This document shows positions 1 through 64,000 of a DNA stretch of 64,000 bases, one piece after another. Origin of the DNA: an uncultured Rhodospirillaceae bacterium. GTDB taxonomy: Bacteria > Pseudomonadota > Alphaproteobacteria > MPNO01 > UBA2964. Each line of letters opens with the position of its first letter. The stretch's first letter is position 1. The stretch covers positions 14,739 through 78,738 of the forward strand of contig CAZCKO010000001.1 of NCBI GenBank assembly GCA_964499275.1. Direction: 5' to 3'. A program made the translations under genes and the position numbers. A model generated the notes under the pieces. The model did no database searches. It was given only the letters and a program-made list of their open reading frames with translations, and was not told the DNA's origin.

Positions 1-72
1 CAAAAAGGGTGAGTATTTGAAATACTTAAAAACCTAATGACCCTGTGCTAAACTATACAGGGAGGAAAAAGA

Positions 73-1119
73 ATGACGGAAACAAATGCAAAATTTCTAA
101 AAAATGCTTGGTATGCGGCGATTTGGGCACCCGACCTCCCACCCGCCACTCCAATCGCTAAAATCTTCCTTAACGAACCAGTTGTCCTTTTCCGAACGGA
201 AGATGGAGAGCCGGTTGCTTTGGAAGATAAATGCTGTCATCGCGCAGCACCACTATCGGTCGGCGAATGCATAGGTGACACAATCCAGTGTGGCTATCAC
301 GGCTTAAGGTTCAATCCTGCGGGGGCTTGTGTGGAAATTCCCGGTCAATCAAAAATTCCACGGAACGCAATGGTCCGATCCTACCCCGTAATTGAACGCT
401 GGAACATGGTATGGATATGGATGGGTGCCTCAGAAAAGGCAGACGAAGCAACTATACCTGAATATTTTTGGCTAAAAGATGATGGCTGGAAATCCGCCAC
501 CGGCTATATTCCAATGAAAGGTAATTACCAGTTGCTGGTCGACAATCTCCTCGATTTCACTCACGTGACTTATCTCCACAAAAATACTTTATCCGCCGAT
601 CCAGAGGAAGCTAAGGTCCCCGTAAAAGTGGTACGAGACGAAAAATCGGTCTCTGTTTCTCGGTGGATATTTGGACATAACGCCCCACCGTTATTTGCAA
701 AAGCGGGCGGTTTTAACGGAAAGGTAGACCGTTGGCAAACAACCACCTGGTTGGCCCCCTCTACACTCGCTTTTGATGTTGGTTGTGCAAAGGCTAATAC
801 CGGTGCAGTCGACGGCGACCGCTCGCAAGGTATCTCGATCTGGTCTACTCACTTAATTACACCAGAGACTGATACTACGACCCATTATAATTGGGCCTAT
901 GTAAGAAATTTTTCTTTGGAAGACGATCATATGACCGAAACACTGCATAAAGGCGCCAAGGCAACATTTGAGGAAGATGTTGTAATGATAGAAGCACAGC
1001 AGAACAGACTAGGTGGTGTAAGCTTCGATGGTTTGATTGATATAAACGCCGATAACCCACCCCTCCAGATGCGCAGGATTATGGATGAGTTAATTACAGC
1101 GGAGTTGGCGGGTGGATAG
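73..1119 (+). CDS. Rieske [2Fe-2S] non-heme iron oxygenase, VanA-like (vanillate O-demethylase or phthalate dioxygenase family) oxygenase subunit
   Basis: 348-aa ORF with a Rieske motif C-C-H-x16-C-G-Y-H (CCHRAAPLS...QCGYHGLRF) near the N-terminus. Size and layout match single-component VanA-type oxygenases. An RBS-like GGAGG lies upstream. Confidence 0.75.
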   Translation: MTETNAKFLKNAWYAAIWAPDLPPATPIAKIFLNEPVVLFRTEDGEPVALEDKCCHRAAPLSVGECIGDTIQCGYHGLRFNPAGACVEIPGQSKIPRNAMVRSYPVIERWNMVWIWMGASEKADEATIPEYFWLKDDGWKSATGYIPMKGNYQLLVDNLLDFTHVTYLHKNTLSADPEEAKVPVKVVRDEKSVSVSRWIFGHNAPPLFAKAGGFNGKVDRWQTTTWLAPSTLAFDVGCAKANTGAVDGDRSQGISIWSTHLITPETDTTTHYNWAYVRNFSLEDDHMTETLHKGAKATFEEDVVMIEAQQNRLGGVSFDGLIDINADNPPLQMRRIMDELITAELAGG

Positions 1120-1202
1120 TCAAAATTTTTTAACTGAGTTTTTGGCGTTAAGTAATGCCCAACCATTAATTATGGTTTTGTTTTGAAGTTTCGAATGTAT
1201 AA

Positions 1203-1400
1203 TCTCCAACTGATGGTTCCCCATCGGGATTAAAAGGGAACGCGGTGAGTCTTTGGCCTATAAAAAATTAGTCCTCACAATGCCGTGGCTGCCCTCGCAA
1301 CTGTAAGTGGGAAATTGATGTCCATATATGTCACTGCTTAAGCGGGAAGGCGGATGTCAGTATAGATCCACGAGCCAGGAAACCTGCCGTCGCAATTGTC
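1203..1400 (+). promoter_or_regulatory. Cobalamin (B12) riboswitch in the btuB leader
   Basis: Conserved cobalamin-riboswitch core blocks are present: GGTTCC...GGGATTAAAAGGGAACGCGGTGAGTC...GCCGTGGCTGCCCTCGCAACTGTAAGTGGG...GTCACTG...GCGGGAAGGC. The B12-box-like GAGCCAGGAAACCTGCCG sits around 1371–1390. It lies upstream of a TonB-dependent receptor. Confidence 0.85.
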
Positions 1401-1596
1401 ACCTATCCGTTGGGCGAGGAGACCAAGGGGGGCGGGCTCTCCGTTTTTGGTGACACAGGTATTTACCTTGTGGAAAGAACCAAAATGGATCTAATAGCTG
1501 ATCAATCCCTTCGTTCAAAACATCGTCCTTCAGCGCGTTGTATAATCCGCGAGTGCAGATACCTGTCTTTACCATTCGTCAAAGACGGAATCAGGA

Positions 1597-3687
1597 ATGC
1601 ACAAAATAATAAACTTCTTAACAATTAGACGGGTTTGCTTTCTTGCAGTTATAATCTGGTGTTTTTGCTCTTTGGGCGGAGATAGTGTTGGTCAAACTAA
1701 ACATACTTTGCCGACTGTAGTCGTAACCACATCCCGCATAGCAAATGATGTCGACAGCCTATCTTTGGCTAGTTCGGTTGGTGCCTTCACTACCATCATA
1801 ACCAACGACAAAATTAAGCAATCCCTGGAAAAAACTTTACCTGAAATTTTATCATTTGAAGCCGGTATCCAATTCCAAGACTTGTATGGCAGCACTAATG
1901 GAGCCGGTCAAACTATTGATATGCGTGGATTTGGGGAACCCGCAACCGCCAATACCCTGATCCTCATCAACGGAAGGAGACTTACCGATTTGGATTTGGC
2001 AGCAGTCGACTTTTCTTCAATTCCGCGGGAGAGTATCGACCGTATAGAAATTACACGGGGAAATGTTGGGGGTGTCCTTTATGGTGGTGGGGCCGAAGGG
2101 GGCGCGATTAACATTATCACAAAATCAAATACAAAGCCTGGCTGGCATAGTAAAGCAAATGGTGGCTTAGGCTCCGATGGATATCGAGAATATAATTTGT
2201 CATCAACCCTAAATAAAGATGGCCTTTCCATAAGCAGCTATGGCAATCGGGTCTTCAGCGACGGATATCGTGATAACAACTATTTAAAACAAAAGAATCT
2301 GACATTTGAAATTCGTCGCCACCTGACAAAAGGCAGTATATTTTTGAATTTCAACTTAGACGATCAAAAGCTCGGATTACCTGGAGGCAGAATTGTGCAA
2401 CCGAGTAACGGGACAAATGATCTGAACGACCCACGAGGTGCCCAAACACCGAATGATTACGCCCTGGAAAATGGGATGGCAACGTATCTCGGTGGATCCT
2501 ACGATCTCAACGATTTTGCCGAGATCATTCTCGATGCGAGCCTCCGCCGAAAAGACCAAGATAGCGATTTTCGCAATCAAGATGAGGCTCGGGATACAGT
2601 ACTTACCACATGGGGTTTGACGCCACGTATACTCATTGATACCTATCTTGCGGGTAGAATTCTAACGAGTACCACTGGGTTGGATCTTTATTATGTAGAC
2701 TATAATTCGGACAGAAAAAGAAAACCAAACACCGCACCATTTACTCGGGTCAAAGCGTATCAATACTCAACCGGTGTCTATAACCAATCATCAATAAAAT
2801 TAACCAATAATTTCTCTACAAGTTTTGGTTTACGCCTTGAGAAGATTAGATTCCAAATTGGGGATACGGCATACCCGGGAAACCCCGGTTCATTTGGATG
2901 GCCACAGACCACTTTCAAACCAACCCTTACCGATTCTGAAAACGAATATGCACTTAACGCTGGTTTCGAATTTAAACTCACTGATTTAATAAAATTTTAC
3001 GGACATATTGGCCGTGGTTATCGAACACCAACATTGGACGAACGGTCGGGGACAGCATACGCTCTTAATAGTTTTGAATTGAAAAATCAGTCATCAAAGG
3101 AAGTGCAAGGTGGAACACAGTTTCTATTGGGTAATACCTTTATTGATGCTCGGGCGTATTTCTCTAAAACTCGTGATGAAATTCGTTTCAACCCCGACGA
3201 CTCCACAAATTTTGGCGCAAACGAAAATGTAGGTCCTGTTTATCGGTATGGACTTGAAAGCACTTTAAGTCGTAAATTTTCAGAGGCTATTAGCATTAAG
3301 GGTAACCTAACTTTGCTGAAAGCAGAATTTGCGGATGGTCAGTTTGATGGTCAGGACGTTCCACTTGTACCTAATATTACGGCAAGTGCAGGCATAAACT
3401 GGAAAATAAAACCATGGCTAAATCTTAATACGGTAATCACTTACGAAGGAGAACGGCGTTTGGCAAATGACGAGCAAGGCCATTTTAACAAACTCTCCGA
3501 CTTCACGTTATGGGATTTAGATTTAAAGGGTGGGTATAGGTCATTTACTTGGTCAGCTTCGGTAAACAACTTATTAGACAAAGATCACCAAACCTTTGGA
3601 ACAGCGAGCGATACTACACCGGGGAAATATTCTGTTCAGACCCTACCCGGACGCACCTATTTTATCAGAGTAGGTCTAAAACTCTAG
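1597..3687 (+). CDS. btuB: TonB-dependent outer-membrane receptor, BtuB-like (vitamin B12 transporter)
   Basis: 696-aa ORF with a signal peptide and a TonB-box-like TLPTVVVTTSR. Plug-domain motifs and a C-terminal beta-barrel are present. It is preceded by a cobalamin riboswitch and followed by tonB. Confidence 0.8.
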   Translation: MHKIINFLTIRRVCFLAVIIWCFCSLGGDSVGQTKHTLPTVVVTTSRIANDVDSLSLASSVGAFTTIITNDKIKQSLEKTLPEILSFEAGIQFQDLYGSTNGAGQTIDMRGFGEPATANTLILINGRRLTDLDLAAVDFSSIPRESIDRIEITRGNVGGVLYGGGAEGGAINIITKSNTKPGWHSKANGGLGSDGYREYNLSSTLNKDGLSISSYGNRVFSDGYRDNNYLKQKNLTFEIRRHLTKGSIFLNFNLDDQKLGLPGGRIVQPSNGTNDLNDPRGAQTPNDYALENGMATYLGGSYDLNDFAEIILDASLRRKDQDSDFRNQDEARDTVLTTWGLTPRILIDTYLAGRILTSTTGLDLYYVDYNSDRKRKPNTAPFTRVKAYQYSTGVYNQSSIKLTNNFSTSFGLRLEKIRFQIGDTAYPGNPGSFGWPQTTFKPTLTDSENEYALNAGFEFKLTDLIKFYGHIGRGYRTPTLDERSGTAYALNSFELKNQSSKEVQGGTQFLLGNTFIDARAYFSKTRDEIRFNPDDSTNFGANENVGPVYRYGLESTLSRKFSEAISIKGNLTLLKAEFADGQFDGQDVPLVPNITASAGINWKIKPWLNLNTVITYEGERRLANDEQGHFNKLSDFTLWDLDLKGGYRSFTWSASVNNLLDKDHQTFGTASDTTPGKYSVQTLPGRTYFIRVGLKL

Positions 3688-3700
3688 CGGTAACCTTTTC

Positions 3701-4582
3701 ATGATTGGACAAATACTTCCATTAAAACAACTTAGATTTAGTAGGTTTGAAAGGTGGGTATACCCCCTGTCAATTTCATTAATCGCGCATGTTGCTTTAA
3801 TCGTCTTAATTTTTTTGAACGATGCGGATATTTCTGAACCAATTTTACCGAAAACATTTAAAGTCGAGATAGTCACAGAGCAAAAGAGCTGGCAACAGGA
3901 ACCCATTCCAGAAAACTCCAAAAATTCAATCGAATCAACTTCAGCTATCAATTTAATTTCCGACGAAGCTCGGCCCAAGGAAATACTAAAACGAAAGAAA
4001 AATTTACACCCTTCGAAACACCCTCCTCAGAAAGCAGAAAATCCTATTTACGCACCGCTTCCCAAGCGTAAGCCTGTACTTGCATCAATGAGGTTAAGCT
4101 ATCAAAACATCAAAAATCCGCGGTTACAGCAACCATATACCGAAGACAAGTTATTTATTAATTTAGATACTCCAGTTAAGCAGAAAACTTACTCAGAGAC
4201 AGATAAGTCAACCAAAGTCCCCTTTTTATCAACACCACCAAATCTCAAAGGTGGGGGGGCCAAAACCCCAGTCATACGAACTAAACCTCCAAGACCCGAC
4301 TCTGAGGCAAACAATCCATACCCGCAGTACCCCAATCGCGCTCGAAGACGAGGACTAGAGGGAGGGCTCATCCTTAGAGTAACGGTAAATATTAAAGGAG
4401 CACCGTCTGCTATTGAAGTCATAAAAACGAGTGGTCACGAAATTCTCGACAGGGCTGCTGTCAAAGCAGTGCGTAATTGGCAATTTCAACCCGCCAAAAA
4501 GGGAGAAAAGCCGGTGAAAGCTAGCGTTAATCTGCCCGTAGAATTTCGTCTCCGAGAAAAACCAGATGACAATAGTGAGTAA
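3701..4582 (+). CDS. tonB: Energy transducer TonB
   Basis: N-terminal TM anchor, Pro/Lys-rich central linker and a C-terminal TonB domain (PYPQYPNRARRRGLEGGLILRVTVNIKGAPSAIEVIKTSGHEILDRAAVKAVRNWQFQPA). It starts 14 nt after the btuB stop. Confidence 0.85.
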   Translation: MIGQILPLKQLRFSRFERWVYPLSISLIAHVALIVLIFLNDADISEPILPKTFKVEIVTEQKSWQQEPIPENSKNSIESTSAINLISDEARPKEILKRKKNLHPSKHPPQKAENPIYAPLPKRKPVLASMRLSYQNIKNPRLQQPYTEDKLFINLDTPVKQKTYSETDKSTKVPFLSTPPNLKGGGAKTPVIRTKPPRPDSEANNPYPQYPNRARRRGLEGGLILRVTVNIKGAPSAIEVIKTSGHEILDRAAVKAVRNWQFQPAKKGEKPVKASVNLPVEFRLREKPDDNSE

Positions 4583-4615
4583 CTCACCTCCTTGCATAGC
4601 TTACTGATTTCACCT

Positions 4616-4667
4616 TTAAAACTATTTGGTGTTTCACACCATACTCGGAAACATCAAATAGTTTTAA
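4616..4667 (+). repeat. Perfect 13-bp inverted repeat (TTAAAACTATTTG / CAAATAGTTTTAA) enclosing a 5-bp GC hairpin (GGTGTttcACACC)
   Basis: Read directly in the sequence about 34 nt downstream of the tonB stop. A nested hairpin with no T-tract after it. Confidence 0.6.
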
Positions 4668-4948
4668 GTTCCTGCGTTTAGTGCTGCCAGGTCAATGGGC
4701 CCAACATTTTGTTCGATATAATTTCAGTTTTTCTAACTAACAGACTATCCGTTATGTCCAAACCCAGGGGTACACCCTCGCCGCTAAAATCGGATGCCGA
4801 TTCGACAAGAATATGCAGTTTGGATTCGGTCCGTTAACTCACTACCACTTTCCAGCCACGCCTGGCTCATTCTAGCGAAACTACCCTGCCGATACCGGTA
4901 CCTGCACCTATAATCCACACTATAGCATTTCGTCCGGTCGCATATTGA

Positions 4949-5025
4949 TGGTGCGCCCGGCAGGATTCGAACCTGCGACCCCAGGATTAGGAATCCTGTG
5001 CTCTATCCTACTGAGCTACGGGCGC
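4949..5025 (-). tRNA. tRNA-Arg (anticodon CCT)
   Basis: Minus-strand 77-nt cloverleaf GCGCCCGTAGCTCAGTAGGATAGAGCACAGGATTCCTAATCCTGGGGTCGCAGGTTCGAATCCTGCCGGGCGCACCA. Anticodon loop TTCCTAA. T-arm GGTTCGAATCC. Encoded CCA. Confidence 0.85.
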
Positions 5026-5142
5026 AATTTTTCCTAACAAAATAATTTTAGTTCCTACCCTCTCATATCAGAGAGATAAAGTGAATCTCTAATCAACTAA
5101 GGATGCCCTTGGCTTAAATTCATTGTAGGACAACAAGTGCTA

Positions 5143-6612
5143 TTAAACCTTTGGGGCTGGTGTAAATGCCTGAGTACCCATTTTATCGCGTAAAATCTTT
5201 TCACGACCACCATGAAATTCAATCATTGCATTTTGGTCATCCTTAGCGTGTCGATCAGCGGCTTCTGGATTTAGGATATTACGCAATAGGCCCTCATATT
5301 CTTTACAAATGTTGGCATATGCGGGGTCACTCGCCAGGTCCCTTTCTTCGCCTGGGTCAGCCCGAAGATCAAAAAGCTCCGGCTGATAGCCGACATAATA
5401 ATTGAATTTGAATTTATCCTTACGGATCATAAATCCACCTGATGGTGACGCACTAGCATGGTACTGGGCAAATATTAATCGCTCTGTATTAGTTTCCCCA
5501 GCAGCAATATCAATCAAGCACCGACCGGGGAGATCCTTATCCTCTGGCATAACCTCAGCGCCAGTAGCCTCAACGATTGTTGGATGAACATCAACGAGTG
5601 AGACAGGCGTATCACACACCACACCGCGAGCTACGTCGGGGCCAGAAATTAACATCGGAATACCGGCGCTTTCTTCGTATAATACCGATTTCCCCCAAAG
5701 CCCACGCGCGCCCGCATTTTCGCCGTGATCACTGGTATAGATAATCCGCGTATTATCTCGTAGTCCGGCAGCTTCGAGACTATCCAACACTCGGCCAATC
5801 TGATTATCAATAAACGAGCATAAACCAAGATACGCAGCCAGTGCTGCGCGTGATTTTTCAGGTGTCAAGCAATTAGCATGAGGTTGACGCACCGCTACCA
5901 CGTCAACCCAAGGATGGCGTTTATAACCAGTCTCTGGGTTGAGTTTTGGATCTGGCATGTCCGTTGGTTTGTACATACTAAAATAAGGTTCCGGCACGGT
6001 CAGCGGATAGTGTGGCGATAAAAAACTAACAAACAAACACCACGGTTTACCTTTATCCGCCTTTCCCATGGCTTGTAACCACTGGGTAGAAAGATCACCA
6101 ACCCTTACATCGTATCTCGTATAGTCGGACTCACCTGAACAAGCTTTAGCAGCAAATCCTGGCTTCTTCTTGGACTCAGGATCAAAAGGCGGCATCGGAT
6201 CCCTAATCGCTGCGGTAATCGAGCCAACACCATCTTTGATGTACATAGGCACTTGTCGTTGATCAAAGCCGAGCGGGTCATCATCTTTTCGATAATGAAG
6301 TTTACCAATAGATTCTACTGGGACACCTGACTCCTGAAGGCGGTGTCCCCATCCAGCAACTCGGCCATCATAAGCGGTGGCATTATCCCAATATCGAATT
6401 TCGTTATTATATCGTCCAGTAGCTAGCGATGCCCGCGCCGGCACGCAAATAGGGCAATTCGTATAAGCATTAGTGAACCGAGTGCCCGTCTCCGCCAATG
6501 CGTCGAGGTTGGGGGTTTTAACATGGGGATGACCACTACAACCCATCATGGAGCGGTTATGCTCATCGGCCATTATAAAAAGCAAATTGGATGACGTCAT
6601 ATCTATCCTCAC
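5143..6612 (-). CDS. Type I sulfatase (Cys-type formylglycine), possibly choline or aryl sulfatase family
   Basis: 489 aa. Sulfatase signature C-x-P-x-R-x4-TG (NCPICVPARASLATGRY). N-terminal LFIMADEHN metal-binding motif. Confidence 0.8.
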   Translation of the reverse strand: MRIDMTSSNLLFIMADEHNRSMMGCSGHPHVKTPNLDALAETGTRFTNAYTNCPICVPARASLATGRYNNEIRYWDNATAYDGRVAGWGHRLQESGVPVESIGKLHYRKDDDPLGFDQRQVPMYIKDGVGSITAAIRDPMPPFDPESKKKPGFAAKACSGESDYTRYDVRVGDLSTQWLQAMGKADKGKPWCLFVSFLSPHYPLTVPEPYFSMYKPTDMPDPKLNPETGYKRHPWVDVVAVRQPHANCLTPEKSRAALAAYLGLCSFIDNQIGRVLDSLEAAGLRDNTRIIYTSDHGENAGARGLWGKSVLYEESAGIPMLISGPDVARGVVCDTPVSLVDVHPTIVEATGAEVMPEDKDLPGRCLIDIAAGETNTERLIFAQYHASASPSGGFMIRKDKFKFNYYVGYQPELFDLRADPGEERDLASDPAYANICKEYEGLLRNILNPEAADRHAKDDQNAMIEFHGGREKILRDKMGTQAFTPAPKV

Positions 6613-6635
6613 GCAGTTTCATTCAACGGGGCAAG

Positions 6636-7349
6636 TCACCAAGAAAAGGGTATCGAATAGCTAAGACTGAGCACCTCTGTACCGGGGTTGTTATCCGAGA
6701 GACTGGCATTAGAAAGATGATAAAACATTAACCCTAAGCGATGAAGGTTTTTAAACTCATATGCTACTTCTAATGCAGAACGAAATTCGATGGCGTGACC
6801 CAAGTCTTTACCATCGCCATTTACATAAAGCCCAGCAGCAAAAGAAGGGGTTATGATAAAATCTCTATAAACCCAATCAAGAGCGATACCTCCATAACCA
6901 TAAAATGCCTTATCTCCTGTACTCATGAGACCCACAAAGGTTTGAAAAAACTGAAATGATTTATCAAGCCGTTGTTCTAATCTCAGTTCAACGGTGCTTT
7001 TGTTATCGTTGATATCATAATAGCCAACTCCAAGGCTTAAATAACCTGGATTATTGTTTCGTACACGACTTGGAACTGTTTGTGCAGGTGGGTTTTTATT
7101 TATAGGGATTAAGACCCGACCCATAGGCTTTTCTTTTACAAGTGGCTTTATTTTAGTACCCGGCTGGCTTCGTTGATTTTGTCCAACAATTGTTGAGGTA
7201 TCCCGATTTGAAGTGTTACCGAAAGGATGCGGTTTAAACAACAATTGCTCCAAATCGTAAGACTTGGTACCCGCGGAAAGTGGCTTCACCACAAATAACG
7301 CCGCAATCACTATATATGAAGCATAACAAAAATATGTTTTTTTTCTCAA
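6636..7349 (-). CDS. Outer-membrane PagL-like lipid A deacylase / acyloxyacyl hydrolase family protein with a long low-complexity linker
   Basis: Signal peptide, then a roughly 90-aa Pro/Asn/Ser-rich linker, then a C-terminal beta-barrel ending in aromatic ...SYSIPFSW. H-x-S-N motif (FYHLSNASL) as in the PagL family. Confidence 0.45.
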   Translation of the reverse strand: MRKKTYFCYASYIVIAALFVVKPLSAGTKSYDLEQLLFKPHPFGNTSNRDTSTIVGQNQRSQPGTKIKPLVKEKPMGRVLIPINKNPPAQTVPSRVRNNNPGYLSLGVGYYDINDNKSTVELRLEQRLDKSFQFFQTFVGLMSTGDKAFYGYGGIALDWVYRDFIITPSFAAGLYVNGDGKDLGHAIEFRSALEVAYEFKNLHRLGLMFYHLSNASLSDNNPGTEVLSLSYSIPFSW

Positions 7350-7435
7350 ATCGGAGGACCTATTTTTTATATTTATACCTATTTTAATTTTACAAATGAG
7401 TGCTCAAGCTGCAAGTAAGAACCTCGATCATCGCC

Positions 7436-8392
7436 TCAACGCCGATGTTTTAATCGTTCAGTGGCTCTAACTAAAGCAGCACGGATCCCGGGTTCCATTG
7501 CTGAATGTCCAGCGTCCGGGACTATCACGTACTCAGCTTCTGGCCAGACTTCGTGCAAAGAATTTGCGGTAGTCACAGGACAAACCATGTCATAACGCCC
7601 CTGAATAATTATTCCTGGTAAATGGCGTATTTTATCCACTCCTTTGAGCAGAGACCCTTCTTCCATGAACAAATCATTGACAAAATAATGGGTTTCAATA
7701 CTCGCAAGTGCATATGCTAAAACGTCGCTACTAAAAGCCGCAACTGTCTCGGGGCTGGGTAGCAAGGTTGAACATGCCCCTTCAAAAGCACTCCAAGCCC
7801 TCGCTGCAGGCAGATGTACCGCCGGGTCTTTATTCATTAATCGCCGGTGGTAGGCTGACAGAATATCACGACGCTCTGTTTCAGTAAGCAGTCCGACCAA
7901 ACGATCCCAGTTTTCTGGAAACACTGTCTTCATTCCATAGAGAAACCAGTCTAACTCTTGCTGCCGGCCAAGAAAAATACCCCGAAGGATAAAGCCTATG
8001 CAACGATCGGGATGTGCTTGACCATAGGCCAGCCCGAGAGTACTACCCCAAGAACCACCAAAAATAACCCACCGTTCGATGCCAAGATGTACACGTAAAG
8101 CTTCAATATCGTTAATAAGGTGCTGCGTAGTATTGTTGGTTAATTCCCCCTGCGGCTCTGACCGCCCTGCGCCCCTTTGATCATATATTATAATTCGATA
8201 TGCGCCTGGATCGAAGAACCGTCGATGAACGGGTGTAGCGCCAGCCCCTGGGCCGCCGTGCAAAAACACTACGGGAACACCTTTAGGATTACCCGATTGT
8301 TCCCAATACATGTTGTGTAAGCTATCTAGCTCTAGGCCACCGGTAACATAGGGGCTGATGGGCGGAAAAAGTTGCTCGCGGGTCATTAACAC
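7436..8392 (-). CDS. pip: Prolyl aminopeptidase (proline iminopeptidase, S33)
   Basis: 318 aa. PVVFLHGGPGAG...IIYDQRGAGRS...GGSWGSTL motifs typical of proline iminopeptidase. Confidence 0.85.
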   Translation of the reverse strand: MLMTREQLFPPISPYVTGGLELDSLHNMYWEQSGNPKGVPVVFLHGGPGAGATPVHRRFFDPGAYRIIIYDQRGAGRSEPQGELTNNTTQHLINDIEALRVHLGIERWVIFGGSWGSTLGLAYGQAHPDRCIGFILRGIFLGRQQELDWFLYGMKTVFPENWDRLVGLLTETERRDILSAYHRRLMNKDPAVHLPAARAWSAFEGACSTLLPSPETVAAFSSDVLAYALASIETHYFVNDLFMEEGSLLKGVDKIRHLPGIIIQGRYDMVCPVTTANSLHEVWPEAEYVIVPDAGHSAMEPGIRAALVRATERLKHRR

Positions 8393-8514
8393 AGGCTCTA
8401 GCCTCTACTTTACAGTATCCCAATTACAAAAAAGGAATTGGGGACGAAAAGAATTATGACCATTCTATATCCGACTAATTTATCGAAGAAAAGTCATGGA
8501 CTCTCATTGAAAAA

Positions 8515-9042
8515 TTAAGCTGCTTTAACGAGCATATCTTCGAGTTTCTGTGTTGCAGCATCTAACTCTAATTTTTCAACCAATGCTAATTCTAGCGCTA
8601 ATCGATTAATTGCCGCCTCATACATTTGGCGTTCGCTATAAGATTGATCTGGTTGATCTGGGGGCCTATGCAAATCGCGAACGACTTCGGCTATAGCAAC
8701 GGGGTCTCCGCTATTTATTTTGGCTTCATATTCTTGAGCCCGACGGCTCCACATCGTTCTTTTAGCCCGTGCCCGGCCCTTGAGAGTACCCACGGCAACC
8801 TGCATTTTATCTTTGCTACTGATTTTTCTTAGTCCAGCTTCCTTCACTTTACCCACAGGAACCCGGAGAGTCATTTTTTCTGCAGCAAACCTTATGACAA
8901 ACAATTGCAGTTTAAATCCTGCCACCTCTTCTTTCGCAATATCAATCACCTGCCCAACCCCATGTGTTGGGTAAACTACGTAGTCTTTGACCGAAAATGG
9001 CAATTTTTTTGCCTTCGGTTTAGCTTTTACCGTCCTCGCCAT
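8515..9042 (-). CDS. carD: CarD/CdnL family RNAP-binding transcriptional regulator
   Basis: 175 aa. N-terminal FSVKDYVVYPTHGVGQV (CarD_TRCF RNAP-interacting domain) with a short Lys-rich N-terminal extension. Confidence 0.8.
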   Translation of the reverse strand: MARTVKAKPKAKKLPFSVKDYVVYPTHGVGQVIDIAKEEVAGFKLQLFVIRFAAEKMTLRVPVGKVKEAGLRKISSKDKMQVAVGTLKGRARAKRTMWSRRAQEYEAKINSGDPVAIAEVVRDLHRPPDQPDQSYSERQMYEAAINRLALELALVEKLELDAATQKLEDMLVKAA

Positions 9043-9308
9043 AAATTTCTCTCACTTAAAAGGCGGATAACTTATAAGTTTTACCGACTTTGGATTTCCA
9101 AAAAGCCTATTTTCTTAAACAGAACTTGGCTTAATAACTGCCCCCTCCAAACCAACACTCCTATTTTTATATGGGGCGATATTTTTTAAAATCAAAGAGG
9201 AGGCTATGTATCCTGTTAATTCTCAGTAATATAACATAAATTTACTAAAAGGGACAGGAATGTTTACCAAATGAAGGAATAACCCAGAAAAATCTAAAAA
9301 ATTTTGAT

Positions 9309-9659
9309 TTATTCCCCTGATGCTGGGTTTTCACTGAAATGGTCTTCAAACTTATTCGCGACGTCTTTCCAATCATCCGCATCAGCGGGCTGATCACCTT
9401 TGCGAGTAATATTGGGCCATTCTTCAGCGTATTTTGTGTTTATTTCAAGAAACTTCTCTGTACCACTTTCGGTATCAGGCTGAATAGCCTCAGCTGGACA
9501 TTCCGGCTCGCAAACACCGCAGTCAATACATTCGTCAGGGTGAATGACTAACATATTTTCACCCTCGTAGAAGCAATCTACCGGGCAAACTTCAACGCAA
9601 TCCATAAATTTACATTTAATACAGTTTTCCGTGACGACGTATGTCATACTTGTCTCCAA
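9309..9659 (-). CDS. fdxA: 7Fe ferredoxin (ferredoxin I)
   Basis: 116 aa. [29 protein letters not shown]...[12 protein letters not shown], the classic [3Fe-4S][4Fe-4S] FdxA cysteine pattern. Confidence 0.9.
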
Positions 9660-9833
9660 TCAATACTCGCTGCCCTTCTTTGGAGGGCACAACCTTCAGA
9701 ATCACCAAATTATTAGTGTAATATGGTTCCTGTACTATTTCAGAGCGATTGGCGCAACGCTATTGTTGCAATAATTTGTATAATTTAGAAAGAGTCATGT
9801 AAACCAAACACTTTAAAATCTCAATATTCTAGA

Positions 9834-10295
9834 CTAATTATCCGTCAGTTTCTCTATTGCTCTTTTACGCGCCTCTCCCCGGTCGCGATCCGTCACGTAG
9901 ATTAATTCCCCAATACGGCGCATTAACTGGTCTTCAAATGGGTCTGCCTCGCCATCGGCATAGGCGACCATCCAAAGGTATTCCATCAACTCGACGCGAT
10001 CCTTATAATCCAAACCATTTCGTAATGCCTTGGTAACTCCGTATAATTGTACTGACCCCTCCACTTCAGCTTCGGCTTTTGCTATTAATTTTTGGGCGAC
10101 CTTGTCTTCTAAACAGAACTTTTCCTTTACGTATTCAAGAATCTTTGCACGCTCACCTAATTCGAATTTTTTATCAACCATTGCCACTTCAATAAGCAGT
10201 GCTGCTGCTGCATGCCCAATTTGATCTGAGTCATTTATTTCAACCAATTCTTTGTCTTCTAAACCTAAAAAATCTTTGAGTTTTTTTATCACCAT
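9834..10295 (-). CDS. TerB-family (tellurite-resistance-like) protein
   Basis: 153-aa acidic helical protein with a TerB-like layout (…AAALLIEVAMVD…MEYLWMVAYADGEADPFE…). It overlaps the hsp15 start by 7 nt. Confidence 0.55.
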   Translation of the reverse strand: MVIKKLKDFLGLEDKELVEINDSDQIGHAAAALLIEVAMVDKKFELGERAKILEYVKEKFCLEDKVAQKLIAKAEAEVEGSVQLYGVTKALRNGLDYKDRVELMEYLWMVAYADGEADPFEDQLMRRIGELIYVTDRDRGEARKRAIEKLTDN

Positions 10296-10648
10296 ACATC
10301 CCTATTTCGATCACGTTTATGCCACTTACTTACTGGTTTAGGACTCACCCCCCTTATTTGTGGCACCCGTGTGGTCTCATCGGACATATCCTGATAGAGG
10401 CCTGACGCTTCTAACACGGGCCCACGGCGCGACCCAAGTTCCAGAACTTTGACAACTCGAATCCGATGGGCTTGTGGAAAGGTAACAACTTGCCCAACTC
10501 TGACATTGTAATGTGCTTTTTCAACCAAAACACCATCGACACGTATACGACCCGAAATACAAACCTTGCCTGCGAGAGAACGCGACCGGAAAAATCTTGC
10601 AAACCATAGCCATTTATCAATCCTGATAGCGGAATTGATACTTGTCAA
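10289..10648 (-). CDS. hslR: RNA-binding S4-domain protein, ribosome-associated heat-shock protein Hsp15-like
   Basis: 119 aa. IRIDKWLWFARFFRSRSLAGKVCISGRIRVDG S4 fold. A 4-nt ATGA overlap with the upstream helicase. Confidence 0.75.
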   Translation of the reverse strand: MTSINSAIRIDKWLWFARFFRSRSLAGKVCISGRIRVDGVLVEKAHYNVRVGQVVTFPQAHRIRVVKVLELGSRRGPVLEASGLYQDMSDETTRVPQIRGVSPKPVSKWHKRDRNRDVW

Positions 10649-13149
10649 AATTCAAGCTCTTTCAGTTTTGCAAATGGTGAGATACTTCCTTTAGTTTTTG
10701 AAAGAGCCCGCGATTTTGGTTGAAGAGCTTTTTGTTCCAAAGTATTTAGTCTCCGAAGAGTTTTGGATATTCTTTTCTTTTTAGCTCTCTCAGGATGAAA
10801 GGTATAACCCAACTCTGCGATAACTAGCTCTGTATCTTCCATACTCAAACCTAACATTGATGGAATTTCTTTGGTCAGTTTAGAATTCTCGGATTTTGCG
10901 GATTTTATTAAAGTGACTGCTATGCGATCCAAAATATCAATACGAACAAATCGGTTACCAAGCAATGAATAGCCGATCGCGGCAAAAAATTCGGCGTTCG
11001 CTTCTTCAGTAGCAAGTAGCGTAGTAATCCCGGGTGGTGGCAACGTCGGAGGCGACAAATCATTCCAAATGGCCCATAGAATGGAACGAACATTAACAAC
11101 TTTGGGCTTCAACAGAGATTTAACAAAAATTGTTTGAGGTCCGATTTTAATATTCGATAATTTCAGAATTTTCCTATCTGTTTTACTTAACTCACTGATT
11201 TGTTCGCGGACTTCACAACGGTCAATAGAACCGAGATTCTCACGAAGTTGAAATATTAAACCTCGCGCCGGACCAGAAAGTTTTTGTAAAGGTAAATTAA
11301 AAAGAGGAGTGAAACGACGTTCAATAAACGAGTTGGACCACTTAGTTAGACGCTTCACCACCCTGTCCCTTAGAAGGGCTGGCAAGATCGAACTATTAGG
11401 CACTTGAGGTTGGGGCGTCATTATTGTTCTTCCCCTTTTTAAACTCCCCAGCTTTTGAGATCTCCATTGAATAGTTCCGTCTTCAAAAACAATAAAATGG
11501 TCATCTGACGCTTTCTCTATTGCAGTAACACGTCGTAAAATTTCAGGGTGCAATCCCCGATGTGCAGCGGCAGACAACAAACGCCTGTCACCTGTTTTTG
11601 CTGACATGTCCGGAATGAAGTTCAACCCCATTAATTGACCGACAAGCATACCCTCAACAAAAACCTCGTGATCCCCACTAACATCAGCCTCTAAATTTTT
11701 CCCGCGTGAGCGAACGAGTGTGGTACTTCGACGATCTACAAAGCGTTGGGTCAAACGGTCATGCAGGGCATCTGAAAGACGGTCTTCAAGAAGGCGCGCG
11801 CGCGCTTGCCAGTCGGCGGCGTCGTCAATCCACTCTGTTCGATGCGATATATAAGTCCAGGTTCTTGTGTGTGCTATTCGTGCCATAAGGGTGTCAATAT
11901 CGCCATCAACCCGCTCAAGACGTCCCATCTGGCCGGCAACCCAGTCTATAGGTAACCGACCACCCGCTTCTGCTAAATAATGATAAATTGTTCCTAGCAG
12001 GCGTGCATGCATATCAGCCAATGTTTTCCTAAAATCTGGGATTTGGCAAACTTCCCACAATAATTTAACCATATCAGGGTTAATCGCTAAATCAGCAACC
12101 GATTTATCATGCGATAGCTGCCGGAGTACCGCCTGATCTCCTGCTTCACGGACCCGCTTTAAAACTGGCGATGGGGGGCGTTCGTCAAGACTATCAAGTA
12201 AGTTTTTTAAACTCTGAAAGTTAAGCTGATTATTGCGCCACCAAATGCTCTTTTTCTTTTGAAAGCGATGATTCTCTACGGCATCGATAACTGCCGGCTC
12301 GAGTGGGCCCGCATCAACCGAGGTTCCAAATGTGCCATCCTGCATGAAACGCCCTGCTCGCCCAGCTATTTGGGCTATTTCTTCAAGTGCTAGAGGCCGT
12401 CTTCGAAGACCATCAAATTTATTCAGCTGCCAAAGTGCTACGTGGTCAATGCTCATATTAAGACCCATTCCAATAGCGTCTGTAGCAACGAGATAATCAA
12501 CTTCGCCTTCCTGATACATTTGAACCTGGGCATTTCGTGTCCGAGGGCTCAAAGCACCAAGCACGACTGCAGCACCTCCAGATGTGCGGCGTATTTGTTC
12601 CGCTAACGCATAAACATCACCAGCGGAAAACGCGACTATTGCGCTTCGCCGTTTTATTCGGGTAAGTTTTTGGGGTCCACTATAACTTAAATTCGAAAAA
12701 CGCGGCCGGGTAATAAAGTCTGCATCTGGCACGAGCTGGCGTAGTACTGGTTTTACACTTTCAGATCCAAGGAACATTGTCTCCGCCTGACCACGCGCAC
12801 GCAATAACCTGTCTGTAAATAAATGCCCCCGCTCCGGGTCAGCACACAATTGAATTTCATCAACGCATAGAAAATCAACGAGTCTTGTAACCGGCATTGA
12901 CTCCACTGTGCAAAGAAAATATCGGGCCGTGGAAGGTAAAATCTTTTCTTCGCCGGTTACCAAAGCTACTTTGGGTTTACCAACTAACCCTACCACACGG
13001 TCATAATTTTCTCGTGCTAAAAGCCTTAATGGAAAACCCATCATACCGGTGCGGTGACCCAGCATGCGTTCAATAGCAAGGTAGGTTTTTCCCGTATTTG
13101 TTGGACCCAAAACAGCCGTTATTTTATTTGAGTACAGCGCCATAGACAT
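10645..13149 (-). CDS. Suv3-like ATP-dependent RNA helicase (superfamily 2)
   Basis: 834 aa. Walker A GPTNTGKT. DExH-like LCVDEIQL. The conserved alphaproteobacterial arrangement next to hsp15. Confidence 0.75.
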   Translation of the reverse strand: MSMALYSNKITAVLGPTNTGKTYLAIERMLGHRTGMMGFPLRLLARENYDRVVGLVGKPKVALVTGEEKILPSTARYFLCTVESMPVTRLVDFLCVDEIQLCADPERGHLFTDRLLRARGQAETMFLGSESVKPVLRQLVPDADFITRPRFSNLSYSGPQKLTRIKRRSAIVAFSAGDVYALAEQIRRTSGGAAVVLGALSPRTRNAQVQMYQEGEVDYLVATDAIGMGLNMSIDHVALWQLNKFDGLRRRPLALEEIAQIAGRAGRFMQDGTFGTSVDAGPLEPAVIDAVENHRFQKKKSIWWRNNQLNFQSLKNLLDSLDERPPSPVLKRVREAGDQAVLRQLSHDKSVADLAINPDMVKLLWEVCQIPDFRKTLADMHARLLGTIYHYLAEAGGRLPIDWVAGQMGRLERVDGDIDTLMARIAHTRTWTYISHRTEWIDDAADWQARARLLEDRLSDALHDRLTQRFVDRRSTTLVRSRGKNLEADVSGDHEVFVEGMLVGQLMGLNFIPDMSAKTGDRRLLSAAAHRGLHPEILRRVTAIEKASDDHFIVFEDGTIQWRSQKLGSLKRGRTIMTPQPQVPNSSILPALLRDRVVKRLTKWSNSFIERRFTPLFNLPLQKLSGPARGLIFQLRENLGSIDRCEVREQISELSKTDRKILKLSNIKIGPQTIFVKSLLKPKVVNVRSILWAIWNDLSPPTLPPPGITTLLATEEANAEFFAAIGYSLLGNRFVRIDILDRIAVTLIKSAKSENSKLTKEIPSMLGLSMEDTELVIAELGYTFHPERAKKKRISKTLRRLNTLEQKALQPKSRALSKTKGSISPFAKLKELEF

Positions 13150-13227
13150 GCCTGAAGAATGGCGCTTCCATTAGCCGGAAACAAGAGAATATGGTAATAT
13201 AAGAACAAAAAAATAATTGCACAGAAT

Positions 13228-13257
13228 ACTTGCAGAGTTCGACGACAAGCCACATAT
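13228..13257 (+). promoter_or_regulatory. Candidate sigma-32 (RpoH)-type heat-shock promoter upstream of htpG
   Basis: CTTGCAG-N14-CCACATAT resembles the RpoH consensus CTTGAAA-N13-15-CCCCATNT. It lies 45–75 nt upstream of the htpG ATG. Confidence 0.3.
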
Positions 13258-13301
13258 TCTGGATTTTGAGTCTAATTGTAACAAAGGTGAGACAACCGCG
13301 A

Positions 13302-15182
13302 ATGGCTGAAACTCTTAGCTTTCAAACCGAAGTTGGTAAAATTTTAAAAATCGTTGCCAACTCCCTATATAGTGATCGGCAAATATTTTTGCGAGAGCTT
13401 ATTTCAAATGCCTCCGATGCCTGCGACCGGCTCCGCTATTTGGCTATAACCGAACCTGCGTTGACTGCTGATGATACGGAATTCAGGGTAGAACTTTCAA
13501 TAGATAAAAAGGCCAAAACAATTACCGTTGCCGATAATGGAATCGGGATGAACCGGGAGTCCTTGATTGATGATTTAGGTACTATTGCACGATCTGGTTC
13601 ATCAGCATTCTTGGATGCATTAAATTCTGACAAAGACGACAGTGTTGCCTTGATCGGCCAGTTTGGTGTCGGTTTTTATTCCTGTTTCATGATTGCAGAT
13701 AAAGTAGAGGTAACAAGCCGGAGGGCAGGAGAGGGACAGGCATGGAAGTGGTCTTCCAATGGCGAAGGCGAATTCACAATCGAAGAGACGGAAAGAGAAG
13801 GCCGTGGAACTTCAATAGTAATGAAACTAAAGAAAGACGCGGCAGAGTTTTTAGAACCGTCGAGGCTGCGCCAAATTGTCTCTACTTATTCAGATCATAT
13901 TTCATTGCCCATCATGATGGAAATTGATGGAAATAAGGAGACATTAAATCAGGCCTCCGCTTTATGGACGCGGCAAAAGAAAGATATCAAGCAGGATCAA
14001 TATACCGAATTCTACCGTCATATCAGCCACGCCTTCGATGAGCCAGCGATGAATATCCATTGGAGGGCAGAGGGGCGTCTACAATATACCGGCCTTCTTT
14101 TTATCCCTTCTACAAGGCCCATGGATATTTTTTCACCAGAACGAAAGCACGGCGTAAAACTTTATGTAAAGCGTGTATTCATAACCGATGAATGCGAAGG
14201 GCTTTGCCCCGCATGGCTTCGGTTTGTCAAGGGACTGATTGATTCTGAGGACTTACCCTTAAATGTCAGCCGTGAAATGCTTCAAAATAACCCAGCACTT
14301 ACACGTATTAAATCGGCCTTGGTAAAGCGCGTCTTGGGTGAACTTAAGAAGTTAGCAGACAAAAAGCCTGATGAATATTCTAAGTTCTGGGAAAATTTTG
14401 GCGCCGTTCTGAAAGAAGGTATCTACGAGGACGTTGATAATCGTAGTGCAGTACTAAAACTCGCTCGTTTTCACACCACCCATGAGGATACCTTAACGAG
14501 CCTTGATGACTATATTAGCCGGATGAAAGAAGGACAGGAAGCAATTTACTATATTTCCGGCGAGGATGTTGGGGCACTTGCCAAAAGTCCACAGCTAGAA
14601 GGATTTCGATCCCGTGGAATTGAAGTTTTATTAATGACTGATCCAGTAGATGAGTTCTGGCTACCTGCAATCGGGGACTATGAAGAAAAACCATTACGTT
14701 CCGCAACTCGTTCAGGAACCGATCTGGACGGAATTGGCTCTGACAAAGAAAAAGGGGCTGATAGCGATGATAGTAAAAAGAAAACTTCTGGAGATACACC
14801 AGGTCTGGATGCACTCGTTGCGATGGTGAAACTGGAACTTGGAGATAATGTAAAAGACGTGCGCCTATCGAACCGGCTCACAGATAGTCCGGTCTGTCTT
14901 AGTGCTGACGAGGGCGACATTGATATTCGGCTGGAGCAACTCCTGCGACAGCACAATCAGCTCAATGAACAAGTCAGCCGGGTATTGGAGGTCAACGGAA
15001 AACATCCTTTGATAACAGCATTAGCGGGATTGACTGGCACCGATGGGGCGGGCAGTAAGGTCAGTGATGCCGCTTGGTTATTACTTGACCAGGCCCGTAT
15101 TTTAGAAGGTGAACCCCTTCCGGACCCGACTGCATTTATCCGGCGAATGGCAGATATAATGACCAAGGGTGTAAACGCTTGA
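13302..15182 (+). CDS. htpG: Molecular chaperone HtpG (Hsp90)
   Basis: LISNASDACDRLRY ATP-binding motif. Full-length Hsp90 architecture. The ATG at 13302 is preceded by AAGGTGA. The ORF-track start at 13230 is probably upstream read-through. Confidence 0.92.
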   Translation: MAETLSFQTEVGKILKIVANSLYSDRQIFLRELISNASDACDRLRYLAITEPALTADDTEFRVELSIDKKAKTITVADNGIGMNRESLIDDLGTIARSGSSAFLDALNSDKDDSVALIGQFGVGFYSCFMIADKVEVTSRRAGEGQAWKWSSNGEGEFTIEETEREGRGTSIVMKLKKDAAEFLEPSRLRQIVSTYSDHISLPIMMEIDGNKETLNQASALWTRQKKDIKQDQYTEFYRHISHAFDEPAMNIHWRAEGRLQYTGLLFIPSTRPMDIFSPERKHGVKLYVKRVFITDECEGLCPAWLRFVKGLIDSEDLPLNVSREMLQNNPALTRIKSALVKRVLGELKKLADKKPDEYSKFWENFGAVLKEGIYEDVDNRSAVLKLARFHTTHEDTLTSLDDYISRMKEGQEAIYYISGEDVGALAKSPQLEGFRSRGIEVLLMTDPVDEFWLPAIGDYEEKPLRSATRSGTDLDGIGSDKEKGADSDDSKKKTSGDTPGLDALVAMVKLELGDNVKDVRLSNRLTDSPVCLSADEGDIDIRLEQLLRQHNQLNEQVSRVLEVNGKHPLITALAGLTGTDGAGSKVSDAAWLLLDQARILEGEPLPDPTAFIRRMADIMTKGVNA

Positions 15183-16093
15183 TGAAGAGTTGGAACCAAA
15201 GCATTGATGCCTGCTCATTTGGATCAATTTCTATCAGCCGGATAATAGATATGGAAGATGCCGCTTTCCCGGCATCAGCGCTTTATGCCAACGCAACACC
15301 TGAACATATAAAAAACTTGAGTAAGCGGTTTGGACGTCAATATATCAACCCGGAGTCTCTAGAACTTTACCTCAGCTTCCATTCGTTTATCGTAAAAACC
15401 GAGCGGCACACAATCCTGGTAGATGCTTGTATAGGAAATGACAAGGAACGTCCCGGACGCCCTATGTGGACCAAAAGATCTGGTCCATTCCTAGACAACC
15501 TACAAAAACAGGGTTTCTCCCCCGAGGACGTAGATTATGTAATGTGTACTCACTTGCATGCAGATCATGTAGGCTGGAATACCAGATGTCTGAATGGTGA
15601 GTGGGTCCCCACCTTCCCCAATGCCCAATACCTATTTGGTGAAAGGGAATTCAATTTCTGGAAAGAATCCCAAGCCAAAAGCAAGGACCAAATTATGTAT
15701 GGTTCGCACGCCGACAGTGTCCTGCCAGTTATGAAGTCGGGACAGGGCTTCCTTATAGGGGAAAATCATGAAATAGTCAGTGGCGTTTTTACTGAGCCAG
15801 CCTACGGTCATACCCCTGGAAATTTAGTTCTCAATGTAACCAAAGGGAATAAAACTCATGCTGTAATTTGTGGGGATGTCATGCATCACCCCGTACAGCT
15901 TGCACACCCAGAATGGTCGAGTTGTTTTTGCGAAAATCCCCAAATGTCACGAGCGAGCCGGACTGAATTGCTAAATCGGTTTGCAGACAGCGATACTTTT
16001 TTATTGCCGGCTCATTTTCAATCGCCGGGGTATGGACCCGTGGAGAGAGACGGAAAAGGTTACCGAATGAAAGATGGCATCGGTGAAAAATAA
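15182..16093 (+). CDS. MBL-fold metallo-hydrolase (lactonase-like)
   Basis: HLHADHVGW (H-x-H-x-D-H) metallo-beta-lactamase motif. The ATG overlaps the htpG stop (TGATG). The ORF track begins 3 nt earlier at a TTG. Confidence 0.7.
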   Translation: MKSWNQSIDACSFGSISISRIIDMEDAAFPASALYANATPEHIKNLSKRFGRQYINPESLELYLSFHSFIVKTERHTILVDACIGNDKERPGRPMWTKRSGPFLDNLQKQGFSPEDVDYVMCTHLHADHVGWNTRCLNGEWVPTFPNAQYLFGEREFNFWKESQAKSKDQIMYGSHADSVLPVMKSGQGFLIGENHEIVSGVFTEPAYGHTPGNLVLNVTKGNKTHAVICGDVMHHPVQLAHPEWSSCFCENPQMSRASRTELLNRFADSDTFLLPAHFQSPGYGPVERDGKGYRMKDGIGEK

Positions 16094-16126
16094 AACCAGC
16101 GAGAATAATTCCTCGCTGGTTTTTAT
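16093..16126. terminator. Bidirectional intrinsic terminator between the MBL hydrolase and the convergent liv operon
   Basis: AAACCAGCGAG-aataattc-CTCGCTGGTTT, an 11-bp perfect stem flanked by A/T-tracts on both sides. Confidence 0.75.
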
Positions 16127-16142
16127 TAATTAGTCAAACTAT

Positions 16143-17327
16143 CTACTTTTTACACGGTAGTGCTGGAAATTTATCCAAAAGATGCCATTGCTTATTTTTC
16201 ATCGTCATAATATAGGCCGGCAACTGTGCATCACCGGTTTTCTCGAAACAAACATTACCTTGTACCAAATCAAAGTTCGTTTTTAAAAGCACGTCACGAA
16301 TGGCTGTACGCTCTGCTTTTACATTTTTAGGATTACCGGTAACTTTTGCTACTTCCATCGCCTTCTTAAAAACATATACAATATCGTACGCCGACGCATC
16401 TACATGGTGCGGCCATAACTTTTTTATACCCTGTTTGGCAGCGGCCTCTACAAATTTCTTGGCAAAATCACGAGTACGCTTATTAAGGTTATAGTAATAG
16501 GATGCGGCGAATACGGCACCATCACCATCCGCCCCCATTCCATGCACTATTTCAGGATCAGCCCAAATTTGAGCGCCAATTATGGGAACGTTAATTTTTT
16601 GCCGGCGCATTTCCTTTAAAACCCGAATGGCAATCGGCGTAATTCCTGCAAGACCTACATAATCAATCTTTTTACCTTTAAGCTGTGAAACCTGCGGTGA
16701 CACATCGAAAGCCTTAGTTGCAAATCCGATCGGACCAGTGATTTTTACTTTTTCTTTGGTAAGGATCGGCTTCATGATGTACATGCCTACGGCTTTGGAC
16801 ACTACATCATCTGTACCATACATAATAGCGACGGACTTTTTTAAAGCACCTCGCTTTTTCATAGTCTTGACAACCCGCATAAACTGCAAGTACTCGCTCT
16901 CTGTAAGGCGATAGGCATACGAAAATTTATCAGCTAATTTTGGTGCCGAGGAGGCATTCGGTATTTGAACAATCTTCTCTCGCTCTCCAGCCGCAAAGGC
17001 AACACGGGCTTCACTTGAAGAGAATGGCCCTATAACACCAAGGGCCTTGTCATCACGAGCGAATTTACGGACTGCAACCACTGCTTGTTTAGGGTCGCCG
17101 GCTGTATCGAATTTTACAACCCGAAGTTTTTTACCATTAACACCACCAGCTGCATTGATTTCATTAACAGCAATATCCACGGCAACCTCAGTGGTTTTAT
17201 TTATCGTGGAATAAAGTCCTGTTTTGCCAAAACTTAGACCGAGAACGACCTCATCTGCCGCCTGTCCCGGCACAGCTAATGTTAAACCAGCCAAGACAGC
17301 AGCCGTAAATCCTATTTTCATTTTCAT
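16143..17327 (-). CDS. ABC transporter substrate-binding protein, branched-chain amino acid (LivK/LivJ) family
   Basis: 394 aa. Signal peptide. Type I periplasmic binding-protein fold typical of Leu/Ile/Val-binding proteins. Confidence 0.8.
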   Translation of the reverse strand: MKMKIGFTAAVLAGLTLAVPGQAADEVVLGLSFGKTGLYSTINKTTEVAVDIAVNEINAAGGVNGKKLRVVKFDTAGDPKQAVVAVRKFARDDKALGVIGPFSSSEARVAFAAGEREKIVQIPNASSAPKLADKFSYAYRLTESEYLQFMRVVKTMKKRGALKKSVAIMYGTDDVVSKAVGMYIMKPILTKEKVKITGPIGFATKAFDVSPQVSQLKGKKIDYVGLAGITPIAIRVLKEMRRQKINVPIIGAQIWADPEIVHGMGADGDGAVFAASYYYNLNKRTRDFAKKFVEAAAKQGIKKLWPHHVDASAYDIVYVFKKAMEVAKVTGNPKNVKAERTAIRDVLLKTNFDLVQGNVCFEKTGDAQLPAYIMTMKNKQWHLLDKFPALPCKK

Positions 17328-17380
17328 AATTCAATTCCTCTTCCTTTTATAATTTAACGGTACCGCAATAACGCTTTTAG

Positions 17381-18082
17381 TCAATCTGAACCAAGATAGG
17401 CTTCTCCCAAGCGTTTATCCTCTTGAAGGGTTTTGGCTGTCCCCGATAATACTACATCACCAAGTTCCAGTACATATCCGCGATCAGCAGTTTGCAACGC
17501 CATGTGAGTATTTTGTTCTATCAATAATATGGTAAGACCTTTATTGTTCAGATCTTCAATAAGAGAAAATAATTGTTTAACAAGGATTGGGCTTAATCCA
17601 AGAGATGGTTCATCCAACATCATCAGTCGCGGCTTTGCAAGCATTGCACGGCTAATCGCAAGCATCTGCTGTTCTCCACCGGAGAGAACGGAAGCGGGCA
17701 TTTCTCTACGGGCTGCAAGATTAGGAAACCGTTCGTAAATCGCATCAATTTCTTTACCGACATCTTCGTGGCGGCAATATGCGCCCATTTGGAGATTTTC
17801 ATTAACCGTGAGGCTGACAAAAATCTGTCGACCTTCAGGTACCATCACCAATCCAGCACTTACACGGCGCGGCGCTGACCAACTACTAATATCGACACCA
17901 TCAAATATTACCGTCCCACTGGATTTCTCACTGCCTTGAATGGCCTTTAACAATGAACTTTTCCCGGCACCGTTAGCGCCGAGCACTGTCACTATCTCAC
18001 GTTCTTCCAAGGTCAAGTCGACAGATTTAACGGCATGGTTGCGACCATAACGAACATCGATGCTATTAACTTCAAGAAGCAC
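17381..18082 (-). CDS. livF: Branched-chain amino acid ABC transporter ATP-binding protein (LivF-like)
   Basis: Walker A GANGAGKSS, LSGGEQQ signature, MMLDEPS Walker B. Start chosen at the GTG at 18082, which has a GGAGG-N6 RBS and gives a 234-aa LivF-size product. The ORF track extends to 18184 and overlaps livG. Confidence 0.75.
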   Translation of the reverse strand: MLLEVNSIDVRYGRNHAVKSVDLTLEEREIVTVLGANGAGKSSLLKAIQGSEKSSGTVIFDGVDISSWSAPRRVSAGLVMVPEGRQIFVSLTVNENLQMGAYCRHEDVGKEIDAIYERFPNLAARREMPASVLSGGEQQMLAISRAMLAKPRLMMLDEPSLGLSPILVKQLFSLIEDLNNKGLTILLIEQNTHMALQTADRGYVLELGDVVLSGTAKTLQEDKRLGEAYLGSD

Positions 18083-18857
18083 TCTCTGCCTCCGATGGCT
18101 TCTCATCTGTACCGAGGTACGCCTCGAGTACGGCCGGATCACGATGTACTTCCTCCGGGGTCCCCTCAAATATCTTTCGACCAAAGTTGAGAACTACAAT
18201 ATGATCACAGAGATCTCGAACAAACTGCATATCGTGTTCCACAACCAAAATTGTAACACCCTGATCAGAAACTTTTTCTAATAGGGCCTGAAGTTTACCA
18301 GTTTCTGAAATATTTAGGCCAGCCGCCGGTTCGTCTAACAGTAAAAGTTTTGGATCAGAGACCATCGCTCTCACAACCTCAATCCTTTTCTGAATACCAT
18401 AAGGTAAGTTAGCGACAACCTCACCCGGATAGGTCCCAATCCCCGCTTTTTCAAGGGCTTCTTCGGCAGACTTCCTCCATTTATTCTCAGGAAACATGCC
18501 AAGAGGAAACATCAAATTCCTAAAAGACCGTGCGCGGGCATGCTGGCCCAGCATAACATTTTCAATTGTACTCAAGTGGGGCATTAATCGGATATTTTGA
18601 AAGCTGCGCGACATACCTACGGTCACTCTGTCTTCTGGCGCTATATTTGTGATGTCCTGTCCCTCGATTGTTATCATTCCAGCGTCAATCGGATATACAC
18701 CGGTTAATAAATTAAAAATTGTTGTTTTTCCCGCCCCATTTGGTCCAATCAACGCGGTCCGACTACCCAAACGAACATCAAAGGACACATCATCTATTAC
18801 CTTCAGCCCACCAAAGCTTTTATGCATGTCAGAAATTTCAAGAAGGGTTTGACTCAT
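18072..18857 (-). CDS. livG: Branched-chain amino acid ABC transporter ATP-binding protein (LivG-like)
   Basis: GPNGAGKTT Walker A. LPYGIQKRIEVVRAM signature region. LLLDEPAAG. Confidence 0.85.
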   Translation of the reverse strand: MSQTLLEISDMHKSFGGLKVIDDVSFDVRLGSRTALIGPNGAGKTTIFNLLTGVYPIDAGMITIEGQDITNIAPEDRVTVGMSRSFQNIRLMPHLSTIENVMLGQHARARSFRNLMFPLGMFPENKWRKSAEEALEKAGIGTYPGEVVANLPYGIQKRIEVVRAMVSDPKLLLLDEPAAGLNISETGKLQALLEKVSDQGVTILVVEHDMQFVRDLCDHIVVLNFGRKIFEGTPEEVHRDPAVLEAYLGTDEKPSEAESAS

Positions 18858-19759
18858 CGGCCACTCGCCGTTTCTTTGGAAGAGAAACGTTTATGACCCA
18901 ATAACCCTCCCCCAATTTTATCCTGCAAAGTTCTTGTAATAACCCCCTCAGGTCGAAAGACCATCAAAAGAACGATGAAAACACCAAACAATATGAAACG
19001 GCCTTCTGCGAGCCACTTTAGGCCAGCCGATTCTGCAATTTGACGCAATGCTTCAGGCACTACTACAAAAAAGGCTGCTCCTATGAGAGGTCCCCAGGCT
19101 GTCTGTGTGCCTCCCATTAAAACATAAAGAAGAATATAAATACTTAGCAGGACATTAAACGTTTGAGCTTCTATATAGTTATAATGATGTCCATAGAGTG
19201 AGCCACCAAGGCCCATCAACATTGCTCCCACGGTAAACGCCACAACCTTAGCCGTTCGAACATTAACACCGAATAGTGTCGATACGCTCTCATCATCATG
19301 GATCGAGCGAAGGGCTAAACCCAAACGAGTCGACATAAAGTAAAATGAAAACAGGATAACCAAAATCGTTACCGGAACGATTATACTCACGTCAGTATGA
19401 CCATCGACTGGAAACCCTGCTGCACCACCCACAAATTCTAAATTGATGGCTATCCCAGAGACCACTTCCGCGAATGCGAAAGTAGCTAATACCATGTAAA
19501 CACCCCTCGTCCTTAGAATTGGAAACGAGATAACAAAAGCTATGACGCCAGTAAAAACCATTGCCAAAATTATGCACAACCAGATCGGCAAACTTGCGCC
19601 GGTTCCAGCATTAAACCAAGCACTCGCATAAGCCCCCAGGGTAATGAAACCGGCGGCCCCTAAATTGAGCTGACCCGATGCTGCGGGGAGATATATGCCA
19701 TAGGCATAAATTATGCTCAGACATAATATAATAAGCTGCGCTTCAATATAACCGCTCAT
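18854..19759 (-). CDS. livM: Branched-chain amino acid ABC transporter permease (LivM-like)
   Basis: 301-aa polytopic membrane protein. A 4-nt overlap with livG. Confidence 0.8.
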   Translation of the reverse strand: MSGYIEAQLIILCLSIIYAYGIYLPAASGQLNLGAAGFITLGAYASAWFNAGTGASLPIWLCIILAMVFTGVIAFVISFPILRTRGVYMVLATFAFAEVVSGIAINLEFVGGAAGFPVDGHTDVSIIVPVTILVILFSFYFMSTRLGLALRSIHDDESVSTLFGVNVRTAKVVAFTVGAMLMGLGGSLYGHHYNYIEAQTFNVLLSIYILLYVLMGGTQTAWGPLIGAAFFVVVPEALRQIAESAGLKWLAEGRFILFGVFIVLLMVFRPEGVITRTLQDKIGGGLLGHKRFSSKETASGR

Positions 19760-20697
19760 TAGAATTTACCCTTCCCGATGAGCGTATGACCAAAAAGACC
19801 GGTGGGCTTAAATACTAATAAAAGTAGTAACAGACCCCAGATAGGGACTTTGGCAAAATCTGCACCAACAATATATATCGACATAACTTCAAGCATGCCG
19901 ATAAAAAGTCCTCCTACTATTGCACCCCAAACATTACCCAGCCCGCCTAGCACCATCCCAGCTATCGCTACTGTCGCCACTGTATCGCCGACATAGGCAT
20001 CTACCGTCGAGTAATTGATAGTAAATAACACACCTGAGATTGCACAAAGAAGTCCTGTAATAACATAAACAATAGGTACTATTCGCCCTACTTCGACACC
20101 CATAAGAATAGCGGTATCTGGTTTCTCCGCGATTGATCTCAACGCTCGACCCAGCTTAGTCGCTTTGAGCATAATACTTAGCATTACAACAACAATCAGT
20201 GATAGAAACAGGCTTACAATCTGCGGAATGCTAAAAATGATTGTCCCTATACTAAATGTACCCATTCCAAATGGAGACACACCGGTAAGTGGATCAGAGC
20301 CCCAGGTGCTTACCACCAAATGCTCAAAAATAATGAGAAACCCAAGCGAACTAACCAAAGGCAACGCATGCTCTGTTGCGTCACCGTATTTGGCCTTCAT
20401 ATAACGATATGTGAAGCGTTCAATAATTAAAGAAACCAGCGCAATTACTACAAGCGCGACGATGACCCCTGCCACCCAACGATATTCCACTCCGAAAATA
20501 GAGAGAATAATTTCATTTCCAAAGGGAAGTTGTCCCATCATGGTTGCATACATCAAAACAGCGGCGAACATGAATAATGCCGGAATGGTAAAATTAAGAA
20601 AATTCAGCATCCCAATAATGAGCGTGAAAGCCACAGCGACCATTACATAGACGCCGCCCAGCATTAATCCGTTAACGAGTTGTTGGATTACCAGCAT
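19759..20697 (-). CDS. livH: Branched-chain amino acid ABC transporter permease (LivH-like)
   Basis: Polytopic permease. Start placed at the ATG at 20697 (MLVIQQLVNGLMLGGVYV...), which aligns with LivH N-termini. The ORF track extends to 20817 (GTG). Confidence 0.75.
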   Translation of the reverse strand: MLVIQQLVNGLMLGGVYVMVAVAFTLIIGMLNFLNFTIPALFMFAAVLMYATMMGQLPFGNEIILSIFGVEYRWVAGVIVALVVIALVSLIIERFTYRYMKAKYGDATEHALPLVSSLGFLIIFEHLVVSTWGSDPLTGVSPFGMGTFSIGTIIFSIPQIVSLFLSLIVVVMLSIMLKATKLGRALRSIAEKPDTAILMGVEVGRIVPIVYVITGLLCAISGVLFTINYSTVDAYVGDTVATVAIAGMVLGGLGNVWGAIVGGLFIGMLEVMSIYIVGADFAKVPIWGLLLLLLVFKPTGLFGHTLIGKGKF

Positions 20698-21040
20698 TTG
20701 TATTCTTTTTTTCTTCCAAGCGACCAAAATACTCGAGTATATCAAAAAGAAACAAGTAAGCCTTGTCGTCAAAATTCTGGAATGGCGAATATCCAGAAGA
20801 TCGGCAGTAATTTCCACTAATGATGGAAATCATCCTTTTATTCACTCCATTTCTTTATTATTGCTCTCTCACTAAGCACCCAGGCAGTGCCTTGTGTGAC
20901 AGCTCCCTCCGCTGGTCTCAACCAGTTCAGGTTCGATGGGTTTTGTCTCAGTCCTCTCGGACACCCCAGGTCATCGTGTAGAAGTTAGTCTCTCCATGGC
21001 GACTGTCAAGTCTTTGACTTATATTTTCGATTAATTTTCA
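20698..21040 (-). other. Long (about 340 nt) structured 5' leader of the liv operon
   Basis: No credible ORF. Several GC-rich hairpins read on the minus strand (GTCCgagaGGAC; CTGGTtgagACCAG; GGAGGGAGCTGTC...). Confidence 0.35.
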
Positions 21041-21943
21041 TTAGAGAATATGAGTTGAGTGGTTTTCTAAATACCAGTCAGCAATTTCTTCGCGCGACGC
21101 CCACCAAACATCATCAAAGCTCTTGGCATATTTTAGAAATTCGCGGATGGCGCGGATACGAAAAGGATGGCCTGATACATGGGGGTGTAGCCCCACACTC
21201 ATTATTTTACCTGTTGTGGCACTCTCCTCGTAAAGCTGATCAAACTGCTCCTTAAGCATCTCAAGCGTCTGGGTAGTTGTAAAATTACGCCTTAAAAAAA
21301 ATCCGAAGTCATTAACTTCAATTGAATAGGGTATAGCAACAATCGGGCCGTTTTCAGTATCCATTAGATAAGGCTGTTCATCGTTCATATAGTCACAAAT
21401 GAACTTCATACCCTTCTTTGCAATAATTTCTGGGGTGTTTGGTGTGCTACGCAAAGAGGATGATAACCAACCAGGGGATTTTTTCCCAACGACGTCTTCA
21501 TAAACCTTCAGCGCGCTTTCAATAAGTTCCTCTTCTGCTAATGGATCAGATTGATAGTTAGTTAGCAAATCACCTTGCTCGTAATTATGGCAAACTAATT
21601 CCCAGCCTCTTTCTATTGCAGCATCAACGATCTCTCGGCGCTCGAGGCATAATTTGGCATTAAGTGTACAACTAGAGGGAACGCCGACCTCATCAAACGT
21701 ATCAAATAAACGCCAAATCCCACTTCGTTGTCCGTATTCCCGCCAGCTATAATTTGGAACATCTAAAACATTTCCAGGCATCGGGTCCGGGAGCGCCGGA
21801 GGTCCGCCTGCGTAGTAGGGCTGATCACCCTCTTTGAGCATGTCCCAATACTCAAGATTGAGAGTTACCTGAACAACCAAACGCTTTCCGTTTGGCCATA
21901 CCAACTGCTCACGCATCGGTGGGGGAACAAATTTATATCGCAT
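21041..21943 (-). CDS. Polysaccharide deacetylase family protein (PuuE/allantoinase-like fold)
   Basis: 300 aa, NodB-like deacetylase architecture. Family-level call only. Confidence 0.5.
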   Translation of the reverse strand: MRYKFVPPPMREQLVWPNGKRLVVQVTLNLEYWDMLKEGDQPYYAGGPPALPDPMPGNVLDVPNYSWREYGQRSGIWRLFDTFDEVGVPSSCTLNAKLCLERREIVDAAIERGWELVCHNYEQGDLLTNYQSDPLAEEELIESALKVYEDVVGKKSPGWLSSSLRSTPNTPEIIAKKGMKFICDYMNDEQPYLMDTENGPIVAIPYSIEVNDFGFFLRRNFTTTQTLEMLKEQFDQLYEESATTGKIMSVGLHPHVSGHPFRIRAIREFLKYAKSFDDVWWASREEIADWYLENHSTHIL

Positions 21944-22024
21944 GGGACCAACCCAAGTTTACAAAAGGTTAAATACTAATATCTCTGAACTTATAAAATT
22001 CGTCAGAAACTAACAAAAGATCGA

Positions 22025-22396
22025 TCAAACGACCGCGGCTGATTGATCAGAATAATTTATTGTCACTGTAAAGCTACCCTCATTCATTGACCAATTCCAA
22101 ATTTCATATTCGCGCAAACCAGCAGCATGGAACGGGTCCGCTTTTGCAATTTCATCTGCTTCTTCGAATGAACTAGCCCGAACAATTATCATACCAGTTC
22201 GCACCTTATCCTCATCCCTCGATTCCATTGGTCCGGCAGCAAATAGAACACCTTGTTTTTCTAATTCAACCTGCCGCGCGAGATGTTGTGGAAGCAACTT
22301 CATAAGCTCTTCACGGGGCGCAACAGGCCGTGTAAAAATTACATATAGCTCTTTTTGCAACATTTTAACTGTATCAGTGGTACCAGTTACGGCCAT
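22025..22396 (-). CDS. YciI-like protein
   Basis: 123-aa alpha+beta protein with a YciI-like pattern. Low certainty. Confidence 0.4.
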   Translation of the reverse strand: MAVTGTTDTVKMLQKELYVIFTRPVAPREELMKLLPQHLARQVELEKQGVLFAAGPMESRDEDKVRTGMIIVRASSFEEADEIAKADPFHAAGLREYEIWNWSMNEGSFTVTINYSDQSAAVV

Positions 22397-22487
22397 TCTA
22401 AATCTCCTAAATTAATTTTCCATTATTGCCCTTGTTCCATTTAGCAAAAATTATCACGGGGTTTAACCCTATCGGTTTTCCAAACGA

Positions 22488-23555
22488 TTAAGCCGCAACT
22501 AACGGAGCATGAAGAACTGTTCCCTTTTCCTGGATTCCTTGAGCATGATCGCGAATAATATCTTCATGCAGTGGCCTTGCCCCATCAAAGCTCAGCCATA
22601 GACGCAGCAAATGACGTTTTCGGTCTTCCTCTGGCCAGTCCTCATAACGAGTCCGTGAATGTAAATTGACATAGTTTTGCACGATGGAAATATCACCAGG
22701 CTCAAAACTGACATCCATTGCCATTTCAGAGGCAATCTCATTGTAAACCTTTATTGCCTCTCGCTGCCCATCAGTGAGTTCAGGCACACCGGGCATTCCT
22801 TGTGATCGCATAATTGTACTGCTAGCCCCACGCGCTGAAAAATACCCATCAGTAACACTAAAGACCGGTTGACGTGTCCATGGTTCGGCCTCGCCCGCCG
22901 GAAGCTCCCCTCGTCGTGAACGATAAAACCGAAATGCAAGTTCCTCAACTAATTCCGGTGACCGTTCGAGCATTTTATTATGGACCGTTACCGAACTACA
23001 CATCCTATGTTGTCCCCCAGACTTTGAAGTCTTTAAGGCACACAGACTAAAAATATCACAGCTATCAGCATGAAAGCCAAGCTGAGAGGCAGAGTTATAA
23101 CCACGCCCCGTCGGTGATGTAATTTTTTCTCCTAGGTCTTTCACATGACCTAGCAAGTGCCCCTTACCGTTTTGGGAAACGGCTCGGCCAAAGTGACAAC
23201 CAAGCCCCCAAAAAGCTAACGCTGTCTGGTAGAGCGAGCGGCCCTCAGTCGGCAACCCACGCAAAAACACAAACCCGCGCCCATTTATTACCTCCCGACG
23301 CAGGTCCTCCAATACAGAACCAAAAATTGGTAAATTGAAATCTTCCTGCGTCACTTCGTGTAAGTTGGGGGAATCTCTTTCGATTCTTTCGACGATACCA
23401 AATATTTCAGAAATTTCTGCAGCCGATAGCAGGTACAGATAGGATCTCGAAACTTCTAGTTCCTCTCTTGTCCACGCGGAAGAATTATTTATAGGCTCCA
23501 ACAAATTTGAGGAGATATGTTGCCTATCAGTTGGTTTCCAAGGATTGGCACTCAT
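22488..23555 (-). CDS. TauD/TfdA-family Fe(II)/2-oxoglutarate-dependent dioxygenase
   Basis: 355 aa. H-x-D (GFHADS) and distal His (NLHSRT) in clavaminate-synthase-like spacing. Confidence 0.5.
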   Translation of the reverse strand: MSANPWKPTDRQHISSNLLEPINNSSAWTREELEVSRSYLYLLSAAEISEIFGIVERIERDSPNLHEVTQEDFNLPIFGSVLEDLRREVINGRGFVFLRGLPTEGRSLYQTALAFWGLGCHFGRAVSQNGKGHLLGHVKDLGEKITSPTGRGYNSASQLGFHADSCDIFSLCALKTSKSGGQHRMCSSVTVHNKMLERSPELVEELAFRFYRSRRGELPAGEAEPWTRQPVFSVTDGYFSARGASSTIMRSQGMPGVPELTDGQREAIKVYNEIASEMAMDVSFEPGDISIVQNYVNLHSRTRYEDWPEEDRKRHLLRLWLSFDGARPLHEDIIRDHAQGIQEKGTVLHAPLVAA

Positions 23556-23616
23556 TTGTTATCCCCTGCATACACCTTTTTTAGACCAGCAAACCAAATT
23601 TATAAAGATCTTCAAT

Positions 23617-26301
23617 CTATGCGGCCTCTTTTGCGATATTTCGAAGAACATATTGAAGGATTCCACCGTGCCGATAATATTCGACCTCATCCAGCGTATC
23701 GATCCTACACCTGGTAATAATTTCATCACTTTGCCCATCAGCTCTGGTAATCTTCACAGGTATATCCATACCTGGCGTGATACCACCTGAGATGCCGGTA
23801 ATATCAAAAATTTCGGTCCCATTTAAGTTTAGGGTATCCCGGTTTTGGTCATTGGTGAACTCCAAAGGCATAACACCCATACCAATGAGATTAGACCGGT
23901 GAATCCTTTCAAAGCTCTCTACAATTGCTGCACGAATGCCTAGCAAATTTGGGCCCTTAGCCGCCCAATCCCGCGATGATCCCATACCATAATCCTTCCC
24001 CGCCACAACAACCAGTGGGATACCGTCCTTTTGGTATAGCATCGAAGCTTCATAAACCGACATTTCCTTCCCATCCGGTAAATGCCGTGTGAAGCCGCCT
24101 TCAGTTCCCGGCACCATCTCATTACGGATACGAATATTTGCGAAGGTCCCGCGGGTCATCACCTCAAAATTTCCACGGCGGGCGCCATAGGAATTAAATT
24201 CATCTGGCCTAATTTGTCGTTCTAGAAGAAAGTCGCCTGCAGGGCTGGCTTTAGGAAACCCGCCGGCCGGTGAAATATGATCAGTTGTCACAGAGTCCCC
24301 CATTTTGAGCAAGACACGTGCATTATTGATATCATTCAAAGGAGCAGGCTCTGGTCCCATTCCCTCAAAGAAGGGGGGATACTGAACATAGGTTGATCCT
24401 GAATTCCACGCATAAGTCTCCCCTTGAGGAATGCCCATGCTATTCCAAGCTTCAGAGCCATTACCGACGTTATCATAGCGATCTCGAAACATCTGCGGCG
24501 TAATACTCGAGCGGATAGTGTCTTGGATTTCATCATTGCTGGGCCAGATATCTTTAAGATAGACCGGTTTGCCCTCTAAATCTTCCCCTAAAGAATCAGT
24601 CGACAAATTGATTTTTAAAGAGCCAGCTAGGGCATAGGCCACCACTAACGGTGGGGAGGCCAAATAATTGGCTTTAACTTGCTGATGAACGCGCCCCTCA
24701 AAATTTCGATTTCCAGAAAGAACAGCACCTGCAACCAAATTTCCTTCGTCAATTGCATCTGCTACAGGGCCTATCAACGGCCCAGAATTACCAATACAGG
24801 TCGTACAACCGTAACCCACAACATTAAATCCTAACGTATCAAGGTCGTCTTGAAGTCCTGCAGCACTAAGGTAATCCGAAACCACCTGACTGCCAGGCGC
24901 TAGTGAGGTCTTCACCCAGGGCTTTACTTTCATCCCCTTACTAACAGCATTTCGCGCAACCAACCCTGCCGCTATTAAAACCGATGGGTTCGAAGTATTG
25001 GTGCAACTGGTAATCGCTGCTATAGCGACAGCGCCATCATCCAAGGTGTAATTTTCCCGTTCGACAGCAACTTTTCCTTTACTAACATCCCAGCTTGGTA
25101 ATTCATTGGCAAAATTATCTGGCATCTCGGAAAGACTGACGCGGTCTTGCGGCCGGCGTGGCCCTGCAAGACTGGGCTCAACCGTCGAAATATCGAGCTC
25201 GAGTGTATCTGTGAAAATTGGATCAGCTGACGTCGCGTCGCGCCACATGCCCTGCTCCTTGGCATAACCTTCTACCAATGCCACTTGATCTTCCTCACGT
25301 CCCGTCGACTTTAGAAAGTTAATTGTCTCAGAGTCGATTGGGAAAAATCCGCAAGTCGCCCCGTATTCTGGCGCCATATTTCCGATAGTCGCCCGGTCCG
25401 GAAGACTCAGATTATCAACGCCAGGACCAAAAAATTCGACAAACTTGGAAACTACTCCCTTAGCCCGCAGCATTTGAGTAACTGTAAGTACTAAATCGGT
25501 TGCTGTCGTACCCTCAGTGAGCGCCCCAGTCAGTTTAAATCCTATGACTTGTGGTAATAACATTGAAATAGGCTGACCTAACATTGCCGCTTCCGCCTCG
25601 ATTCCACCGCAACCCCAGCCTAAAACTGCAAGACCATTGACCATCGTCGTGTGGCTATCTGTTCCAACCAAAGTGTCAGGATATGCGATAACCTTTCCAT
25701 TTTCTTCGGTAGTCCAAACAGCCCTTGCCAAGTACTCGAGGTTTACCTGATGGCATATTCCCATTCCAGGCGGGACAACTCGGAAGTTTGAAAACGCTTT
25801 TTGTCCCCACCGCAGAAATTCATAACGTTCCTGATTGCGTGAAAATTCCAATTCGACATTTTGCTCAAAAGCATCCGGTGTTCCAAAATTATCAATCATC
25901 ACCGAATGATCAATGACCAAGTCGACAGGGCAAAGAGGATTAATTTTTTGAACATCTCCACCTATTTTAACCATGGCCTCGCGCATAGCGGCAAGGTCAA
26001 CGATGGCGGGCACTCCTGTGAGGTCTTGGAGTAAAACCCTGGCAGGGCGAAAGGCAATCTCATTAGCCGCGCTCGAAGTACCATCCCATGATGCAGCAGC
26101 TTTAATATTTTCGCCGGTGACAGATCGACCGTCTTCATACCGCAAAAGATTTTCTAACAAAACTTTCATTGAATAAGGTAAACGCGAAATATTTCCAACG
26201 CCCTTTGCCTCAGCGACTTTAAGGCTAAAATAATCGTAATTATTACCGCCTATAGTAAGCGTGCTGCGCACACCTAAGCTGTCTTTTCCGGTAACCCCCA
26301 C
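23617..26301 (-). CDS. acnA: Aconitate hydratase A
   Basis: 894 aa, full-length aconitase/IRP family with 4Fe-4S Cys ligands in CTNTSN and [13 protein letters not shown] start with AGGGAGAG RBS. Confidence 0.92.
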
Positions 26302-26562
26302 GGCGCTCTCCCTATGTTATTGGGTTTTATGGATCTATATTATGAATTTGGCGCATAAATAACGTGCAAACGCTATAACTCTCAAGAGAAACGTTCTGTG
26401 AATTTCCCTTAAATCATATTAACTACAAGTATTATCATAAAATTGCCTTAATTCCGACCTTGGTTTAACAAAATATTTTTTAGAATAGCATTACCTAACC
26501 TCTGATAGGACACATTCTCCATGGCGTCCAACTAGTCATAAATACCGACTGGTAACACTTAA

Positions 26563-26594
26563 GGTCGTCGGGTAGAATCCGGCGACCTTTTGTT
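26563..26594 (+). terminator. Intrinsic-terminator-like hairpin with a T-tract about 30–55 nt upstream of the ccmA start
   Basis: GGTCGTCGG-gtagaat-CCGGCGACC (9-bp stem with one G·U), then TTTTGTT. Terminator-like only on the plus strand. Confidence 0.55.
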
Positions 26595-26650
26595 ATCCTG
26601 AAAACAACGTTATATCCAAACCTGGGTTGCTGCGCCTTTCATCAGGAAAA

Positions 26651-27325
26651 ATGAATAAACTTACGCTAAGTTATATAACAATGCGATTTTTTGGGGAAAA
26701 TATATCTTGCATACGTGGACAACGGCTAGTTTTTTCTAATCTAGATTTTAGCGTTGAACCGGGGAATGCATTAATTATTACTGGCAATAATGGGTCTGGC
26801 AAAACGAGCCTTCTCCGCCTTATGGCAGGCCTGTCGAGGCCAGCTTCTGGCCATATCAATTGGCAAGGTGGAGCCATTTGGGACGATCCAGAAACACATC
26901 GCGTCCGTCTCCACTTTATTGGACATCTAAATGCTCTTAAATCAACCCTTTCGGTAAAAGAAAACTTAGAAACCTGGTCACATCTTCACGGCGGTAGAAA
27001 GAAAGATATTGTTGAGACGATCAAAAAATTAAAACTAGAGGGTCTGGAAGATACCCATTGTCAGAATTTATCAGCAGGCCAGAAGCAACGGGCATCGTTA
27101 GCGCGTTTAGCTACCAATGATGCCCCACTGTGGTTACTAGACGAGCCAACAACCGCACTTGATGCAATGTCAGTCGACCTCCTCAACTCAATGATTAAAA
27201 CACATATTAAAGGGGGTGGTACCTGTGTAATCGCAACCAATACTGCTCTAAATATGGAGAACTGCCTCGAACTAAATATGCAAAACTTCGCTGCTGAGCC
27301 AAAACACCGCAGGGAATTTTTATGA
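26651..27325 (+). CDS. ccmA: Heme exporter ATP-binding protein CcmA
   Basis: Walker A GNNGSGKTS, LSAGQKQR signature, LLDEPTTALD Walker B. Start set at the ATG at 26651 (AGGA RBS). The ORF track begins at a TTG at 26627. Confidence 0.85.
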   Translation: MNKLTLSYITMRFFGENISCIRGQRLVFSNLDFSVEPGNALIITGNNGSGKTSLLRLMAGLSRPASGHINWQGGAIWDDPETHRVRLHFIGHLNALKSTLSVKENLETWSHLHGGRKKDIVETIKKLKLEGLEDTHCQNLSAGQKQRASLARLATNDAPLWLLDEPTTALDAMSVDLLNSMIKTHIKGGGTCVIATNTALNMENCLELNMQNFAAEPKHRREFL

Positions 27326-27990
27326 TGAATTTCCTGAGATTATTATTACTTCGGGAAGTTTGTATTGCGCATAAGAATTTGGGTGATAACGCAATTATTG
27401 TATTATTCTTTTTACTTGCCGCTATCTTATTTCCATTGGGCGTTGGGCCTGAGCCAAAACTCCTGGCGATTATGGGGCCAGGAATTTTATGGGTAATCGC
27501 ATTATTGGCCAGTTTGCTCTCTTTTGGAAAATTATTTTCCAGTGATTTCGAGGATGGCAGCCTCGAACAACTAGCCCTCACTCCAGCACCACTCGAATTG
27601 GTGGCATTAGCAAAGGCAACCGCCCACTGGCTAACCACCGGAATACCGCTAATGATTTTAGCTCCACTAATCGCTGTATTATACCAAATGCCTTACTCAG
27701 GTTACGTTACACTCTTTATCACCTTGGCGATGGGTACCCCCACAATCAGCTTAATTGGAACGGTGGGTGCCTCACTAATTTTAGGTTCAAAGAGGGGAAG
27801 TGTGTTGATTTCCTTACTTGTGGTTCCGCTTATCATTCCGATTTTGATTTTTGGAACGACGGCAATTGAGGCTTCAATTAACGGATCCGCCACGGGACAA
27901 CATCTGATGTTCTTAGGGGCTTGTTTTCTTATCGCACTCGTTTTTGGCCCGGTTGCCACTGCTGCTTCACTTCGCCAAGCACTTGAATAA
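27322..27990 (+). CDS. ccmB: Heme exporter membrane protein CcmB
   Basis: 222 aa, six-TM CcmB-like. A 4-nt overlap with ccmA. Confidence 0.85.
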   Translation: MMNFLRLLLLREVCIAHKNLGDNAIIVLFFLLAAILFPLGVGPEPKLLAIMGPGILWVIALLASLLSFGKLFSSDFEDGSLEQLALTPAPLELVALAKATAHWLTTGIPLMILAPLIAVLYQMPYSGYVTLFITLAMGTPTISLIGTVGASLILGSKRGSVLISLLVVPLIIPILIFGTTAIEASINGSATGQHLMFLGACFLIALVFGPVATAASLRQALE

Positions 27991-28157
27991 ATCGGTTGTT
28001 AATACAATTTCTGAATTAATGTTCTGGAAACACAAATTATGATAATTGACAACGTATCTCGATATAATTTTTATGATTGGCAATCGAATTTTAGGTCTAT
28101 TTTTTATAGAAACTCCCATGATTGATGAGCGTAACAAATTAAACCGGTTTATAGAGA

Positions 28158-28895
28158 ATGATGATAACGCATTACGCCAACCCTGCCCGTTTTAATCGTC
28201 TTTCAGCAGGATTAATCCCCTGGCTCGCATGGCCTGCCGGATTGCTGATTTTATTAGGTCTTTATTTTGGCCTGTTCAATTCACCGCCGGATTATCAACA
28301 AGGTGAGACCGTCCGAATAATGTACGTGCATGTACCATCGGCTTGGATGGCACTGTTTATTTATACAACAATCGCCATTGCGTGTGCCACAGGACTTATT
28401 TGGAGACACCCGCTAGCATTTATTGCTGCCAGGGCCGCCGCGCCTATTGGCGCATGTTTTACATTCATATGTTTGCTGACTGGCTCTCTATGGGGAAAAA
28501 CAATGTGGGGTGCGTGGTGGGTTTGGGATGCTAGACTGACATCAGTCTTAATTCTTTTCTTTCTCTACATTGGATTTATTGCTCTGCATCAAGCCTTTGA
28601 CGATCCTGCAAGAGGTGAACGCTCCGCAGCAATCTTAGCAATTATCGGCTTTATCAATATCCCAATCATCAAATTTTCAGTAGATTGGTGGAATACTCTT
28701 CATCAACCCGCCAGCATAATCAAAATAGCAGGCCCATCTATCCACTCAACAATGCTTTATCCACTGTTCACGATGGGCCTTGGATTCATACTTTATTTCA
28801 CCGTATTACTACTATTTAGGATGAGAACTTTAATGCTAGAGCGTCGCTTGCGAATCATGAGAATGAATGAACTTCATCAGAACGGCACGGATTAG
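28158..28895 (+). CDS. ccmC: Heme exporter protein CcmC
   Basis: WGAWWVWDARLTS tryptophan-rich WWD motif. Conserved His residues present. Confidence 0.9.
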   Translation: MMITHYANPARFNRLSAGLIPWLAWPAGLLILLGLYFGLFNSPPDYQQGETVRIMYVHVPSAWMALFIYTTIAIACATGLIWRHPLAFIAARAAAPIGACFTFICLLTGSLWGKTMWGAWWVWDARLTSVLILFFLYIGFIALHQAFDDPARGERSAAILAIIGFINIPIIKFSVDWWNTLHQPASIIKIAGPSIHSTMLYPLFTMGLGFILYFTVLLLFRMRTLMLERRLRIMRMNELHQNGTD

Positions 28896-28905
28896 GAGTA
28901 CTTAA

Positions 28906-29121
28906 ATGCAAATTATTTTTGATTTTCTTTCAATGGGTGGTTATTGGGCCTTTGTATGGTCTGCCTATAGTGTGGCCGCTGTCATCCTTGCGGGTCTTTT
29001 GTATTTATCTCTTCGAAATTGGCGAATAATCAAGGGTGAGATGATCAAACTAGAAGCAAAATCAACACAAACCAACTCTTCGGGTGGGGTGGGTGAGAGC
29101 GGAGTGCAGCTTGAGACCTAA
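28906..29121 (+). CDS. ccmD: Heme exporter protein CcmD
   Basis: 71-aa single-TM protein directly after ccmC. Confidence 0.75.
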   Translation: MQIIFDFLSMGGYWAFVWSAYSVAAVILAGLLYLSLRNWRIIKGEMIKLEAKSTQTNSSGGVGESGVQLET

Positions 29122-29572
29122 AAAACGCCGTTTTTATTTCTTGATATCGGGCGTAATAATAATAGGCCTAGCTATGGCCTTAGTTTTGACCGCACTCGAA
29201 GACAAAGTCATTTTTTTTTACAGTCCCACGGATCTAGCCACGAAAAACAATATTCCGACAGAAAAACAAATACGAATTGGCGGATTAGTAAAAAAAGACA
29301 CCTGGCAAAAACCGGGATCTGATGTTACCCATAAATTCACTATCACAGATCTGAATCATGACATTTTAACTTCCTTCAAAGGGATTATGCCGGATATTTT
29401 TCGGGAAGGTCAGGGTGTAGTAGTTTTGGGCAGAATTGGAGAGAACGGTATTTTCGAGGCGGATGAAGTTCTGGCCAAACATGATGAGAGGTATATGCCA
29501 CCAGAAGTGGCAGAGGCTTTAAAAAAGTCGGGTAGGTGGGAAGACTATAAGGTTAAGAAAAATGGTCCCTGA
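29111..29572 (+). CDS. ccmE: Cytochrome c-type biogenesis heme chaperone CcmE
   Basis: LAKHDERYMPPEV heme-binding His motif. Start placed at the TTG at 29111 (GGAG RBS), giving MRPKKRRFYFL, which aligns with canonical CcmE N-termini. It overlaps the end of ccmD. Confidence 0.85.
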   Translation: MRPKKRRFYFLISGVIIIGLAMALVLTALEDKVIFFYSPTDLATKNNIPTEKQIRIGGLVKKDTWQKPGSDVTHKFTITDLNHDILTSFKGIMPDIFREGQGVVVLGRIGENGIFEADEVLAKHDERYMPPEVAEALKKSGRWEDYKVKKNGP

Positions 29573-31580
29573 AATCGGACATTTTGCACTTATACTCGCT
29601 CTGGTGATTAGCGGCATTCAAGCGGCACTGCCACTTGCCGGTATAGAGATGCGTCGCTCTCATTGGATCGCGGTTGCTCAACCAGCCGCTCGGGGTCAGT
29701 TTTTGTTTGTTATTATAGCGTTCCTATGTCTCATGTATGCATATGTGACATCCGACTTCTCCGTAGCAAATGTAGCCTACAATTCCCACACGCTTAAGCC
29801 TCTTCTCTATAAGGTCTCCGGTGTCTGGGGAAATCATGAGGGCTCAATGTTACTTTGGGTATCGATCCTCTCCCTTTTTGGATTAGCTGTAGCAGAACTA
29901 GGAAAAGGGCTACCACCGCCATTACGAGCGCGTGTACTCGCCGTTCAAGGACTGATTGGTGGTGTCTTTTTAGCATTCATAATTTTTACTTCTAACCCGT
30001 TTGAGCGGCTCCACCCCGCACCATGGGAGGGGCAGGGCCTCAACCCGGTTCTACAAGATCCTGGCCTCGCCTTTCATCCTCCCTTGCTTTACCTCGGTTA
30101 TGTCGGGTTCTCCATAGTATTTTCTTTCGCCGTGGCTGCCCTCATGGAAGGACGCGTTGACCCGGCCTGGGCCCGCTGGGTCCGACCTTGGGCATTAACC
30201 TCGTGGTGTGCTCTCACCGCCGGTATAGCCCTTGGCAGTTGGTGGGCATATTACGAATTAGGCTGGGGCGGATGGTGGTTCTGGGATCCTGTGGAAAATG
30301 CATCCTTTATCCCATGGTTGGTTGGGACTGCATTGCTTCATTCAGCTATAGTTGTCGAAAAACGTAATGCGCTGAAAAGCTGGACTATTTTACTCGCAAT
30401 TCTAGCATTTTCGATGTCCTTACTGGGTACCTTTTTAGTGCGTTCAGGAATTCTTACATCGGTTCATACATTCGCCAGCGACCCGGAACGGGGTGTCTTT
30501 ATTCTTTTCCTATTGGTTTTTTTAATAGGCGGCTCACTTACCCTATATGCAATAAGGGCACCAAGTCTCAAGGGAGGGGGGTTGTTCGCGCCAATATCAC
30601 GGGAAAGCAGTCTTGTCCTCAACAACCTCCTCCTAACAACGAGTGCGGCTGTGGTGTTGTTGGGTACGTTATATCCATTAATTCTAGATGCATTGGGTGG
30701 GGGTAAGGTTTCAGTTGGTGCGCCTTTTTTTAATGCTACTTTTATACCGCTAATAGTGCCAGCTATGCTTGCAGCGGTTGTTGGTGCAATGCTGACCTGG
30801 AAACGCGCCGATCTTGGCGCTGTCCTTTCTCGTCTAAAAGTTGCCTTGTTAAGTGCTGTAATTGTAACACTATCTAGCGCGTGGATATCTGGTAGTTTGA
30901 GTGATATCATCGCCGCGGTGGGTTTAGGAATTTCTGCTTGGCTAATTATTGGTAGTGCCACAGAACTCGCAGAACGAATATATTTATTTCGTTCCCCACT
31001 TCCCAAGAGCTTACGCCGAGCAGCAGATTTACCGCGATCATTTTGGGGCATGATTATTGCGCATAGTGCCCTCGGAATAATTGTTGCTGGCATTACCGCT
31101 TCATCTGCTTGGAAAGTTGAAAAAATCCAGCTTATGGGATTGGGTGATACCGTTAGCGTGGCCGGGTACGAGGTTAAGTTTGAAGCGACCCGGTTGATTA
31201 ACGGCCCCAACTACAGAGCCGAACGTGGCATATTCGTTGTTTCCAAGTCGGGAAAGACTTTGATGTCACTTATGCCAGAAAAAAGGGAATATCCTGCAGA
31301 ACGCGGTCAGACTACCGAAGCTGGAATAAAAACTATGTTCATGGGTGATCTCTATATAGTGCTTGGGGAAAAGAGCACAGCATCAAGTAGGGATGGTGAT
31401 AAATGGAGTACTCGCATTTATTTCAACCCGCTGGTGGCCTGGATATGGGGTGGTGCCATTTTATTAGCTTTAGGCGGCATAATTTCACTAACCGACCGGC
31501 GACATCGTACTGGGATCCCAACAACGGCAAAGAAAATTAAATTAAGACAGGGTCCTGTAGCTGGATCAAAAGGTGGATAA
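29562..31580 (+). CDS. ccmF: Cytochrome c-type biogenesis heme lyase CcmF
   Basis: 672 aa. WGGWWFWDPVENASF WWD domain. N-terminus MVPEIGHFAL as in CcmF. Confidence 0.9.
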   Translation: MVPEIGHFALILALVISGIQAALPLAGIEMRRSHWIAVAQPAARGQFLFVIIAFLCLMYAYVTSDFSVANVAYNSHTLKPLLYKVSGVWGNHEGSMLLWVSILSLFGLAVAELGKGLPPPLRARVLAVQGLIGGVFLAFIIFTSNPFERLHPAPWEGQGLNPVLQDPGLAFHPPLLYLGYVGFSIVFSFAVAALMEGRVDPAWARWVRPWALTSWCALTAGIALGSWWAYYELGWGGWWFWDPVENASFIPWLVGTALLHSAIVVEKRNALKSWTILLAILAFSMSLLGTFLVRSGILTSVHTFASDPERGVFILFLLVFLIGGSLTLYAIRAPSLKGGGLFAPISRESSLVLNNLLLTTSAAVVLLGTLYPLILDALGGGKVSVGAPFFNATFIPLIVPAMLAAVVGAMLTWKRADLGAVLSRLKVALLSAVIVTLSSAWISGSLSDIIAAVGLGISAWLIIGSATELAERIYLFRSPLPKSLRRAADLPRSFWGMIIAHSALGIIVAGITASSAWKVEKIQLMGLGDTVSVAGYEVKFEATRLINGPNYRAERGIFVVSKSGKTLMSLMPEKREYPAERGQTTEAGIKTMFMGDLYIVLGEKSTASSRDGDKWSTRIYFNPLVAWIWGGAILLALGGIISLTDRRHRTGIPTTAKKIKLRQGPVAGSKGG

Positions 31581-32133
31581 TATGGGGTCTAACTTTCGCT
31601 GGAGTTATTTTTTACCCGTAGTCATTATCCTCAGCCTAGCCGCCTTATTCTGGTTTTATTTAGATGAAATAAAAAGTGGAAAATCCATACAGGACTTACC
31701 CTCGGTACTCATTAATAAACCCATCCCCACCTTCCAGCTTCCGGGGATTGAAAATAAGGACAAGGGATTTAACAGCGAGGCCCTAATAGGAAAGGTTGCG
31801 CTAGTAAATATATGGTCTAGTTGGTGTCCTCCTTGTCGCGCAGAACACAGGTTTTTAATGAAGCTCGCTGAGAAAGGAATCCCAATTTATGGTATAAATT
31901 ATAAAGACAACCCCTACGATGCTAAGAAGTTTTTAACCCAACTCGGGAACCCATATAAATCGATTGGAGCTGACCGTAATGGCAGAGTAACAATTGATTG
32001 GGGCGTATACGGATACCCTGAGACCTTTATAATCGACAAGATTGGATATATTCGCTATCGGCATATAGGGCCGATCATGGAAGATGACCTCACTCATAAA
32101 ATACGCCCAATTATTAAGGCGCTCAGCAAATGA
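31573..32133 (+). CDS. ccmG: Thiol:disulfide interchange protein CcmG/DsbE
   Basis: Thioredoxin fold with WCPPC active site. N-terminal TM anchor. Confidence 0.85.
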   Translation: MDNMGSNFRWSYFLPVVIILSLAALFWFYLDEIKSGKSIQDLPSVLINKPIPTFQLPGIENKDKGFNSEALIGKVALVNIWSSWCPPCRAEHRFLMKLAEKGIPIYGINYKDNPYDAKKFLTQLGNPYKSIGADRNGRVTIDWGVYGYPETFIIDKIGYIRYRHIGPIMEDDLTHKIRPIIKALSK

Positions 32134-32612
32134 AAATTGGTTCAACCCTTGTAATTATTTTTGTGACGCTTTACTCAATAGCTCCAGTGGCTGCTGTAGA
32201 GCCAGAAGAAATTCTGAAGGACCCCAAATTAGAGCAGCGCGCACGATCATTAAGTCAAGGGCTACGCTGCTTGGTATGCCAAAACCAATCTATCGATGAC
32301 TCAAATGCTGACCTCGCCCGCGATCTGCGTGCAGTCGTGCGTGAACGCCTCAAATTGGGCTATACGGATGCCCAGGTATTAGACTATGTCGTTGCTCGTT
32401 ATGGAGAGTTTGTTTTATTAAATCCTCGATTAAATTCTCGAACCGCACTGCTCTGGCTTGGTCCCATCCTTATTCTTTCCTTCGGCATAATCGGAATCCT
32501 CATATGGTTCCGCCGAAGGAATATAGCGGATACTAATCTTTTGACCATCAAAGAAGAAAAACAGTTTTCAAGCCTGACAACTCAGAATCCTGAAAAAGAG
32601 AACGACGGGTGA
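32130..32612 (+). CDS. ccmH: Cytochrome c-type biogenesis protein CcmH
   Basis: LRCLVCQNQS (LRCxxCQ) motif. C-terminal TM. Confidence 0.85.
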   Translation: MKIGSTLVIIFVTLYSIAPVAAVEPEEILKDPKLEQRARSLSQGLRCLVCQNQSIDDSNADLARDLRAVVRERLKLGYTDAQVLDYVVARYGEFVLLNPRLNSRTALLWLGPILILSFGIIGILIWFRRRNIADTNLLTIKEEKQFSSLTTQNPEKENDG

Positions 32613-32622
32613 GGGCCACCTA

Positions 32623-33525
32623 ATGTTGTGGATAATTTTTACGGGCATGGTAACCATTGCGTTGTTCATCATTTTGCTACCGCTATTAAGACCAAAAGGC
32701 AAAAATCATGAAAGGGCAGATCACTTTACCCTGTTTTATCAAGGCCAGCTGAAAGAACTGGAAAGTGAAATTACACAGGGGATGATTAGTGAAGACGACG
32801 CCCAAATCTCTCGTACAGAAATAGCGCGAAACTTACTCGCGGCCAGTGGGGGTGAGAGCAAAGAGCCGAAAAAGGTTTCAAAACTCTCTATAAAATTTAT
32901 CACCGCCGTGATTGGATTTACTATTCCGATTTTAAGCTTCGGACTTTATGCGATGATTGGATCACCCAACTTGCCCAGTCAGAAATATGGCACCCCTCAA
33001 GAAATTTCTATGGCTAAAACGGGTTCTTTAGAGTCGTCGTCAGGCGCTCTCGTTTCCCAACTTGCCAGCCGCTTACAACGAAACCCAAATGATTTTGAGA
33101 ATTGGCGGTTATATGCTCGATCTCTAGTGCTCCTGCGCCGTTTTACCGATGCTATTGCCGCCTACAACCAGGCTATACCTTTATCACCAAAAGGAAGCAA
33201 CCTTTTGTCAGAGTTGGCAGAGGCCCAAATTAATGCTGCTGATGGTGTCGTTAATAGTAACGCACTTAAAACTCTGGAGAGATCCCTACTCATAAACCCA
33301 AAAGAACCACGCACCAGGTATTATGTAGGGTTAGCAGCCAAACAAGCCGGCAGACCAAAACACGCCCTAGAAATCTGGTTAAACCTCCAACGCGACTCAA
33401 CTCCAAATGCCCCCTGGAGTAAAACTCTCAGCGAACAAGTCAGCATACTATCAAAGACGATGGGTATCTCGGCGGGGACCTTAGCTACCATGCGTAAAAA
33501 GATTCGGAGCCAAACCCAAAAGTAG
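32623..33525 (+). CDS. ccmI: Cytochrome c-type biogenesis protein CcmI (CycH), TPR-containing
   Basis: N-terminal TM hairpin followed by TPR-like helical repeats. Terminal position in the ccm operon. Confidence 0.75.
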   Translation: MLWIIFTGMVTIALFIILLPLLRPKGKNHERADHFTLFYQGQLKELESEITQGMISEDDAQISRTEIARNLLAASGGESKEPKKVSKLSIKFITAVIGFTIPILSFGLYAMIGSPNLPSQKYGTPQEISMAKTGSLESSSGALVSQLASRLQRNPNDFENWRLYARSLVLLRRFTDAIAAYNQAIPLSPKGSNLLSELAEAQINAADGVVNSNALKTLERSLLINPKEPRTRYYVGLAAKQAGRPKHALEIWLNLQRDSTPNAPWSKTLSEQVSILSKTMGISAGTLATMRKKIRSQTQK

Positions 33526-33570
33526 ATAAGTGGACATGATTTGGGCCCTTAAAACATATTTGGTAGTCAA

Positions 33571-34524
33571 TTACCCACCTTGTATTTTCTTATGGAGCAA
33601 TGTTTCTCCCATACCTTCGCCAAGGCTCCATTCCGCAAAATTTTCTGGGGTTGATTCCCATTCACGTGGTTCCCAATTATCATCGACTACATCAGAATCA
33701 AAATCATATTCTGCCGCTCCACCACATGGGTTTTTAAAGTACCAGAAATAACAGGAAGATATGGGATGACGACCTGGCCCAATCATGGTTTCCCAGCCTT
33801 TACGGGTCATATTATTTCCACCCCCGAAAAGCTCATGAATTGATCCAAGCTCAAACGCTAGATGATGGAAACCGCGTTGTCCTTTCCCTGGATCAAGCAA
33901 AAAAACGTTGTGATGGTTGTTAGCATCAGCACACCGAAAAAAATAACCGCGCCCTGGATAGGAATCCGTTAATTTAAAACCTAATCCATCAATATAAAAA
34001 TCTTTGTGCTTTTCCAGAGCGTCGGTCATAAAAACTATATGCGAGATCACTAAGGGTGACGCACAGCTATAAGCTGGCCCACGCTGATTAAGCCTATTGG
34101 CATTCCCCGGAACATTGATTTCGACTTCGGGCGCATTAGCTTGCGCACATTGTGTTGGTCTAAAAGCAATCCCAAAGCCCAATGGATCAACGCCGTGGAG
34201 TGTCCCGTCTTCGTCTATAATCACTCTTCCCTCAGCGGCCAGAATTGGTTCTAAAGCGTCGATGTCAGTGATTGAGTTTACGCCGAAGGTTACCTCCCGC
34301 ATTGTGGCAGTCTTATTTGGCCCAACGGGCGGTGGTAAATTAGGAGAATTTGGGGGAACTATCTCAATTTCCGCTCCATTTTGAGCAGAAAATACCGCCT
34401 GGTTATCTTTAACGTTTTTTAAAACGAGACCAAAATCTTTCCAGAACTTACATGCACCGTCCAGATCTTCAACGCCATATGTTACTCTCTCAATACCGGT
34501 ATGGTGCACCCTATACTCTCCCAA
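33571..34524 (-). CDS. Two-domain VOC-family extradiol ring-cleavage dioxygenase (catechol 2,3-dioxygenase-like)
   Basis: 317 aa. Duplicated glyoxalase-fold modules. HHLAFE metal-ligand motif in the C-terminal module. Confidence 0.7.
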   Translation of the reverse strand: MGEYRVHHTGIERVTYGVEDLDGACKFWKDFGLVLKNVKDNQAVFSAQNGAEIEIVPPNSPNLPPPVGPNKTATMREVTFGVNSITDIDALEPILAAEGRVIIDEDGTLHGVDPLGFGIAFRPTQCAQANAPEVEINVPGNANRLNQRGPAYSCASPLVISHIVFMTDALEKHKDFYIDGLGFKLTDSYPGRGYFFRCADANNHHNVFLLDPGKGQRGFHHLAFELGSIHELFGGGNNMTRKGWETMIGPGRHPISSCYFWYFKNPCGGAAEYDFDSDVVDDNWEPREWESTPENFAEWSLGEGMGETLLHKKIQGG

Positions 34525-34588
34525 TCAATTATAGTTTTTATATTTCTTATCTATTTTTTTGGAATGCCTTTAACAATTATTTTGGAAA

Positions 34589-35440
34589 TCACGGATTTGC
34601 AATAGTATCCACACCGGCCAGCTCGTCGCCCGGATTAACAATAAATGCCTCTCCACGAGAGAAAAAATCTCGTATAAGCGCGACAAACCTATCCGGTTGG
34701 TCAACCTCGATATTGTGTCCTGCATCGTATACATAAAGGAGCTTGGCTCTCGGGATCTCCCGCATCAGAAGCTGTCCACTTTCTGGTGGCATCATACCAT
34801 CCTTAGTTCCCTGCATGATAAGTGTCTGGCATTTTATGTTCTCAAGGTTTGAGACTAATGTTTCATCGAGCCCTATCGACTGATGATAATAGTTAGCCCA
34901 TTTACGACTTTCTGAAAGTTGCTTAGATGTTTTCTCACCTTCCGGAATACGCTCTGGATGGGCAAACATACGAGCTTGCATTTCCTCTGGGTTATCTGCC
35001 GGCCTATAGGGAATGTTTTTAGGCCGGAAGCCTGAGGGACATTGTGGAACCAAAAAACCTACCTTGTCTGCATGACGTACCGTAAACCACACTGATAGAA
35101 AACCCCCAAAAGATTGGCCAATAACATCGACTTTCTCGCCAATAACCTCATCCACAAAATCCGCTGCCAAATCAGCAAGGGCCGGCATGGTATCAATTCC
35201 ATCATGGGGCTTTGTGTTTTCAAAACCAGGAGCTACAAACATATAAATTCGGTAATTTTCAGCTAATTCATCTAATGCATAAGTAAACCTGATACCTCCA
35301 GCACTATGAAAATATAATATTGGCGGTCCATTGCCGGCGGCATAATAGGTCACGGGACCAGAAGAAAGATCGGCAATACATTTTTTAAAGACTCCGCCGG
35401 CCGGCCCTTCAATAATCATTTTGCTCCTTCCTTCTCCCAA
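34589..35440 (-). CDS. Alpha/beta hydrolase (meta-cleavage-product C–C hydrolase-like)
   Basis: GQSFGG nucleophile elbow. C-terminal DAGHNIEVDQPD His motif. Confidence 0.7.
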   Translation of the reverse strand: MGEGRSKMIIEGPAGGVFKKCIADLSSGPVTYYAAGNGPPILYFHSAGGIRFTYALDELAENYRIYMFVAPGFENTKPHDGIDTMPALADLAADFVDEVIGEKVDVIGQSFGGFLSVWFTVRHADKVGFLVPQCPSGFRPKNIPYRPADNPEEMQARMFAHPERIPEGEKTSKQLSESRKWANYYHQSIGLDETLVSNLENIKCQTLIMQGTKDGMMPPESGQLLMREIPRAKLLYVYDAGHNIEVDQPDRFVALIRDFFSRGEAFIVNPGDELAGVDTIANP

Positions 35441-35462
35441 GTGGTCCCGTTACCTCTTTCCT

Positions 35463-36509
35463 TTACTTCTTTTTCTTCTTTTTACCACGCAGGACTGAAC
35501 GGAATTTCTTACCCAATCGCGCTTCATTCTTCATCCGCCAATCATAGGGCACGTCGATTACTTTCTTACCCTGTACGTATTTATACATATCACCCGACTT
35601 AGTACTGATAAGAGAATAGCCCCTAACATCATGGATAGTCTTTTGGCCGGGCTGTGATACTACCCAATAGCCCCAAAGTTTAGCTATATTTGGAGATTTA
35701 GAGTCTTTTACAATATAGGCACCCCTAGCAGCTAAGATTACCATATCCATATCAGGATGTTTAACTGGTGCGCCTTTGCGGATTTCGGCCCAGGCATCTG
35801 TACCCAAACCTATGGCATATTCGCCCGCTATAATTCTAGAACGTACGTCAGGGTAACGCGGTAAGGTCTTAATCTTTTGTTTTTTGAGTAGCGCCTGCAA
35901 ATACTGCTCAGCCTTCTTTTCCCCAAATGCATAAGAATAATAGATCCAAGGCGACGGTGAGCGTGGCATCGCCAACTTACCTTTCCATTTAGGTTTTAGT
36001 AAATCACTGTAACTCTTAGGTGCATCAGCCGACTTTACTAATTTGGTATTAATGGTCACCATGGTAAGGTAACTGTCATGAGTTTTGATGCCATACTCCC
36101 CCTGCATCAAGCTTTTAGATAATCCAAATTCCTTGGACCAATTAAATTTCACTATTGCATTATTTTTAATCAAATAACGGGGGCTGGAAGTCCAAAATAG
36201 GTCAAGGCCTGTAGGTACATTATTCTTAAGGGCTCGAACAACCTCAACACGCTTACGGGTATGACGGCCTCCAACCTGATTCAGTTTAATTTTGGTACCA
36301 TAAAATGAGTTGAACCCGTCATTCATCATCTTAACTTGCCGAGGATTCATTGTAGTGCCAAAGACTGTAGCTTCACCTTCCTTCACGGCAGCTGGAACCA
36401 ATTTTTTTACCGAGTTGGGAAGTTCAGCCGCAACTGCAAAGGTTACTGTGCTGGTTAGAAGGGTTAACCCTCCTAAAACGGTAGATATTTTGATATTAAT
36501 ATTCTTCAT
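35463..36509 (-). CDS. ABC transporter substrate-binding protein, Fe3+/thiamine/polyamine (type II PBP) family, with a C-terminal poly-Lys tail
   Basis: Signal peptide. FbpA/PotD-like fold. Ends ...RGKKKKKK. Confidence 0.65.
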   Translation of the reverse strand: MKNINIKISTVLGGLTLLTSTVTFAVAAELPNSVKKLVPAAVKEGEATVFGTTMNPRQVKMMNDGFNSFYGTKIKLNQVGGRHTRKRVEVVRALKNNVPTGLDLFWTSSPRYLIKNNAIVKFNWSKEFGLSKSLMQGEYGIKTHDSYLTMVTINTKLVKSADAPKSYSDLLKPKWKGKLAMPRSPSPWIYYSYAFGEKKAEQYLQALLKKQKIKTLPRYPDVRSRIIAGEYAIGLGTDAWAEIRKGAPVKHPDMDMVILAARGAYIVKDSKSPNIAKLWGYWVVSQPGQKTIHDVRGYSLISTKSGDMYKYVQGKKVIDVPYDWRMKNEARLGKKFRSVLRGKKKKKK

Positions 36510-36570
36510 CTTTTTCCTCCTGTTTCATAAAATTTGCCATTTCCAGACCCGGTCTCTCGCCAGGCTTAAC

Positions 36571-38361
36571 TTATTCTCCTAAACCATGCCTTTGTTTTCG
36601 GGTGGAACCGATTAGGGTGATAGCTGAGGACCCAATATCAGAGAGCCATTGGCGAGTAGAGCGACGTCGCCTAACGTCCACGCCTCTTATCTCCTGCATT
36701 CCGGTAATTCGTCTTGCAAAAAGAGCAAGAAGAACCAAAACAAAAATCATATAAATTGCTACCGCAGCCGCTGCATTTTGTTCTCCATTTGTTTGTAGGT
36801 TAAAAATTAGCGTAGCAACGACCTCTGAATTTCCTGTGTTCATCACCAGCGGTAGCGTAAGATCACGTGCTGCCAACATTCCTACCATTAATGCCGAATA
36901 GAAGATAGCAGGTGCCATGAGGGGCAAAAAAATTCGGCGAAAAGTGTCCAGCTTTGAAACTCCAGATACATAGGCAGCTTCGTCGAGTTCAAACTGAATT
37001 TGTAACGACGTTGCATTCATAGTTCGTGTACAATAGGCCAACATTCGTGTGCCCATGGCTATGGCAACGAGCCAAATGGTTCCGAACAATGGGAGCCAAT
37101 GATAAATAGCGATCCCCATAAACTGAAAAGCGACACCAGTAACAATTGTGGGAACTGCCGGTGCAAGAAAAACAATACTGTCCGCCCAATGTGCGGCTTT
37201 GTGTCGGCTGCGTGTGACCAACCATGTAATACTGGTAGCCAAACTAGATGCGATAATGACCGAACCCGCCATTAAAATTAGAGTGTTTTTAAGTGGTTCG
37301 CCTATCCAGTCAAGGGCGTCATAAAAACTGTTAAGATTGACCGAACTTAGTGCCTGAATTGACGGTGGCTGGAAAAAGGGTACCAACGCGACCCAAATGA
37401 TGGTGATAACTGGAATAATGATACTGGCAAGAAGCCACACCCCTACACAGGCATAAGCCGCCCATTTCCAGCGCCCGAGTGGCTGAGGTGCTGAAGCGCG
37501 AACCTTCCCACCCACTACAGCATACTTTTTAGCCTGCTTTAAAAACCGCGCATAAAATGCGATAGCGCCACTACAAATTGCGAAGAGAACAACACCCGCA
37601 GCACCTGCAAATCCGAGGTTAGGCGGGCCATCGGATTCAGCGATTGCGTCATAAATCCAAAGTACCAAGACATCTCCGGGCATTCCGATAATTGCAACGA
37701 AATCAAACATCTCAACCCCGATTACAAAATAGAAAATCGAAACAGCGACCATACTGGGTCCGAGGAGAGGAAGTACAATACGTCCAACGGTATGCGACTT
37801 CGAAACACCACTTACCCATGCTGCTTCCTCAAGTGAAGCATCAAGATTACGAAAGGCTGGGAGCATCATGAAAACACCCCCGGGCACGAGAACAATACCC
37901 TGTAAAAAACATATCCAGGATAGCTGATAGACATCAAATAGTGCCCCACCGCTAAATTTGGTCATATCGAAAAGCTGATTAACCAAACCTGATGTTGGAT
38001 TGAACAACCAAACATAAGACATTGCTGTAATAAATCCAGGGATAGCGAGTTTGGCAGTAAGCAAAGAAAACAGTCCGGTCCTGTAACGAAAATCGGTGCG
38101 GGCCAACAACCAAGCGAATGGAAAGGAAAAGACAAACATCCAGAATACGGTACCCACGCCTAACACTATAGTTCGACCGGTCACCCCACCTAATGTATCC
38201 TGAGAAAATAATTCGAAGTAATTTGCCAGCGAATATCGATCAATATCGCCTTCTTCACTGAAACTGGTGACAACATTACCAAAAACAGAAATGCACACCA
38301 TGAACAACCCCACCCCAGAGAGTAGGAAGACCCATCCTATACCGTAGGATCTATTCAACAC
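36571..38361 (-). CDS. Fused two-domain ABC transporter permease (FbpB/ThiP-like, about 12 TM)
   Basis: Duplicated permease domains with EAA-like motifs. Start placed at the GTG at 38361 (GGGAGG RBS, 11-nt overlap with the upstream ATPase). The ORF track runs to 38466. Confidence 0.7.
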   Translation of the reverse strand: MLNRSYGIGWVFLLSGVGLFMVCISVFGNVVTSFSEEGDIDRYSLANYFELFSQDTLGGVTGRTIVLGVGTVFWMFVFSFPFAWLLARTDFRYRTGLFSLLTAKLAIPGFITAMSYVWLFNPTSGLVNQLFDMTKFSGGALFDVYQLSWICFLQGIVLVPGGVFMMLPAFRNLDASLEEAAWVSGVSKSHTVGRIVLPLLGPSMVAVSIFYFVIGVEMFDFVAIIGMPGDVLVLWIYDAIAESDGPPNLGFAGAAGVVLFAICSGAIAFYARFLKQAKKYAVVGGKVRASAPQPLGRWKWAAYACVGVWLLASIIIPVITIIWVALVPFFQPPSIQALSSVNLNSFYDALDWIGEPLKNTLILMAGSVIIASSLATSITWLVTRSRHKAAHWADSIVFLAPAVPTIVTGVAFQFMGIAIYHWLPLFGTIWLVAIAMGTRMLAYCTRTMNATSLQIQFELDEAAYVSGVSKLDTFRRIFLPLMAPAIFYSALMVGMLAARDLTLPLVMNTGNSEVVATLIFNLQTNGEQNAAAAVAIYMIFVLVLLALFARRITGMQEIRGVDVRRRRSTRQWLSDIGSSAITLIGSTRKQRHGLGE

Positions 38362-39520
38362 GGGATGCACCCTCCCCCGCAAGGCCACCTTCCAAATCCT
38401 CAGACAACAAATTTTGAGCGGGTGTGACAACAACAGTATGATCGGGTGGAAAACATAAACTAACATTATCCCCCTTTTTTACAAAAAACTTATGATGACA
38501 TTTGACACGAATTGATTCTTTACAGGCTTCAACGGTGTGAACAAATCCTTCACCCACATAATCAGAGGCGACAACAATGCCTTTTATGACGTTATTGGAT
38601 TCTTTGCTCTCTACACTATTGATCTGGATATCCTCAGGCCGAACACCGAGGATACATGAATCACCAACTACAAAACCAGCCCCACTCGTTGCATGAGCTT
38701 GTAAATCTCCAAATGGCGTACCAACCTCTACATGGCGACCGTTACTCCCTTTAAACTTTGCCGAAAATATATTCATGTCACCTAAAAACCTAGCGACAAA
38801 CTCATTTTCTGGATGATGGTAGATAGTTTGCGGATCGTCTAATTGAACTATTTTTCCTTGCTCCATTACCGCAATTCGATCTCCTGTCTCAAGTGCCTCC
38901 GCCTGATTATGAGTGACGTGGACTGTTGTAAGGCGCAATTCGTGCATCAGATCACGCATTTGTGCACGCAACCTAATTTGTAATTTGAGGTCCAGGTTGC
39001 TAAGTGGTTCGTCCATCAACAGGACCCTAGGCCGCAGCGCAAGAGCGCGGGCAAGCGCCACGCGCTGCTGTTGACCTCCACTCAACGTTATAACCGGTCG
39101 GCGGGCCATCTCACCCATACCAAGCATTTCGAGGACTTCACCTACGCGCACCCGAATTTCATCGTCTGCCATCTTGGTTCGACCGCGACGTAAGGGAAAA
39201 GCTATATTCTCATATACGTCCATGTGAGGCCAAATTGCATAGGACTGGAAAACCATAGCGATGGGTCTACGATCTGGCGGTATGAAAAGTCCTGCTGCGG
39301 AGTCGAAGACTGGTTCTCCATCAATATGAATTGACCCCAACGACGGTCGCTCCAACCCGGCGATTGAACGTAACATGGTTGTTTTCCCGCAACCGGAAGG
39401 CCCAAGTAGCACAAAGAATTCGCCTTCCTCTATTTCTAGATTTATACCACGCAAGGCATGCACAACGCTGTCCCGCAAATCAAACTTTGCTTCCAACTCT
39501 TGTGTTTTCAAAATAGCCAT
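38351..39520 (-). CDS. ABC transporter ATP-binding protein with a C-terminal TOBE domain (FbpC/PotA-like)
   Basis: GPSGCGKTT, LSGGQQQRVALARAL, LLMDEPLSNLD. C-terminal TOBE-like region. Confidence 0.85.
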   Translation of the reverse strand: MAILKTQELEAKFDLRDSVVHALRGINLEIEEGEFFVLLGPSGCGKTTMLRSIAGLERPSLGSIHIDGEPVFDSAAGLFIPPDRRPIAMVFQSYAIWPHMDVYENIAFPLRRGRTKMADDEIRVRVGEVLEMLGMGEMARRPVITLSGGQQQRVALARALALRPRVLLMDEPLSNLDLKLQIRLRAQMRDLMHELRLTTVHVTHNQAEALETGDRIAVMEQGKIVQLDDPQTIYHHPENEFVARFLGDMNIFSAKFKGSNGRHVEVGTPFGDLQAHATSGAGFVVGDSCILGVRPEDIQINSVESKESNNVIKGIVVASDYVGEGFVHTVEACKESIRVKCHHKFFVKKGDNVSLCFPPDHTVVVTPAQNLLSEDLEGGLAGEGASRVE

Positions 39521-39541
39521 ACGACGTATCTCTCTAATCTG

Positions 39542-40555
39542 CTATAGTGGTCGCGCGAAGACCCCTTGTTTTTGCAGCCGTTCAATTGTTGCTTTAGTAG
39601 TTTCTTTGGTTGCTGGCCCGGTATTGGTCTCCATGAAGGTCTGTTTAGCGAACTCTTGACCAAATAACTCTGATTTTATTTGCGCCGGGTAGTTCATAAA
39701 AACCTCGGTGCGTCGTTTTCGTAACCTCTCCACATCGATCGTGGAGACCAGAACTGATTCGCCTGCCCCATCGATTTCCGAATCCACATTACCGAGATAA
39801 TTGATAACTTTCGAACAACCACGCGATGCCTGTGCAGCAATATACTTACTCTTAATAGCCCCAGCGTTTGCCGAGGCAAGATAGACAAAATTTTCATAGG
39901 CCCGCGACCGACGAGCCTGATCCAAAGTTTGAACCATCGGCCCGTTCCATTCAGCGGTAGGATGCAAAAGAATTTCCGCGCCATGAAAGGTAAGGACGCG
40001 GGAGAGCTCAAAAAAATTCATGTCGTGTTCGACCATCAAGGCTAATCGCCCATATGGCGTATCAAGGACAGGGAATAATGAGCCCTCCCCATAGCGTTCA
40101 ATATAATCGCTATATACATCAGCAGGAGAGGCGTTAGGAATAAGTCCCTCAACATTATGTTCATGAATTTTTCGATATCGAAGTTCTACATCCCCAGAAG
40201 GGCCTATAATAAAACCGGTTGTGAACCAAATTTCTGGCCATTCAGGGTCCTGTTCAAATGCAGCAGTTGCGATATAAACCTGCTGTTCTTTGGCAAAATC
40301 TCCAATTCGTGACGTTTCAGGTCCCGGAATTTGTATGCAGATCTCCTTCCAATCAGCCTCTCGACGGGTGTGGTTAAACCCTTGCAGCCACGCTTCCGGA
40401 AATACTATGACTTTTGCTTCATCACGAAGGATGGCGGTTTCGGCAATATTTAAACCTCGTTCGATATTCCGGCCAATAACAGAATCTCGATCTACTGGAT
40501 CGTCGATAACCTCGATGGCTGCCTGAATGCACGCTAATTGATATTGTTTTGTCAT
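39542..40555 (-). CDS. Carbon–nitrogen hydrolase (AmiE/aliphatic-amidase-like) paralog lacking the catalytic cysteine (Cys→Glu)
   Basis: Conserved Glu (VFPEAW) and Lys (RYRKIH) of the E-K-C triad are present. The position aligned to ALINCYD of the neighbouring paralog reads ALMVEHD. Confidence 0.7.
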   Translation of the reverse strand: MTKQYQLACIQAAIEVIDDPVDRDSVIGRNIERGLNIAETAILRDEAKVIVFPEAWLQGFNHTRREADWKEICIQIPGPETSRIGDFAKEQQVYIATAAFEQDPEWPEIWFTTGFIIGPSGDVELRYRKIHEHNVEGLIPNASPADVYSDYIERYGEGSLFPVLDTPYGRLALMVEHDMNFFELSRVLTFHGAEILLHPTAEWNGPMVQTLDQARRSRAYENFVYLASANAGAIKSKYIAAQASRGCSKVINYLGNVDSEIDGAGESVLVSTIDVERLRKRRTEVFMNYPAQIKSELFGQEFAKQTFMETNTGPATKETTKATIERLQKQGVFARPL

Positions 40556-40557
40556 GA

Positions 40558-41715
40558 TTAAGTCAGCGCCGTATTCTGTTTTTCTGGCTCCCGATCGTTC
40601 CCTAATTCCTCTGGCGGAGCATAAACACCATCACGCAAATAACGCGCAATAACTGCTTCGGTATTCTGGCGAGCTTCAGATTTATGGGCTATGGGATTTT
40701 CTAACCAATGATTAATGCCTGTGGCCTGATGTTTTTTATATTCTTTCGCATAAATCTCGGTCCGACTTTGGGCCAATACATTACCACGTATCTCAGTCCG
40801 TTTCTCACGAAGTGCTTTAAGATCGACAGGACCAATCGCCAAGGCTTCCCCAGGGTTAGGAGATTGACCAACTATTTTACCGTTAAAATCAACAATTTCT
40901 GATCCACCATGCGAACGATGCAGCGGTGCTATTTCACCACTACGACGCTGCTGGAAATTAAGTCCGGGGGAGTCAGCAAATACATCGCCTGAAACTTGTG
41001 CAACATACCCCCCATGATTTGATGAGATCACATACATACAATTTTCAAAAGCACGTGTACGTCTACTCATCTCCCATGAATCACGATGTGGCCCATAGGG
41101 CTCGCCTGTACAATGCAACAGGATTTCTGCTCCATATTGCGCAAATGTCCGCGGCATTTCTGGGAAATTTATGTCATAGCAATTTATCAGTGCGAGCCTA
41201 CCGATCTCTGTATCTACTACCGGAAATACAGCATTCTCACCCCCCTCTTGTTTAACATAAAGATCGTAAAGTCCGGTCGGAGTAGAATAGGTCGCATGTC
41301 CCTGAACATCAGCACCGTTCACCTTACGATAACGAAGTTCCAAGTCGCCGGTGGGGCCGAATAAATAAGCAGAGTTAAACCACCGACCAGGATATGCCGG
41401 ATCATATTCCATCGTCCCACCCGCTACATAAGCCTTATTTTGCTTAGCAAAGTCAGCTAAGGGTTCTAACTCTGGTCCGGGCACCTGGATTGCAATTTCA
41501 CACCATTCCTCAACGGAACGTACATGCTCAACACCGGTTAGGGAAAATTCTGGTAAAACGTAAAGCTTAGCCTGTCCCCACCGGCAACTAACATAATCCA
41601 TCAGCGATAGGTAACGATTAATATTTTCGCGAACTATGGCTTCACGCCACTCTGGCTCCCGCACATGCCGGATGATAGTCTGGACCGCAACAGCTGTATA
41701 TTTTTCGACCATCAA
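40558..41715 (-). CDS. Carbon–nitrogen hydrolase (AmiE/aliphatic-amidase-like), catalytic triad intact
   Basis: LPEFSLTG (Glu), RYRKVN (Lys), LALINCYDINFPE (Cys). A roughly 60-aa C-terminal extension. Confidence 0.75.
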   Translation of the reverse strand: MMVEKYTAVAVQTIIRHVREPEWREAIVRENINRYLSLMDYVSCRWGQAKLYVLPEFSLTGVEHVRSVEEWCEIAIQVPGPELEPLADFAKQNKAYVAGGTMEYDPAYPGRWFNSAYLFGPTGDLELRYRKVNGADVQGHATYSTPTGLYDLYVKQEGGENAVFPVVDTEIGRLALINCYDINFPEMPRTFAQYGAEILLHCTGEPYGPHRDSWEMSRRTRAFENCMYVISSNHGGYVAQVSGDVFADSPGLNFQQRRSGEIAPLHRSHGGSEIVDFNGKIVGQSPNPGEALAIGPVDLKALREKRTEIRGNVLAQSRTEIYAKEYKKHQATGINHWLENPIAHKSEARQNTEAVIARYLRDGVYAPPEELGNDREPEKQNTALT

Positions 41716-41759
41716 TCAAGCCCCCCCTGCTTTCTGGTTAAATCGAATCTTTTTTGTTT

Positions 41760-42917
41760 TTATTCAGCAGCAGCAATACCTTGCTCTTCGCCAAGGTGTC
41801 GTACCGCTGGTATTACTTCATCACGTAATAGTCCTAGTGTTTGGTTTACTTTTTCATCTGGGATATTCCCAATTTTTATACTGAGATTAGTTACGCCGTG
41901 ACCAAACTCTTGATATAGCCGAGTAATCTGTTCAACAGCCATCTCTGGTGTTCCACACATTACTAATCCGCGTTCCATGCGTTCTTCTAATGTCAGCTGT
42001 TTATGTCGTTGTAGCTTTGCTGTCTGGCGCTCTGCATCCTGTTCGTCTTTAAAATACCGAGTTTTTTGTACGACTAATTTTTGTGCGGTCCGAATACCCC
42101 CACCGAGTACATTGAAAAAATAATCATAGCCCCCTTCAAGCGTCTTCATCGCCTCTTTTTTCGTCGGCGCAATTGAACAGTTCATCGCTAAAATTAAATT
42201 TCGGGAAGTTGGTTCCCAACCGTGCTTACGGGAATGCTCCTTGTAGACATCAATAGACCTATGGGCGGATTCGTAATTTTGAATACGCAAGACACCCATA
42301 GTGGCTTTATGTTCTGCGGCGAGTTTGGCAGATGCATCACTACTTGCAGACATTACAATTTCCGGATGAGGCTTTTGCACAGGTTTAGGCCAAATCGAAA
42401 CGGCACGAAATTGATAATGTTCCCCCTCCCAACCAAAGGGCTCGGGCTCGGTCCACGCTTTCTTAATTAATTCGATTGCCTCATTCATTCGCCCATAGGA
42501 TTCGCTCGGGGGCACATTATAAGCAACGTATTCATGAGGTATTCCGCGCATAAAGCCGGCTATTAGCCGGCCTTCCGAGATCATATCCAACATTGCGTAC
42601 TCTTCTGCAACTCTTAGCGGATTGACAATGGGTACAATATTCCCGGATTGGAGGATCATCGCTTTCTCTGTTCGCTCCGCAACACATGCCCCTATTAAAT
42701 TTGGATTTGGCATCAACCCGTAAGGACTCATATGGTGTTCATTATTTCCTATCCAGTCAAAACCACACTCCTCAGCGAAAACCTTATTGTCTATGCCGTT
42801 CCTAAAAATCTTTTGTCCTAATTCGACATCAAATTGTTTGTTGGGAACCGGCCAATCCTGATCCGCAGTTTCGACCCCCGTATACGGCATATGGTGCGTA
42901 TAGGAGAACTTCATCAT
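41760..42917 (-). CDS. LLM-class (bacterial luciferase-like) flavin-dependent monooxygenase
   Basis: 385-aa TIM-barrel LLM family (FDWIGNNEHH...). No flavin reductase in the window. Confidence 0.75.
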   Translation of the reverse strand: MMKFSYTHHMPYTGVETADQDWPVPNKQFDVELGQKIFRNGIDNKVFAEECGFDWIGNNEHHMSPYGLMPNPNLIGACVAERTEKAMILQSGNIVPIVNPLRVAEEYAMLDMISEGRLIAGFMRGIPHEYVAYNVPPSESYGRMNEAIELIKKAWTEPEPFGWEGEHYQFRAVSIWPKPVQKPHPEIVMSASSDASAKLAAEHKATMGVLRIQNYESAHRSIDVYKEHSRKHGWEPTSRNLILAMNCSIAPTKKEAMKTLEGGYDYFFNVLGGGIRTAQKLVVQKTRYFKDEQDAERQTAKLQRHKQLTLEERMERGLVMCGTPEMAVEQITRLYQEFGHGVTNLSIKIGNIPDEKVNQTLGLLRDEVIPAVRHLGEEQGIAAAE

Positions 42918-43057
42918 AGCCTCCGCTTCAGGGTAGCTTTACTACCCGCCTATTAATTCATCATAACAAAATCAACCTGGCGGGACGCACCGCCAAATGC
43001 CCTTTAATTTTGTGCGATTATTTACTTAACGCAATGGCTAATTACGTTATACCTGTT

Positions 43058-43073
43058 ATAGTTATATACTTAT
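43058..43073 (+). promoter_or_regulatory. Quasi-palindromic ATAGTTATATACTTAT (T-N11-A-type) candidate LysR box in the divergent promoter region
   Basis: Imperfect dyad (12/16) within a TTATA-repeat tract 30–45 nt upstream of the LysR ATG. Confidence 0.3.
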
Positions 43074-43102
43074 ATGTTAAAGACAAAGATGATATAAAGA
43101 AA

Positions 43103-44020
43103 ATGTACTCCATAACTTTACGACAGCTAGAAATATTCCGGACCGTCGTTGATGCTGGCTCGTTTAGTGCCGCCGCAGCTGCACTAAAAATTTCACAGCC
43201 CTCAGTTAGTATGCATATTAGGGCACTGGAGACACATTTACGGGAATTGGTTTTTGATCGTCATAAGGGTCAGTCTCCTGTTATTACTGATATCGGTCGC
43301 CGGGTTTATAACCACGCTGAGGAGATCCTTGCACAATCCAAACAAACGCTCTTAGATATTAAATCCCTCAAAACAGTTAAAGACAACGTGTTGTCATTTG
43401 CTGCCCATCGTTTTATTGGGAACCATCTTTTATCCAAACCATTAGCGAATTTTGCAAAACAAAATCCTGGAATCGAAATTATTGCTAATATTGGAGCACT
43501 TGATCAGGCAGTTGAAATGATCCGGAAGCGGGATGTAGACCTTGGTCTTTACCTAGCGAATGGACAAACAAAAGAGGTTATTTCAAAAATTTTAGGGCAT
43601 CAGAAGCTGGCCTTCATTGCTTCCGTCGATCACCCTTTAGCTTCTGGCCAAAACTTGCGTTATCGTGACCTTGCTGAGCACCCCTTCATTGGACCGGTAA
43701 GGGGCACGGATTATGCCAAATTGCTTCAAGGGGTTTTTTATGAGGCGGGTTTTACTAAACACAATACCATAACGCAGTCTCAAAATACTTTGATCCGACG
43801 CGAATTAATTTTATCAGGTGTTGGGTTTTCTTGTATTCTTCAATCTGGCTGGACTGATGATCTCAATATTGGACAATTAGTAGTTCTAGATATGGCTGAA
43901 AATACGCTCTCACTCGAAGTAAGGGTAGGTTCATTATTAGATCGAGAAATTAGCGCCGCATCCCAACAGTTTCTGGAGTATCTAAACCAACTTAGCATCG
44001 AAGGCTATTTCGATGGTTAA
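43103..44020 (+). CDS. LysR-family transcriptional regulator
   Basis: N-terminal HTH (LRQLEIFRTVVDAGSFSAAAAALKISQPSVSMHIRALE) and C-terminal substrate-binding domain. Start at the ATG at 43103. The ORF track starts 93 nt upstream. Confidence 0.85.
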   Translation: MYSITLRQLEIFRTVVDAGSFSAAAAALKISQPSVSMHIRALETHLRELVFDRHKGQSPVITDIGRRVYNHAEEILAQSKQTLLDIKSLKTVKDNVLSFAAHRFIGNHLLSKPLANFAKQNPGIEIIANIGALDQAVEMIRKRDVDLGLYLANGQTKEVISKILGHQKLAFIASVDHPLASGQNLRYRDLAEHPFIGPVRGTDYAKLLQGVFYEAGFTKHNTITQSQNTLIRRELILSGVGFSCILQSGWTDDLNIGQLVVLDMAENTLSLEVRVGSLLDREISAASQQFLEYLNQLSIEGYFDG

Positions 44021-44026
44021 GCATGT

Positions 44027-44806
44027 TCACATACCACAACGTTTTAAGCGAGATGACCAATCTTTTGCATAACTCCAATCTCTTACGTTACGTGCAAAAA
44101 TTTTTTGCTTATTAATTTGTTGAACACAACACAAAGCAAGACACAACATACAAGACAACACTAAAGGACCTGCATCGTTGGCAACATCTGCGATAGGCCT
44201 GAGGGTTGGCATGCCAGTGCCTAACAGTACGATTGCATCATGTTCTGGACCACGAAGGTGTGTTAATGCCTCAGACGCATTTTGAGCTCGCAAACTATAA
44301 ATGGGATGAAAATCACTTTGCTCGTTAAAAGCACTGACCACGTGACCAACCTCAAAACCATGGCTGGACCAGTATTCAGCACTTGCCTCCGTCAATTTCG
44401 GGGGATAGCAGGAAACAAATCCGATTTTCCGCGCCCCAATTGCATTGAGTGCTTCCACTACAGCTAGCCCCGTCGTTATAGCGGGAACGCCAGCACGATT
44501 ACTCCAACGTTCAACTAATTCTGCCTCACGGGCACGACCGACAAGGTATGACGCGCCCGTGCAACCGACTGCAATCGCATCAATAGGGGCATTAGCAAAC
44601 TGCCCGAGAGTGCTTTCCAACCCTTCATAATAATCAATTAATCGGGCTTCTATAGTATCTTCCGAACTAGTTAACCGGGCTGTTATAGTGCTGATGCCCC
44701 GGGGCATCAAAATTTGCATCTCTGGCTCGACTGTTGTGTTGGCTTGTGGCACCAGAACTCCGACCAAACCGCGGGGTGCATATTCCAAAGACAAGCAAAC
44801 CTCCAT
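44027..44806 (-). CDS. Arylmalonate decarboxylase / maleate isomerase / Asp-Glu-hydantoin racemase superfamily protein
   Basis: N-terminal GVLVPQANTTVEPE. First catalytic-site motif AVGCTGAS has Cys. Second pseudo-symmetric motif reads LLGTGMP (Gly, not Cys). Confidence 0.6.
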   Translation of the reverse strand: MEVCLSLEYAPRGLVGVLVPQANTTVEPEMQILMPRGISTITARLTSSEDTIEARLIDYYEGLESTLGQFANAPIDAIAVGCTGASYLVGRAREAELVERWSNRAGVPAITTGLAVVEALNAIGARKIGFVSCYPPKLTEASAEYWSSHGFEVGHVVSAFNEQSDFHPIYSLRAQNASEALTHLRGPEHDAIVLLGTGMPTLRPIADVANDAGPLVLSCMLCLALCCVQQINKQKIFARNVRDWSYAKDWSSRLKRCGM

Positions 44807-44884
44807 CTATGAAGTTATAATCAACTATAAAAGAAAATTACTCAGACTAAATAGCGGTGCAAACTAACTATAAATTAACCTAGA

Positions 44885-46096
44885 TTACAGTAGATCCGGA
44901 AACATATTTGTATCCGTCTCATGAGAATTACCGTCTTTGAACACCCTAGCAGGCACCCAAATTTTTGACGGCTTTATCTCTTCACCCTCCGAATCAGACA
45001 TTTTATGCCTGCTGGAATGCGGTTCCAAAATAGTCATATCTGCAACACTGCCTTTGGCCAAAGTACCTATTTCATTCTCTGAGTTTAGAATAACCGCGGG
45101 CGAGTAGGTTAAACACCTAACGGCCTCATTTAATGGAAGCCCTAACTCTATCAGCCTGTTAAATGCACCAGCGAGGCTATAGTCCAATTTTGAAAAATCA
45201 TGATACGCATTGAAGTCCCCATGCAGATCACTGCTAATCGTATGTGGCGGGTACCCCTTTTCTAACATCATACGAGCTATTCTATACGAAAAATTAATTC
45301 CGTATCCGACATCAAATTTGATTCCGCGGTCATATGCGGCGCTTACACAATCGGGAACGGCATTTGCTCCACCAACCACGCCATCTGGCATATTGCTGTA
45401 AACATGCGCTACGACATCACCAGGTCGCAAATATTGTAGCGTTTTTTCAACTACTGACCTGGGCTCAGGACGCTTCGCATCATCCACCGGGAATAATTCC
45501 CCTGTGTGAACATAAAGGGGTATATCACAGCGCTCTCCGGCCTCTATCGCCTGTTGAAGTACAACCGTATCCCAATGGGAAAGGCCACCAGATTCTCCGT
45601 GGGATTTAATCCCGCAAATCATATCAGGATGACGTTCATACGCATTTACGATTTCTTCAATGCGAGTCATTTGTGGCCCATGCAGGGTAGTCCCCTCCAT
45701 GCCGCCCATTAACGCCCCGGCAAGGTTCGCCGAAACGAAACACCTTACATCGGTAATCGCCTCTTTGCGGATATAGGCCTCAAACCCACCCGCTGTCCAG
45801 GGACCAGAGCTTCCTTGATCAACTACTGTTGTTGCTCCGGAATTAATCCCTGCCTTGTCGGCCGAAATACCAAAATTGGTTACCCATTCATAAACATGGA
45901 CATGCAAGTCTATAAATCCTGGGCAAACAACTTCACCAACAAAATCTATTTGTTCCTTGGATTGTAATGTTGAATCCAATTCCGTACTGAAATACTCAAT
46001 CCTGCCGTTTTTTATACCAATTATCGCCGGTCCAAAATAATCAATAGATGGATCACAAACCGTTTGAGCAGTTATCACCGTATCAAAAATTGTCAT
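44885..46096 (-). CDS. Dihydroorotase-like metal-dependent amidohydrolase (COG3964-type)
   Basis: PGFIDLHVHV metal-binding motif. Start at the ATG at 46096, forming an ATGA overlap with the upstream M20 gene. Confidence 0.65.
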   Translation of the reverse strand: MTIFDTVITAQTVCDPSIDYFGPAIIGIKNGRIEYFSTELDSTLQSKEQIDFVGEVVCPGFIDLHVHVYEWVTNFGISADKAGINSGATTVVDQGSSGPWTAGGFEAYIRKEAITDVRCFVSANLAGALMGGMEGTTLHGPQMTRIEEIVNAYERHPDMICGIKSHGESGGLSHWDTVVLQQAIEAGERCDIPLYVHTGELFPVDDAKRPEPRSVVEKTLQYLRPGDVVAHVYSNMPDGVVGGANAVPDCVSAAYDRGIKFDVGYGINFSYRIARMMLEKGYPPHTISSDLHGDFNAYHDFSKLDYSLAGAFNRLIELGLPLNEAVRCLTYSPAVILNSENEIGTLAKGSVADMTILEPHSSRHKMSDSEGEEIKPSKIWVPARVFKDGNSHETDTNMFPDLL

Positions 46097-47340
46097 AACA
46101 CTTCTTGCATGTTGGCCAACTGGACTAACGTGGTGCACAGCACCTTGGTACCTGCCAAAATGTCACTTTGATTGGTATATTCATTGATGTTGTGACTGAC
46201 CCCATCACATGACGGTACAAAGATCATACCCGAAGGACAAAAATAACTCATTTGACGCGCATCATGACCAGCACCTGAGAAAATACGTCGGCAGGGTAGA
46301 TCAAGATGTTTCGCCTCCTCTTCAATTGCCGAGATAACCTTCTCATTAAATTTAATGGTATCCGCCTCCGCAATACACCAAACATCTGATGAGCATTTCG
46401 ATACAGTTTGGGCCACTAAGTCTCTGACTTTTTTTTCACAATCCAATAGAACTTCGGAATCCGGGTGTCGTAAATCTATAGAAAAAACAACTTCGCTAGC
46501 AACAACTGAAGGCACATTTGGTTCTATTGTTAGCATACCGACTGTAAAACGAATGTCTTCAATAGTTGAAAACACTGTGTACATTTTTTCTATTGTTCTT
46601 GACGCCTCTTCAATCGCATCTTTTCTTAGATCGTAGGGTGTCGTCCCGGCATGGGCTTCATCTCCAATAATCTTCACCCGCATACGCCTGACCCCCTGTA
46701 TTCCGGTAACGGCACCAATGGGGATGCATTCTTTTTCTAGAATGGGACCTTGCTCAATATGTGCCTCTATAAAACAGTACACATCTCTTCCGAATGGAAC
46801 ATTTTTGATGCCCGGTAAATGATCTTGAAGTTTCAGGAGTTCATCCCCGACTGATACCCCTGTTTTATCCTTCACAGCCTTTATCTCTGATATTGGTTTG
46901 ACACCAACATATGCCTCGGATCCCATCATGCCAGGAGCAAACCGGGACCCCTCTTCGTTCATCCAGGCCACTATTTCGATACTTCTTCTGTGTTCTGTCC
47001 TTGAATTGATAATTGCCCGGGCCGCTTCTAGGCCTGCAAGGATACCAAAAGCACCATCAAACTTCCCACCGGTCGGCTGAGTATCAAGGTGCGAACCAGT
47101 CATAACTACCGGCAGATCGGGCTCATTCCCCTCAATGCGAAAAAAAAGGTTACCCACATCGTCGGCAGTTATTTTAAGCCCATATGCTTCTGCCCATGAT
47201 ATACAAAGATCACGTGCCGCAAATTCTTCCGAGGTAAGGGCTTGCCGATTAACCCCCCCGCCTTCAATGCCGCCAATTTCAGCTAGCTCCATCAAATTCG
47301 ACCAGAGCCTTTCAGATTCAATATATTCCGCAAGAGCCAT
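46093..47340 (-). CDS. M20-family Zn-hydrolase of the N-carbamoyl-L-amino-acid hydrolase / allantoate amidohydrolase / beta-ureidopropionase group
   Basis: 415 aa. GSHLDTQPTGGKFDGAFGILAGLEA signature of the AmaB/AllC family. Confidence 0.75.
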   Translation of the reverse strand: MALAEYIESERLWSNLMELAEIGGIEGGGVNRQALTSEEFAARDLCISWAEAYGLKITADDVGNLFFRIEGNEPDLPVVMTGSHLDTQPTGGKFDGAFGILAGLEAARAIINSRTEHRRSIEIVAWMNEEGSRFAPGMMGSEAYVGVKPISEIKAVKDKTGVSVGDELLKLQDHLPGIKNVPFGRDVYCFIEAHIEQGPILEKECIPIGAVTGIQGVRRMRVKIIGDEAHAGTTPYDLRKDAIEEASRTIEKMYTVFSTIEDIRFTVGMLTIEPNVPSVVASEVVFSIDLRHPDSEVLLDCEKKVRDLVAQTVSKCSSDVWCIAEADTIKFNEKVISAIEEEAKHLDLPCRRIFSGAGHDARQMSYFCPSGMIFVPSCDGVSHNINEYTNQSDILAGTKVLCTTLVQLANMQEVL

Positions 47341-47349
47341 GTGCCACTC

Positions 47350-48237
47350 TTAAATTTTTTTCAGTCCAGAAAGCAAAGCCGACTTTCCCAAGTAATCTTT
47401 CTTAGCTGACCAGTTACCCGACTCTGCCATAGCCAAAAACTCAGATAACATTAAATTGGTCAAAGTCGGCTCCTCTAAGTTGACGGTGTGCCCAGTGCGT
47501 GGCATCACACATAACCCTGACATTGGTAAGGTCCGTTTGAGATAAATTGACGGCTCAATGCACCACTCGTCTTCATCACCCACAATGATCAGGGCTGGGG
47601 CATTTACCTTAAGAATATCCTCTTCAAGGTCGTAAAGTGAAGGACGCTTTCGTTGTACACCTAGCATAGTCAGTGCAGCGCCTTGTTTCGAGTGACTGGC
47701 CAACCGGCCTTTGAATGCTTCCCATCCCTTGAAGTCTTTGGTTTTAAATTGTTGTCTAAATGCACCATTCGCATAAAGCTCGGCCATTTCCTCTGAACCA
47801 AGCTCAACGTATTTTTCAGCTAACATTTCTGCATCTTTGGCATATGCTTCCTGCTGGTCCTTGGGAGCGCCATAACCACATGAAATCAATGCTATAGATG
47901 AGGTTTTTTCTGGATACAAGATGGCAAAATGAAGGGCGGCAAAGCCTCCCATCGAACAGCCAATAATATGTGCCGATTTTAGTGAATACCCCTCAAGGAC
48001 TGAATTAATATCCTCAGCGGCAATTTTTTGGGAGTACAGTTCGGGATCCTCCGGTACATCTGATGGTGGATATCCGCGCGCATTGAACGTAATGCATTTG
48101 TATCGCCGCGAGAGAGCGGAAACTTGCATAGACCAGCTTTCAAGGTTATCAGCGAATTCATGAACAAATATGATCGCAGCGCCTTCTCCATACGCTTCCG
48201 TATAAAGCTTGGCACCATTAGCTTCAATTAAAGTCAT
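47350..48237 (-). CDS. Alpha/beta hydrolase
   Basis: GCSMGG nucleophile elbow. 295 aa. Confidence 0.65.
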   Translation of the reverse strand: MTLIEANGAKLYTEAYGEGAAIIFVHEFADNLESWSMQVSALSRRYKCITFNARGYPPSDVPEDPELYSQKIAAEDINSVLEGYSLKSAHIIGCSMGGFAALHFAILYPEKTSSIALISCGYGAPKDQQEAYAKDAEMLAEKYVELGSEEMAELYANGAFRQQFKTKDFKGWEAFKGRLASHSKQGAALTMLGVQRKRPSLYDLEEDILKVNAPALIIVGDEDEWCIEPSIYLKRTLPMSGLCVMPRTGHTVNLEEPTLTNLMLSEFLAMAESGNWSAKKDYLGKSALLSGLKKI

Positions 48238-48239
48238 AT

Positions 48240-49028
48240 TTAAATAGCCTTTACTTGTCCGCCATCTATATCGAAAGAAGCGCCGGTTATATAAGTCGCC
48301 CTATTAGAAGCTAAAAACACAACCAATGCTGCAAGCTCATCTGGCTCGCCATAACGCTTCAAAACTGTTTCCGCGGTCAATATAGCGGTTGCTTCTTTAA
48401 CAGAAATTTGATCCTCTTTCGCTTTTTCCTCTGCAAGATAGATCATTCGATCCGTAGCGAATGGGCCAGGGTTTATCACGTTACACAAAATACCATCTGG
48501 GGCACCTTCTTCTGAAAGTGCCTTACTAATATTTTGAAGAGCAGCGTTAGAAAATCCTGCAGTTATGGCATGAGCATGAGGCTGCCGGCCATGCGTTCCC
48601 GCCATAAAAAGGATACGCCCGCCATTACCTACCGACTGCATTACCCCAAATGCCTCACGTGCCAACCTGATTTGGGCGAATACTTTGGTCTCGGCAGCCT
48701 CGCGCCACATATCGTCTGTCATCTCTAGAAATGGTGCGGTAGCCGCACCGGCTGAATTTGCAATCAAGACGTCAAGTCCATGTTTCCTTGAAACCTCTTC
48801 AATCATGGAGATGGATTGTTCGGCTGATGTCACGTCGCATATGCAGCCTTCAACAACCCCGCAAGTTTCCGCATTCAAATTTTTAACTGCAAAATTGACC
48901 TTTTCCTCATTTCGCCCCGACAGCGTTACCGTTGCACCTTCCAACGCAAACATTCTCGCAATGGAATATCCCAAACCGCTACTAGCTGCACTGACGATGA
49001 CCGACTTTCCTTCAAGCCCCAATTCCAT
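48240..49028 (-). CDS. SDR-family NAD(P)-dependent oxidoreductase
   Basis: N-terminal SAASSGLG dinucleotide-binding motif. 262 aa. Confidence 0.75.
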   Translation of the reverse strand: MELGLEGKSVIVSAASSGLGYSIARMFALEGATVTLSGRNEEKVNFAVKNLNAETCGVVEGCICDVTSAEQSISMIEEVSRKHGLDVLIANSAGAATAPFLEMTDDMWREAAETKVFAQIRLAREAFGVMQSVGNGGRILFMAGTHGRQPHAHAITAGFSNAALQNISKALSEEGAPDGILCNVINPGPFATDRMIYLAEEKAKEDQISVKEATAILTAETVLKRYGEPDELAALVVFLASNRATYITGASFDIDGGQVKAI

Positions 49029-49061
49029 TATTAGCCTCGCTATAAGATATTTTAAATTATT

Positions 49062-50195
49062 TCACGAATGATTACCTTTGCTCGCACATTTTTCAAAGAC
49101 TTTCGGAAACTCTGAACAAAATAAACCAGCCCATTCCTCTGGTACTGTGGTCGAAATTTTAAGAAACAAATTTTTCAAAGTGTCACTATGATAGTCAGAG
49201 GTTCTAATAAAAAATCCCCGGTTGAGTAATTCGTCTGCAATAGAATTTGCAGAAACCCCGCTATCTTGGCAATCAACAGCTAAAAAATTCCCATTAGAAG
49301 GATATACAACGGGGCGTAGCCCCTCTAAGGGCTCTAGCATTCTATTAATCGATTCCTGATTTCGCCTTTGTACCAGGTTAACACCCTCCATCCACTCATC
49401 CTTTACCTCGAATGCCGCCACCGCAGCCAACTGCCCGAGAATATTTGAACCGAGGATATTGGGCTGATCTTCCATTAAATGCGTAAATATTTTCTTATCC
49501 GCTACTACAGCGCCAGTGCGCAGACCAGCGATACCAAGCCATTTACTGAAGCTATATGTCGTGATGGTCCTCTCAGGATAAAGATCTCGGACCAAAAAAT
49601 GATTAAAGGCGAAGTCGCGATAAGTGCAATCGTGTACAATTACAGCTCCGAATTTTCTTGCAGCATCTACGATTTCCGTCAACTCATCCAACCCATAGCA
49701 AGAACCAAGTGGATTAAGTGGGTCAATCAAATAAATAATAGCGTTATCACTAATGGAGAGTTGTTCTTCAAGTTCTCGGGCATCAATCTTATAATCCTTA
49801 CCCTCATCATAAATAGGTAACCGGCAGATATCAGCACCTTCATTCTGACTAAATTTCAGCGGCCATACCCAAGTGGGATCACTTGTAATCAGCGTTGTCG
49901 TCTTATTACTCATTCTCTTGCAAACGAGATACAAACCCTCGACTGCACCATCTGTTATAAGCACCTGTGTCTCCCCGGATGCCTCCGGCCCTATTAAATC
50001 GAGTAATATCTGTTCACGGAGTTTCTCTAAACCTTGCGGCGGCGCATAAAGGTTATAACTCTGGTCGTCGATACCTTTTATAAGCGCCTCTTTTACTAAC
50101 GGGTGGGCAGGCAAATGGTTGGTGTTTTGTCCCATCCAAAGCATGTCTTGGCTTCTATGCAGGGCATCAAAAGTTCGTGTGCTTTGAATTGTCAT
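49062..50195 (-). CDS. PLP-dependent aminotransferase, class I/II
   Basis: SFSKWLGIAGLRTG with the Schiff-base Lys. 377 aa. Confidence 0.75.
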   Translation of the reverse strand: MTIQSTRTFDALHRSQDMLWMGQNTNHLPAHPLVKEALIKGIDDQSYNLYAPPQGLEKLREQILLDLIGPEASGETQVLITDGAVEGLYLVCKRMSNKTTTLITSDPTWVWPLKFSQNEGADICRLPIYDEGKDYKIDARELEEQLSISDNAIIYLIDPLNPLGSCYGLDELTEIVDAARKFGAVIVHDCTYRDFAFNHFLVRDLYPERTITTYSFSKWLGIAGLRTGAVVADKKIFTHLMEDQPNILGSNILGQLAAVAAFEVKDEWMEGVNLVQRRNQESINRMLEPLEGLRPVVYPSNGNFLAVDCQDSGVSANSIADELLNRGFFIRTSDYHSDTLKNLFLKISTTVPEEWAGLFCSEFPKVFEKCASKGNHS

Positions 50196-50215
50196 ATCAG
50201 AAAAATGAGGCCTAC

Positions 50216-51016
50216 CTAAGACGCGTCTTTACCGGAAAATATTCGTAAGACGATAAATTCAACACAAACGAGACCAGTGAACAAAATCAATCCCACTATT
50301 AACAAAAAGGTTATTGCCGACAGTGCCAGTGCTGTCTCCAGACCAGAGGCCGCAAAGCTTATGAGATAACCTATTCCAGATTGGGCCGTTACAAACTCAC
50401 CAACGACTACTCCAATGATTGTGAGCGTCAGTCCAATTCTCAGTCCAGTAAAAATCATCGGAAGAGCAAAAGGCAATCTCACAGAGAAGAATGTTTGCCA
50501 TCTACCCGCTGTAAGTGATTCACAAAGCTTTAAATATGTAACACCAGTATTGAGCAACCCAGTTGATGATGCCACTACAATAGGGAAAAGAGCGAGACAC
50601 ATCCCGTAGGCTAGTCTCGCCTCTGTGCCAACTCCAAACCATAGAATGAATAGAGGGGCCAGTGCGATGGTGGGTATAAGGTTAAATAACACAAGATTAG
50701 GAAAAATCGCCCGACGCGCAATATAGGAGACTGTAATTAAACAGGATAAAGATAAACCCAAAATGGTAGAAAAAATAAAAGCCGCAAAACACTCATAAAG
50801 TGTGCCCAAAGCATGCCCCCACATAAATTTGCGCTGAGCTATGAAGAGGTCAACCACATCACCGGGTGGGGGTAATATGATTGTCGGTACAAATTTTTGA
50901 TCAACAAGGTGCTGCCACAAAAACACAATCACAGCAAAAAATGCGACCGGGAGAATGATCTGCCGGAAATTTGTGAAGATGTTCAGTCGCAACTTGTTTA
51001 AAATTAAATCGAGCAT
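50216..51016 (-). CDS. ABC transporter permease, NitT/TauT (SsuC-like) family
   Basis: 266 aa, six TM, binding-protein-dependent permease EAA region. Confidence 0.75.
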   Translation of the reverse strand: MLDLILNKLRLNIFTNFRQIILPVAFFAVIVFLWQHLVDQKFVPTIILPPPGDVVDLFIAQRKFMWGHALGTLYECFAAFIFSTILGLSLSCLITVSYIARRAIFPNLVLFNLIPTIALAPLFILWFGVGTEARLAYGMCLALFPIVVASSTGLLNTGVTYLKLCESLTAGRWQTFFSVRLPFALPMIFTGLRIGLTLTIIGVVVGEFVTAQSGIGYLISFAASGLETALALSAITFLLIVGLILFTGLVCVEFIVLRIFSGKDAS

Positions 51017-51050
51017 TCTTTCCTAAATTTCATTCCATAAGAGACACTGT

Positions 51051-51836
51051 TTATTGATTGCCAAACCAAACCTGTAAGCGGTAGCTCGCAAAAGCGATCA
51101 AGGAATAGAAAAAGAGACCCACGAAACACAGGAATAAAACCGTGGCTATCATTAAATCCGTTTGTAATTGGCCAAACGCTACCAAAATCAAAAATCCAAG
51201 TCCTTGTGAGGAAGTAATAAACTCACCCACAATTACTCCAATCATTGCCATGGTTATACTCATCTTCATTGCACTTATCAGATAGGGTAATGCAAAAGGA
51301 AATCTAACCAGAAACAAGGTTTGCAATTTTGACGCCGTTAAAGACTCACAAAGCTTTAAAAGACTGGGGTCGGTATTCTTTAGACCAGCGGTCATACTTA
51401 TAATTATCGGGAAAATACTTATAAAAACAGCAAAACCCAGGCGAGACTCAAATTCGATACCGAGCCAAAGAACAAACATGGGAGCCCACGCGATCTTGGG
51501 AACAATCTGAAAACCAACAATATTTGGATAGAGAGCATCCTTGGCCCACGGCGACCAAGTCATCAAAAGCGCTAAAAACAGACCAATAATACTTGCTAGG
51601 AGAAAACCGCCGAGCGCCACCGACGCCGTCGGTAAAATGTTCTTCGTTATAAGATCCCAATTATCAAAAATGGCAACTACAACCGCGCTTGGCCGTGGCA
51701 AAATTGATTTAGGATAATTTGTATACCAGGTAAAAAATTCCCAAATCCCAATCACTGACAAAAACAATAGAACCGGGAGGAAACTATCACGTACTCCGGT
51801 CAAAAACGAATTCTTAGGATTTGGCAAGGCACTCAT
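51051..51836 (-). CDS. ABC transporter permease, NitT/TauT (SsuC-like) family
   Basis: 261 aa, paralogous to the adjacent permease. Confidence 0.75.
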   Translation of the reverse strand: MSALPNPKNSFLTGVRDSFLPVLLFLSVIGIWEFFTWYTNYPKSILPRPSAVVVAIFDNWDLITKNILPTASVALGGFLLASIIGLFLALLMTWSPWAKDALYPNIVGFQIVPKIAWAPMFVLWLGIEFESRLGFAVFISIFPIIISMTAGLKNTDPSLLKLCESLTASKLQTLFLVRFPFALPYLISAMKMSITMAMIGVIVGEFITSSQGLGFLILVAFGQLQTDLMIATVLFLCFVGLFFYSLIAFASYRLQVWFGNQ

Positions 51837-51856
51837 CTACTAATTTTCTTTGATTG

Positions 51857-52669
51857 CTAATGCTGGGCGTCAATTTTCCCACGCAAATGGGCACAAATCT
51901 TGTTAAATTCTGGCGTTTCGACAAGAGAAAAATCTCTCGGGCGCTCAAATGGTACCACCAGATTTTCAATAATAGTTCCAGGGCGAGCACTCATCACCAA
52001 AACGCGATCAGACAGAAAAACTGCTTCTCTTATACTATGCGTTACAAATAGTCCGGTCTTTTTAAAGTCTTGCCATAGATCCATCAGAACCTGATTCATT
52101 TCGTCTCGAGTTATCGCGTCAAGCGCGCTGAATGGTTCGTCCATTAAAAGCAAAGAAGGATCATAGAGTAGGGCTCGACATATTGCGACCCGTTGTTTCA
52201 TTCCACCCGACAATTGTGCAGGTTTTTTGTCCAGAAATTGCTCGAGACCAACACGGCTCAAAAGATCTTCAGCGATTGGTAAATATTTTTTTCGGTCTCT
52301 ATTAAGAATCTTCACCGGAAAAAGAACATTTTCCAAGGATGTCTTCCAAGGCAGCAGGGTAGGGTCCTGGAACATCAATCCGATATCTTCTCGTGGCTTG
52401 ACCATCGGTTGACCACCGATTGTTACATTCCCTTTGGTGGGGTGTTCTAGGCCCGCAATCATCATCAATAGAGTGCTTTTTCCACACCCGCTAGGGCCCA
52501 GTAAAGAGACAAACTCCCCTTCCCCAACACCACAATCTATATGTTCAAGCGCTATCGTTTGATTGGGGCCAGGGTTAAATATTTTTTGAACGCCGTCCGC
52601 GTGCACATAACTATCCGACTGCAAAGCGGGTTCTCTTATAGCAAAAGACTCAGACATATTTAAACTCAA
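51857..52669 (-). CDS. ABC transporter ATP-binding protein, NitT/TauT family
   Basis: GPSGCGKST, LSGGMKQRVAICRAL, LLMDEPFSALD. Confidence 0.85.
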   Translation of the reverse strand: MSLNMSESFAIREPALQSDSYVHADGVQKIFNPGPNQTIALEHIDCGVGEGEFVSLLGPSGCGKSTLLMMIAGLEHPTKGNVTIGGQPMVKPREDIGLMFQDPTLLPWKTSLENVLFPVKILNRDRKKYLPIAEDLLSRVGLEQFLDKKPAQLSGGMKQRVAICRALLYDPSLLLMDEPFSALDAITRDEMNQVLMDLWQDFKKTGLFVTHSIREAVFLSDRVLVMSARPGTIIENLVVPFERPRDFSLVETPEFNKICAHLRGKIDAQH

Positions 52670-52723
52670 CGTAAAGGTTTGCAGAAAAATAGTTTAGTGA
52701 ACACGCGGACAACATCATAGGTT

Positions 52724-53842
52724 TTAACCGAGAGCCTTCGCCCCTGGTGCACCCAACTTCTTGATAAGCGCGAGTTCTTTGTCACTCACCTTGTATTTAT
52801 TAGTAACCATTTCATCCAAGTGCATGATTTTGCTCAAATCAGGAGCAGGGTCACCAGGCTTAGCAAGGTTTTTCACAACGAGGTCAACCATCTTTTGATA
52901 CTTAGCGGGATCAACACTACCCAGACCCGTCGTGGCCATTTCTTTTGTGGTATTGATGTAAGTGTAAAGGTCAATCTCGATGTCAAACTGCTTTCGCTTT
53001 GAAGCCGTAATCCCAGCTTCCGGCACTGCCTTGAAAAAGATCTCTTTAGCCTCGTCATGGTTGGTCATGTAGTACTTGATCCCCTCCATGATGGCTCCTG
53101 TCACATCCGCACACATTGCCTTTTCTTTTGCGTACATTTCAGGCTGGGTAATTATCATGTAGCCATAGAACGGCATATCGAAATCTTTATAAAGGAAAGT
53201 ACCAACGTCATACCCCTTGTTAACAACATCGGGGACAACTGATGAAGCAAAACAGGAAATAAAGTCGACTTTTTTCTGAAGCATAACACCGGTTCTGATT
53301 TTATTATCAACCTGAACGACATTAACTTTAGACCAATCAAACCCAGCATTTTGTCCAAAGATTGGCAAAAATGGATATTCTCCTGATTTAACAACAGAGC
53401 CACATTTTTTACCCTCAAGGTCCTTGGGTGTTTTGATGCCAGAAGATTTTAGAAAAACAATCCCCATCGCTGAGCTGTAGCTAGCGCAAGCTAGATAGGC
53501 TAACTTCATTCCTCTGACGGTCTGCAAAGACGCCGTCGGTGCAGATGAAATTCCGAAATTAAATTTGCCTTGCCCAATCGCTTGCGCAGATGCAGTGGAG
53601 CCGAAGCCGCGGCTTATTTTGACATCTAAACCAAGCTTCTTAAAAAAGCCCTTTCCAGCGGTGGTATAAATCCAGGCACTACCACCATTTGGAATCCACG
53701 ACTGCGTAAAGGTAATACTTCTCATTTTTTTTGCAAACGCCATTGGCGCGATACCACTGGCCAAAATGGATGCCATCCCCACACCGGTACCCCTAACAAA
53801 CTTCCGGCGACTGACACCTTTTAAAATTTTCTTCTTATCCAT
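52724..53842 (-). CDS. NMT1/THI5-like (NitT/TauT family) ABC substrate-binding protein with a twin-arginine signal
   Basis: N-terminal SRRKFVRG TAT motif followed by a hydrophobic stretch ending AFA. Periplasmic binding fold. Confidence 0.7.
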   Translation of the reverse strand: MDKKKILKGVSRRKFVRGTGVGMASILASGIAPMAFAKKMRSITFTQSWIPNGGSAWIYTTAGKGFFKKLGLDVKISRGFGSTASAQAIGQGKFNFGISSAPTASLQTVRGMKLAYLACASYSSAMGIVFLKSSGIKTPKDLEGKKCGSVVKSGEYPFLPIFGQNAGFDWSKVNVVQVDNKIRTGVMLQKKVDFISCFASSVVPDVVNKGYDVGTFLYKDFDMPFYGYMIITQPEMYAKEKAMCADVTGAIMEGIKYYMTNHDEAKEIFFKAVPEAGITASKRKQFDIEIDLYTYINTTKEMATTGLGSVDPAKYQKMVDLVVKNLAKPGDPAPDLSKIMHLDEMVTNKYKVSDKELALIKKLGAPGAKALG

Positions 53843-54216
53843 AAGTCTTATTCCTCCAGTTTATGATTAGTTGTCATATTTTAAATCTCTGAACTCAAAC
53901 AGTCATGACACCTTACATCATTATAGAATGCAAGACGCATGCCAAAGTGGCAATAGCCCCTATGTTTGACACCCGAGGGTCTAACCTAATACCCCCCCCT
54001 CGAATAAAAAAACGGGTTAATTAAACATTTCATTCGGAATCTAACAACCCACGAGATGCCCAAAACATTTTTCAAGGGTCTTCAAAAGATTGTATATATA
54101 TAAAAGTCTGAATTTTTAGCGCTTTGCTTAAAACTTAAATTTTGTAATGTTTTTTGCGATCATCTTCATGAGGAAGAACCTAGCGGTAGTATAACCCACC
54201 ATTGGGCATTAAGAGT

Positions 54217-54292
54217 TGGTGGAGGTAAGCGGAATTGAACCGCTGACCTTCTGATTGCGAACCAGACGCTCTCCCAACTGAGCTATACCCCC
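54217..54292 (-). tRNA. tRNA-Ala (anticodon CGC)
   Basis: 76-nt minus-strand cloverleaf GGGGGTATAGCTCAGTTGGGAGAGCGTCTGGTTCGCAATCAGAAGGTCAGCGGTTCAATTCCGCTTACCTCCACCA. G3:U70 Ala identity pair. Anticodon loop TTCGCAA. Encoded CCA. Confidence 0.85.
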
Positions 54293-54455
54293 TGAACAAA
54301 TGCGCCGAATTTGGTTGTCCACTACACCGTTGTCAAGATTACCATGGTTAGGATATTAGCCAAATCTTGAATTGAAGGAACAGGATTGTTAGAATTTATA
54401 AGACCTCGCGGGCAATGCCCGCAAAATTGTAAATCACCCGCGGAGATCTCTTACC

Positions 54456-54758
54456 ATGATCATTATCGACCCTCTAATTCGCGTCGCGATCATTGCCGTT
54501 GATCTCTATATTTGGATAATCATTATCGGCGCTATTTTAAGCTGGCTCGTGGCTTTTAATATAATCAATACATCAAACAGCATAGTTTATACTATTATCG
54601 ATTTCTTATACCGAATTACCGAACCGGCTCTAAGGCCAATCCGGCGAGTAATTCCAAATTTTGGGGGTATCGATATTTCACCAGTTATCTTGATTCTTGG
54701 TCTAATATTTTTACAGATGGTTTTAAGCAATCTCCATCGCGCATTAATAACTGGCTGA
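54456..54758 (+). CDS. yggT: YggT-family inner-membrane protein
   Basis: 100-aa two-TM protein with a YggT-like sequence (…RPIRRVIPNFGGIDISPV…). Confidence 0.75.
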   Translation: MIIIDPLIRVAIIAVDLYIWIIIIGAILSWLVAFNIINTSNSIVYTIIDFLYRITEPALRPIRRVIPNFGGIDISPVILILGLIFLQMVLSNLHRALITG

Positions 54759-54785
54759 CAAACCGTCAAATTTAGGAAGCTTCAA

Positions 54786-55673
54786 ATGACTGATGTTTGT
54801 ATTATTGACGGGAAAATTATTTCTGCGCAGCACCAAGATAAAATTCGCCACCGCACTGCGGTTTTAAAAAACCAACATGACATCGTACCTGGTCTCGCGA
54901 CTGTGCTAGTTGGTGAAGACCCTGCCAGTCAAATATATATTAAAAATAAAGAAAAAAGAACAAATGAAGTGGGAATGGCCTCTTATGGCCGGAGGCTGGC
55001 CACCGATATTTCAGAAGCTGACTTGCTGTCGGTGGTAAATGAACTAAATGAGGATCCTCAGGTCCATGGAATAATCGTGCAACTCCCTTTGCCAAGTCAT
55101 ATAAAAGAAAAAAACATTATCCAAGCCGTTGATTCTGCAAAGGATGTCGATGGCTTTCATCCAATGAATGTTGGGGCCCTTTCTAATGGGGAGAAGGGTC
55201 TAGTTCCCTGTACTCCACGGGGTTGCATGATATTGATTGAACACACACTCAATGACCTGACAGCTAAAAATGCTGTCATAGTGGGGCGCTCTAAAATTGT
55301 TGGCAAACCTCTAGCCCAATTGTTACTCGCAGCTAATTGCACCGTCACTATCGCACATTCTCATACGAAAAATATTGCGGATCTCTGCCGTACCGCCGAT
55401 ATATTGGTTGCGGCGGTAGGGAAAGCGGAAATGATAAAAGGGAGCTGGATCAAGCCAAACGCCACGGTAATTGATGTGGGCATTAACCGAAAAAAAGGTG
55501 CAGGAAACAAAGCCCATTTGGTTGGTGATGTGGACTTTAAAGAAGCGGTCCAAATTGCTGGTGCCATCACACCAGTACCCGGCGGAGTAGGGCCTATGAC
55601 CATTGCCTGCCTTTTAGAAAATACTTTGATGGCCTGCTGTCGTCAGAACGGGATTGAACTCCCCGACACCTGA
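54786..55673 (+). CDS. folD: Bifunctional methylenetetrahydrofolate dehydrogenase/cyclohydrolase FolD
   Basis: 295 aa. [18 protein letters not shown]-binding motif. [18 protein letters not shown]. Confidence 0.92.
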
Positions 55674-55676
55674 GCA

Positions 55677-56108
55677 CTAATCTCCTGTCTCTGGGAGTGG
55701 CCCATCTTTTCTAGCACCACCCCAACCTGTATGTGTAATATCGAAAATAGTACCATTGGGATCTAGAAACTTCATTTCATAGAAAACGCTATTGCCTTCC
55801 ATCTCACCCATAAACCACTGACCACCATTCTCTTCTATTTCTCTTTCACATTTTTCTACATCATCCACCCAAAATCCAAAGTGATGTACACCAAACCAAT
55901 CTTTTGTCTTACCCTCACCCATTGGACGGTCATCTTTATAACGCAACAAGGCCACGTTTATTGTACCGTCCGTAAGATAAATACCATCTGCCATTGGCGC
56001 CGACACCGACGTAACTTTTTCCATCCCAAATACAGACATATAAAATTCAGCAGTTTTTTCTGGGTCCTCAACGGATAAGGCCAGATGACGAAGTTTACCA
56101 CTTGCCAT
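55677..56108 (-). CDS. VOC-family (glyoxalase/bleomycin-resistance fold) protein
   Basis: 143-aa single VOC module. Confidence 0.6.
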   Translation of the reverse strand: MASGKLRHLALSVEDPEKTAEFYMSVFGMEKVTSVSAPMADGIYLTDGTINVALLRYKDDRPMGEGKTKDWFGVHHFGFWVDDVEKCEREIEENGGQWFMGEMEGNSVFYEMKFLDPNGTIFDITHTGWGGARKDGPLPETGD

Positions 56109-57238
56109 TAATTCGGTCCCTGTATGTGAAACATTTCAGCGGCATGGTCCCAAAGGACGCGCTGTTTAATTGCAGGATCTACACCCTCAAACATCTTGTT
56201 AATCGGAATTGAAACATCAGGCCAGGTCCCTTGAGGATGTGGGTAGTCGGAACCCCAAATAGCAACATCACCGAGATTACACCAATCGAGCTTCATCAAT
56301 TCACAACCAACATAATCTTCCTCAAAGGTAAATCCACAATTCCGTTTGGCATATTCGCTTGGAAGCATGGAAAGCGGAGCTGAGGGATCAGGAGCACGTT
56401 CCTCGACTTGGCGATCACACCATTCAATAGCAAAAGGCACCCAGCCTATTCTGCACTCCGAAAACAATACCTTTAGATTGGGATTACGTTCAAATGCACC
56501 ACAAAAGACGAGTTGTGAGAATGTATTGCAAAGATTAAAGGGTGCCGTTGCAAGAAAGGCTATTTGTGCACCGCGGTGGTATGGAGGCAACGGGGAGTCT
56601 GCCGCTCCGCCAATATGTATGCAAAGGGGCACACTTGCTTCGCTAGCCATAGACCAAAGTGGTTCCCACACTTCATCATAGACGGGCTTTGCAACATCAA
56701 ATGGCGGAAATTCAACTGCCTTTGCGCCTGCCTTAATCATGCGGCTGAATTCCCTAATGCACTCATCTGGATACTTGGTCGGCAAGGCGGGTAGGATAAA
56801 AATCCTATCAGGTTCAATTTTATTCATCTCCATCGCATAGTCATTAAATGCGCGGTAGACTGAAAATAACAACTCTGGGTCGCTGACATTCCATTTCCGC
56901 ACACTCGCGAAAATTATGCTCGACCACACTTTGGATTGATCCATATGATCCAGGAGTATTTTAGGGTCAGCTGGTGGAAGCGCCCCGTCAGGTAAATCAA
57001 CCCCATGGTCACGAAAGGGTTTTAAAAACTGAGCACTATTTGAACCGTCGGCCGATTTATCCCAAAGTTTACCTTCCCAAGTCCATTGAGAGCCATTTTC
57101 ACCTTCGACAACTCGAGGGCCAATTTCTTTATATTTTTTCGGCAATCGATCCTGCCACAGGTTTTTAGGGCACCAATGCGTATCAAGATGATTATCCGCC
57201 GAAATATAATGGTAATCACTCATCGAAAGCGTCTCCAA
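56108..57238 (-). CDS. Amidohydrolase-2 family protein (ACMSD/LigW-like decarboxylase or hydrolase)
   Basis: N-terminal ISADNHLDTH metal-binding motif. 376 aa. Confidence 0.7.
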   Translation of the reverse strand: METLSMSDYHYISADNHLDTHWCPKNLWQDRLPKKYKEIGPRVVEGENGSQWTWEGKLWDKSADGSNSAQFLKPFRDHGVDLPDGALPPADPKILLDHMDQSKVWSSIIFASVRKWNVSDPELLFSVYRAFNDYAMEMNKIEPDRIFILPALPTKYPDECIREFSRMIKAGAKAVEFPPFDVAKPVYDEVWEPLWSMASEASVPLCIHIGGAADSPLPPYHRGAQIAFLATAPFNLCNTFSQLVFCGAFERNPNLKVLFSECRIGWVPFAIEWCDRQVEERAPDPSAPLSMLPSEYAKRNCGFTFEEDYVGCELMKLDWCNLGDVAIWGSDYPHPQGTWPDVSIPINKMFEGVDPAIKQRVLWDHAAEMFHIQGPN

Positions 57239-57311
57239 GTTATTGCAAGGTTATTTGTTAAAGGTCGCTTAATGGTATTGTTACGTCAAGCTGGGTGACC
57301 CAGATTACATA

Positions 57312-58187
57312 TTAATTTTTGGCGGTGGTATATTTTTCTCGTCGAGTAATGATCAGCACTGCAAAAAAGATAAATCCTGCGCCAACCCATGTCTCTATAT
57401 CCGAAATTTCACCGAAAAGCATCCAACCAAAGGCAGCCGCTATAGGTAACCGCATAAAATCAACAGGTGCCAACAAACTCGCATCTGCCACCTTCATGCC
57501 TCGTGCTAGGAAAATATGAGCAAACGTTCCAAACACTCCTACCCCTAAAATCCAACCCAGCTGATGCCATTCTGGCCATATCCATTGGGGAATAGCGAGG
57601 ATCAATGTAAAGGGAATTAAAGTGAGATTTAAATAAAAGATCAGCACAGCGCCACTGATTTTTAGAGCAACATGTTTTGTAATGAGCTGGACTGATGCGT
57701 TCGACATCGCAGAGACTAAAATACAAAGGATGAGAGGGTTAAACGGGATATAGCCCGGTCGTATAATTATCAGCGCCCCCACAAAACCTAAAACGACTGC
57801 ACCCCAACGCCACCTATCGACATTTTCTCTTAGCACTAACGCCGCCCCTATCACCACAAAAAGAGGATGCGTCAACTGCACTGCCGTGACATCTGAAATA
57901 AGCATACCAGTAAGGGCCCAGAACCAACATAAGATACCAACAACCGAGATCAAACTGCGCCACAACACCAACTGCCATTGTTCAGGGGCCAATACTTCCG
58001 GCTCAAATCGGATAGTGCGCAGCAACCACGGCAGCAGGATAATCAACCCCATGAAGCCGCGAAAAAAAACTAGTTGGGGGGCAGAAAACCCCTCAAAACT
58101 GAGGTACCTAACCGCTGCCATCATCGCACACATAGAAGTGGTTTGTGCTAACATCCAGAGCAACCCACGGAAGTTGTGGGGTATCAT
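57312..58187 (-). CDS. DMT-superfamily (EamA) transporter
   Basis: 291 aa, 10 TM, duplicated EamA domains. Confidence 0.75.
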   Translation of the reverse strand: MIPHNFRGLLWMLAQTTSMCAMMAAVRYLSFEGFSAPQLVFFRGFMGLIILLPWLLRTIRFEPEVLAPEQWQLVLWRSLISVVGILCWFWALTGMLISDVTAVQLTHPLFVVIGAALVLRENVDRWRWGAVVLGFVGALIIIRPGYIPFNPLILCILVSAMSNASVQLITKHVALKISGAVLIFYLNLTLIPFTLILAIPQWIWPEWHQLGWILGVGVFGTFAHIFLARGMKVADASLLAPVDFMRLPIAAAFGWMLFGEISDIETWVGAGFIFFAVLIITRREKYTTAKN

Positions 58188-59053
58188 TATGCTTTGACTC
58201 GTTGTTCTATCCGCCTAGCCCACCAAGTATTATACCAGGCAGCAAGAAATATGACGGAAGCCCCCACGTAAGTCCAAAAATCTGAGACATCATTGAATAA
58301 AAAATAAGCTCCAAATGAACAGAGAACCAGGCGAAGGAAATCAATTGGCGCAAGTGCACTAGCATCTGCATGGCGCATTGCTTTCAATAAGCATGTGTGT
58401 GCTGTCGTGCCGGTGATACCCAGGACCATAATCCACCCCAGATGTTCCCAACCAGGCATTGACCAATGGAATGGTAAAGCTATTGCAGCACCTGGCAAAA
58501 TCAACAAGTTCATATAAAAGGCCGTTGCGTTAGGCGTTTCAGTACCAGACATGAACTTAGTTATGACATGATTGGCACCATAAAGAGCGCCGGAAAGCAA
58601 GACGAAATAATGTGCCCAGTCGATAATCTGAAACCCGGGCCGCAAAACAATTAACACGCCGGCGAATCCGATAATTGTGGACGTCCAACGCACCGCATCC
58701 ACTCTCTCGCGTAGAAAGATAGCGGCAAAAATAATCATGAAAAGTGGCAAAGTGAAGTGTAGAGCTATTGCATCGCCAAGGGGTAATAATCCAATCGCCG
58801 CGAACCACAAAATCATTCCAAAACCCATAAAACTTGCCCGGATAAGATGCTGGCTAAACTTGTTCGTTTTCAGTGCTTCCGTGCCTTCCTTTACGATCCA
58901 GGGAACGAAAAAAAGAACACCAAACAAGCAACGAATGAAAACAATTTGTACTGCCGACATATCGGGTGACAGAGCCCTAACGCTTATGCTCAGCGCAACA
59001 AATGAAAAGGTCGTCAATAACATCCAAAATGCGCCGAGATAAATAGGGGGCAA
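58187..59053 (-). CDS. DMT-superfamily (EamA) transporter
   Basis: 288 aa, a tandem paralog overlapping the downstream gene by 1 nt. Confidence 0.75.
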   Translation of the reverse strand: MPPIYLGAFWMLLTTFSFVALSISVRALSPDMSAVQIVFIRCLFGVLFFVPWIVKEGTEALKTNKFSQHLIRASFMGFGMILWFAAIGLLPLGDAIALHFTLPLFMIIFAAIFLRERVDAVRWTSTIIGFAGVLIVLRPGFQIIDWAHYFVLLSGALYGANHVITKFMSGTETPNATAFYMNLLILPGAAIALPFHWSMPGWEHLGWIMVLGITGTTAHTCLLKAMRHADASALAPIDFLRLVLCSFGAYFLFNDVSDFWTYVGASVIFLAAWYNTWWARRIEQRVKA

Positions 59054-59190
59054 GGTTTTGAGACTTTCTGTTAAAATTTTTTATAGGACATACACTAAAG
59101 AGTTTTCATCGAACTATCGACCCCACGGCTTTACCGGAATTGTAAGACATGGAATGCTATCACTAGGAAGAATCAGGAAGAGCTCTGAAC

Positions 59191-60159
59191 ATGTCCGGTT
59201 ACCGTATTGATGTGCACCATCACGTCCTGCCTGAATTTTATAAAGAAGCCCAACGTGCAGTTGGTATATCTGGCACCGCGTATCGCGGATTTCCTGACTG
59301 GACGCCTGAGAAATCGATAGCATTAATGGATATTCAGAAAATAAAGACCTCTATTTTATCGTTTACATCGCCGGGAATTTACTTCGGGGATTTAGCGAAG
59401 ACGCGTGACCTCGCATGCCAGTGCAACGACTACCTCGCTCAACTGACAATCGACCACCCAAACCGTTTTGGGGGTTTCGCGCTCCTGCCGCTACCGGATA
59501 TTGACGCGTCTCTCAGGGAACTTGAACGTGCGCTAGATGAACTGAAGCTAGACGGCCTCACGTTGCTGACATCGGTTGATGAAAAATATATTGGGCATCC
59601 AGACTTTGAACCAATTTATGAAGAAATAAACCGCCGTAAGGCCGTCACATTTATCCATCCCTGCTACCCACCTGGTTCCGAGGCAAAGGGTTGGGATATT
59701 CCTCGAATGATTATTGATTATCCATTCGAAACTACTCGGGTGGCTACAAACCTGATTTTCAATGGTGTTATCGAAAGAATGCCAGAAATTCCATTTATTC
59801 TTTCGCATTCCGGGGGGACTCTGCCATTCCTGGCCCACAGGATTGCTATTTTCGACAAAAAAACTAAATTCCAAGATATGTATCCCAAGGGCGCCTTGGC
59901 CTACATGAAATTATTTTACTTCGACACAGCCCTCTCAGGAGAAGGGGCTATTCTTAATGGGTTATCTAGCATTGTCGACGAGACACGCATTCTTTTTGGA
60001 TCAGACTACCCATATGTCTCCGAGGATGTAGTTGATAAGGAAACAGCTGGTTTAGACTCCTACGAGGGCTTCAACATTAACGCAATGACGGCAATAAACT
60101 ATAAAAATGCCGAAAAATTATTTCCCCGACTAATACACCCATCTGGAGATAACGAATAA
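59191..60159 (+). CDS. Amidohydrolase-2 family protein (ACMSD-like)
   Basis: MSGYRIDVHHHVLP N-terminal His-His motif. 322 aa. Confidence 0.75.
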   Translation: MSGYRIDVHHHVLPEFYKEAQRAVGISGTAYRGFPDWTPEKSIALMDIQKIKTSILSFTSPGIYFGDLAKTRDLACQCNDYLAQLTIDHPNRFGGFALLPLPDIDASLRELERALDELKLDGLTLLTSVDEKYIGHPDFEPIYEEINRRKAVTFIHPCYPPGSEAKGWDIPRMIIDYPFETTRVATNLIFNGVIERMPEIPFILSHSGGTLPFLAHRIAIFDKKTKFQDMYPKGALAYMKLFYFDTALSGEGAILNGLSSIVDETRILFGSDYPYVSEDVVDKETAGLDSYEGFNINAMTAINYKNAEKLFPRLIHPSGDNE

Positions 60160-60275
60160 CTGATTCAGATTGCCTGCCCTCGACGATTGATAAAGCTAAA
60201 TGTTAGATTTAATGAGGAAATAATTATCATTTTACGGCCTTAGTATCCGTCAAAAGGTCAAAAAGGGAGGAAACA

Positions 60276-61301
60276 GTGCCAACAATTGACTCAGATGCAC
60301 ATGTCATAGAATCCGATAAGACATGGAGCTACCTTCCAGATGACGAGAAACATTACGCCCCAATTGTTCTCCATAAGAGCGGTGAAAAACCAACACCCAG
60401 TAACCAATACTGGCTAAGCGGTGATAAAATCCAGCCTAAAGATAATGCTGACACCTTGTCGATGGATGAGACCTCTCGCGAAATGGGCAGTGTTGACGCA
60501 CGACTTAAACATATGGATGAGCTTAGTATTGATCTTCAAATTCTATATCCAACAATATTTTTGGTTCCCTGCGCAAATGACCCCTTACAACAAGCGGCTC
60601 AATATCGAGCGTATAATCGTTGGCTCGCTGACATTTGGAAATTAGCTGAAGGACGGCTTCGTTGGGCCGCTTGTGTCCCCACTTGGTCGATGCAGTTGGT
60701 GCGAGACGAACTCGAGTTCGCAAAGGAACATGGTGCATGTGCAATATTCATTCGCCCATATGAATGTGACAGGTACGTGGGTGATAACTATTTTGACCCC
60801 CTATTTAGGGCTGCCGGGGAATTAGATCTGGCGATAGCATTTCATTCTGCTAACGCCAGTTACCAAAACAACATCTTCCATGAACGCCATAACTTTGGCC
60901 GTTTTAAAATGGCGATGGTCTCACAGTTTCACTATCTTTTGGAGAACGAAATCCCACAAAAATTCCCTAATGTTCGCTGGGCATTTATTGAAGCTGCGGC
61001 CTCTTGGTTACCATACGCACTTCAAGATGTCGAAAGCCGATTATCCCGCAAAGGCAAGAAACTTCAACATAGCCCGCTAAAAGACAATAACATATGGGTC
61101 ACATTGGAAATGGCTGATGATATTCCATATCTCATAGATCGAGTGGGCGATGATAACTTCTTGATTGGCACAGATTATGGACATACGGATACCTCAGCGC
61201 AAATAGAGGCCCTCCGAATGTTGAGCGAAGACCCTAAAATACAGGCGAGGAGTGTTGACAAAATTTTAGGGGCCAACCCAACAAAGCTTTACCAATTATA
61301 A
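60276..61301 (+). CDS. Amidohydrolase-2 family protein
   Basis: MPTIDSDAHVIE N-terminal motif. 341 aa. Confidence 0.7.
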   Translation: MPTIDSDAHVIESDKTWSYLPDDEKHYAPIVLHKSGEKPTPSNQYWLSGDKIQPKDNADTLSMDETSREMGSVDARLKHMDELSIDLQILYPTIFLVPCANDPLQQAAQYRAYNRWLADIWKLAEGRLRWAACVPTWSMQLVRDELEFAKEHGACAIFIRPYECDRYVGDNYFDPLFRAAGELDLAIAFHSANASYQNNIFHERHNFGRFKMAMVSQFHYLLENEIPQKFPNVRWAFIEAAASWLPYALQDVESRLSRKGKKLQHSPLKDNNIWVTLEMADDIPYLIDRVGDDNFLIGTDYGHTDTSAQIEALRMLSEDPKIQARSVDKILGANPTKLYQL

Positions 61302-61391
61302 ATCGGTTCTTGTTTTGCCTTCACCGAAGTCCGCAAGGCCCATAACACTTTACGCTTAAGATTAACGATGACCTTATAAGTGAGAAATACT

Positions 61392-62360
61392 ATGAAAATT
61401 GTCGTGTATGGACCTGATAAACGTACTGGCGTTCTTAACGGAGATTTGATTATTGATATCGGGGGAGCAATTGCAAAACAAAACAATTATGCAAAAGGAG
61501 AATTATGTAATCTGGAAACACTGATAGAAGGTGGAAAGGCTGCGCTCGATGAAGTCCAAAAGGCTGTCGATAATTTAGGGGAAGCAGGCGATGAGATTAT
61601 CTTTCCGGCGGATAACATATTCCTTCATGCCCCCCGGACCCAATCTGGGCGTATTGCTTGTGCTGGGGGAAACTTTGCAGAACACGCTCTTTCTATGGCA
61701 CAGCGCCGTGTCGAACGCGGTGAAGATAACCCTATAAAAGGTGACCCCCGTAACTATGTTCGTGACAGAGGTTTTTGGGGTTTTTGGAAAGTGGGGCGTG
61801 AAAGTTTAGGACACGATGCAACCCTGCCATTTCCTTCAAGAGCGACCTACCTCGATTATGAGGGTGAGGTCGCTGTGGTTCTCGGAAAAACCGGTAAGAA
61901 CCTAAAGGAAGAAAATTTAAACAATTTTGTGTGGGGCGTCACACTTCTCGGTGATTGGAGTATCCGAATGTCGCCAGAACGGGGACCGATGAATTTTGCC
62001 ATGCAAAAAAATTTCGATAAAAGTTGTTCGATTGGTCCCTGTATTTTAGTTGGCGACATAGATTGCATGGAGATTGATCTTGAAACCCGGGTTAACGGTT
62101 CCGTACGCCAGCAATTTCGATCTGGAGATATGGCCTTTTCGTATGGTGAATATTTGGAATATTTAACGCGAGATTTTACCTTATTCCCGGGCGATATAAT
62201 CAGCGGCGGAACTGGTGCAGGCACTGCGGCAGATTCGTCTGGAACTGGGGCTGATGGCAAGCCCTTACGCGAGAGGTTTCTAAAACCCGGAGATATCGTT
62301 GAAATTTCTTCGCCACAAGTCGGTACACTTCGCACAGAAATTACGGCCAGTGAAATATAG
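61392..62360 (+). CDS. Fumarylacetoacetate hydrolase (FAH)-family protein
   Basis: FAH fold with the metal/substrate motifs YEGEVAVVLGKTG and GTGAGT. Start at the ATG at 61392. The ORF track starts at a GTG at 61380. Confidence 0.7.
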   Translation: MKIVVYGPDKRTGVLNGDLIIDIGGAIAKQNNYAKGELCNLETLIEGGKAALDEVQKAVDNLGEAGDEIIFPADNIFLHAPRTQSGRIACAGGNFAEHALSMAQRRVERGEDNPIKGDPRNYVRDRGFWGFWKVGRESLGHDATLPFPSRATYLDYEGEVAVVLGKTGKNLKEENLNNFVWGVTLLGDWSIRMSPERGPMNFAMQKNFDKSCSIGPCILVGDIDCMEIDLETRVNGSVRQQFRSGDMAFSYGEYLEYLTRDFTLFPGDIISGGTGAGTAADSSGTGADGKPLRERFLKPGDIVEISSPQVGTLRTEITASEI

Positions 62361-62398
62361 TTACCCAAAGGGATTGAACCAGGACTAGTGACTTCAAA

Positions 62399-63550
62399 AT
62401 GAAAATAGCAGACCAAGTAATAAATATTTTAAACGATCTAATAAAGATACCGTCGAGTTTTCCGCCTGGGAATACAGAGGAAATCTCGTCCTATGCGGCC
62501 AAACGTTTGAAATCGGCTGGGTATCAAACAAAAATTTATACCCGCACCCCCCCCATCGATAACATCGTAGCCAAGATGGGCAGTGGCAAACCATCAATTG
62601 TGTTTAATGCCCATTCTGACACCATCGCCGTCGGCAATGAAAAAGAGTGGGTCACAGACCCCTTCGTGGCAACGATCACCGACGACTGCGTTTATGGTGT
62701 CGGCGCCGGTAATTGTAAGGGGTCAATGGCAGTACAGATTTGGCTCGCTGAGGAAATCTCTAGGCGCGGAGGACCAAAAACCGGCGAAGTTGTATTTACC
62801 TTCGTAGGAGATGAGGAAAATCTTGGTCCCGATGGTTTGTCCTATTTACGCAAAGCAGAATTCGTTCAACCCGACGTACTTATTTGTGGTGCCCAGACCC
62901 AATTGCAAGCCATTTTCGAGGAACGCGGGGTCATCTGGGTTGAGTTAATGACAAATGGTACTGGGGCCCACGCAGGCGAACCTGAAAACGGAGATAACGC
63001 CATAAATCGAATGGTTCGAATGATTAACCATATAGAGGAAAAACTGGTTCCGCGGATCGCGAAGCGTCGCCGGGGAGCACTTCGATCTACTATAAATATA
63101 GGCACAATTAACGGTGGAACTAACACAAATGCAGTTCCCAGCCAGTGTCGGATTGAAATTGATAGGCGTCTGCTGCCGGAGGAAACGATCAGCGACGCTG
63201 TTAATGAAATTCAAGAAATATTGTCAGCATCAAATGAACCTAGGAATACCTGGTCAATTAAATTGTTAACTGGCACCAAAGGGTTCGCATCACCGAACGA
63301 CGCGCCAAGCGTAAAAGCATTTCACACTGCAATTGCCAGCATCACCAATCAGCCTATCAGGGACGTTGTTGCTATTGGCGCGAGCGACGCACGCTACTTT
63401 GTAGATGATAATATAGTTGCCCTTACATTTGGACCGGGCCACGCCAAAGACGGTCACAAACCGAATGAGTTCGTGCCGGTAGATGAACTAGTAAAAGCGG
63501 CTCAGATTCAGCTTTCTGTTATTGAGGAGATGCTAGGACTTGATGATTAA
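62399..63550 (+). CDS. M20-family peptidase (ArgE/DapE-like deacylase)
   Basis: AHSDTIAVGNEKEW, GAGNCKG. 383 aa. Confidence 0.75.
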   Translation: MKIADQVINILNDLIKIPSSFPPGNTEEISSYAAKRLKSAGYQTKIYTRTPPIDNIVAKMGSGKPSIVFNAHSDTIAVGNEKEWVTDPFVATITDDCVYGVGAGNCKGSMAVQIWLAEEISRRGGPKTGEVVFTFVGDEENLGPDGLSYLRKAEFVQPDVLICGAQTQLQAIFEERGVIWVELMTNGTGAHAGEPENGDNAINRMVRMINHIEEKLVPRIAKRRRGALRSTINIGTINGGTNTNAVPSQCRIEIDRRLLPEETISDAVNEIQEILSASNEPRNTWSIKLLTGTKGFASPNDAPSVKAFHTAIASITNQPIRDVVAIGASDARYFVDDNIVALTFGPGHAKDGHKPNEFVPVDELVKAAQIQLSVIEEMLGLDD

Positions 63551-64000
63551 AATCGTGGCGATTTAATAATTTCATCCATAGATTTTTCTATATTTCTTGG
63601 CTCCGGATCTGGCATTTTTTGTTCCACCTTCTTGCCCCACCCTTCCTCACCGACCAAAATGCCTTCTTCAACAACTGGATAACCTCGCACAAGTGTCCAG
63701 TCCACAGTCGCTGTAGTCTCATAACCATGCCAAACGGTCATCTTGCTTTTTGAATGCAATTTTTCACGATCGATTATATTGCCCTGGTTAAGGTTTACGA
63801 TCGCTATATCAGCGTCGGAACCAGGTTGAATAACGCCCTTGTTAGGATAACAACCCCACGCATGGGCTGGCGCATGAGCCGACCATTGCACATATTGGTT
63901 TAGTGTCATCCTGCCAGCGTTGACTTGGGTCAGCATGACTGGCATTTGTGTCTCGACACCAGGAAAACCGCAGTCACATTCCCAAATATTTTCGGATTCC
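63547..64000 (-). CDS. Amidohydrolase-family protein, partial (N-terminus beyond the window edge)
   Basis: C-terminal amidohydrolase-like fragment (…GSDADIAIVNLN…) with its stop at 63547. The ORF stays open to the window end. Confidence 0.5.
   Translation of the reverse strand, partial: ESENIWECDCGFPGVETQMPVMLTQVNAGRMTLNQYVQWSAHAPAHAWGCYPNKGVIQPGSDADIAIVNLNQGNIIDREKLHSKSKMTVWHGYETTATVDWTLVRGYPVVEEGILVGEEGWGKKVEQKMPDPEPRNIEKSMDEIIKSPRF

Follow-up and report, generated by a model that had tools for sequence, protein, structure and literature searches.

To our knowledge, all characterised enzymes of the maleate isomerase/arylmalonate decarboxylase (MI/AMDase) clade carry either two catalytic cysteines, as the isomerases do, or a single cysteine at the C-side site, as in AMDase. 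The described systems closest to the protein analysed here are MI (EC 5.2.1.1; N. farcinica, 2xec/2xed; P. putida S16 Iso, 4fq5/4fq7; NicE) and AMDase (EC 4.1.1.76; 3dtv/3ip8). The N-side cysteine is taken to be the MI nucleophile because the title of PDB entry 2xed describes the C194S mutant as carrying a covalent succinyl-cysteine; MI mutants without the second cysteine stall at this covalent intermediate. OpaE, a two-Cys member of the superfamily, loses its activity when either cysteine is mutated (PMC12661438). For AMDase, 12 criteria have been published, the tenth of which is the combination of Gly74 and Cys188 (PMC4996985, Table 4), and activity with (S)-selectivity has been described for engineered G74C/C188G variants (bioRxiv 10.64898/2026.01.14.699310). 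The window (the whole stretch of DNA that was analysed, 64,000 nucleotides) contains a gene whose product represents a third arrangement in a conserved branch of the clade. In it, a cysteine remains at the N-side site alone, the Gly-Thr-Gly loop is shortened, and invariant histidine and tyrosine residues mark a new loop.

The initial annotation had placed an open reading frame at positions 44027 to 44806, which was confirmed; its strand, which had not been given, is minus. The gene and the relevant motifs of its product are as follows.

44027-44806, minus strand: MI/AMDase-family gene, intact open reading frame of 259 amino acids
44794, minus strand: probable true start codon TTG, giving 255 amino acids, with GGAGG 5 nt upstream
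44726-44749, minus strand: PQANTTVE motif, residues 20-27 (by alignment, Asn23 corresponds to N. farcinica MI Asn14 and Glu27 to MI Glu18)
44546-44572, minus strand: N-side catalytic motif AVGCTGASY, residues 79-87 (from alignments; Cys82 codon at 44561-44563)
44402-44410, minus strand: Cys-Tyr-Pro, residues 133-135 (Tyr134 corresponds to AMDase Tyr126 and MI Tyr133)
44297-44311, minus strand: family-specific loop FHPIY, residues 166-170 (from the alignment to MI)
44201-44227, minus strand: C-side motif LLGTGMPTL, residues 194-202 (from alignments; Gly196 codon at 44219-44221)
44150-44155, minus strand: Ser218-Cys219, the start of a Cys-rich C-terminal helix that follows strand 215-218 in the AF2 model

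The TTG codon at 44794 is probably the real start, as the resulting protein of 255 amino acids begins with MSLEYAPRG and matches its homologues, which have the same length. A pseudogene signature, a concern raised in the initial annotation, was not found: the frame is intact, an identical protein was called on nine metagenome contigs and the AF2 model reached a pLDDT of 92. Membership of the clade was verified by PF17645, which matched with 52 bits against a gathering threshold of 25.9, and by the two-domain Asp/Glu racemase fold. The profile of the two-Cys racemase family PF01177 (Asp_Glu_race) stayed below its threshold (29.3 against 31), and one catalytic cysteine is present.

Profile alignment with AMDase employed the B. 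bronchiseptica sequence, verified to be identical to PDB 3dtv_A, and paired Cys82 with Gly74, Thr83 with Thr75, Gly84 with Ser76, Tyr134 with Tyr126 and Gly196 with Cys188. The lone N-side cysteine reported for the AVGCTGAS motif thus occupies the Gly74 position of AMDase, which is also that of MI Cys76. Of the query and its 120 closest homologues, 121 sequences in total, 119 have Cys82. Among 80 homologues from genomes, the position is occupied by threonine in ten and by serine in one, and approximately 14% of the wider representatives carry I, V, T, N or M. These replacements indicate that thiol chemistry at this site is not universal in the family, and members without Cys82 may have diverged in function. 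At the second site, where glycine had likewise been reported in LLGTGMP, Gly196 stands in place of AMDase Cys188 and of the second cysteine of MI, followed by Thr197 (AMDase Gly189) and Gly198 (Gly190). Compared with MI, the loop lacks one residue, and Cys194 of the N. farcinica enzyme falls into the resulting gap between Gly196 and Thr197. All 121 sequences contain the Gly-Thr-Gly triplet, as do nearly all of approximately 120 full-length sequences representing clusters at 50% identity, none of which has a cysteine there; a second-site cysteine was searched for in about 240 homologues and detected in none.

The combination of Cys82 and the GTG loop, judged from these alignments, is a family trait under selection and no chance one-off. 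The natural single-Cys, N-side state described in the initial annotation is no rarity but a pattern that defines a large family, and by its sequence the gene is placed in a large, uncharacterised subfamily with a cysteine at the N-side only. Clustering at 50% identity divides the branch into at least about 150 groups, and scanning of species-representative genomes confirmed 473 loci, mainly in Alphaproteobacteria. Literature searches for PF17645, for clusters of MI with luciferase-like or FAD monooxygenases and for Cys76/Cys194 did not retrieve this subfamily. The idea of a tandem paralogue forming a heterodimer was rejected, as the additional BLAST-cluster members upstream of the gene in many loci are Arg-rich shadow ORFs in GC-rich genomes; the only real paralogue found, in locus L046, is devoid of cysteine.

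Strict conservation extends to further polar residues. Asn23, Glu27, Arg44, Arg55, Thr83, Tyr87, Tyr134, His167, Tyr170 and Gly196-Thr197-Gly198 are invariant in all 80 genome homologues. Asn23, Thr83, Tyr134 and Arg44 make up the carboxylate/enediolate-binding framework of the clade, which the subfamily thus keeps; the MI and AMDase tyrosine aligned to Tyr134 functions in the oxyanion hole or in carboxylate binding. The FHPIY loop falls in the region of MI Asn163 and of AMDase Val156 and Met159. His167 and Tyr170 are therein candidates, from sequence conservation, for a second catalytic or binding group. Among 121 aligned wider representatives, position 167 is histidine in 56 and arginine in 43, and position 170 is tyrosine in 113.

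In sequence as well as fold, MI resembles the query more closely than AMDase does; the family profile gave P. putida MI 74 bits, compared with 39 bits for AMDase. The N-side residues of MI (Cys76, Asn14 and Tyr133) are aligned with Cys82, Asn23 and Tyr134. The second cysteine (N. farcinica Cys194, P. putida Iso Cys200) has no equivalent, and Asn163 aligns with Phe166 or Ser164. With the thiol at the N-side position only, the protein cannot be a canonical two-Cys racemase, and the requirement of OpaE for both of its cysteines makes a classical racemase unlikely for a protein that lacks one. The best explanation of these observations, although it falls a little short of an even chance, is a functional, cofactor-free isomerase or tautomerase with a single thiol that acts on a carboxylate intermediate, probably within a degradative pathway, a proposal drawn from homology and gene neighbourhood. 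The same tentative explanation would make the enzyme MI-like and would exclude both a two-base racemase and an arylmalonate decarboxylase. Its substrate would be an enoate or a compound of the di- or tricarboxylate type, attacked from one face only. Cys82 might add to an α,β-unsaturated carboxylate as Cys76 does in MI, so that rotation and elimination would result in cis-trans isomerisation, or it might be the only base in a 1,3-proton shift that moves a double bond or tautomerises the substrate; help could come from His167 or Tyr170. As second-Cys mutants of MI stall at the covalent stage (2xed), an isomerase with one cysteine would need another route to complete turnover.

The neighbourhood of the gene in the window includes the following features.

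43010-44020, plus strand: LysR-family regulator (Pfam), oriented convergently to the MI-like gene and divergently to the monooxygenase operon
41760-42917, minus strand: luciferase-like flavin monooxygenase (LLM; PF00296), a conserved partner in the nearest relatives
33571-41715, minus strand: remainder of the conserved block, with two CN-hydrolase paralogues, an ABC transporter (ATPase, fused permease and binding protein), an alpha/beta hydrolase and a VOC/glyoxalase-fold protein

The LysR arrangement is the same in the related loci L007, L010, L011, L012 and L013, and synteny with the LLM gene was observed in L007, L008, L010, L011, L012, L014 and L037. The full block, running from the MI-like gene through LysR, LLM, both CN hydrolases and the ABC transporter to the alpha/beta hydrolase and the VOC protein, is present in the window and in L007, L010, L011, L012 and L014. 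In more distant loci, a group-A FAD monooxygenase is encoded within 6 kb in 64 of 80 cases and is often adjacent. Genes for TctC, for LeuD-like and PrpB-like proteins and for cysteine hydrolases of the isochorismatase type also recur nearby. Searches of PDB sequences with the LLM, alpha/beta hydrolase and CN hydrolase proteins returned generic family matches only. Under the isomerase/tautomerase proposal, the substrate would be an intermediate produced by the recurrent flavin monooxygenase; since the type of monooxygenase differs by clade, pathway and substrate may differ too.

In the window, the MI-like gene is also the last gene of an operon with a COG3964-type amidohydrolase and an M20 amidase of the hydantoinase/carbamoylase family. 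This organisation resembles hyu clusters and is in line with an unlikely, though not negligible, alternative: a racemase or epimerase in which Cys82 on one face is paired with a non-cysteine second base on the other (His167, Tyr170 or Thr197) for 1,1-proton transfer at a chiral centre that bears a carboxylate. In the window, the substrate of such an enzyme could be a cyclic amide or an N-carbamoyl compound on which the neighbouring amidohydrolase and carbamoylase act. Cys/Thr pairs occur elsewhere in the superfamily, in enzymes of the E. coli YgeA type, and the invariant His167 and Tyr170 are located in a C-domain loop and aligned near MI Asn163. Against this alternative, the solved racemases of the fold use two cysteines, OpaE requires both, and Asp_Glu_race did not reach its threshold. 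Moreover, neither the amidohydrolase nor the M20 amidase (within 10 kb) nor the first alpha/beta hydrolase was found beside the homologues in any of 80 genome loci, and in L007 the MI-like gene is on its own next to the LysR/LLM block. Linkage to a hydantoinase-type amidohydrolase and an N-carbamoylase was seen in this window only. The earlier suggestion of a link to hydantoins through these neighbours did not hold up in the related genomes, which rules out a hydantoin-racemase reading as a conserved association.

The initial annotation had interpreted the inverted cysteine pattern as probably that of a decarboxylase or isomerase with stereochemistry opposite to AMDase, as opposed to a two-base racemase. 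The exclusion of a canonical two-Cys racemase stands, as does the inversion itself, with the thiol placed as in the engineered G74C/C188G variants, but the likeness to AMDase ends at these two positions. A mirror-image decarboxylase acting on an alpha-substituted malonate or a comparable activated acid is clearly unlikely. In such an enzyme, protonation of the enediolate by Cys82 would come from the side opposite Cys188 and invert the configuration of the product. In its favour, Cys and Gly are exactly exchanged at the Gly74 and Cys188 equivalents, the engineered double variants with this exchange are active and (S)-selective, Thr83 and Tyr134 preserve part of the dioxyanion hole, and the best NCBIfam match of the query is arylmal_decarb. 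This match, however, scored 53.4 bits with the equivalog model NF052327, for which the cut-off is 225. Most of the 12 AMDase criteria (PMC4996985) are violated, with Pro15 replaced by Gln, Ser76 by Gly, Gly189 by Thr, Leu40 by Ser and Val43 by Asp. In the dioxyanion hole, Ser76 and Gly189 correspond to Gly84 and Thr197; the main-chain NH of residue 197 could still fulfil its role. Pro14-Pro15 of the large aromatic pocket is matched by Pro20-Gln21, and Leu40, Val43 and Tyr48 of the hydrophobic pocket by Ser47, Asp50 and Leu56, with residues 40-48 aligned at low confidence, and Val156 and Met159 fall into a gap without alignable counterparts. The two signature motifs, LMGTSLSF and ILLSCGGL, read AVGCTGAS and IVLLGTGM in the query and are identical at three of eight positions each. 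The hydrophobic pocket of AMDase destabilises the leaving carboxylate and thereby drives decarboxylation. In the query, the invariant residues Arg44, Ser47 and Arg55 sit in this region and would bind a carboxylate instead of expelling it. The greater proximity of the query to MI also argues against an AMDase-type reaction.

The Cys-rich C-terminal tail had been singled out in the initial annotation as a possible source of a second catalytic cysteine. If Cys219 were a relocated thiol, the near family would consist of conventional two-Cys isomerases or racemases. Cys219 is conserved in 73 of 80 near homologues, and none of the 80 lacks cysteine at both positions 82 and 219 (Cys/Cys in 62, Thr/Cys in ten, Cys/Ser in seven and Ser/Cys in one); this absence of double negatives is not significant, because only about one would be expected by chance. 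In the representative set of 121 sequences, all of which have the GTG loop, position 219 is serine in 85 and cysteine in 19, and it is alanine in MI and serine in AMDase. In the AF2 model, strand 215-218 returns to the N-domain and completes its four-stranded sheet (13-20, 38-45, 77-80 and 215-218), so that Cys219, which follows this strand, should lie on the same side as Cys82 according to the model and the known topology of the fold. Wider-family conservation and the modelled strand topology make Cys219 an unlikely second thiol, and the two-Cys reading built on it has a slim chance of being correct. It is barely probable that the protein is a non-catalytic ligand-binding protein or a degenerate enzyme that has lost racemase/isomerase chemistry: one canonical cysteine is gone, both are gone in some relatives including PDB 4ix1, and the fold bears a low-level likeness to periplasmic binding proteins and LacI-type ligand-binding domains, but the polar pocket residues are strictly conserved across hundreds of sequences, the gene is consistently found in catabolic operons, and there is no DNA-binding or signal sequence.

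The label "maleate isomerase" that automated pipelines attach to subfamily proteins is probably wrong, judged by sequence, because the second cysteine of every characterised MI is missing. The branch represents a target for enzyme discovery, as a putative cofactor-free one-base catalyst tied to flavin monooxygenase pathways, and it might offer a natural starting point for biocatalysts with a stereochemistry so far reached only by AMDase engineering. A further idea, which we consider a long shot, is that the subfamily consists of natural N-side one-thiol enzymes that approach an enediolate from the side not used by AMDase, either protonating it or adding to it, and that were recruited as dedicated partners of ring-opening or hydroxylating flavin monooxygenases. 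If true, the set would include decarboxylases or isomerases that occur in nature and whose stereochemistry is the inverse of that of all known wild-type AMDases.

Among other members of the clade, EutA (TIGR02990) is, like the query family, an MI/AMDase-like protein from catabolic operons. It is a predicted hydroxyectoine epimerase, the function itself being a prediction only (PMC5924519). The query matched its model weakly (46.9 bits against an equivalog cut-off of 318), and no eutBCDE or ehu genes were found near the MI-like gene. Two structural-genomics members without an assigned function show approximately 20% identity each: OPAG_01669 of Rhodococcus opacus (PDB 4ix1) is missing the canonical pair and has no cysteine at either site, and ST0656 (2dgd) has the I-Y-x-L loop in common with the query but a cysteine at the second site only. 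MI has the same two-domain fold as the query and shares the P-x-x-N-x-T-x-E motif, the N-side cysteine, the tyrosine at Tyr134 and an equivalent of Arg44. The query differs from MI, with an identity of only about 22%, in the missing second cysteine, the shorter loop, the FHPIY segment that replaces Asn163 and the additional invariant residues Arg55, Tyr87, His167 and Tyr170. Genes of the query family usually have a flavin monooxygenase as their genomic partner, and no canonical nic-type cluster was identified. AMDase and the query have PF17645, a one-thiol site, Thr75 and Tyr126 in common, whereas the Cys and Gly positions of the query are the exact inverse of those of the wild-type enzyme and its pocket contains Arg and Ser in place of hydrophobic residues. 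A parallel to the preferred one-thiol isomerase is provided by PrpF, 3-methylitaconate isomerase and PhzF, which are one-base isomerases derived from the two-base racemase scaffold of the diaminopimelate epimerase fold. In these enzymes, the loss of one of two pseudo-symmetric catalytic residues goes along with an exchange of racemisation for isomerisation by double-bond or proton shift, an analogy from a different fold and from non-homologous proteins.

The single N-side cysteine described in the initial annotation was confirmed in the maleate isomerase (MI)-like gene, the open reading frame of which is intact. Residues are numbered according to the 259-aa ORF.

44027-44806, minus strand: MI-like gene, ORF of 259 aa
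44561-44563, minus strand: codon of Cys82, within AVGCTGAS (residues 79-86)
44219-44221, minus strand: codon of Gly196, within LLGTGMP (residues 194-200)
44792-44806, minus strand: annotated start (ATG at 44806), probably wrong; the TTG fits the homologues
44794, minus strand: TTG, preceded by GGAGG 5 nt upstream

As GGAGG precedes the TTG, and the homologues are mostly 255 aa long and in several cases start with M-x-LEYAPRG, the true product probably comprises 255 aa beginning MSLEYAPRG. Nine marine metagenome contigs carry a called protein identical to it, and no sign of a pseudogene was seen.

The arrangement is not a natural rarity. Counting the query and its 120 best homologues (51-95% identical), 119 of 121 sequences have Cys82 and all 121 have Gly196-Thr197-Gly198. 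When 1.84 billion cluster representatives were searched exhaustively, 103 matches fell below 1e-30 and 703 below 1e-10, and a genome scan confirmed the family at 473 loci. The second motif of some 120 full-length representatives (30-50% identical) reads G-T-G-[MLAV]-P-[TS]-L nearly throughout and never contains Cys. The best 80 of the 473 loci belong mostly to metagenome-assembled genomes of Rhodospirillales and Hyphomicrobiales, together with isolates, e.g. of Salinarimonas, Roseomonas and Variovorax. N23, E27, R44, R55, T83, Y87, Y134, H167, Y170 and the GTG are invariant in these 80, and position 82 is occupied by Cys (69), Thr (10) or Ser (one); in approximately 14% of the wider representative set it is I, V, T, N or M. 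The protein fits best in a large MI-like one-thiol subfamily that is still uncharacterised and for which the automated label "maleate isomerase" is probably wrong.

The 11 Thr82 or Ser82 homologues among the 80 all retain the other invariant residues and Cys219. Eight of them (L039, L045, L053, L059, L064, L065, L071 and L080; the others are L020, L051 and L089) share the motif ALGTTGASY, and a FAD monooxygenase neighbour is retained at all eight loci. At locus L046, the main homologue is accompanied, at a distance of about 3 kb, by another true member of the family (13065-14009, minus strand of the locus), which has no Cys at either catalytic position (MGVAIEAF, QVGTNLA) and in this resembles the Cys-less PDB entry 4ix1.

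According to the initial annotation, a second catalytic Cys from the Cys-rich C-terminal tail would have refuted the single-Cys reading; such a Cys is unlikely. Cys219 (within S-C-M-L-C) is present in 73 of 80 near homologues, none of which lacks Cys at both 82 and 219; this is not significant, because about one such case is expected by chance. In the representative set, position 219 is mostly Ser (85 of 121 aligned sequences, with Cys in 19), and its equivalent is Ala in MI and Ser in arylmalonate decarboxylase (AMDase). Conservation of Cys222, Cys226 and Cys227 is low across the query and its 120 best homologues. An AlphaFold2 model built with 39 homologues was confident (pLDDT 92, pTM 0.91) and contains one four-stranded sheet (strands 13-20, 38-45, 77-80 and 215-218) and a second one (109-111, 127-132, 152-158 and 191-194). 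This grouping matches the topology of the fold, in which the C-terminal strand comes back to the N-domain, so that Cys219 should adjoin the predicted Cys82 strand and not face it across the pocket.

The MI-like gene closes an operon on the minus strand that encodes, in order, an NMT1-type ABC transporter, an aminotransferase, an SDR, an alpha/beta hydrolase, an M20 carbamoylase-type amidase, a COG3964-like amidohydrolase and the MI-like protein. It is convergent with a LysR regulator gene, which is divergent from a second operon (luciferase-like flavin monooxygenase (LLM), two CN hydrolases, ABC transporter, alpha/beta hydrolase and VOC protein).

43010-44020, plus strand: LysR regulator gene
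33571-44806: synteny block of marine Rhodospirillaceae-type genomes (L007, L010, L011, L012, L014), comprising the MI-like gene, convergent LysR, LLM, two CN hydrolases, ABC transporter (fused permease, 600 aa), alpha/beta hydrolase and two-domain VOC protein
39542-40555 and 40558-41715, minus strand: tandem CN-hydrolase paralogues, 34% identical, the pair conserved in L007, L010 and L011
44885-47340, minus strand: M20 amidase and amidohydrolase genes, stop and start overlapping by a few bases

Only the second operon is conserved with the MI-like gene: the order MI-like, LysR, LLM recurs in L007, L010, L011, L012 and L013, and in L008 and L014 the MI-like gene lies directly upstream of the LLM gene. 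At none of 80 loci do MI-like homologues have counterparts of the amidohydrolase, the M20 amidase or the first hydrolase nearby. De novo neighbour clustering placed a group-A FAD monooxygenase (PF01494) within 6 kb, often adjacent, in 64 of 80 more distant loci. Together with the LLM of the near relatives, this makes a flavin monooxygenase, whether LLM or group A, the constant partner. Further recurrent neighbours are TctC, LeuD-like, PrpB-like lyase, NMT1-type ABC and isochorismatase-type cysteine hydrolase proteins, and the clusters give the impression of breaking down polar compounds that are carboxylated or contain N. The synteny block itself has the appearance of a catabolic pathway, as yet uncharacterised, for a polar N-containing compound; when the LLM, the hydrolase and the CN hydrolase were searched against the PDB, the matches were generic only. 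The first CN hydrolase keeps the nucleophile motif LALINCYD. The second reads LALMVEHD with the Glu and Lys positions kept and, because the nucleophile Cys is replaced by Glu, is probably a non-catalytic partner subunit. The stop/start overlap suggests that amidase and amidohydrolase are translationally coupled; the amidohydrolase, listed with 417 aa (GTG start), probably has 403 aa as in public gene calls.

The MI-like protein matches Pfam PF17645 "Amdase" (52 bits, above threshold), with the general Asp_Glu_race model just under threshold, and scores far below the NCBIfam equivalogs for AMDase (53 vs 225 bits) and EutA (47 vs 318 bits). In the profile alignment to the B. bronchiseptica AMDase (checked identical to PDB 3dtv_A), C82, T83, G84, Y134, G196, T197 and G198 correspond to G74, T75, S76, Y126, C188, G189 and G190. 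Cys and Gly have thus exactly changed places relative to wild-type AMDase, and engineered (S)-selective AMDase variants carry a swap at the same two positions (bioRxiv 10.64898/2026.01.14.699310). This part of the proposed mirror image of AMDase stands; the decarboxylase reading fared poorly against the 12 criteria for true AMDases of Maimanakos et al. (PMC4996985, Table 4), most of which are lost.

AMDase criteria mapped onto the MI-like protein
P14: P20, kept
P15: Q21, lost
L40: S47, lost
V43: D50, lost
Y48: L56, lost
G74/C188: C82/G196, inverted
T75: T83, kept
S76: G84, lost
Y126: Y134, kept
V156, M159: no alignable equivalent, lost
G189: T197, lost
Two signature motifs: 3/8 identical each, lost

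Even with the inversion and the retained T75 and Y126 equivalents, an AMDase-type decarboxylase is unlikely, because the region of the hydrophobic, carboxylate-destabilising AMDase pocket holds invariant Arg44 (common to MI), Ser47 and Arg55, which would be expected to bind a carboxylate instead of driving it out. A classical racemase is also unlikely, as the initial annotation held: a C-side thiol is absent, and two-Cys members of the superfamily are inactive once either Cys is changed (OpaE, PMC12661438).

The subfamily thus described combines an Asp/Glu racemase-type fold and conserved carboxylate/enediolate-binding residues with a single thiol, placed like the MI nucleophile and without a C-side counterpart, and with new His and Tyr residues that are invariant; it is also linked to flavin monooxygenases. 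To our knowledge, all members of the fold stabilise an aci-carboxylate (enediolate) intermediate, and the MI-like enzyme would do the same, acting from one face because it has only one thiol. Cys82 could add to a cis-enoate in a Michael reaction, after which rotation and elimination would follow, as the N-side Cys of MI forms a covalent succinyl adduct (PDB entry 2xed). A second route would be a 1,3-proton shift by a single base. Ring-opening flavin monooxygenases (RutA, MHPCO, TgnAB, PyrA) typically give Z-configured enoates or enamides, and such an output would, speculatively, give an isomerase of this kind a role. The principal reservation comes from the lineages with Thr82 or Ser82.

Comparison with known structures places the protein closest to MI. 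Maleate isomerases were the top Foldseek matches in the PDB (TM 0.77-0.83), followed by 4ix1 and AMDase, and the family profile scored 74 bits on P. putida MI and 39 bits on AMDase.

Comparison of the MI-like protein with PDB entries
2xec, N. farcinica maleate isomerase: 26.0
4ix1, function not known: 23.6
2dgd, ST0656, function not known: 22.0
2vlb, AMDase: 21.9
5lfd and 2eq5, allantoin and hydantoin racemases: 15-16.5

In the alignment, N23, E27, C82 and Y134 correspond to Asn14, Glu18, Cys76 and Tyr133 of MI, whereas Cys194, the second catalytic Cys of MI, has no counterpart, the alignment leaving a gap of one residue between G196 and T197. The preprint on the ancestral reconstruction of AMDase (bioRxiv 10.64898/2026.01.14.699310) is consistent with this gap, noting that MI carries one extra residue ahead of its second Cys. 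The F-H-P-I-Y loop of the family, replaced by T-R-x-I-Y in its distant half, sits at the place of the carboxylate-binding Asn163 in MI and of Val156 and Met159 in AMDase.

Follow-up and report, generated by a model that had tools for sequence, protein, structure and literature searches.

Three PF04909 amidohydrolase-type genes in a Rhodospirillaceae locus, one resembling a decarboxylase and two resembling dinuclear oxygenases

Three amidohydrolase-2 (PF04909) genes, here AH1, AH2 and AH3, lie within 5.2 kb of one another in a 64,000-nucleotide stretch of DNA (the window) from an uncultured Rhodospirillaceae bacterium. Judged by sequence, one of these amidohydrolase look-alikes resembles a decarboxylase and two look like two-metal, O2-using enzymes, the amidohydrolase-related dinuclear oxygenases (AROs). 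The explanation that we favor, with moderate confidence, is a two-unit patchwork catabolic region of a marine Rhodospirillaceae-type alphaproteobacterium that brings together three ancient PF04909 lineages of different function: AH2 would be a classical one-metal enzyme of the ACMSD/LigW type, AH3 would be a member of the ARO branch in which none of the six or seven ligand positions is lost, and AH1 would be a member too, with a single ligand change, an invariant Gln at the final acidic position.

Gene content and layout

Nine ORFs that an earlier note had placed here were all recovered at the same coordinates by ORF calling, and their Pfam assignments held. A profile built from AH1 relatives and searched against the window yielded only three PF04909 ORFs in the 64 kb; thus the clustering that the note described is real, its statistical weight being modest (three genes among ~60).

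The genes form two divergent units, EamA-EamA-AH1-VOC on the minus strand and AH2-AH3-FAH-M20 on the plus strand, separated by a 137-bp intergenic region (59054-59190) that we presume to be the promoter site; a consensus scan of it gave no promoter enrichment (14 found vs. 15.7 expected). Unit 1 begins with two EamA/DMT transporter genes, the first (58187-59053; 288-aa ORF, 278 aa on the source contig; PF00892 in two stretches, 6e-29) overlapping by its stop codon the start of the second by 1 nt (57312-58187; 291 aa; PF00892 in two stretches, 6e-26), whose TIGR00950 score fell far under the cut-off. AH1 (56108-57238) follows, its stop overlapped by 1 nt by the start of a gene for a VOC protein (55677-56108; 143 aa; PF00903 1.6e-13) of glyoxalase/dioxygenase fold. 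The best solved relatives of the VOC protein, a glyoxalase and methylmalonyl-CoA epimerase, match weakly (1e-5), and conservation at its H8, H75/H76, E111, D123 and H126 reaches 95% or more across 25 members of the family.

In unit 2, AH2 (59191-60159) and AH3 (60276-61301) are followed by an FAH-family gene (61380-62360; 326-aa ORF, 322 aa as called; PF01557, FAA_hydrolase, 5e-43) of the oxaloacetate-decarboxylase/acylpyruvate-hydrolase/HpcE type. Its best solved relative is the oxaloacetate decarboxylase YisK of B. subtilis (8SKY, 3e-27), with maleylpyruvate hydrolase at just 5e-11. The last gene encodes an M20 ArgE/DapE-family deacylase (62399-63550; 383 aa; PF01546 and PF07687), which scored 255 bits against TIGR01910, the DapE-ArgE subfamily (cut-off 217.6), and whose best solved relatives are DapE (2e-31). 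FAH, M20 and VOC matched no NCBIfam equivalog above cut-off, and the roles we give them are family-level predictions. Overlapping stop and start codons and short gaps within each unit suggest operons; co-transcription is thus predicted from gene spacing.

Convergent with M20, and cut by the window end, is the 3′ part of a cyclic amidohydrolase gene on the minus strand (ORF 63547-63945, continuing to 64000; PF01979) of the hydantoinase/allantoinase/dihydropyrimidinase type. The full protein on the source contig (L001 11149-12570) has 473 aa and is closest among solved structures to an allantoinase (3HM7, 3e-84) and an L-hydantoinase (1GKR, 7e-80). It opens a series that runs beyond the window edge on the strand opposite to unit 2: cyclic amidase, SDR, a NagG/TphA2-like Rieske oxygenase (alpha subunit matching NagG at 5e-138 and TphA2 at 1e-101, with a beta-like subunit next to it) and ECH. 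As the earlier note had said, no regulator gene is visible, either in 53.8-64 kb or over the 9 kb that follow on the source contig; the closest one encodes a LysR protein (43010-44020).

AH2 and the mononuclear decarboxylases

Pairwise identities among AH1, AH2 and AH3 are 21%, 20% and undetectable; by sequence the three are deep separate clades, not recent paralogs. The earlier description of all three as ACMSD/LigW-type paralogs is not confirmed: the type fits AH2 only, AH1 and AH3 falling in the ARO branch.

AH2 (322 aa; PF04909 over its full length, 4e-30) has the features of the classical mononuclear ACMSD/LigW type. Its matches in the PDB are 2F6K (3e-33), human ACMSD (5e-28), LigW (2e-24), gamma-resorcylate decarboxylase (2e-21) and IDCase (7e-20), though the best of these, 2F6K, is itself uncharacterized. 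With the ACMSD, LigW, gamma-resorcylate decarboxylase and IDCase group it has in common the H-x-H, His, His, Asp set, read from the translation as H9-x-H11, the His of FIHPC, the His of LSHSGG and the Asp of GSDYPY. Among the three proteins the H-x-H motif occurs in AH2 only; AH1 and AH3 lack it and match that group at ~1e-3 to 1e-6 only. No NCBIfam equivalog matches AH2. It is most likely a one-metal enzyme that carries out a non-oxidative decarboxylation or hydration.

AH1, AH3 and the dinuclear oxygenases

AROs are recognized by an N-terminal D-x-H and a C-terminal D-x-P-H-x-[D/E], loop motifs whose D-x-H and D-x-P-H are missing from every characterized PF04909 hydrolase or decarboxylase (PMC13154177). 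Both AH1 and AH3 carry the N-terminal D-x-H, His, Glu, D-x-x-H ligand set of AROs such as PtmU3, DitZ, SfbO and AibH2. Every one of their nearest solved sequences is an ARO or resembles one (PtmU3, DitZ, SfbO, 8SM7-9, 4DZI, AibH), and the same is true of the nearest folds to their confident AF2 models. Each departs from the strict published motif at one position, where its own family does not vary.

AH1 probably starts at the ATG at 57223, giving the 371 aa called on the source contig. Its sequence matches PtmU3 (5e-37), DitZ (2e-19) and SfbO (2e-12), against 8e-7 for ACMSD, and its model (pLDDT 91.8) is closest in fold to PtmU3, DitZ, 4DZI and SfbO. [quoted passage not shown] The variant lies in the C-terminal motif, D-Y-P-H-P-Q, where Q336 aligns opposite Glu313 of PtmU3, which binds Fe2. 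D15, H17, H208, E261, D331, H334 and Q336 are the same in all 27 AH1 relatives compared, DxPHxQ occurs in 116 of 120 homologs, and an exhaustive search showed that the Q-type clade directly adjoins canonical DDH...DYPHPD proteins.

AH3 (341 aa) matches 8SM9 (7e-12), 4DZI (4e-10), 8SM8 (8e-9), AibH1 (6e-8) and PtmU3 (3e-6), against 3e-4 for LigW. Its model (pLDDT 86.9) is closest to 4DZI, PtmU3, 8SM8 and DitZ; the fold search parts the ARO branch from the decarboxylase branch weakly (E 1e-16 vs. 1e-14). Here Gly replaces the motif Pro, giving D-Y-G-H-T-D: DYGHxD occurs in 118 of 120 homologs, and 30 relatives show no change at D7, H9, H190, E239, D300, G302, H303 or D305. All ligand positions of SfbO/‘TruffO’ (8SM6-8SM9) and MAP2389c (4DZI, assigned by experiment to the high-potential class) are conserved in AH3, but those proteins have the Pro and are ~20% identical to it.

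The gamma residues of AH1 (gamma1 N16, gamma2 F110, gamma4 P335) and of AH3 (gamma1 A8, gamma2 Y91, gamma4 T304), set against Table 1 of PMC13154177, predict the diiron high-potential class for both, and AH1 agrees with PtmU3 and DitZ in having gamma1 hydrophilic, gamma2 aromatic and gamma4 non-aromatic. Members of that class usually have no Rieske ferredoxin neighbor (PMC13154177), and we found neither such a gene nor a reductase gene nearby, in the locus or among the off-window genes. In SfbO-type proteins, by contrast, gamma1 is hydrophobic, gamma4 is aromatic and a Rieske ferredoxin is encoded next door; AH3 shows none of the three.

Conservation among relatives

As a whole the locus is not conserved as a single pathway. 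Close relatives retain EamA-EamA-AH1-VOC, EamA adjoining AH1 in those of 86-91% identity, while the AH2-AH3-FAH-M20 block with its off-window continuation is present or absent among the same relatives; in several at 86-89% everything from AH2 to ECH is gone and the EamA genes have ArgG directly beside them. Among the insertions that relatives show at this place is a MerR-type regulator accompanied by genes for cytochrome c. Close relatives also hold an extra 190-aa VOC protein, and two (L011 and L012) have a LigXa-like Rieske oxygenase in place of the 58187-59053 EamA gene. AH2 orthologs (65-80% identity) are common in marine Alphaproteobacteria in unrelated contexts and never stand beside AH3, FAH or M20; at other loci, relatives of AH3 have no VOC, FAH or M20 gene beside them. 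Neighborhood conservation, which the earlier note had offered as a check, therefore speaks against its single shared pathway. The 1-nt start/stop overlap marks VOC as the conserved partner of AH1, and in three divergent lineages and two gene orders VOC proteins of 47-54% identity adjoin AH1 homologs of 41-45% identity.

Alternative explanations

The density of paralogs had been taken to mean that a single carboxylated compound, aromatic or pyrimidine-like, passes through sequential non-oxidative steps, with all three proteins acting as decarboxylases, hydratases or lactonases (LigW, IDCase, gamma-resorcylate decarboxylase or LigI/LigJ-like). We regard this as very unlikely: AH1, AH2 and AH3 do all match PF04909, AH2 really is of decarboxylase type (one source labels a relative ‘6-methylsalicylate decarboxylase’), and the NagG-like Rieske genes off the window and the LigXa-like Rieske and extra VOC genes of relatives lend an aromatic-type context, but AH1 and AH3 have D-x-H, not H-x-H, which is foreign to characterized PF04909 hydrolases and decarboxylases (PMC13154177), oxygenases are their best solved relatives by 8-30 orders of magnitude in E-value, and the three genes are not together outside close relatives. 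Two of the three proteins thus sit in the oxygenase branch rather than with LigW, IDCase, LigI or LigJ. A possible, if doubtful, reading derives AH1 from the ARO fold as a non-redox protein with one metal (e.g., a hydrolase, lyase or isomerase) that works with VOC, leaving AH3 as the sole oxygenase. Q336 is invariant where dinuclear members carry Asp or Glu, and Hibi et al. (PMC7782822) found that acidic residue conserved only in binuclear members; it is missing in 37 of the 117 nearest 50%-identity representatives with a recognizable motif (V, Q, A, G, N and others), suggesting repeated loss of the second site. Its absence is what tells mononuclear, non-catalytic AibH1 from dinuclear AibH2 (PMC7782822), so that AH1, by analogy, might bind one metal only and may not be an oxygenase. 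Against this, Gln, like the Asp of AibH2 and SfbO, can act as a ligand or form a hydrogen bond to water on the metal, the remaining second-site residues D331 and H334 are invariant, and the nearest relative, PtmU3, is a proven hydroxylase.

AibH1H2, the 2-aminoisobutyrate hydroxylase of Rhodococcus wratislaviensis (6M1W, 8FUL-8FUO), also offers a plan for a heteromeric oxygenase, with AH3 as catalytic two-metal subunit and AH1, or the adjacent AH2, as one-metal auxiliary. It is an (alpha-beta)2 complex of mononuclear and dinuclear PF04909 subunits, with a catabolic role on a small acid; its AibH1 retains D, H, H, E, D and H without the acidic residue, so that its locus, like ours, has two PF04909 proteins with and without the acid after D-x-P-H-x, and AH3 matches AibH1 as given above. 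Yet aibH1 and aibH2 are adjacent, with the Rieske ferredoxin AibG and reductase AibF, whereas AH1 and AH3 lie 3 kb apart in different divergent units with neither; AibH2 is Mn/Fe-dependent with a hydrophobic gamma1, unlike the predicted diiron type of AH1 and AH3. One Dehalococcoidia lineage does have a G-type gene (DYGHAD) ~150 bp upstream of a co-directional Q-type gene (DYPHEQ), but these loci are mutually 92-99% identical and therefore count as one independent case. Such pairing is not conserved across either family: a G-type gene lies within 8 kb in 15 of 80 AH1-seeded loci, but 59 of the 80 have no other PF04909 gene nearby, none of 80 G-type-seeded loci has a Q-type gene, and close relatives have AH1-VOC without AH3 at the locus. 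A second PF04909 gene occurs within three genes in 16 of 64 AH3-family loci, and AH2-like genes follow AH3-like ones in ~7 metagenome loci; AH2, however, has the complete catalytic set of the ACMSD type, and at other loci its orthologs occur on their own. We consider a heteromer improbable. That a recombination hotspot gathered unrelated catabolic genes with no common pathway, the three PF04909 genes being together by accident, is a lesser but real possibility, consistent with the coming and going of unit 2 among 86-91% relatives, the same-place insertions (MerR-type with cytochrome c, extra VOC, Rieske replacing EamA) and the many unrelated contexts of all three families; the operon-like spacing, the survival of AH1-VOC linkage through deep divergence and the crowding of the window's three PF04909 genes into 5.2 kb argue against it.

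Proposed functions

Under the favored two-unit explanation, AH3 would assemble a carboxylate-bridged two-metal site, predicted to be diiron and high-potential, where O2 and a reductant from the cell would serve to hydroxylate a small acid at a C-H bond; the products might then be decarboxylated, cleaved and deacylated by AH2, FAH and M20. AH1 and VOC, along with the DMT transporters, would make up a two-gene module of their own, AH1 being either an oxygenase like PtmU3, with Gln as a ligand, or an ARO-fold derivative that binds one metal. The compounds handled by the two units may differ. Our best guess from context is a carboxylated aromatic or N-heterocyclic acid. Of the lignin-monomer or heterocycle catabolism suggested earlier, the catabolic gene set stands and an aromatic or heterocyclic acid is plausible (off-window Rieske, SDR, ECH and amidase), but the link to a VanA-like Rieske gene does not: that gene is real (73-1119; PF19112), but it lies 55 kb away with many unrelated genes between, and adds nothing. 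The off-window Rieske alpha and beta-like subunits resemble NagGH salicylate 5-hydroxylase and TphA2A3, and an FAH-family gene is common to gentisate pathways and this locus; yet the locus lacks gentisate 1,2-dioxygenase (cupin), maleylpyruvate isomerase, ferredoxin and reductase, and its FAH protein is nearest the YisK/HpcE type, not fumarylpyruvate or maleylpyruvate hydrolases. With their variant signatures, AH1 and AH3 would escape published ARO surveys.

Layout of the cluster

The three PF04909 (amidohydrolase-2) genes of the window, here AH1, AH2 and AH3, fall into two divergent units 137 bp apart, with short gaps inside each unit and two gene pairs that share one base (ORF listing with Pfam and NCBIfam scans). 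The minus-strand unit comprises a VOC protein (55677–56108), AH1 (56108–57238) and two EamA transporters (57312–58187 and 58187–59053); the plus-strand unit comprises AH2 (59191–60159), AH3 (60276–61301), a FAH-family protein (61380–62360) and an M20 ArgE/DapE deacylase (62399–63550), after which the 3′ end of a minus-strand PF01979 cyclic amidase gene (63547 onward) is cut by the window edge. FolD and YggT form the left flank. Every gene named in the earlier note was recovered, and its remark that no regulator is visible holds within the cluster. A profile of AH1 relatives run over the whole 64 kb detected these three PF04909 ORFs only, and NCBIfam assigned no family to AH1, AH2 or AH3. GC content is 0.44–0.47 throughout, and base composition gives no hint that the block was acquired from elsewhere. 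A promoter and terminator scan of 55.4–64 kb gave 14 promoter-like sites with 15.7 expected; there being no enrichment, the scan offers no evidence on operon structure. The mechanical ORF start of AH1 is a TTG at 57238, while on the source contig and in relatives the gene is called as 371 aa, matching a start at the ATG at 57223 (LETLS-MSDYHY...); the source contig calls also give 278 aa for one EamA protein (EamA_b) and 322 aa for the FAH protein.

One classical amidohydrolase and two proteins of the oxygenase branch

All three proteins exceed the PF04909 gathering cut-off of 26.4 bits (AH2 at 106, AH1 at 67.5 and AH3 at 60.8). The earlier note took them for three paralogs of one ACMSD/LigW type, a view undone by pairwise BLASTP (21% identity for AH1/AH3, 20% for AH1/AH2 and no significant match for AH2/AH3). 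Judged by its motifs, AH2 is the sole classical member: it carries the ACMSD/LigW-type mononuclear signature (H9-H10-H11, FIHPC, LSHSGG and GSDYPY), whose residues we take, by what is known of ACMSD, to be the H-x-H of strand 1, the His of strand 5, the catalytic His of strand 6 and the Asp of strand 8, and its closest solved structures are 2F6K, ACMSD, LigW, gamma-resorcylate decarboxylase and IDCase. It would serve as a decarboxylase or hydratase.

Where AH2 has H-x-H, AH1 has D15-N-H17 and AH3 has D7-A-H9, each invariant within its own family. The closest solved structures to AH1 are PtmU3 (5e-37), DitZ (2e-19) and SfbO (2e-12), with ACMSD at only 8e-7; those to AH3 are 8SM9, 4DZI, 8SM8, AibH1 and PtmU3, with LigW at only 3e-4. 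PtmU3, DitZ and SfbO, together with AibH2, are amidohydrolase-related dinuclear oxygenases (AROs), and the other leading matches of AH3 (8SM9, 4DZI, 8SM8 and AibH1) are AROs or ARO-like. The group was defined by Rittle and co-workers (PMC10811679; PMC13154177) by an N-terminal D-x-H and a C-terminal loop D-x-P-H-x-[D/E]; no characterised PF04909 hydrolase or decarboxylase is reported to have either motif (PMC13154177). Both families show the N-terminal hallmark (D-x-H in 116 of 120 homologs of AH1 and 115 of 120 of AH3). The loop departs from the motif in both: AH1 reads D-Y-P-H-P-Q, with DxPHxQ in 116 of its best 120 homologs (hereafter Q-type), and AH3 reads D-Y-G-H-T-D, with DYGHxD in 118 of its best 120 (G-type). 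Being each one position off, both families would be excluded by the published ARO filter.

The remaining site-1 ligands are in place, namely H208 and E261 in AH1 and H190 and E239 in AH3, all invariant and aligned with the ligand positions of PtmU3, 8SM9 and AibH. Residue-level and family alignments add as invariant D15, H17, D331 and H334 in AH1, with Q336 opposite the Fe2-binding Glu of PtmU3, and D7, H9, D300, H303 and D305 in AH3, with G302 replacing the Pro of the motif. AlphaFold models, confident for both (pLDDT 91.8 for AH1 and 86.9 for AH3), have as their top fold matches PtmU3, DitZ, 4DZI, SfbO and 8SM8, though the AH3 model separates these from IDCase and ACMSD by a small margin only. 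With moderate confidence, AH3 is predicted to be an O2-activating two-metal hydroxylase.

Predicted metal preference and the glutamine of AH1

We applied the sequence rules of PMC13154177 for metal preference to AH1 and AH3. Neither has the features of the low-potential (Mn-using) ARO subclass, that is, a hydrophobic gamma1, an aromatic gamma4 and an adjacent Rieske ferredoxin: AH1 has N at gamma1, F110 at gamma2 and P at gamma4, and AH3 has A, Y91 and T at these positions. Both would fit the diiron, high-potential class, whose members usually have no neighbouring Rieske ferredoxin (PMC13154177); no small Rieske protein or ferredoxin was found in the window's cluster, on the source contig or in about 140 related loci, consistent with that habit.

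AH1 resembles AibH1 in having no acidic residue after D-x-P-H-x. AibH1, which is mononuclear and non-catalytic, keeps D, H, H, E, D and H and is missing this acid, which is kept only in binuclear members (Hibi et al., PMC7782822). An exhaustive search with AH1 of 1.84 billion 50%-identity representatives showed the Q-type clade to be small (about six nearest representatives) and to adjoin directly proteins with the canonical DDH...DYPHPD pattern. Among the 117 close representatives with a recognisable motif, the last loop position is D or E in 80 and non-acidic in 37 (V in 10, Q in 6, A in 5, G in 4, N in 3, and H, T, P, I or S in the rest). Non-acidic loop variants are therefore common in AH1's branch, and loss of the acid seems, from this distribution, to be recurrent there. 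The Gln variant is a natural experiment on whether the last acid sets one versus two metals, as proposed from AibH1 versus AibH2.

Conservation of the neighbourhood

Scanning species-representative genomes for the AH1 family gave 80 loci, against which the cluster proteins were compared. The locus is syntenic in Rhodospirillaceae MAGs, and EamA-EamA-AH1-VOC-FolD is kept in all relatives at 86–91% identity; the ABC/NMT1-YggT-FolD stretch flanks the cluster in relatives too. In two further divergent lineages, and in either gene order, AH1 homologs of only 41–45% identity adjoin a gene for a VOC protein 47–54% identical to that of the window; AH1 and VOC thus make up a conserved module. Close relatives differ in the AH2-AH3-FAH-M20...ECH block: some have it, and in others it is missing and ArgG abuts the EamA genes.

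The junction between AH3 and FAH is an insertion hotspot, and the site is plastic: three close relatives (L012–L014) carry there a MerR-family regulator, cytochrome c-type proteins and a Cys-rich small protein (metal-resistance-like; annotated by eye). Between the AH2 and AH3 orthologs of L011–L014, where the window has a gap of only 116 bp, stands an additional VOC-fold gene of 190 aa (at about 4.1–5.1 kb of the locus coordinates); in two of these relatives, L011 and L012, one EamA gene has given way to a LigXa-like Rieske oxygenase of 393 aa.

Chloroflexota/Dehalococcoidia loci (L047–L061, L085, L086 and others) have another setting, unlike the alphaproteobacterial one with VOC, TctC and DUF2817: the AH1-family gene is followed by a protein of about 390 aa with a C-terminal RidA/L-PSP domain (probably a tandem RidA fold), often with a split ThDP enzyme (TPP_enzyme_N and TPP_enzyme_C), an alpha/beta hydrolase and an amidase. 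For the AH3 family, 80 metagenome loci showed as neighbours a second PF04909 gene (16 of 64), TctC-type and NMT1-like binding proteins and SDRs, and no Q-type, VOC, FAH or M20 gene. A 66% AH3 homolog (L006/L007, 10001–11510) stands alone beside a GloA-like VOC gene amid purine-biosynthesis genes; with only 27% identity to the VOC of the window, that protein resembles an ordinary glyoxalase I, and we judged the pairing probably coincidental. The same MAG holds an 87% AH1-VOC pair on another contig (L023).

Genes past the window edge and candidate pathways

An identical M20 protein placed the cluster on its source contig, a 79.8-kb marine metagenome scaffold (L001; ENA ERZ23498701, scaffold_429), where a minus-strand unit, ECH > Rieske alpha > small subunit > SDR > cyclic amidase, occupies 11149–15954 of the L001 coordinates, 0–4.5 kb past the window end; ArgG and RlmN lie beyond it. 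The alpha subunit is closest to salicylate 5-hydroxylase NagG (5e-138) and TphA2 (1e-101), the small subunit is SnoaL_4/Ring_hydroxyl_B-like, and an SDR and an enoyl-CoA hydratase share the unit. The full cyclic amidase has 473 aa, with allantoinase and L-hydantoinase as best solved relatives. No ferredoxin, reductase or ring-cleavage dioxygenase was seen in this unit.

These genes do not make up a gentisate/salicylate 5-hydroxylase pathway: the NagG-like alpha and beta subunits are there, but YisK and HpcE, not a fumarylpyruvate or maleylpyruvate hydrolase, are the nearest relatives of the FAH protein, and no cupin dioxygenase (gentisate 1,2-dioxygenase) occurs on the source contig. As to a possible hydantoinase/carbamoylase pair, the allantoinase/L-hydantoinase-like cyclic amidase is convergent with an M20 gene of the ArgE/DapE subfamily, no specific carbamoylase model matched, and neither gene was found inside the fetched flank of L011–L014.

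Upstream in the window (36571–53842, minus strand) lies a second, larger cluster of amide/N-heterocycle flavour. It includes an ABC transporter, two CN_hydrolases, a luciferase-like monooxygenase, a divergent LysR gene (43010–44020), an Amdase/Asp_Glu_race-family protein (maleate-isomerase or hydantoin-racemase type), a PF01979/PF07969 amidohydrolase, another M20, an alpha/beta hydrolase, an SDR, an aminotransferase and an NMT1-type ABC system.

Reading of the locus and its alternatives

The locus is best read as a two-unit catabolic patchwork, with two of its three 'amidohydrolases' on the oxygenase branch; what we say of function past family membership, we infer. Beside the roles proposed for AH2 and AH3, the FAH protein, with YisK as nearest solved relative, would be a beta-diketo-acid or oxaloacetate-type C–C cleaving or decarboxylating enzyme and the M20 protein a deacylase, while AH1 with its VOC partner may act as a separate module, either in an oxidation or as a one-metal derivative. 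As substrates, the surrounding Rieske oxygenases, VOC proteins and cyclic amidase loosely suggest acids that are N-heterocyclic or carboxylated aromatic. To that extent the aromatic or heterocycle guess of the earlier note stands in general; its mechanistic premise falls with the placement of two genes on the ARO branch. The VanA-like gene it linked to the cluster is confirmed (73–1119), but is 55 kb away across unrelated genes.

For all three PF04909 proteins being decarboxylases speak their shared Pfam family and the type of AH2; the D-x-H of AH1 and AH3 and their nearest solved structures argue for the oxygenase branch instead. A non-redox AH1 would suit its Gln and its likeness to non-catalytic AibH1, while its invariant D331 and H334 and the match to PtmU3 speak against it. 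The co-location of the three genes may be incidental, as the patchy presence of the AH2-AH3 block and the setting of AH2 orthologs suggest (at 66–74% identity they neighbour AMP-ligases, an FAD monooxygenase, UbiD or an amidase, and never AH3); the short gaps within each unit and the conserved AH1-VOC pairing speak against it.

An AibH1H2-like heteromer draws on the occurrence of Q-type and G-type genes within 3 kb in the window's lineage and on a Dehalococcoidia lineage (loci 92–99% identical) in which a G-type gene sits just upstream of a Q-type one, with a tandem RidA-like protein and an alpha/beta hydrolase coming after them. As a general rule, an obligate Q-type/G-type heteromer is ruled out by the motif co-occurrence counts (59 of the 80 Q-type loci have no PF04909 partner) and by the near-identity of the Dehalococcoidia cases, and no AibH1H2-style ferredoxin and reductase are present at the locus or on the source contig. 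AH2 as an AibH1-like auxiliary subunit of AH3 is opposed by its full ACMSD catalytic set and by stand-alone orthologs in other contexts, and survives only as a minor variant of the heteromer.

Significance

The cluster as such is ordinary. The less obvious result is a pair of families that show, by alignment, every ARO hallmark save a single motif position apiece; the published census of about 17,000 sequences, based on the strict motif D-x-P-H-x-[D/E] (PMC13154177), therefore leaves them out. The ARO definition itself is recent (2023–2026 only). At E ≤ 1e-10 the G-type family numbers 1,896 clusters (90% identity) to AH3 and the Q-type family 292 to AH1. The Q-type, moreover, is naturally substituted at the residue thought to set one versus two metals, and its VOC partner is conserved. 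A bolder reading, which we hold only tentatively and think rather unlikely, is that the amidohydrolase-fold oxygenase superfamily contains two functional classes so far unrecognised, the Q-type clade with its VOC partner and the much larger G-type clade. AH1 would then be either a dinuclear oxygenase with a Gln ligand or a stand-alone one-metal enzyme, O2-activating or a lyase, that works with the VOC protein, and the G-type would add well over 1,000 clusters.

For annotation, the lesson is that a density of PF04909 genes, from which the earlier note had drawn a multi-step pathway, is not readable as a series of decarboxylation steps. If the G-type is an unrecognised oxygenase class, well over a thousand marine and soil clusters have been missed by the motif census; and if G- and Q-type proteins are oxygenases, the 'amidohydrolase' labels of abundant marine Alphaproteobacteria and SAR202-type Chloroflexota would hide uncounted C–H-oxidising enzymes.
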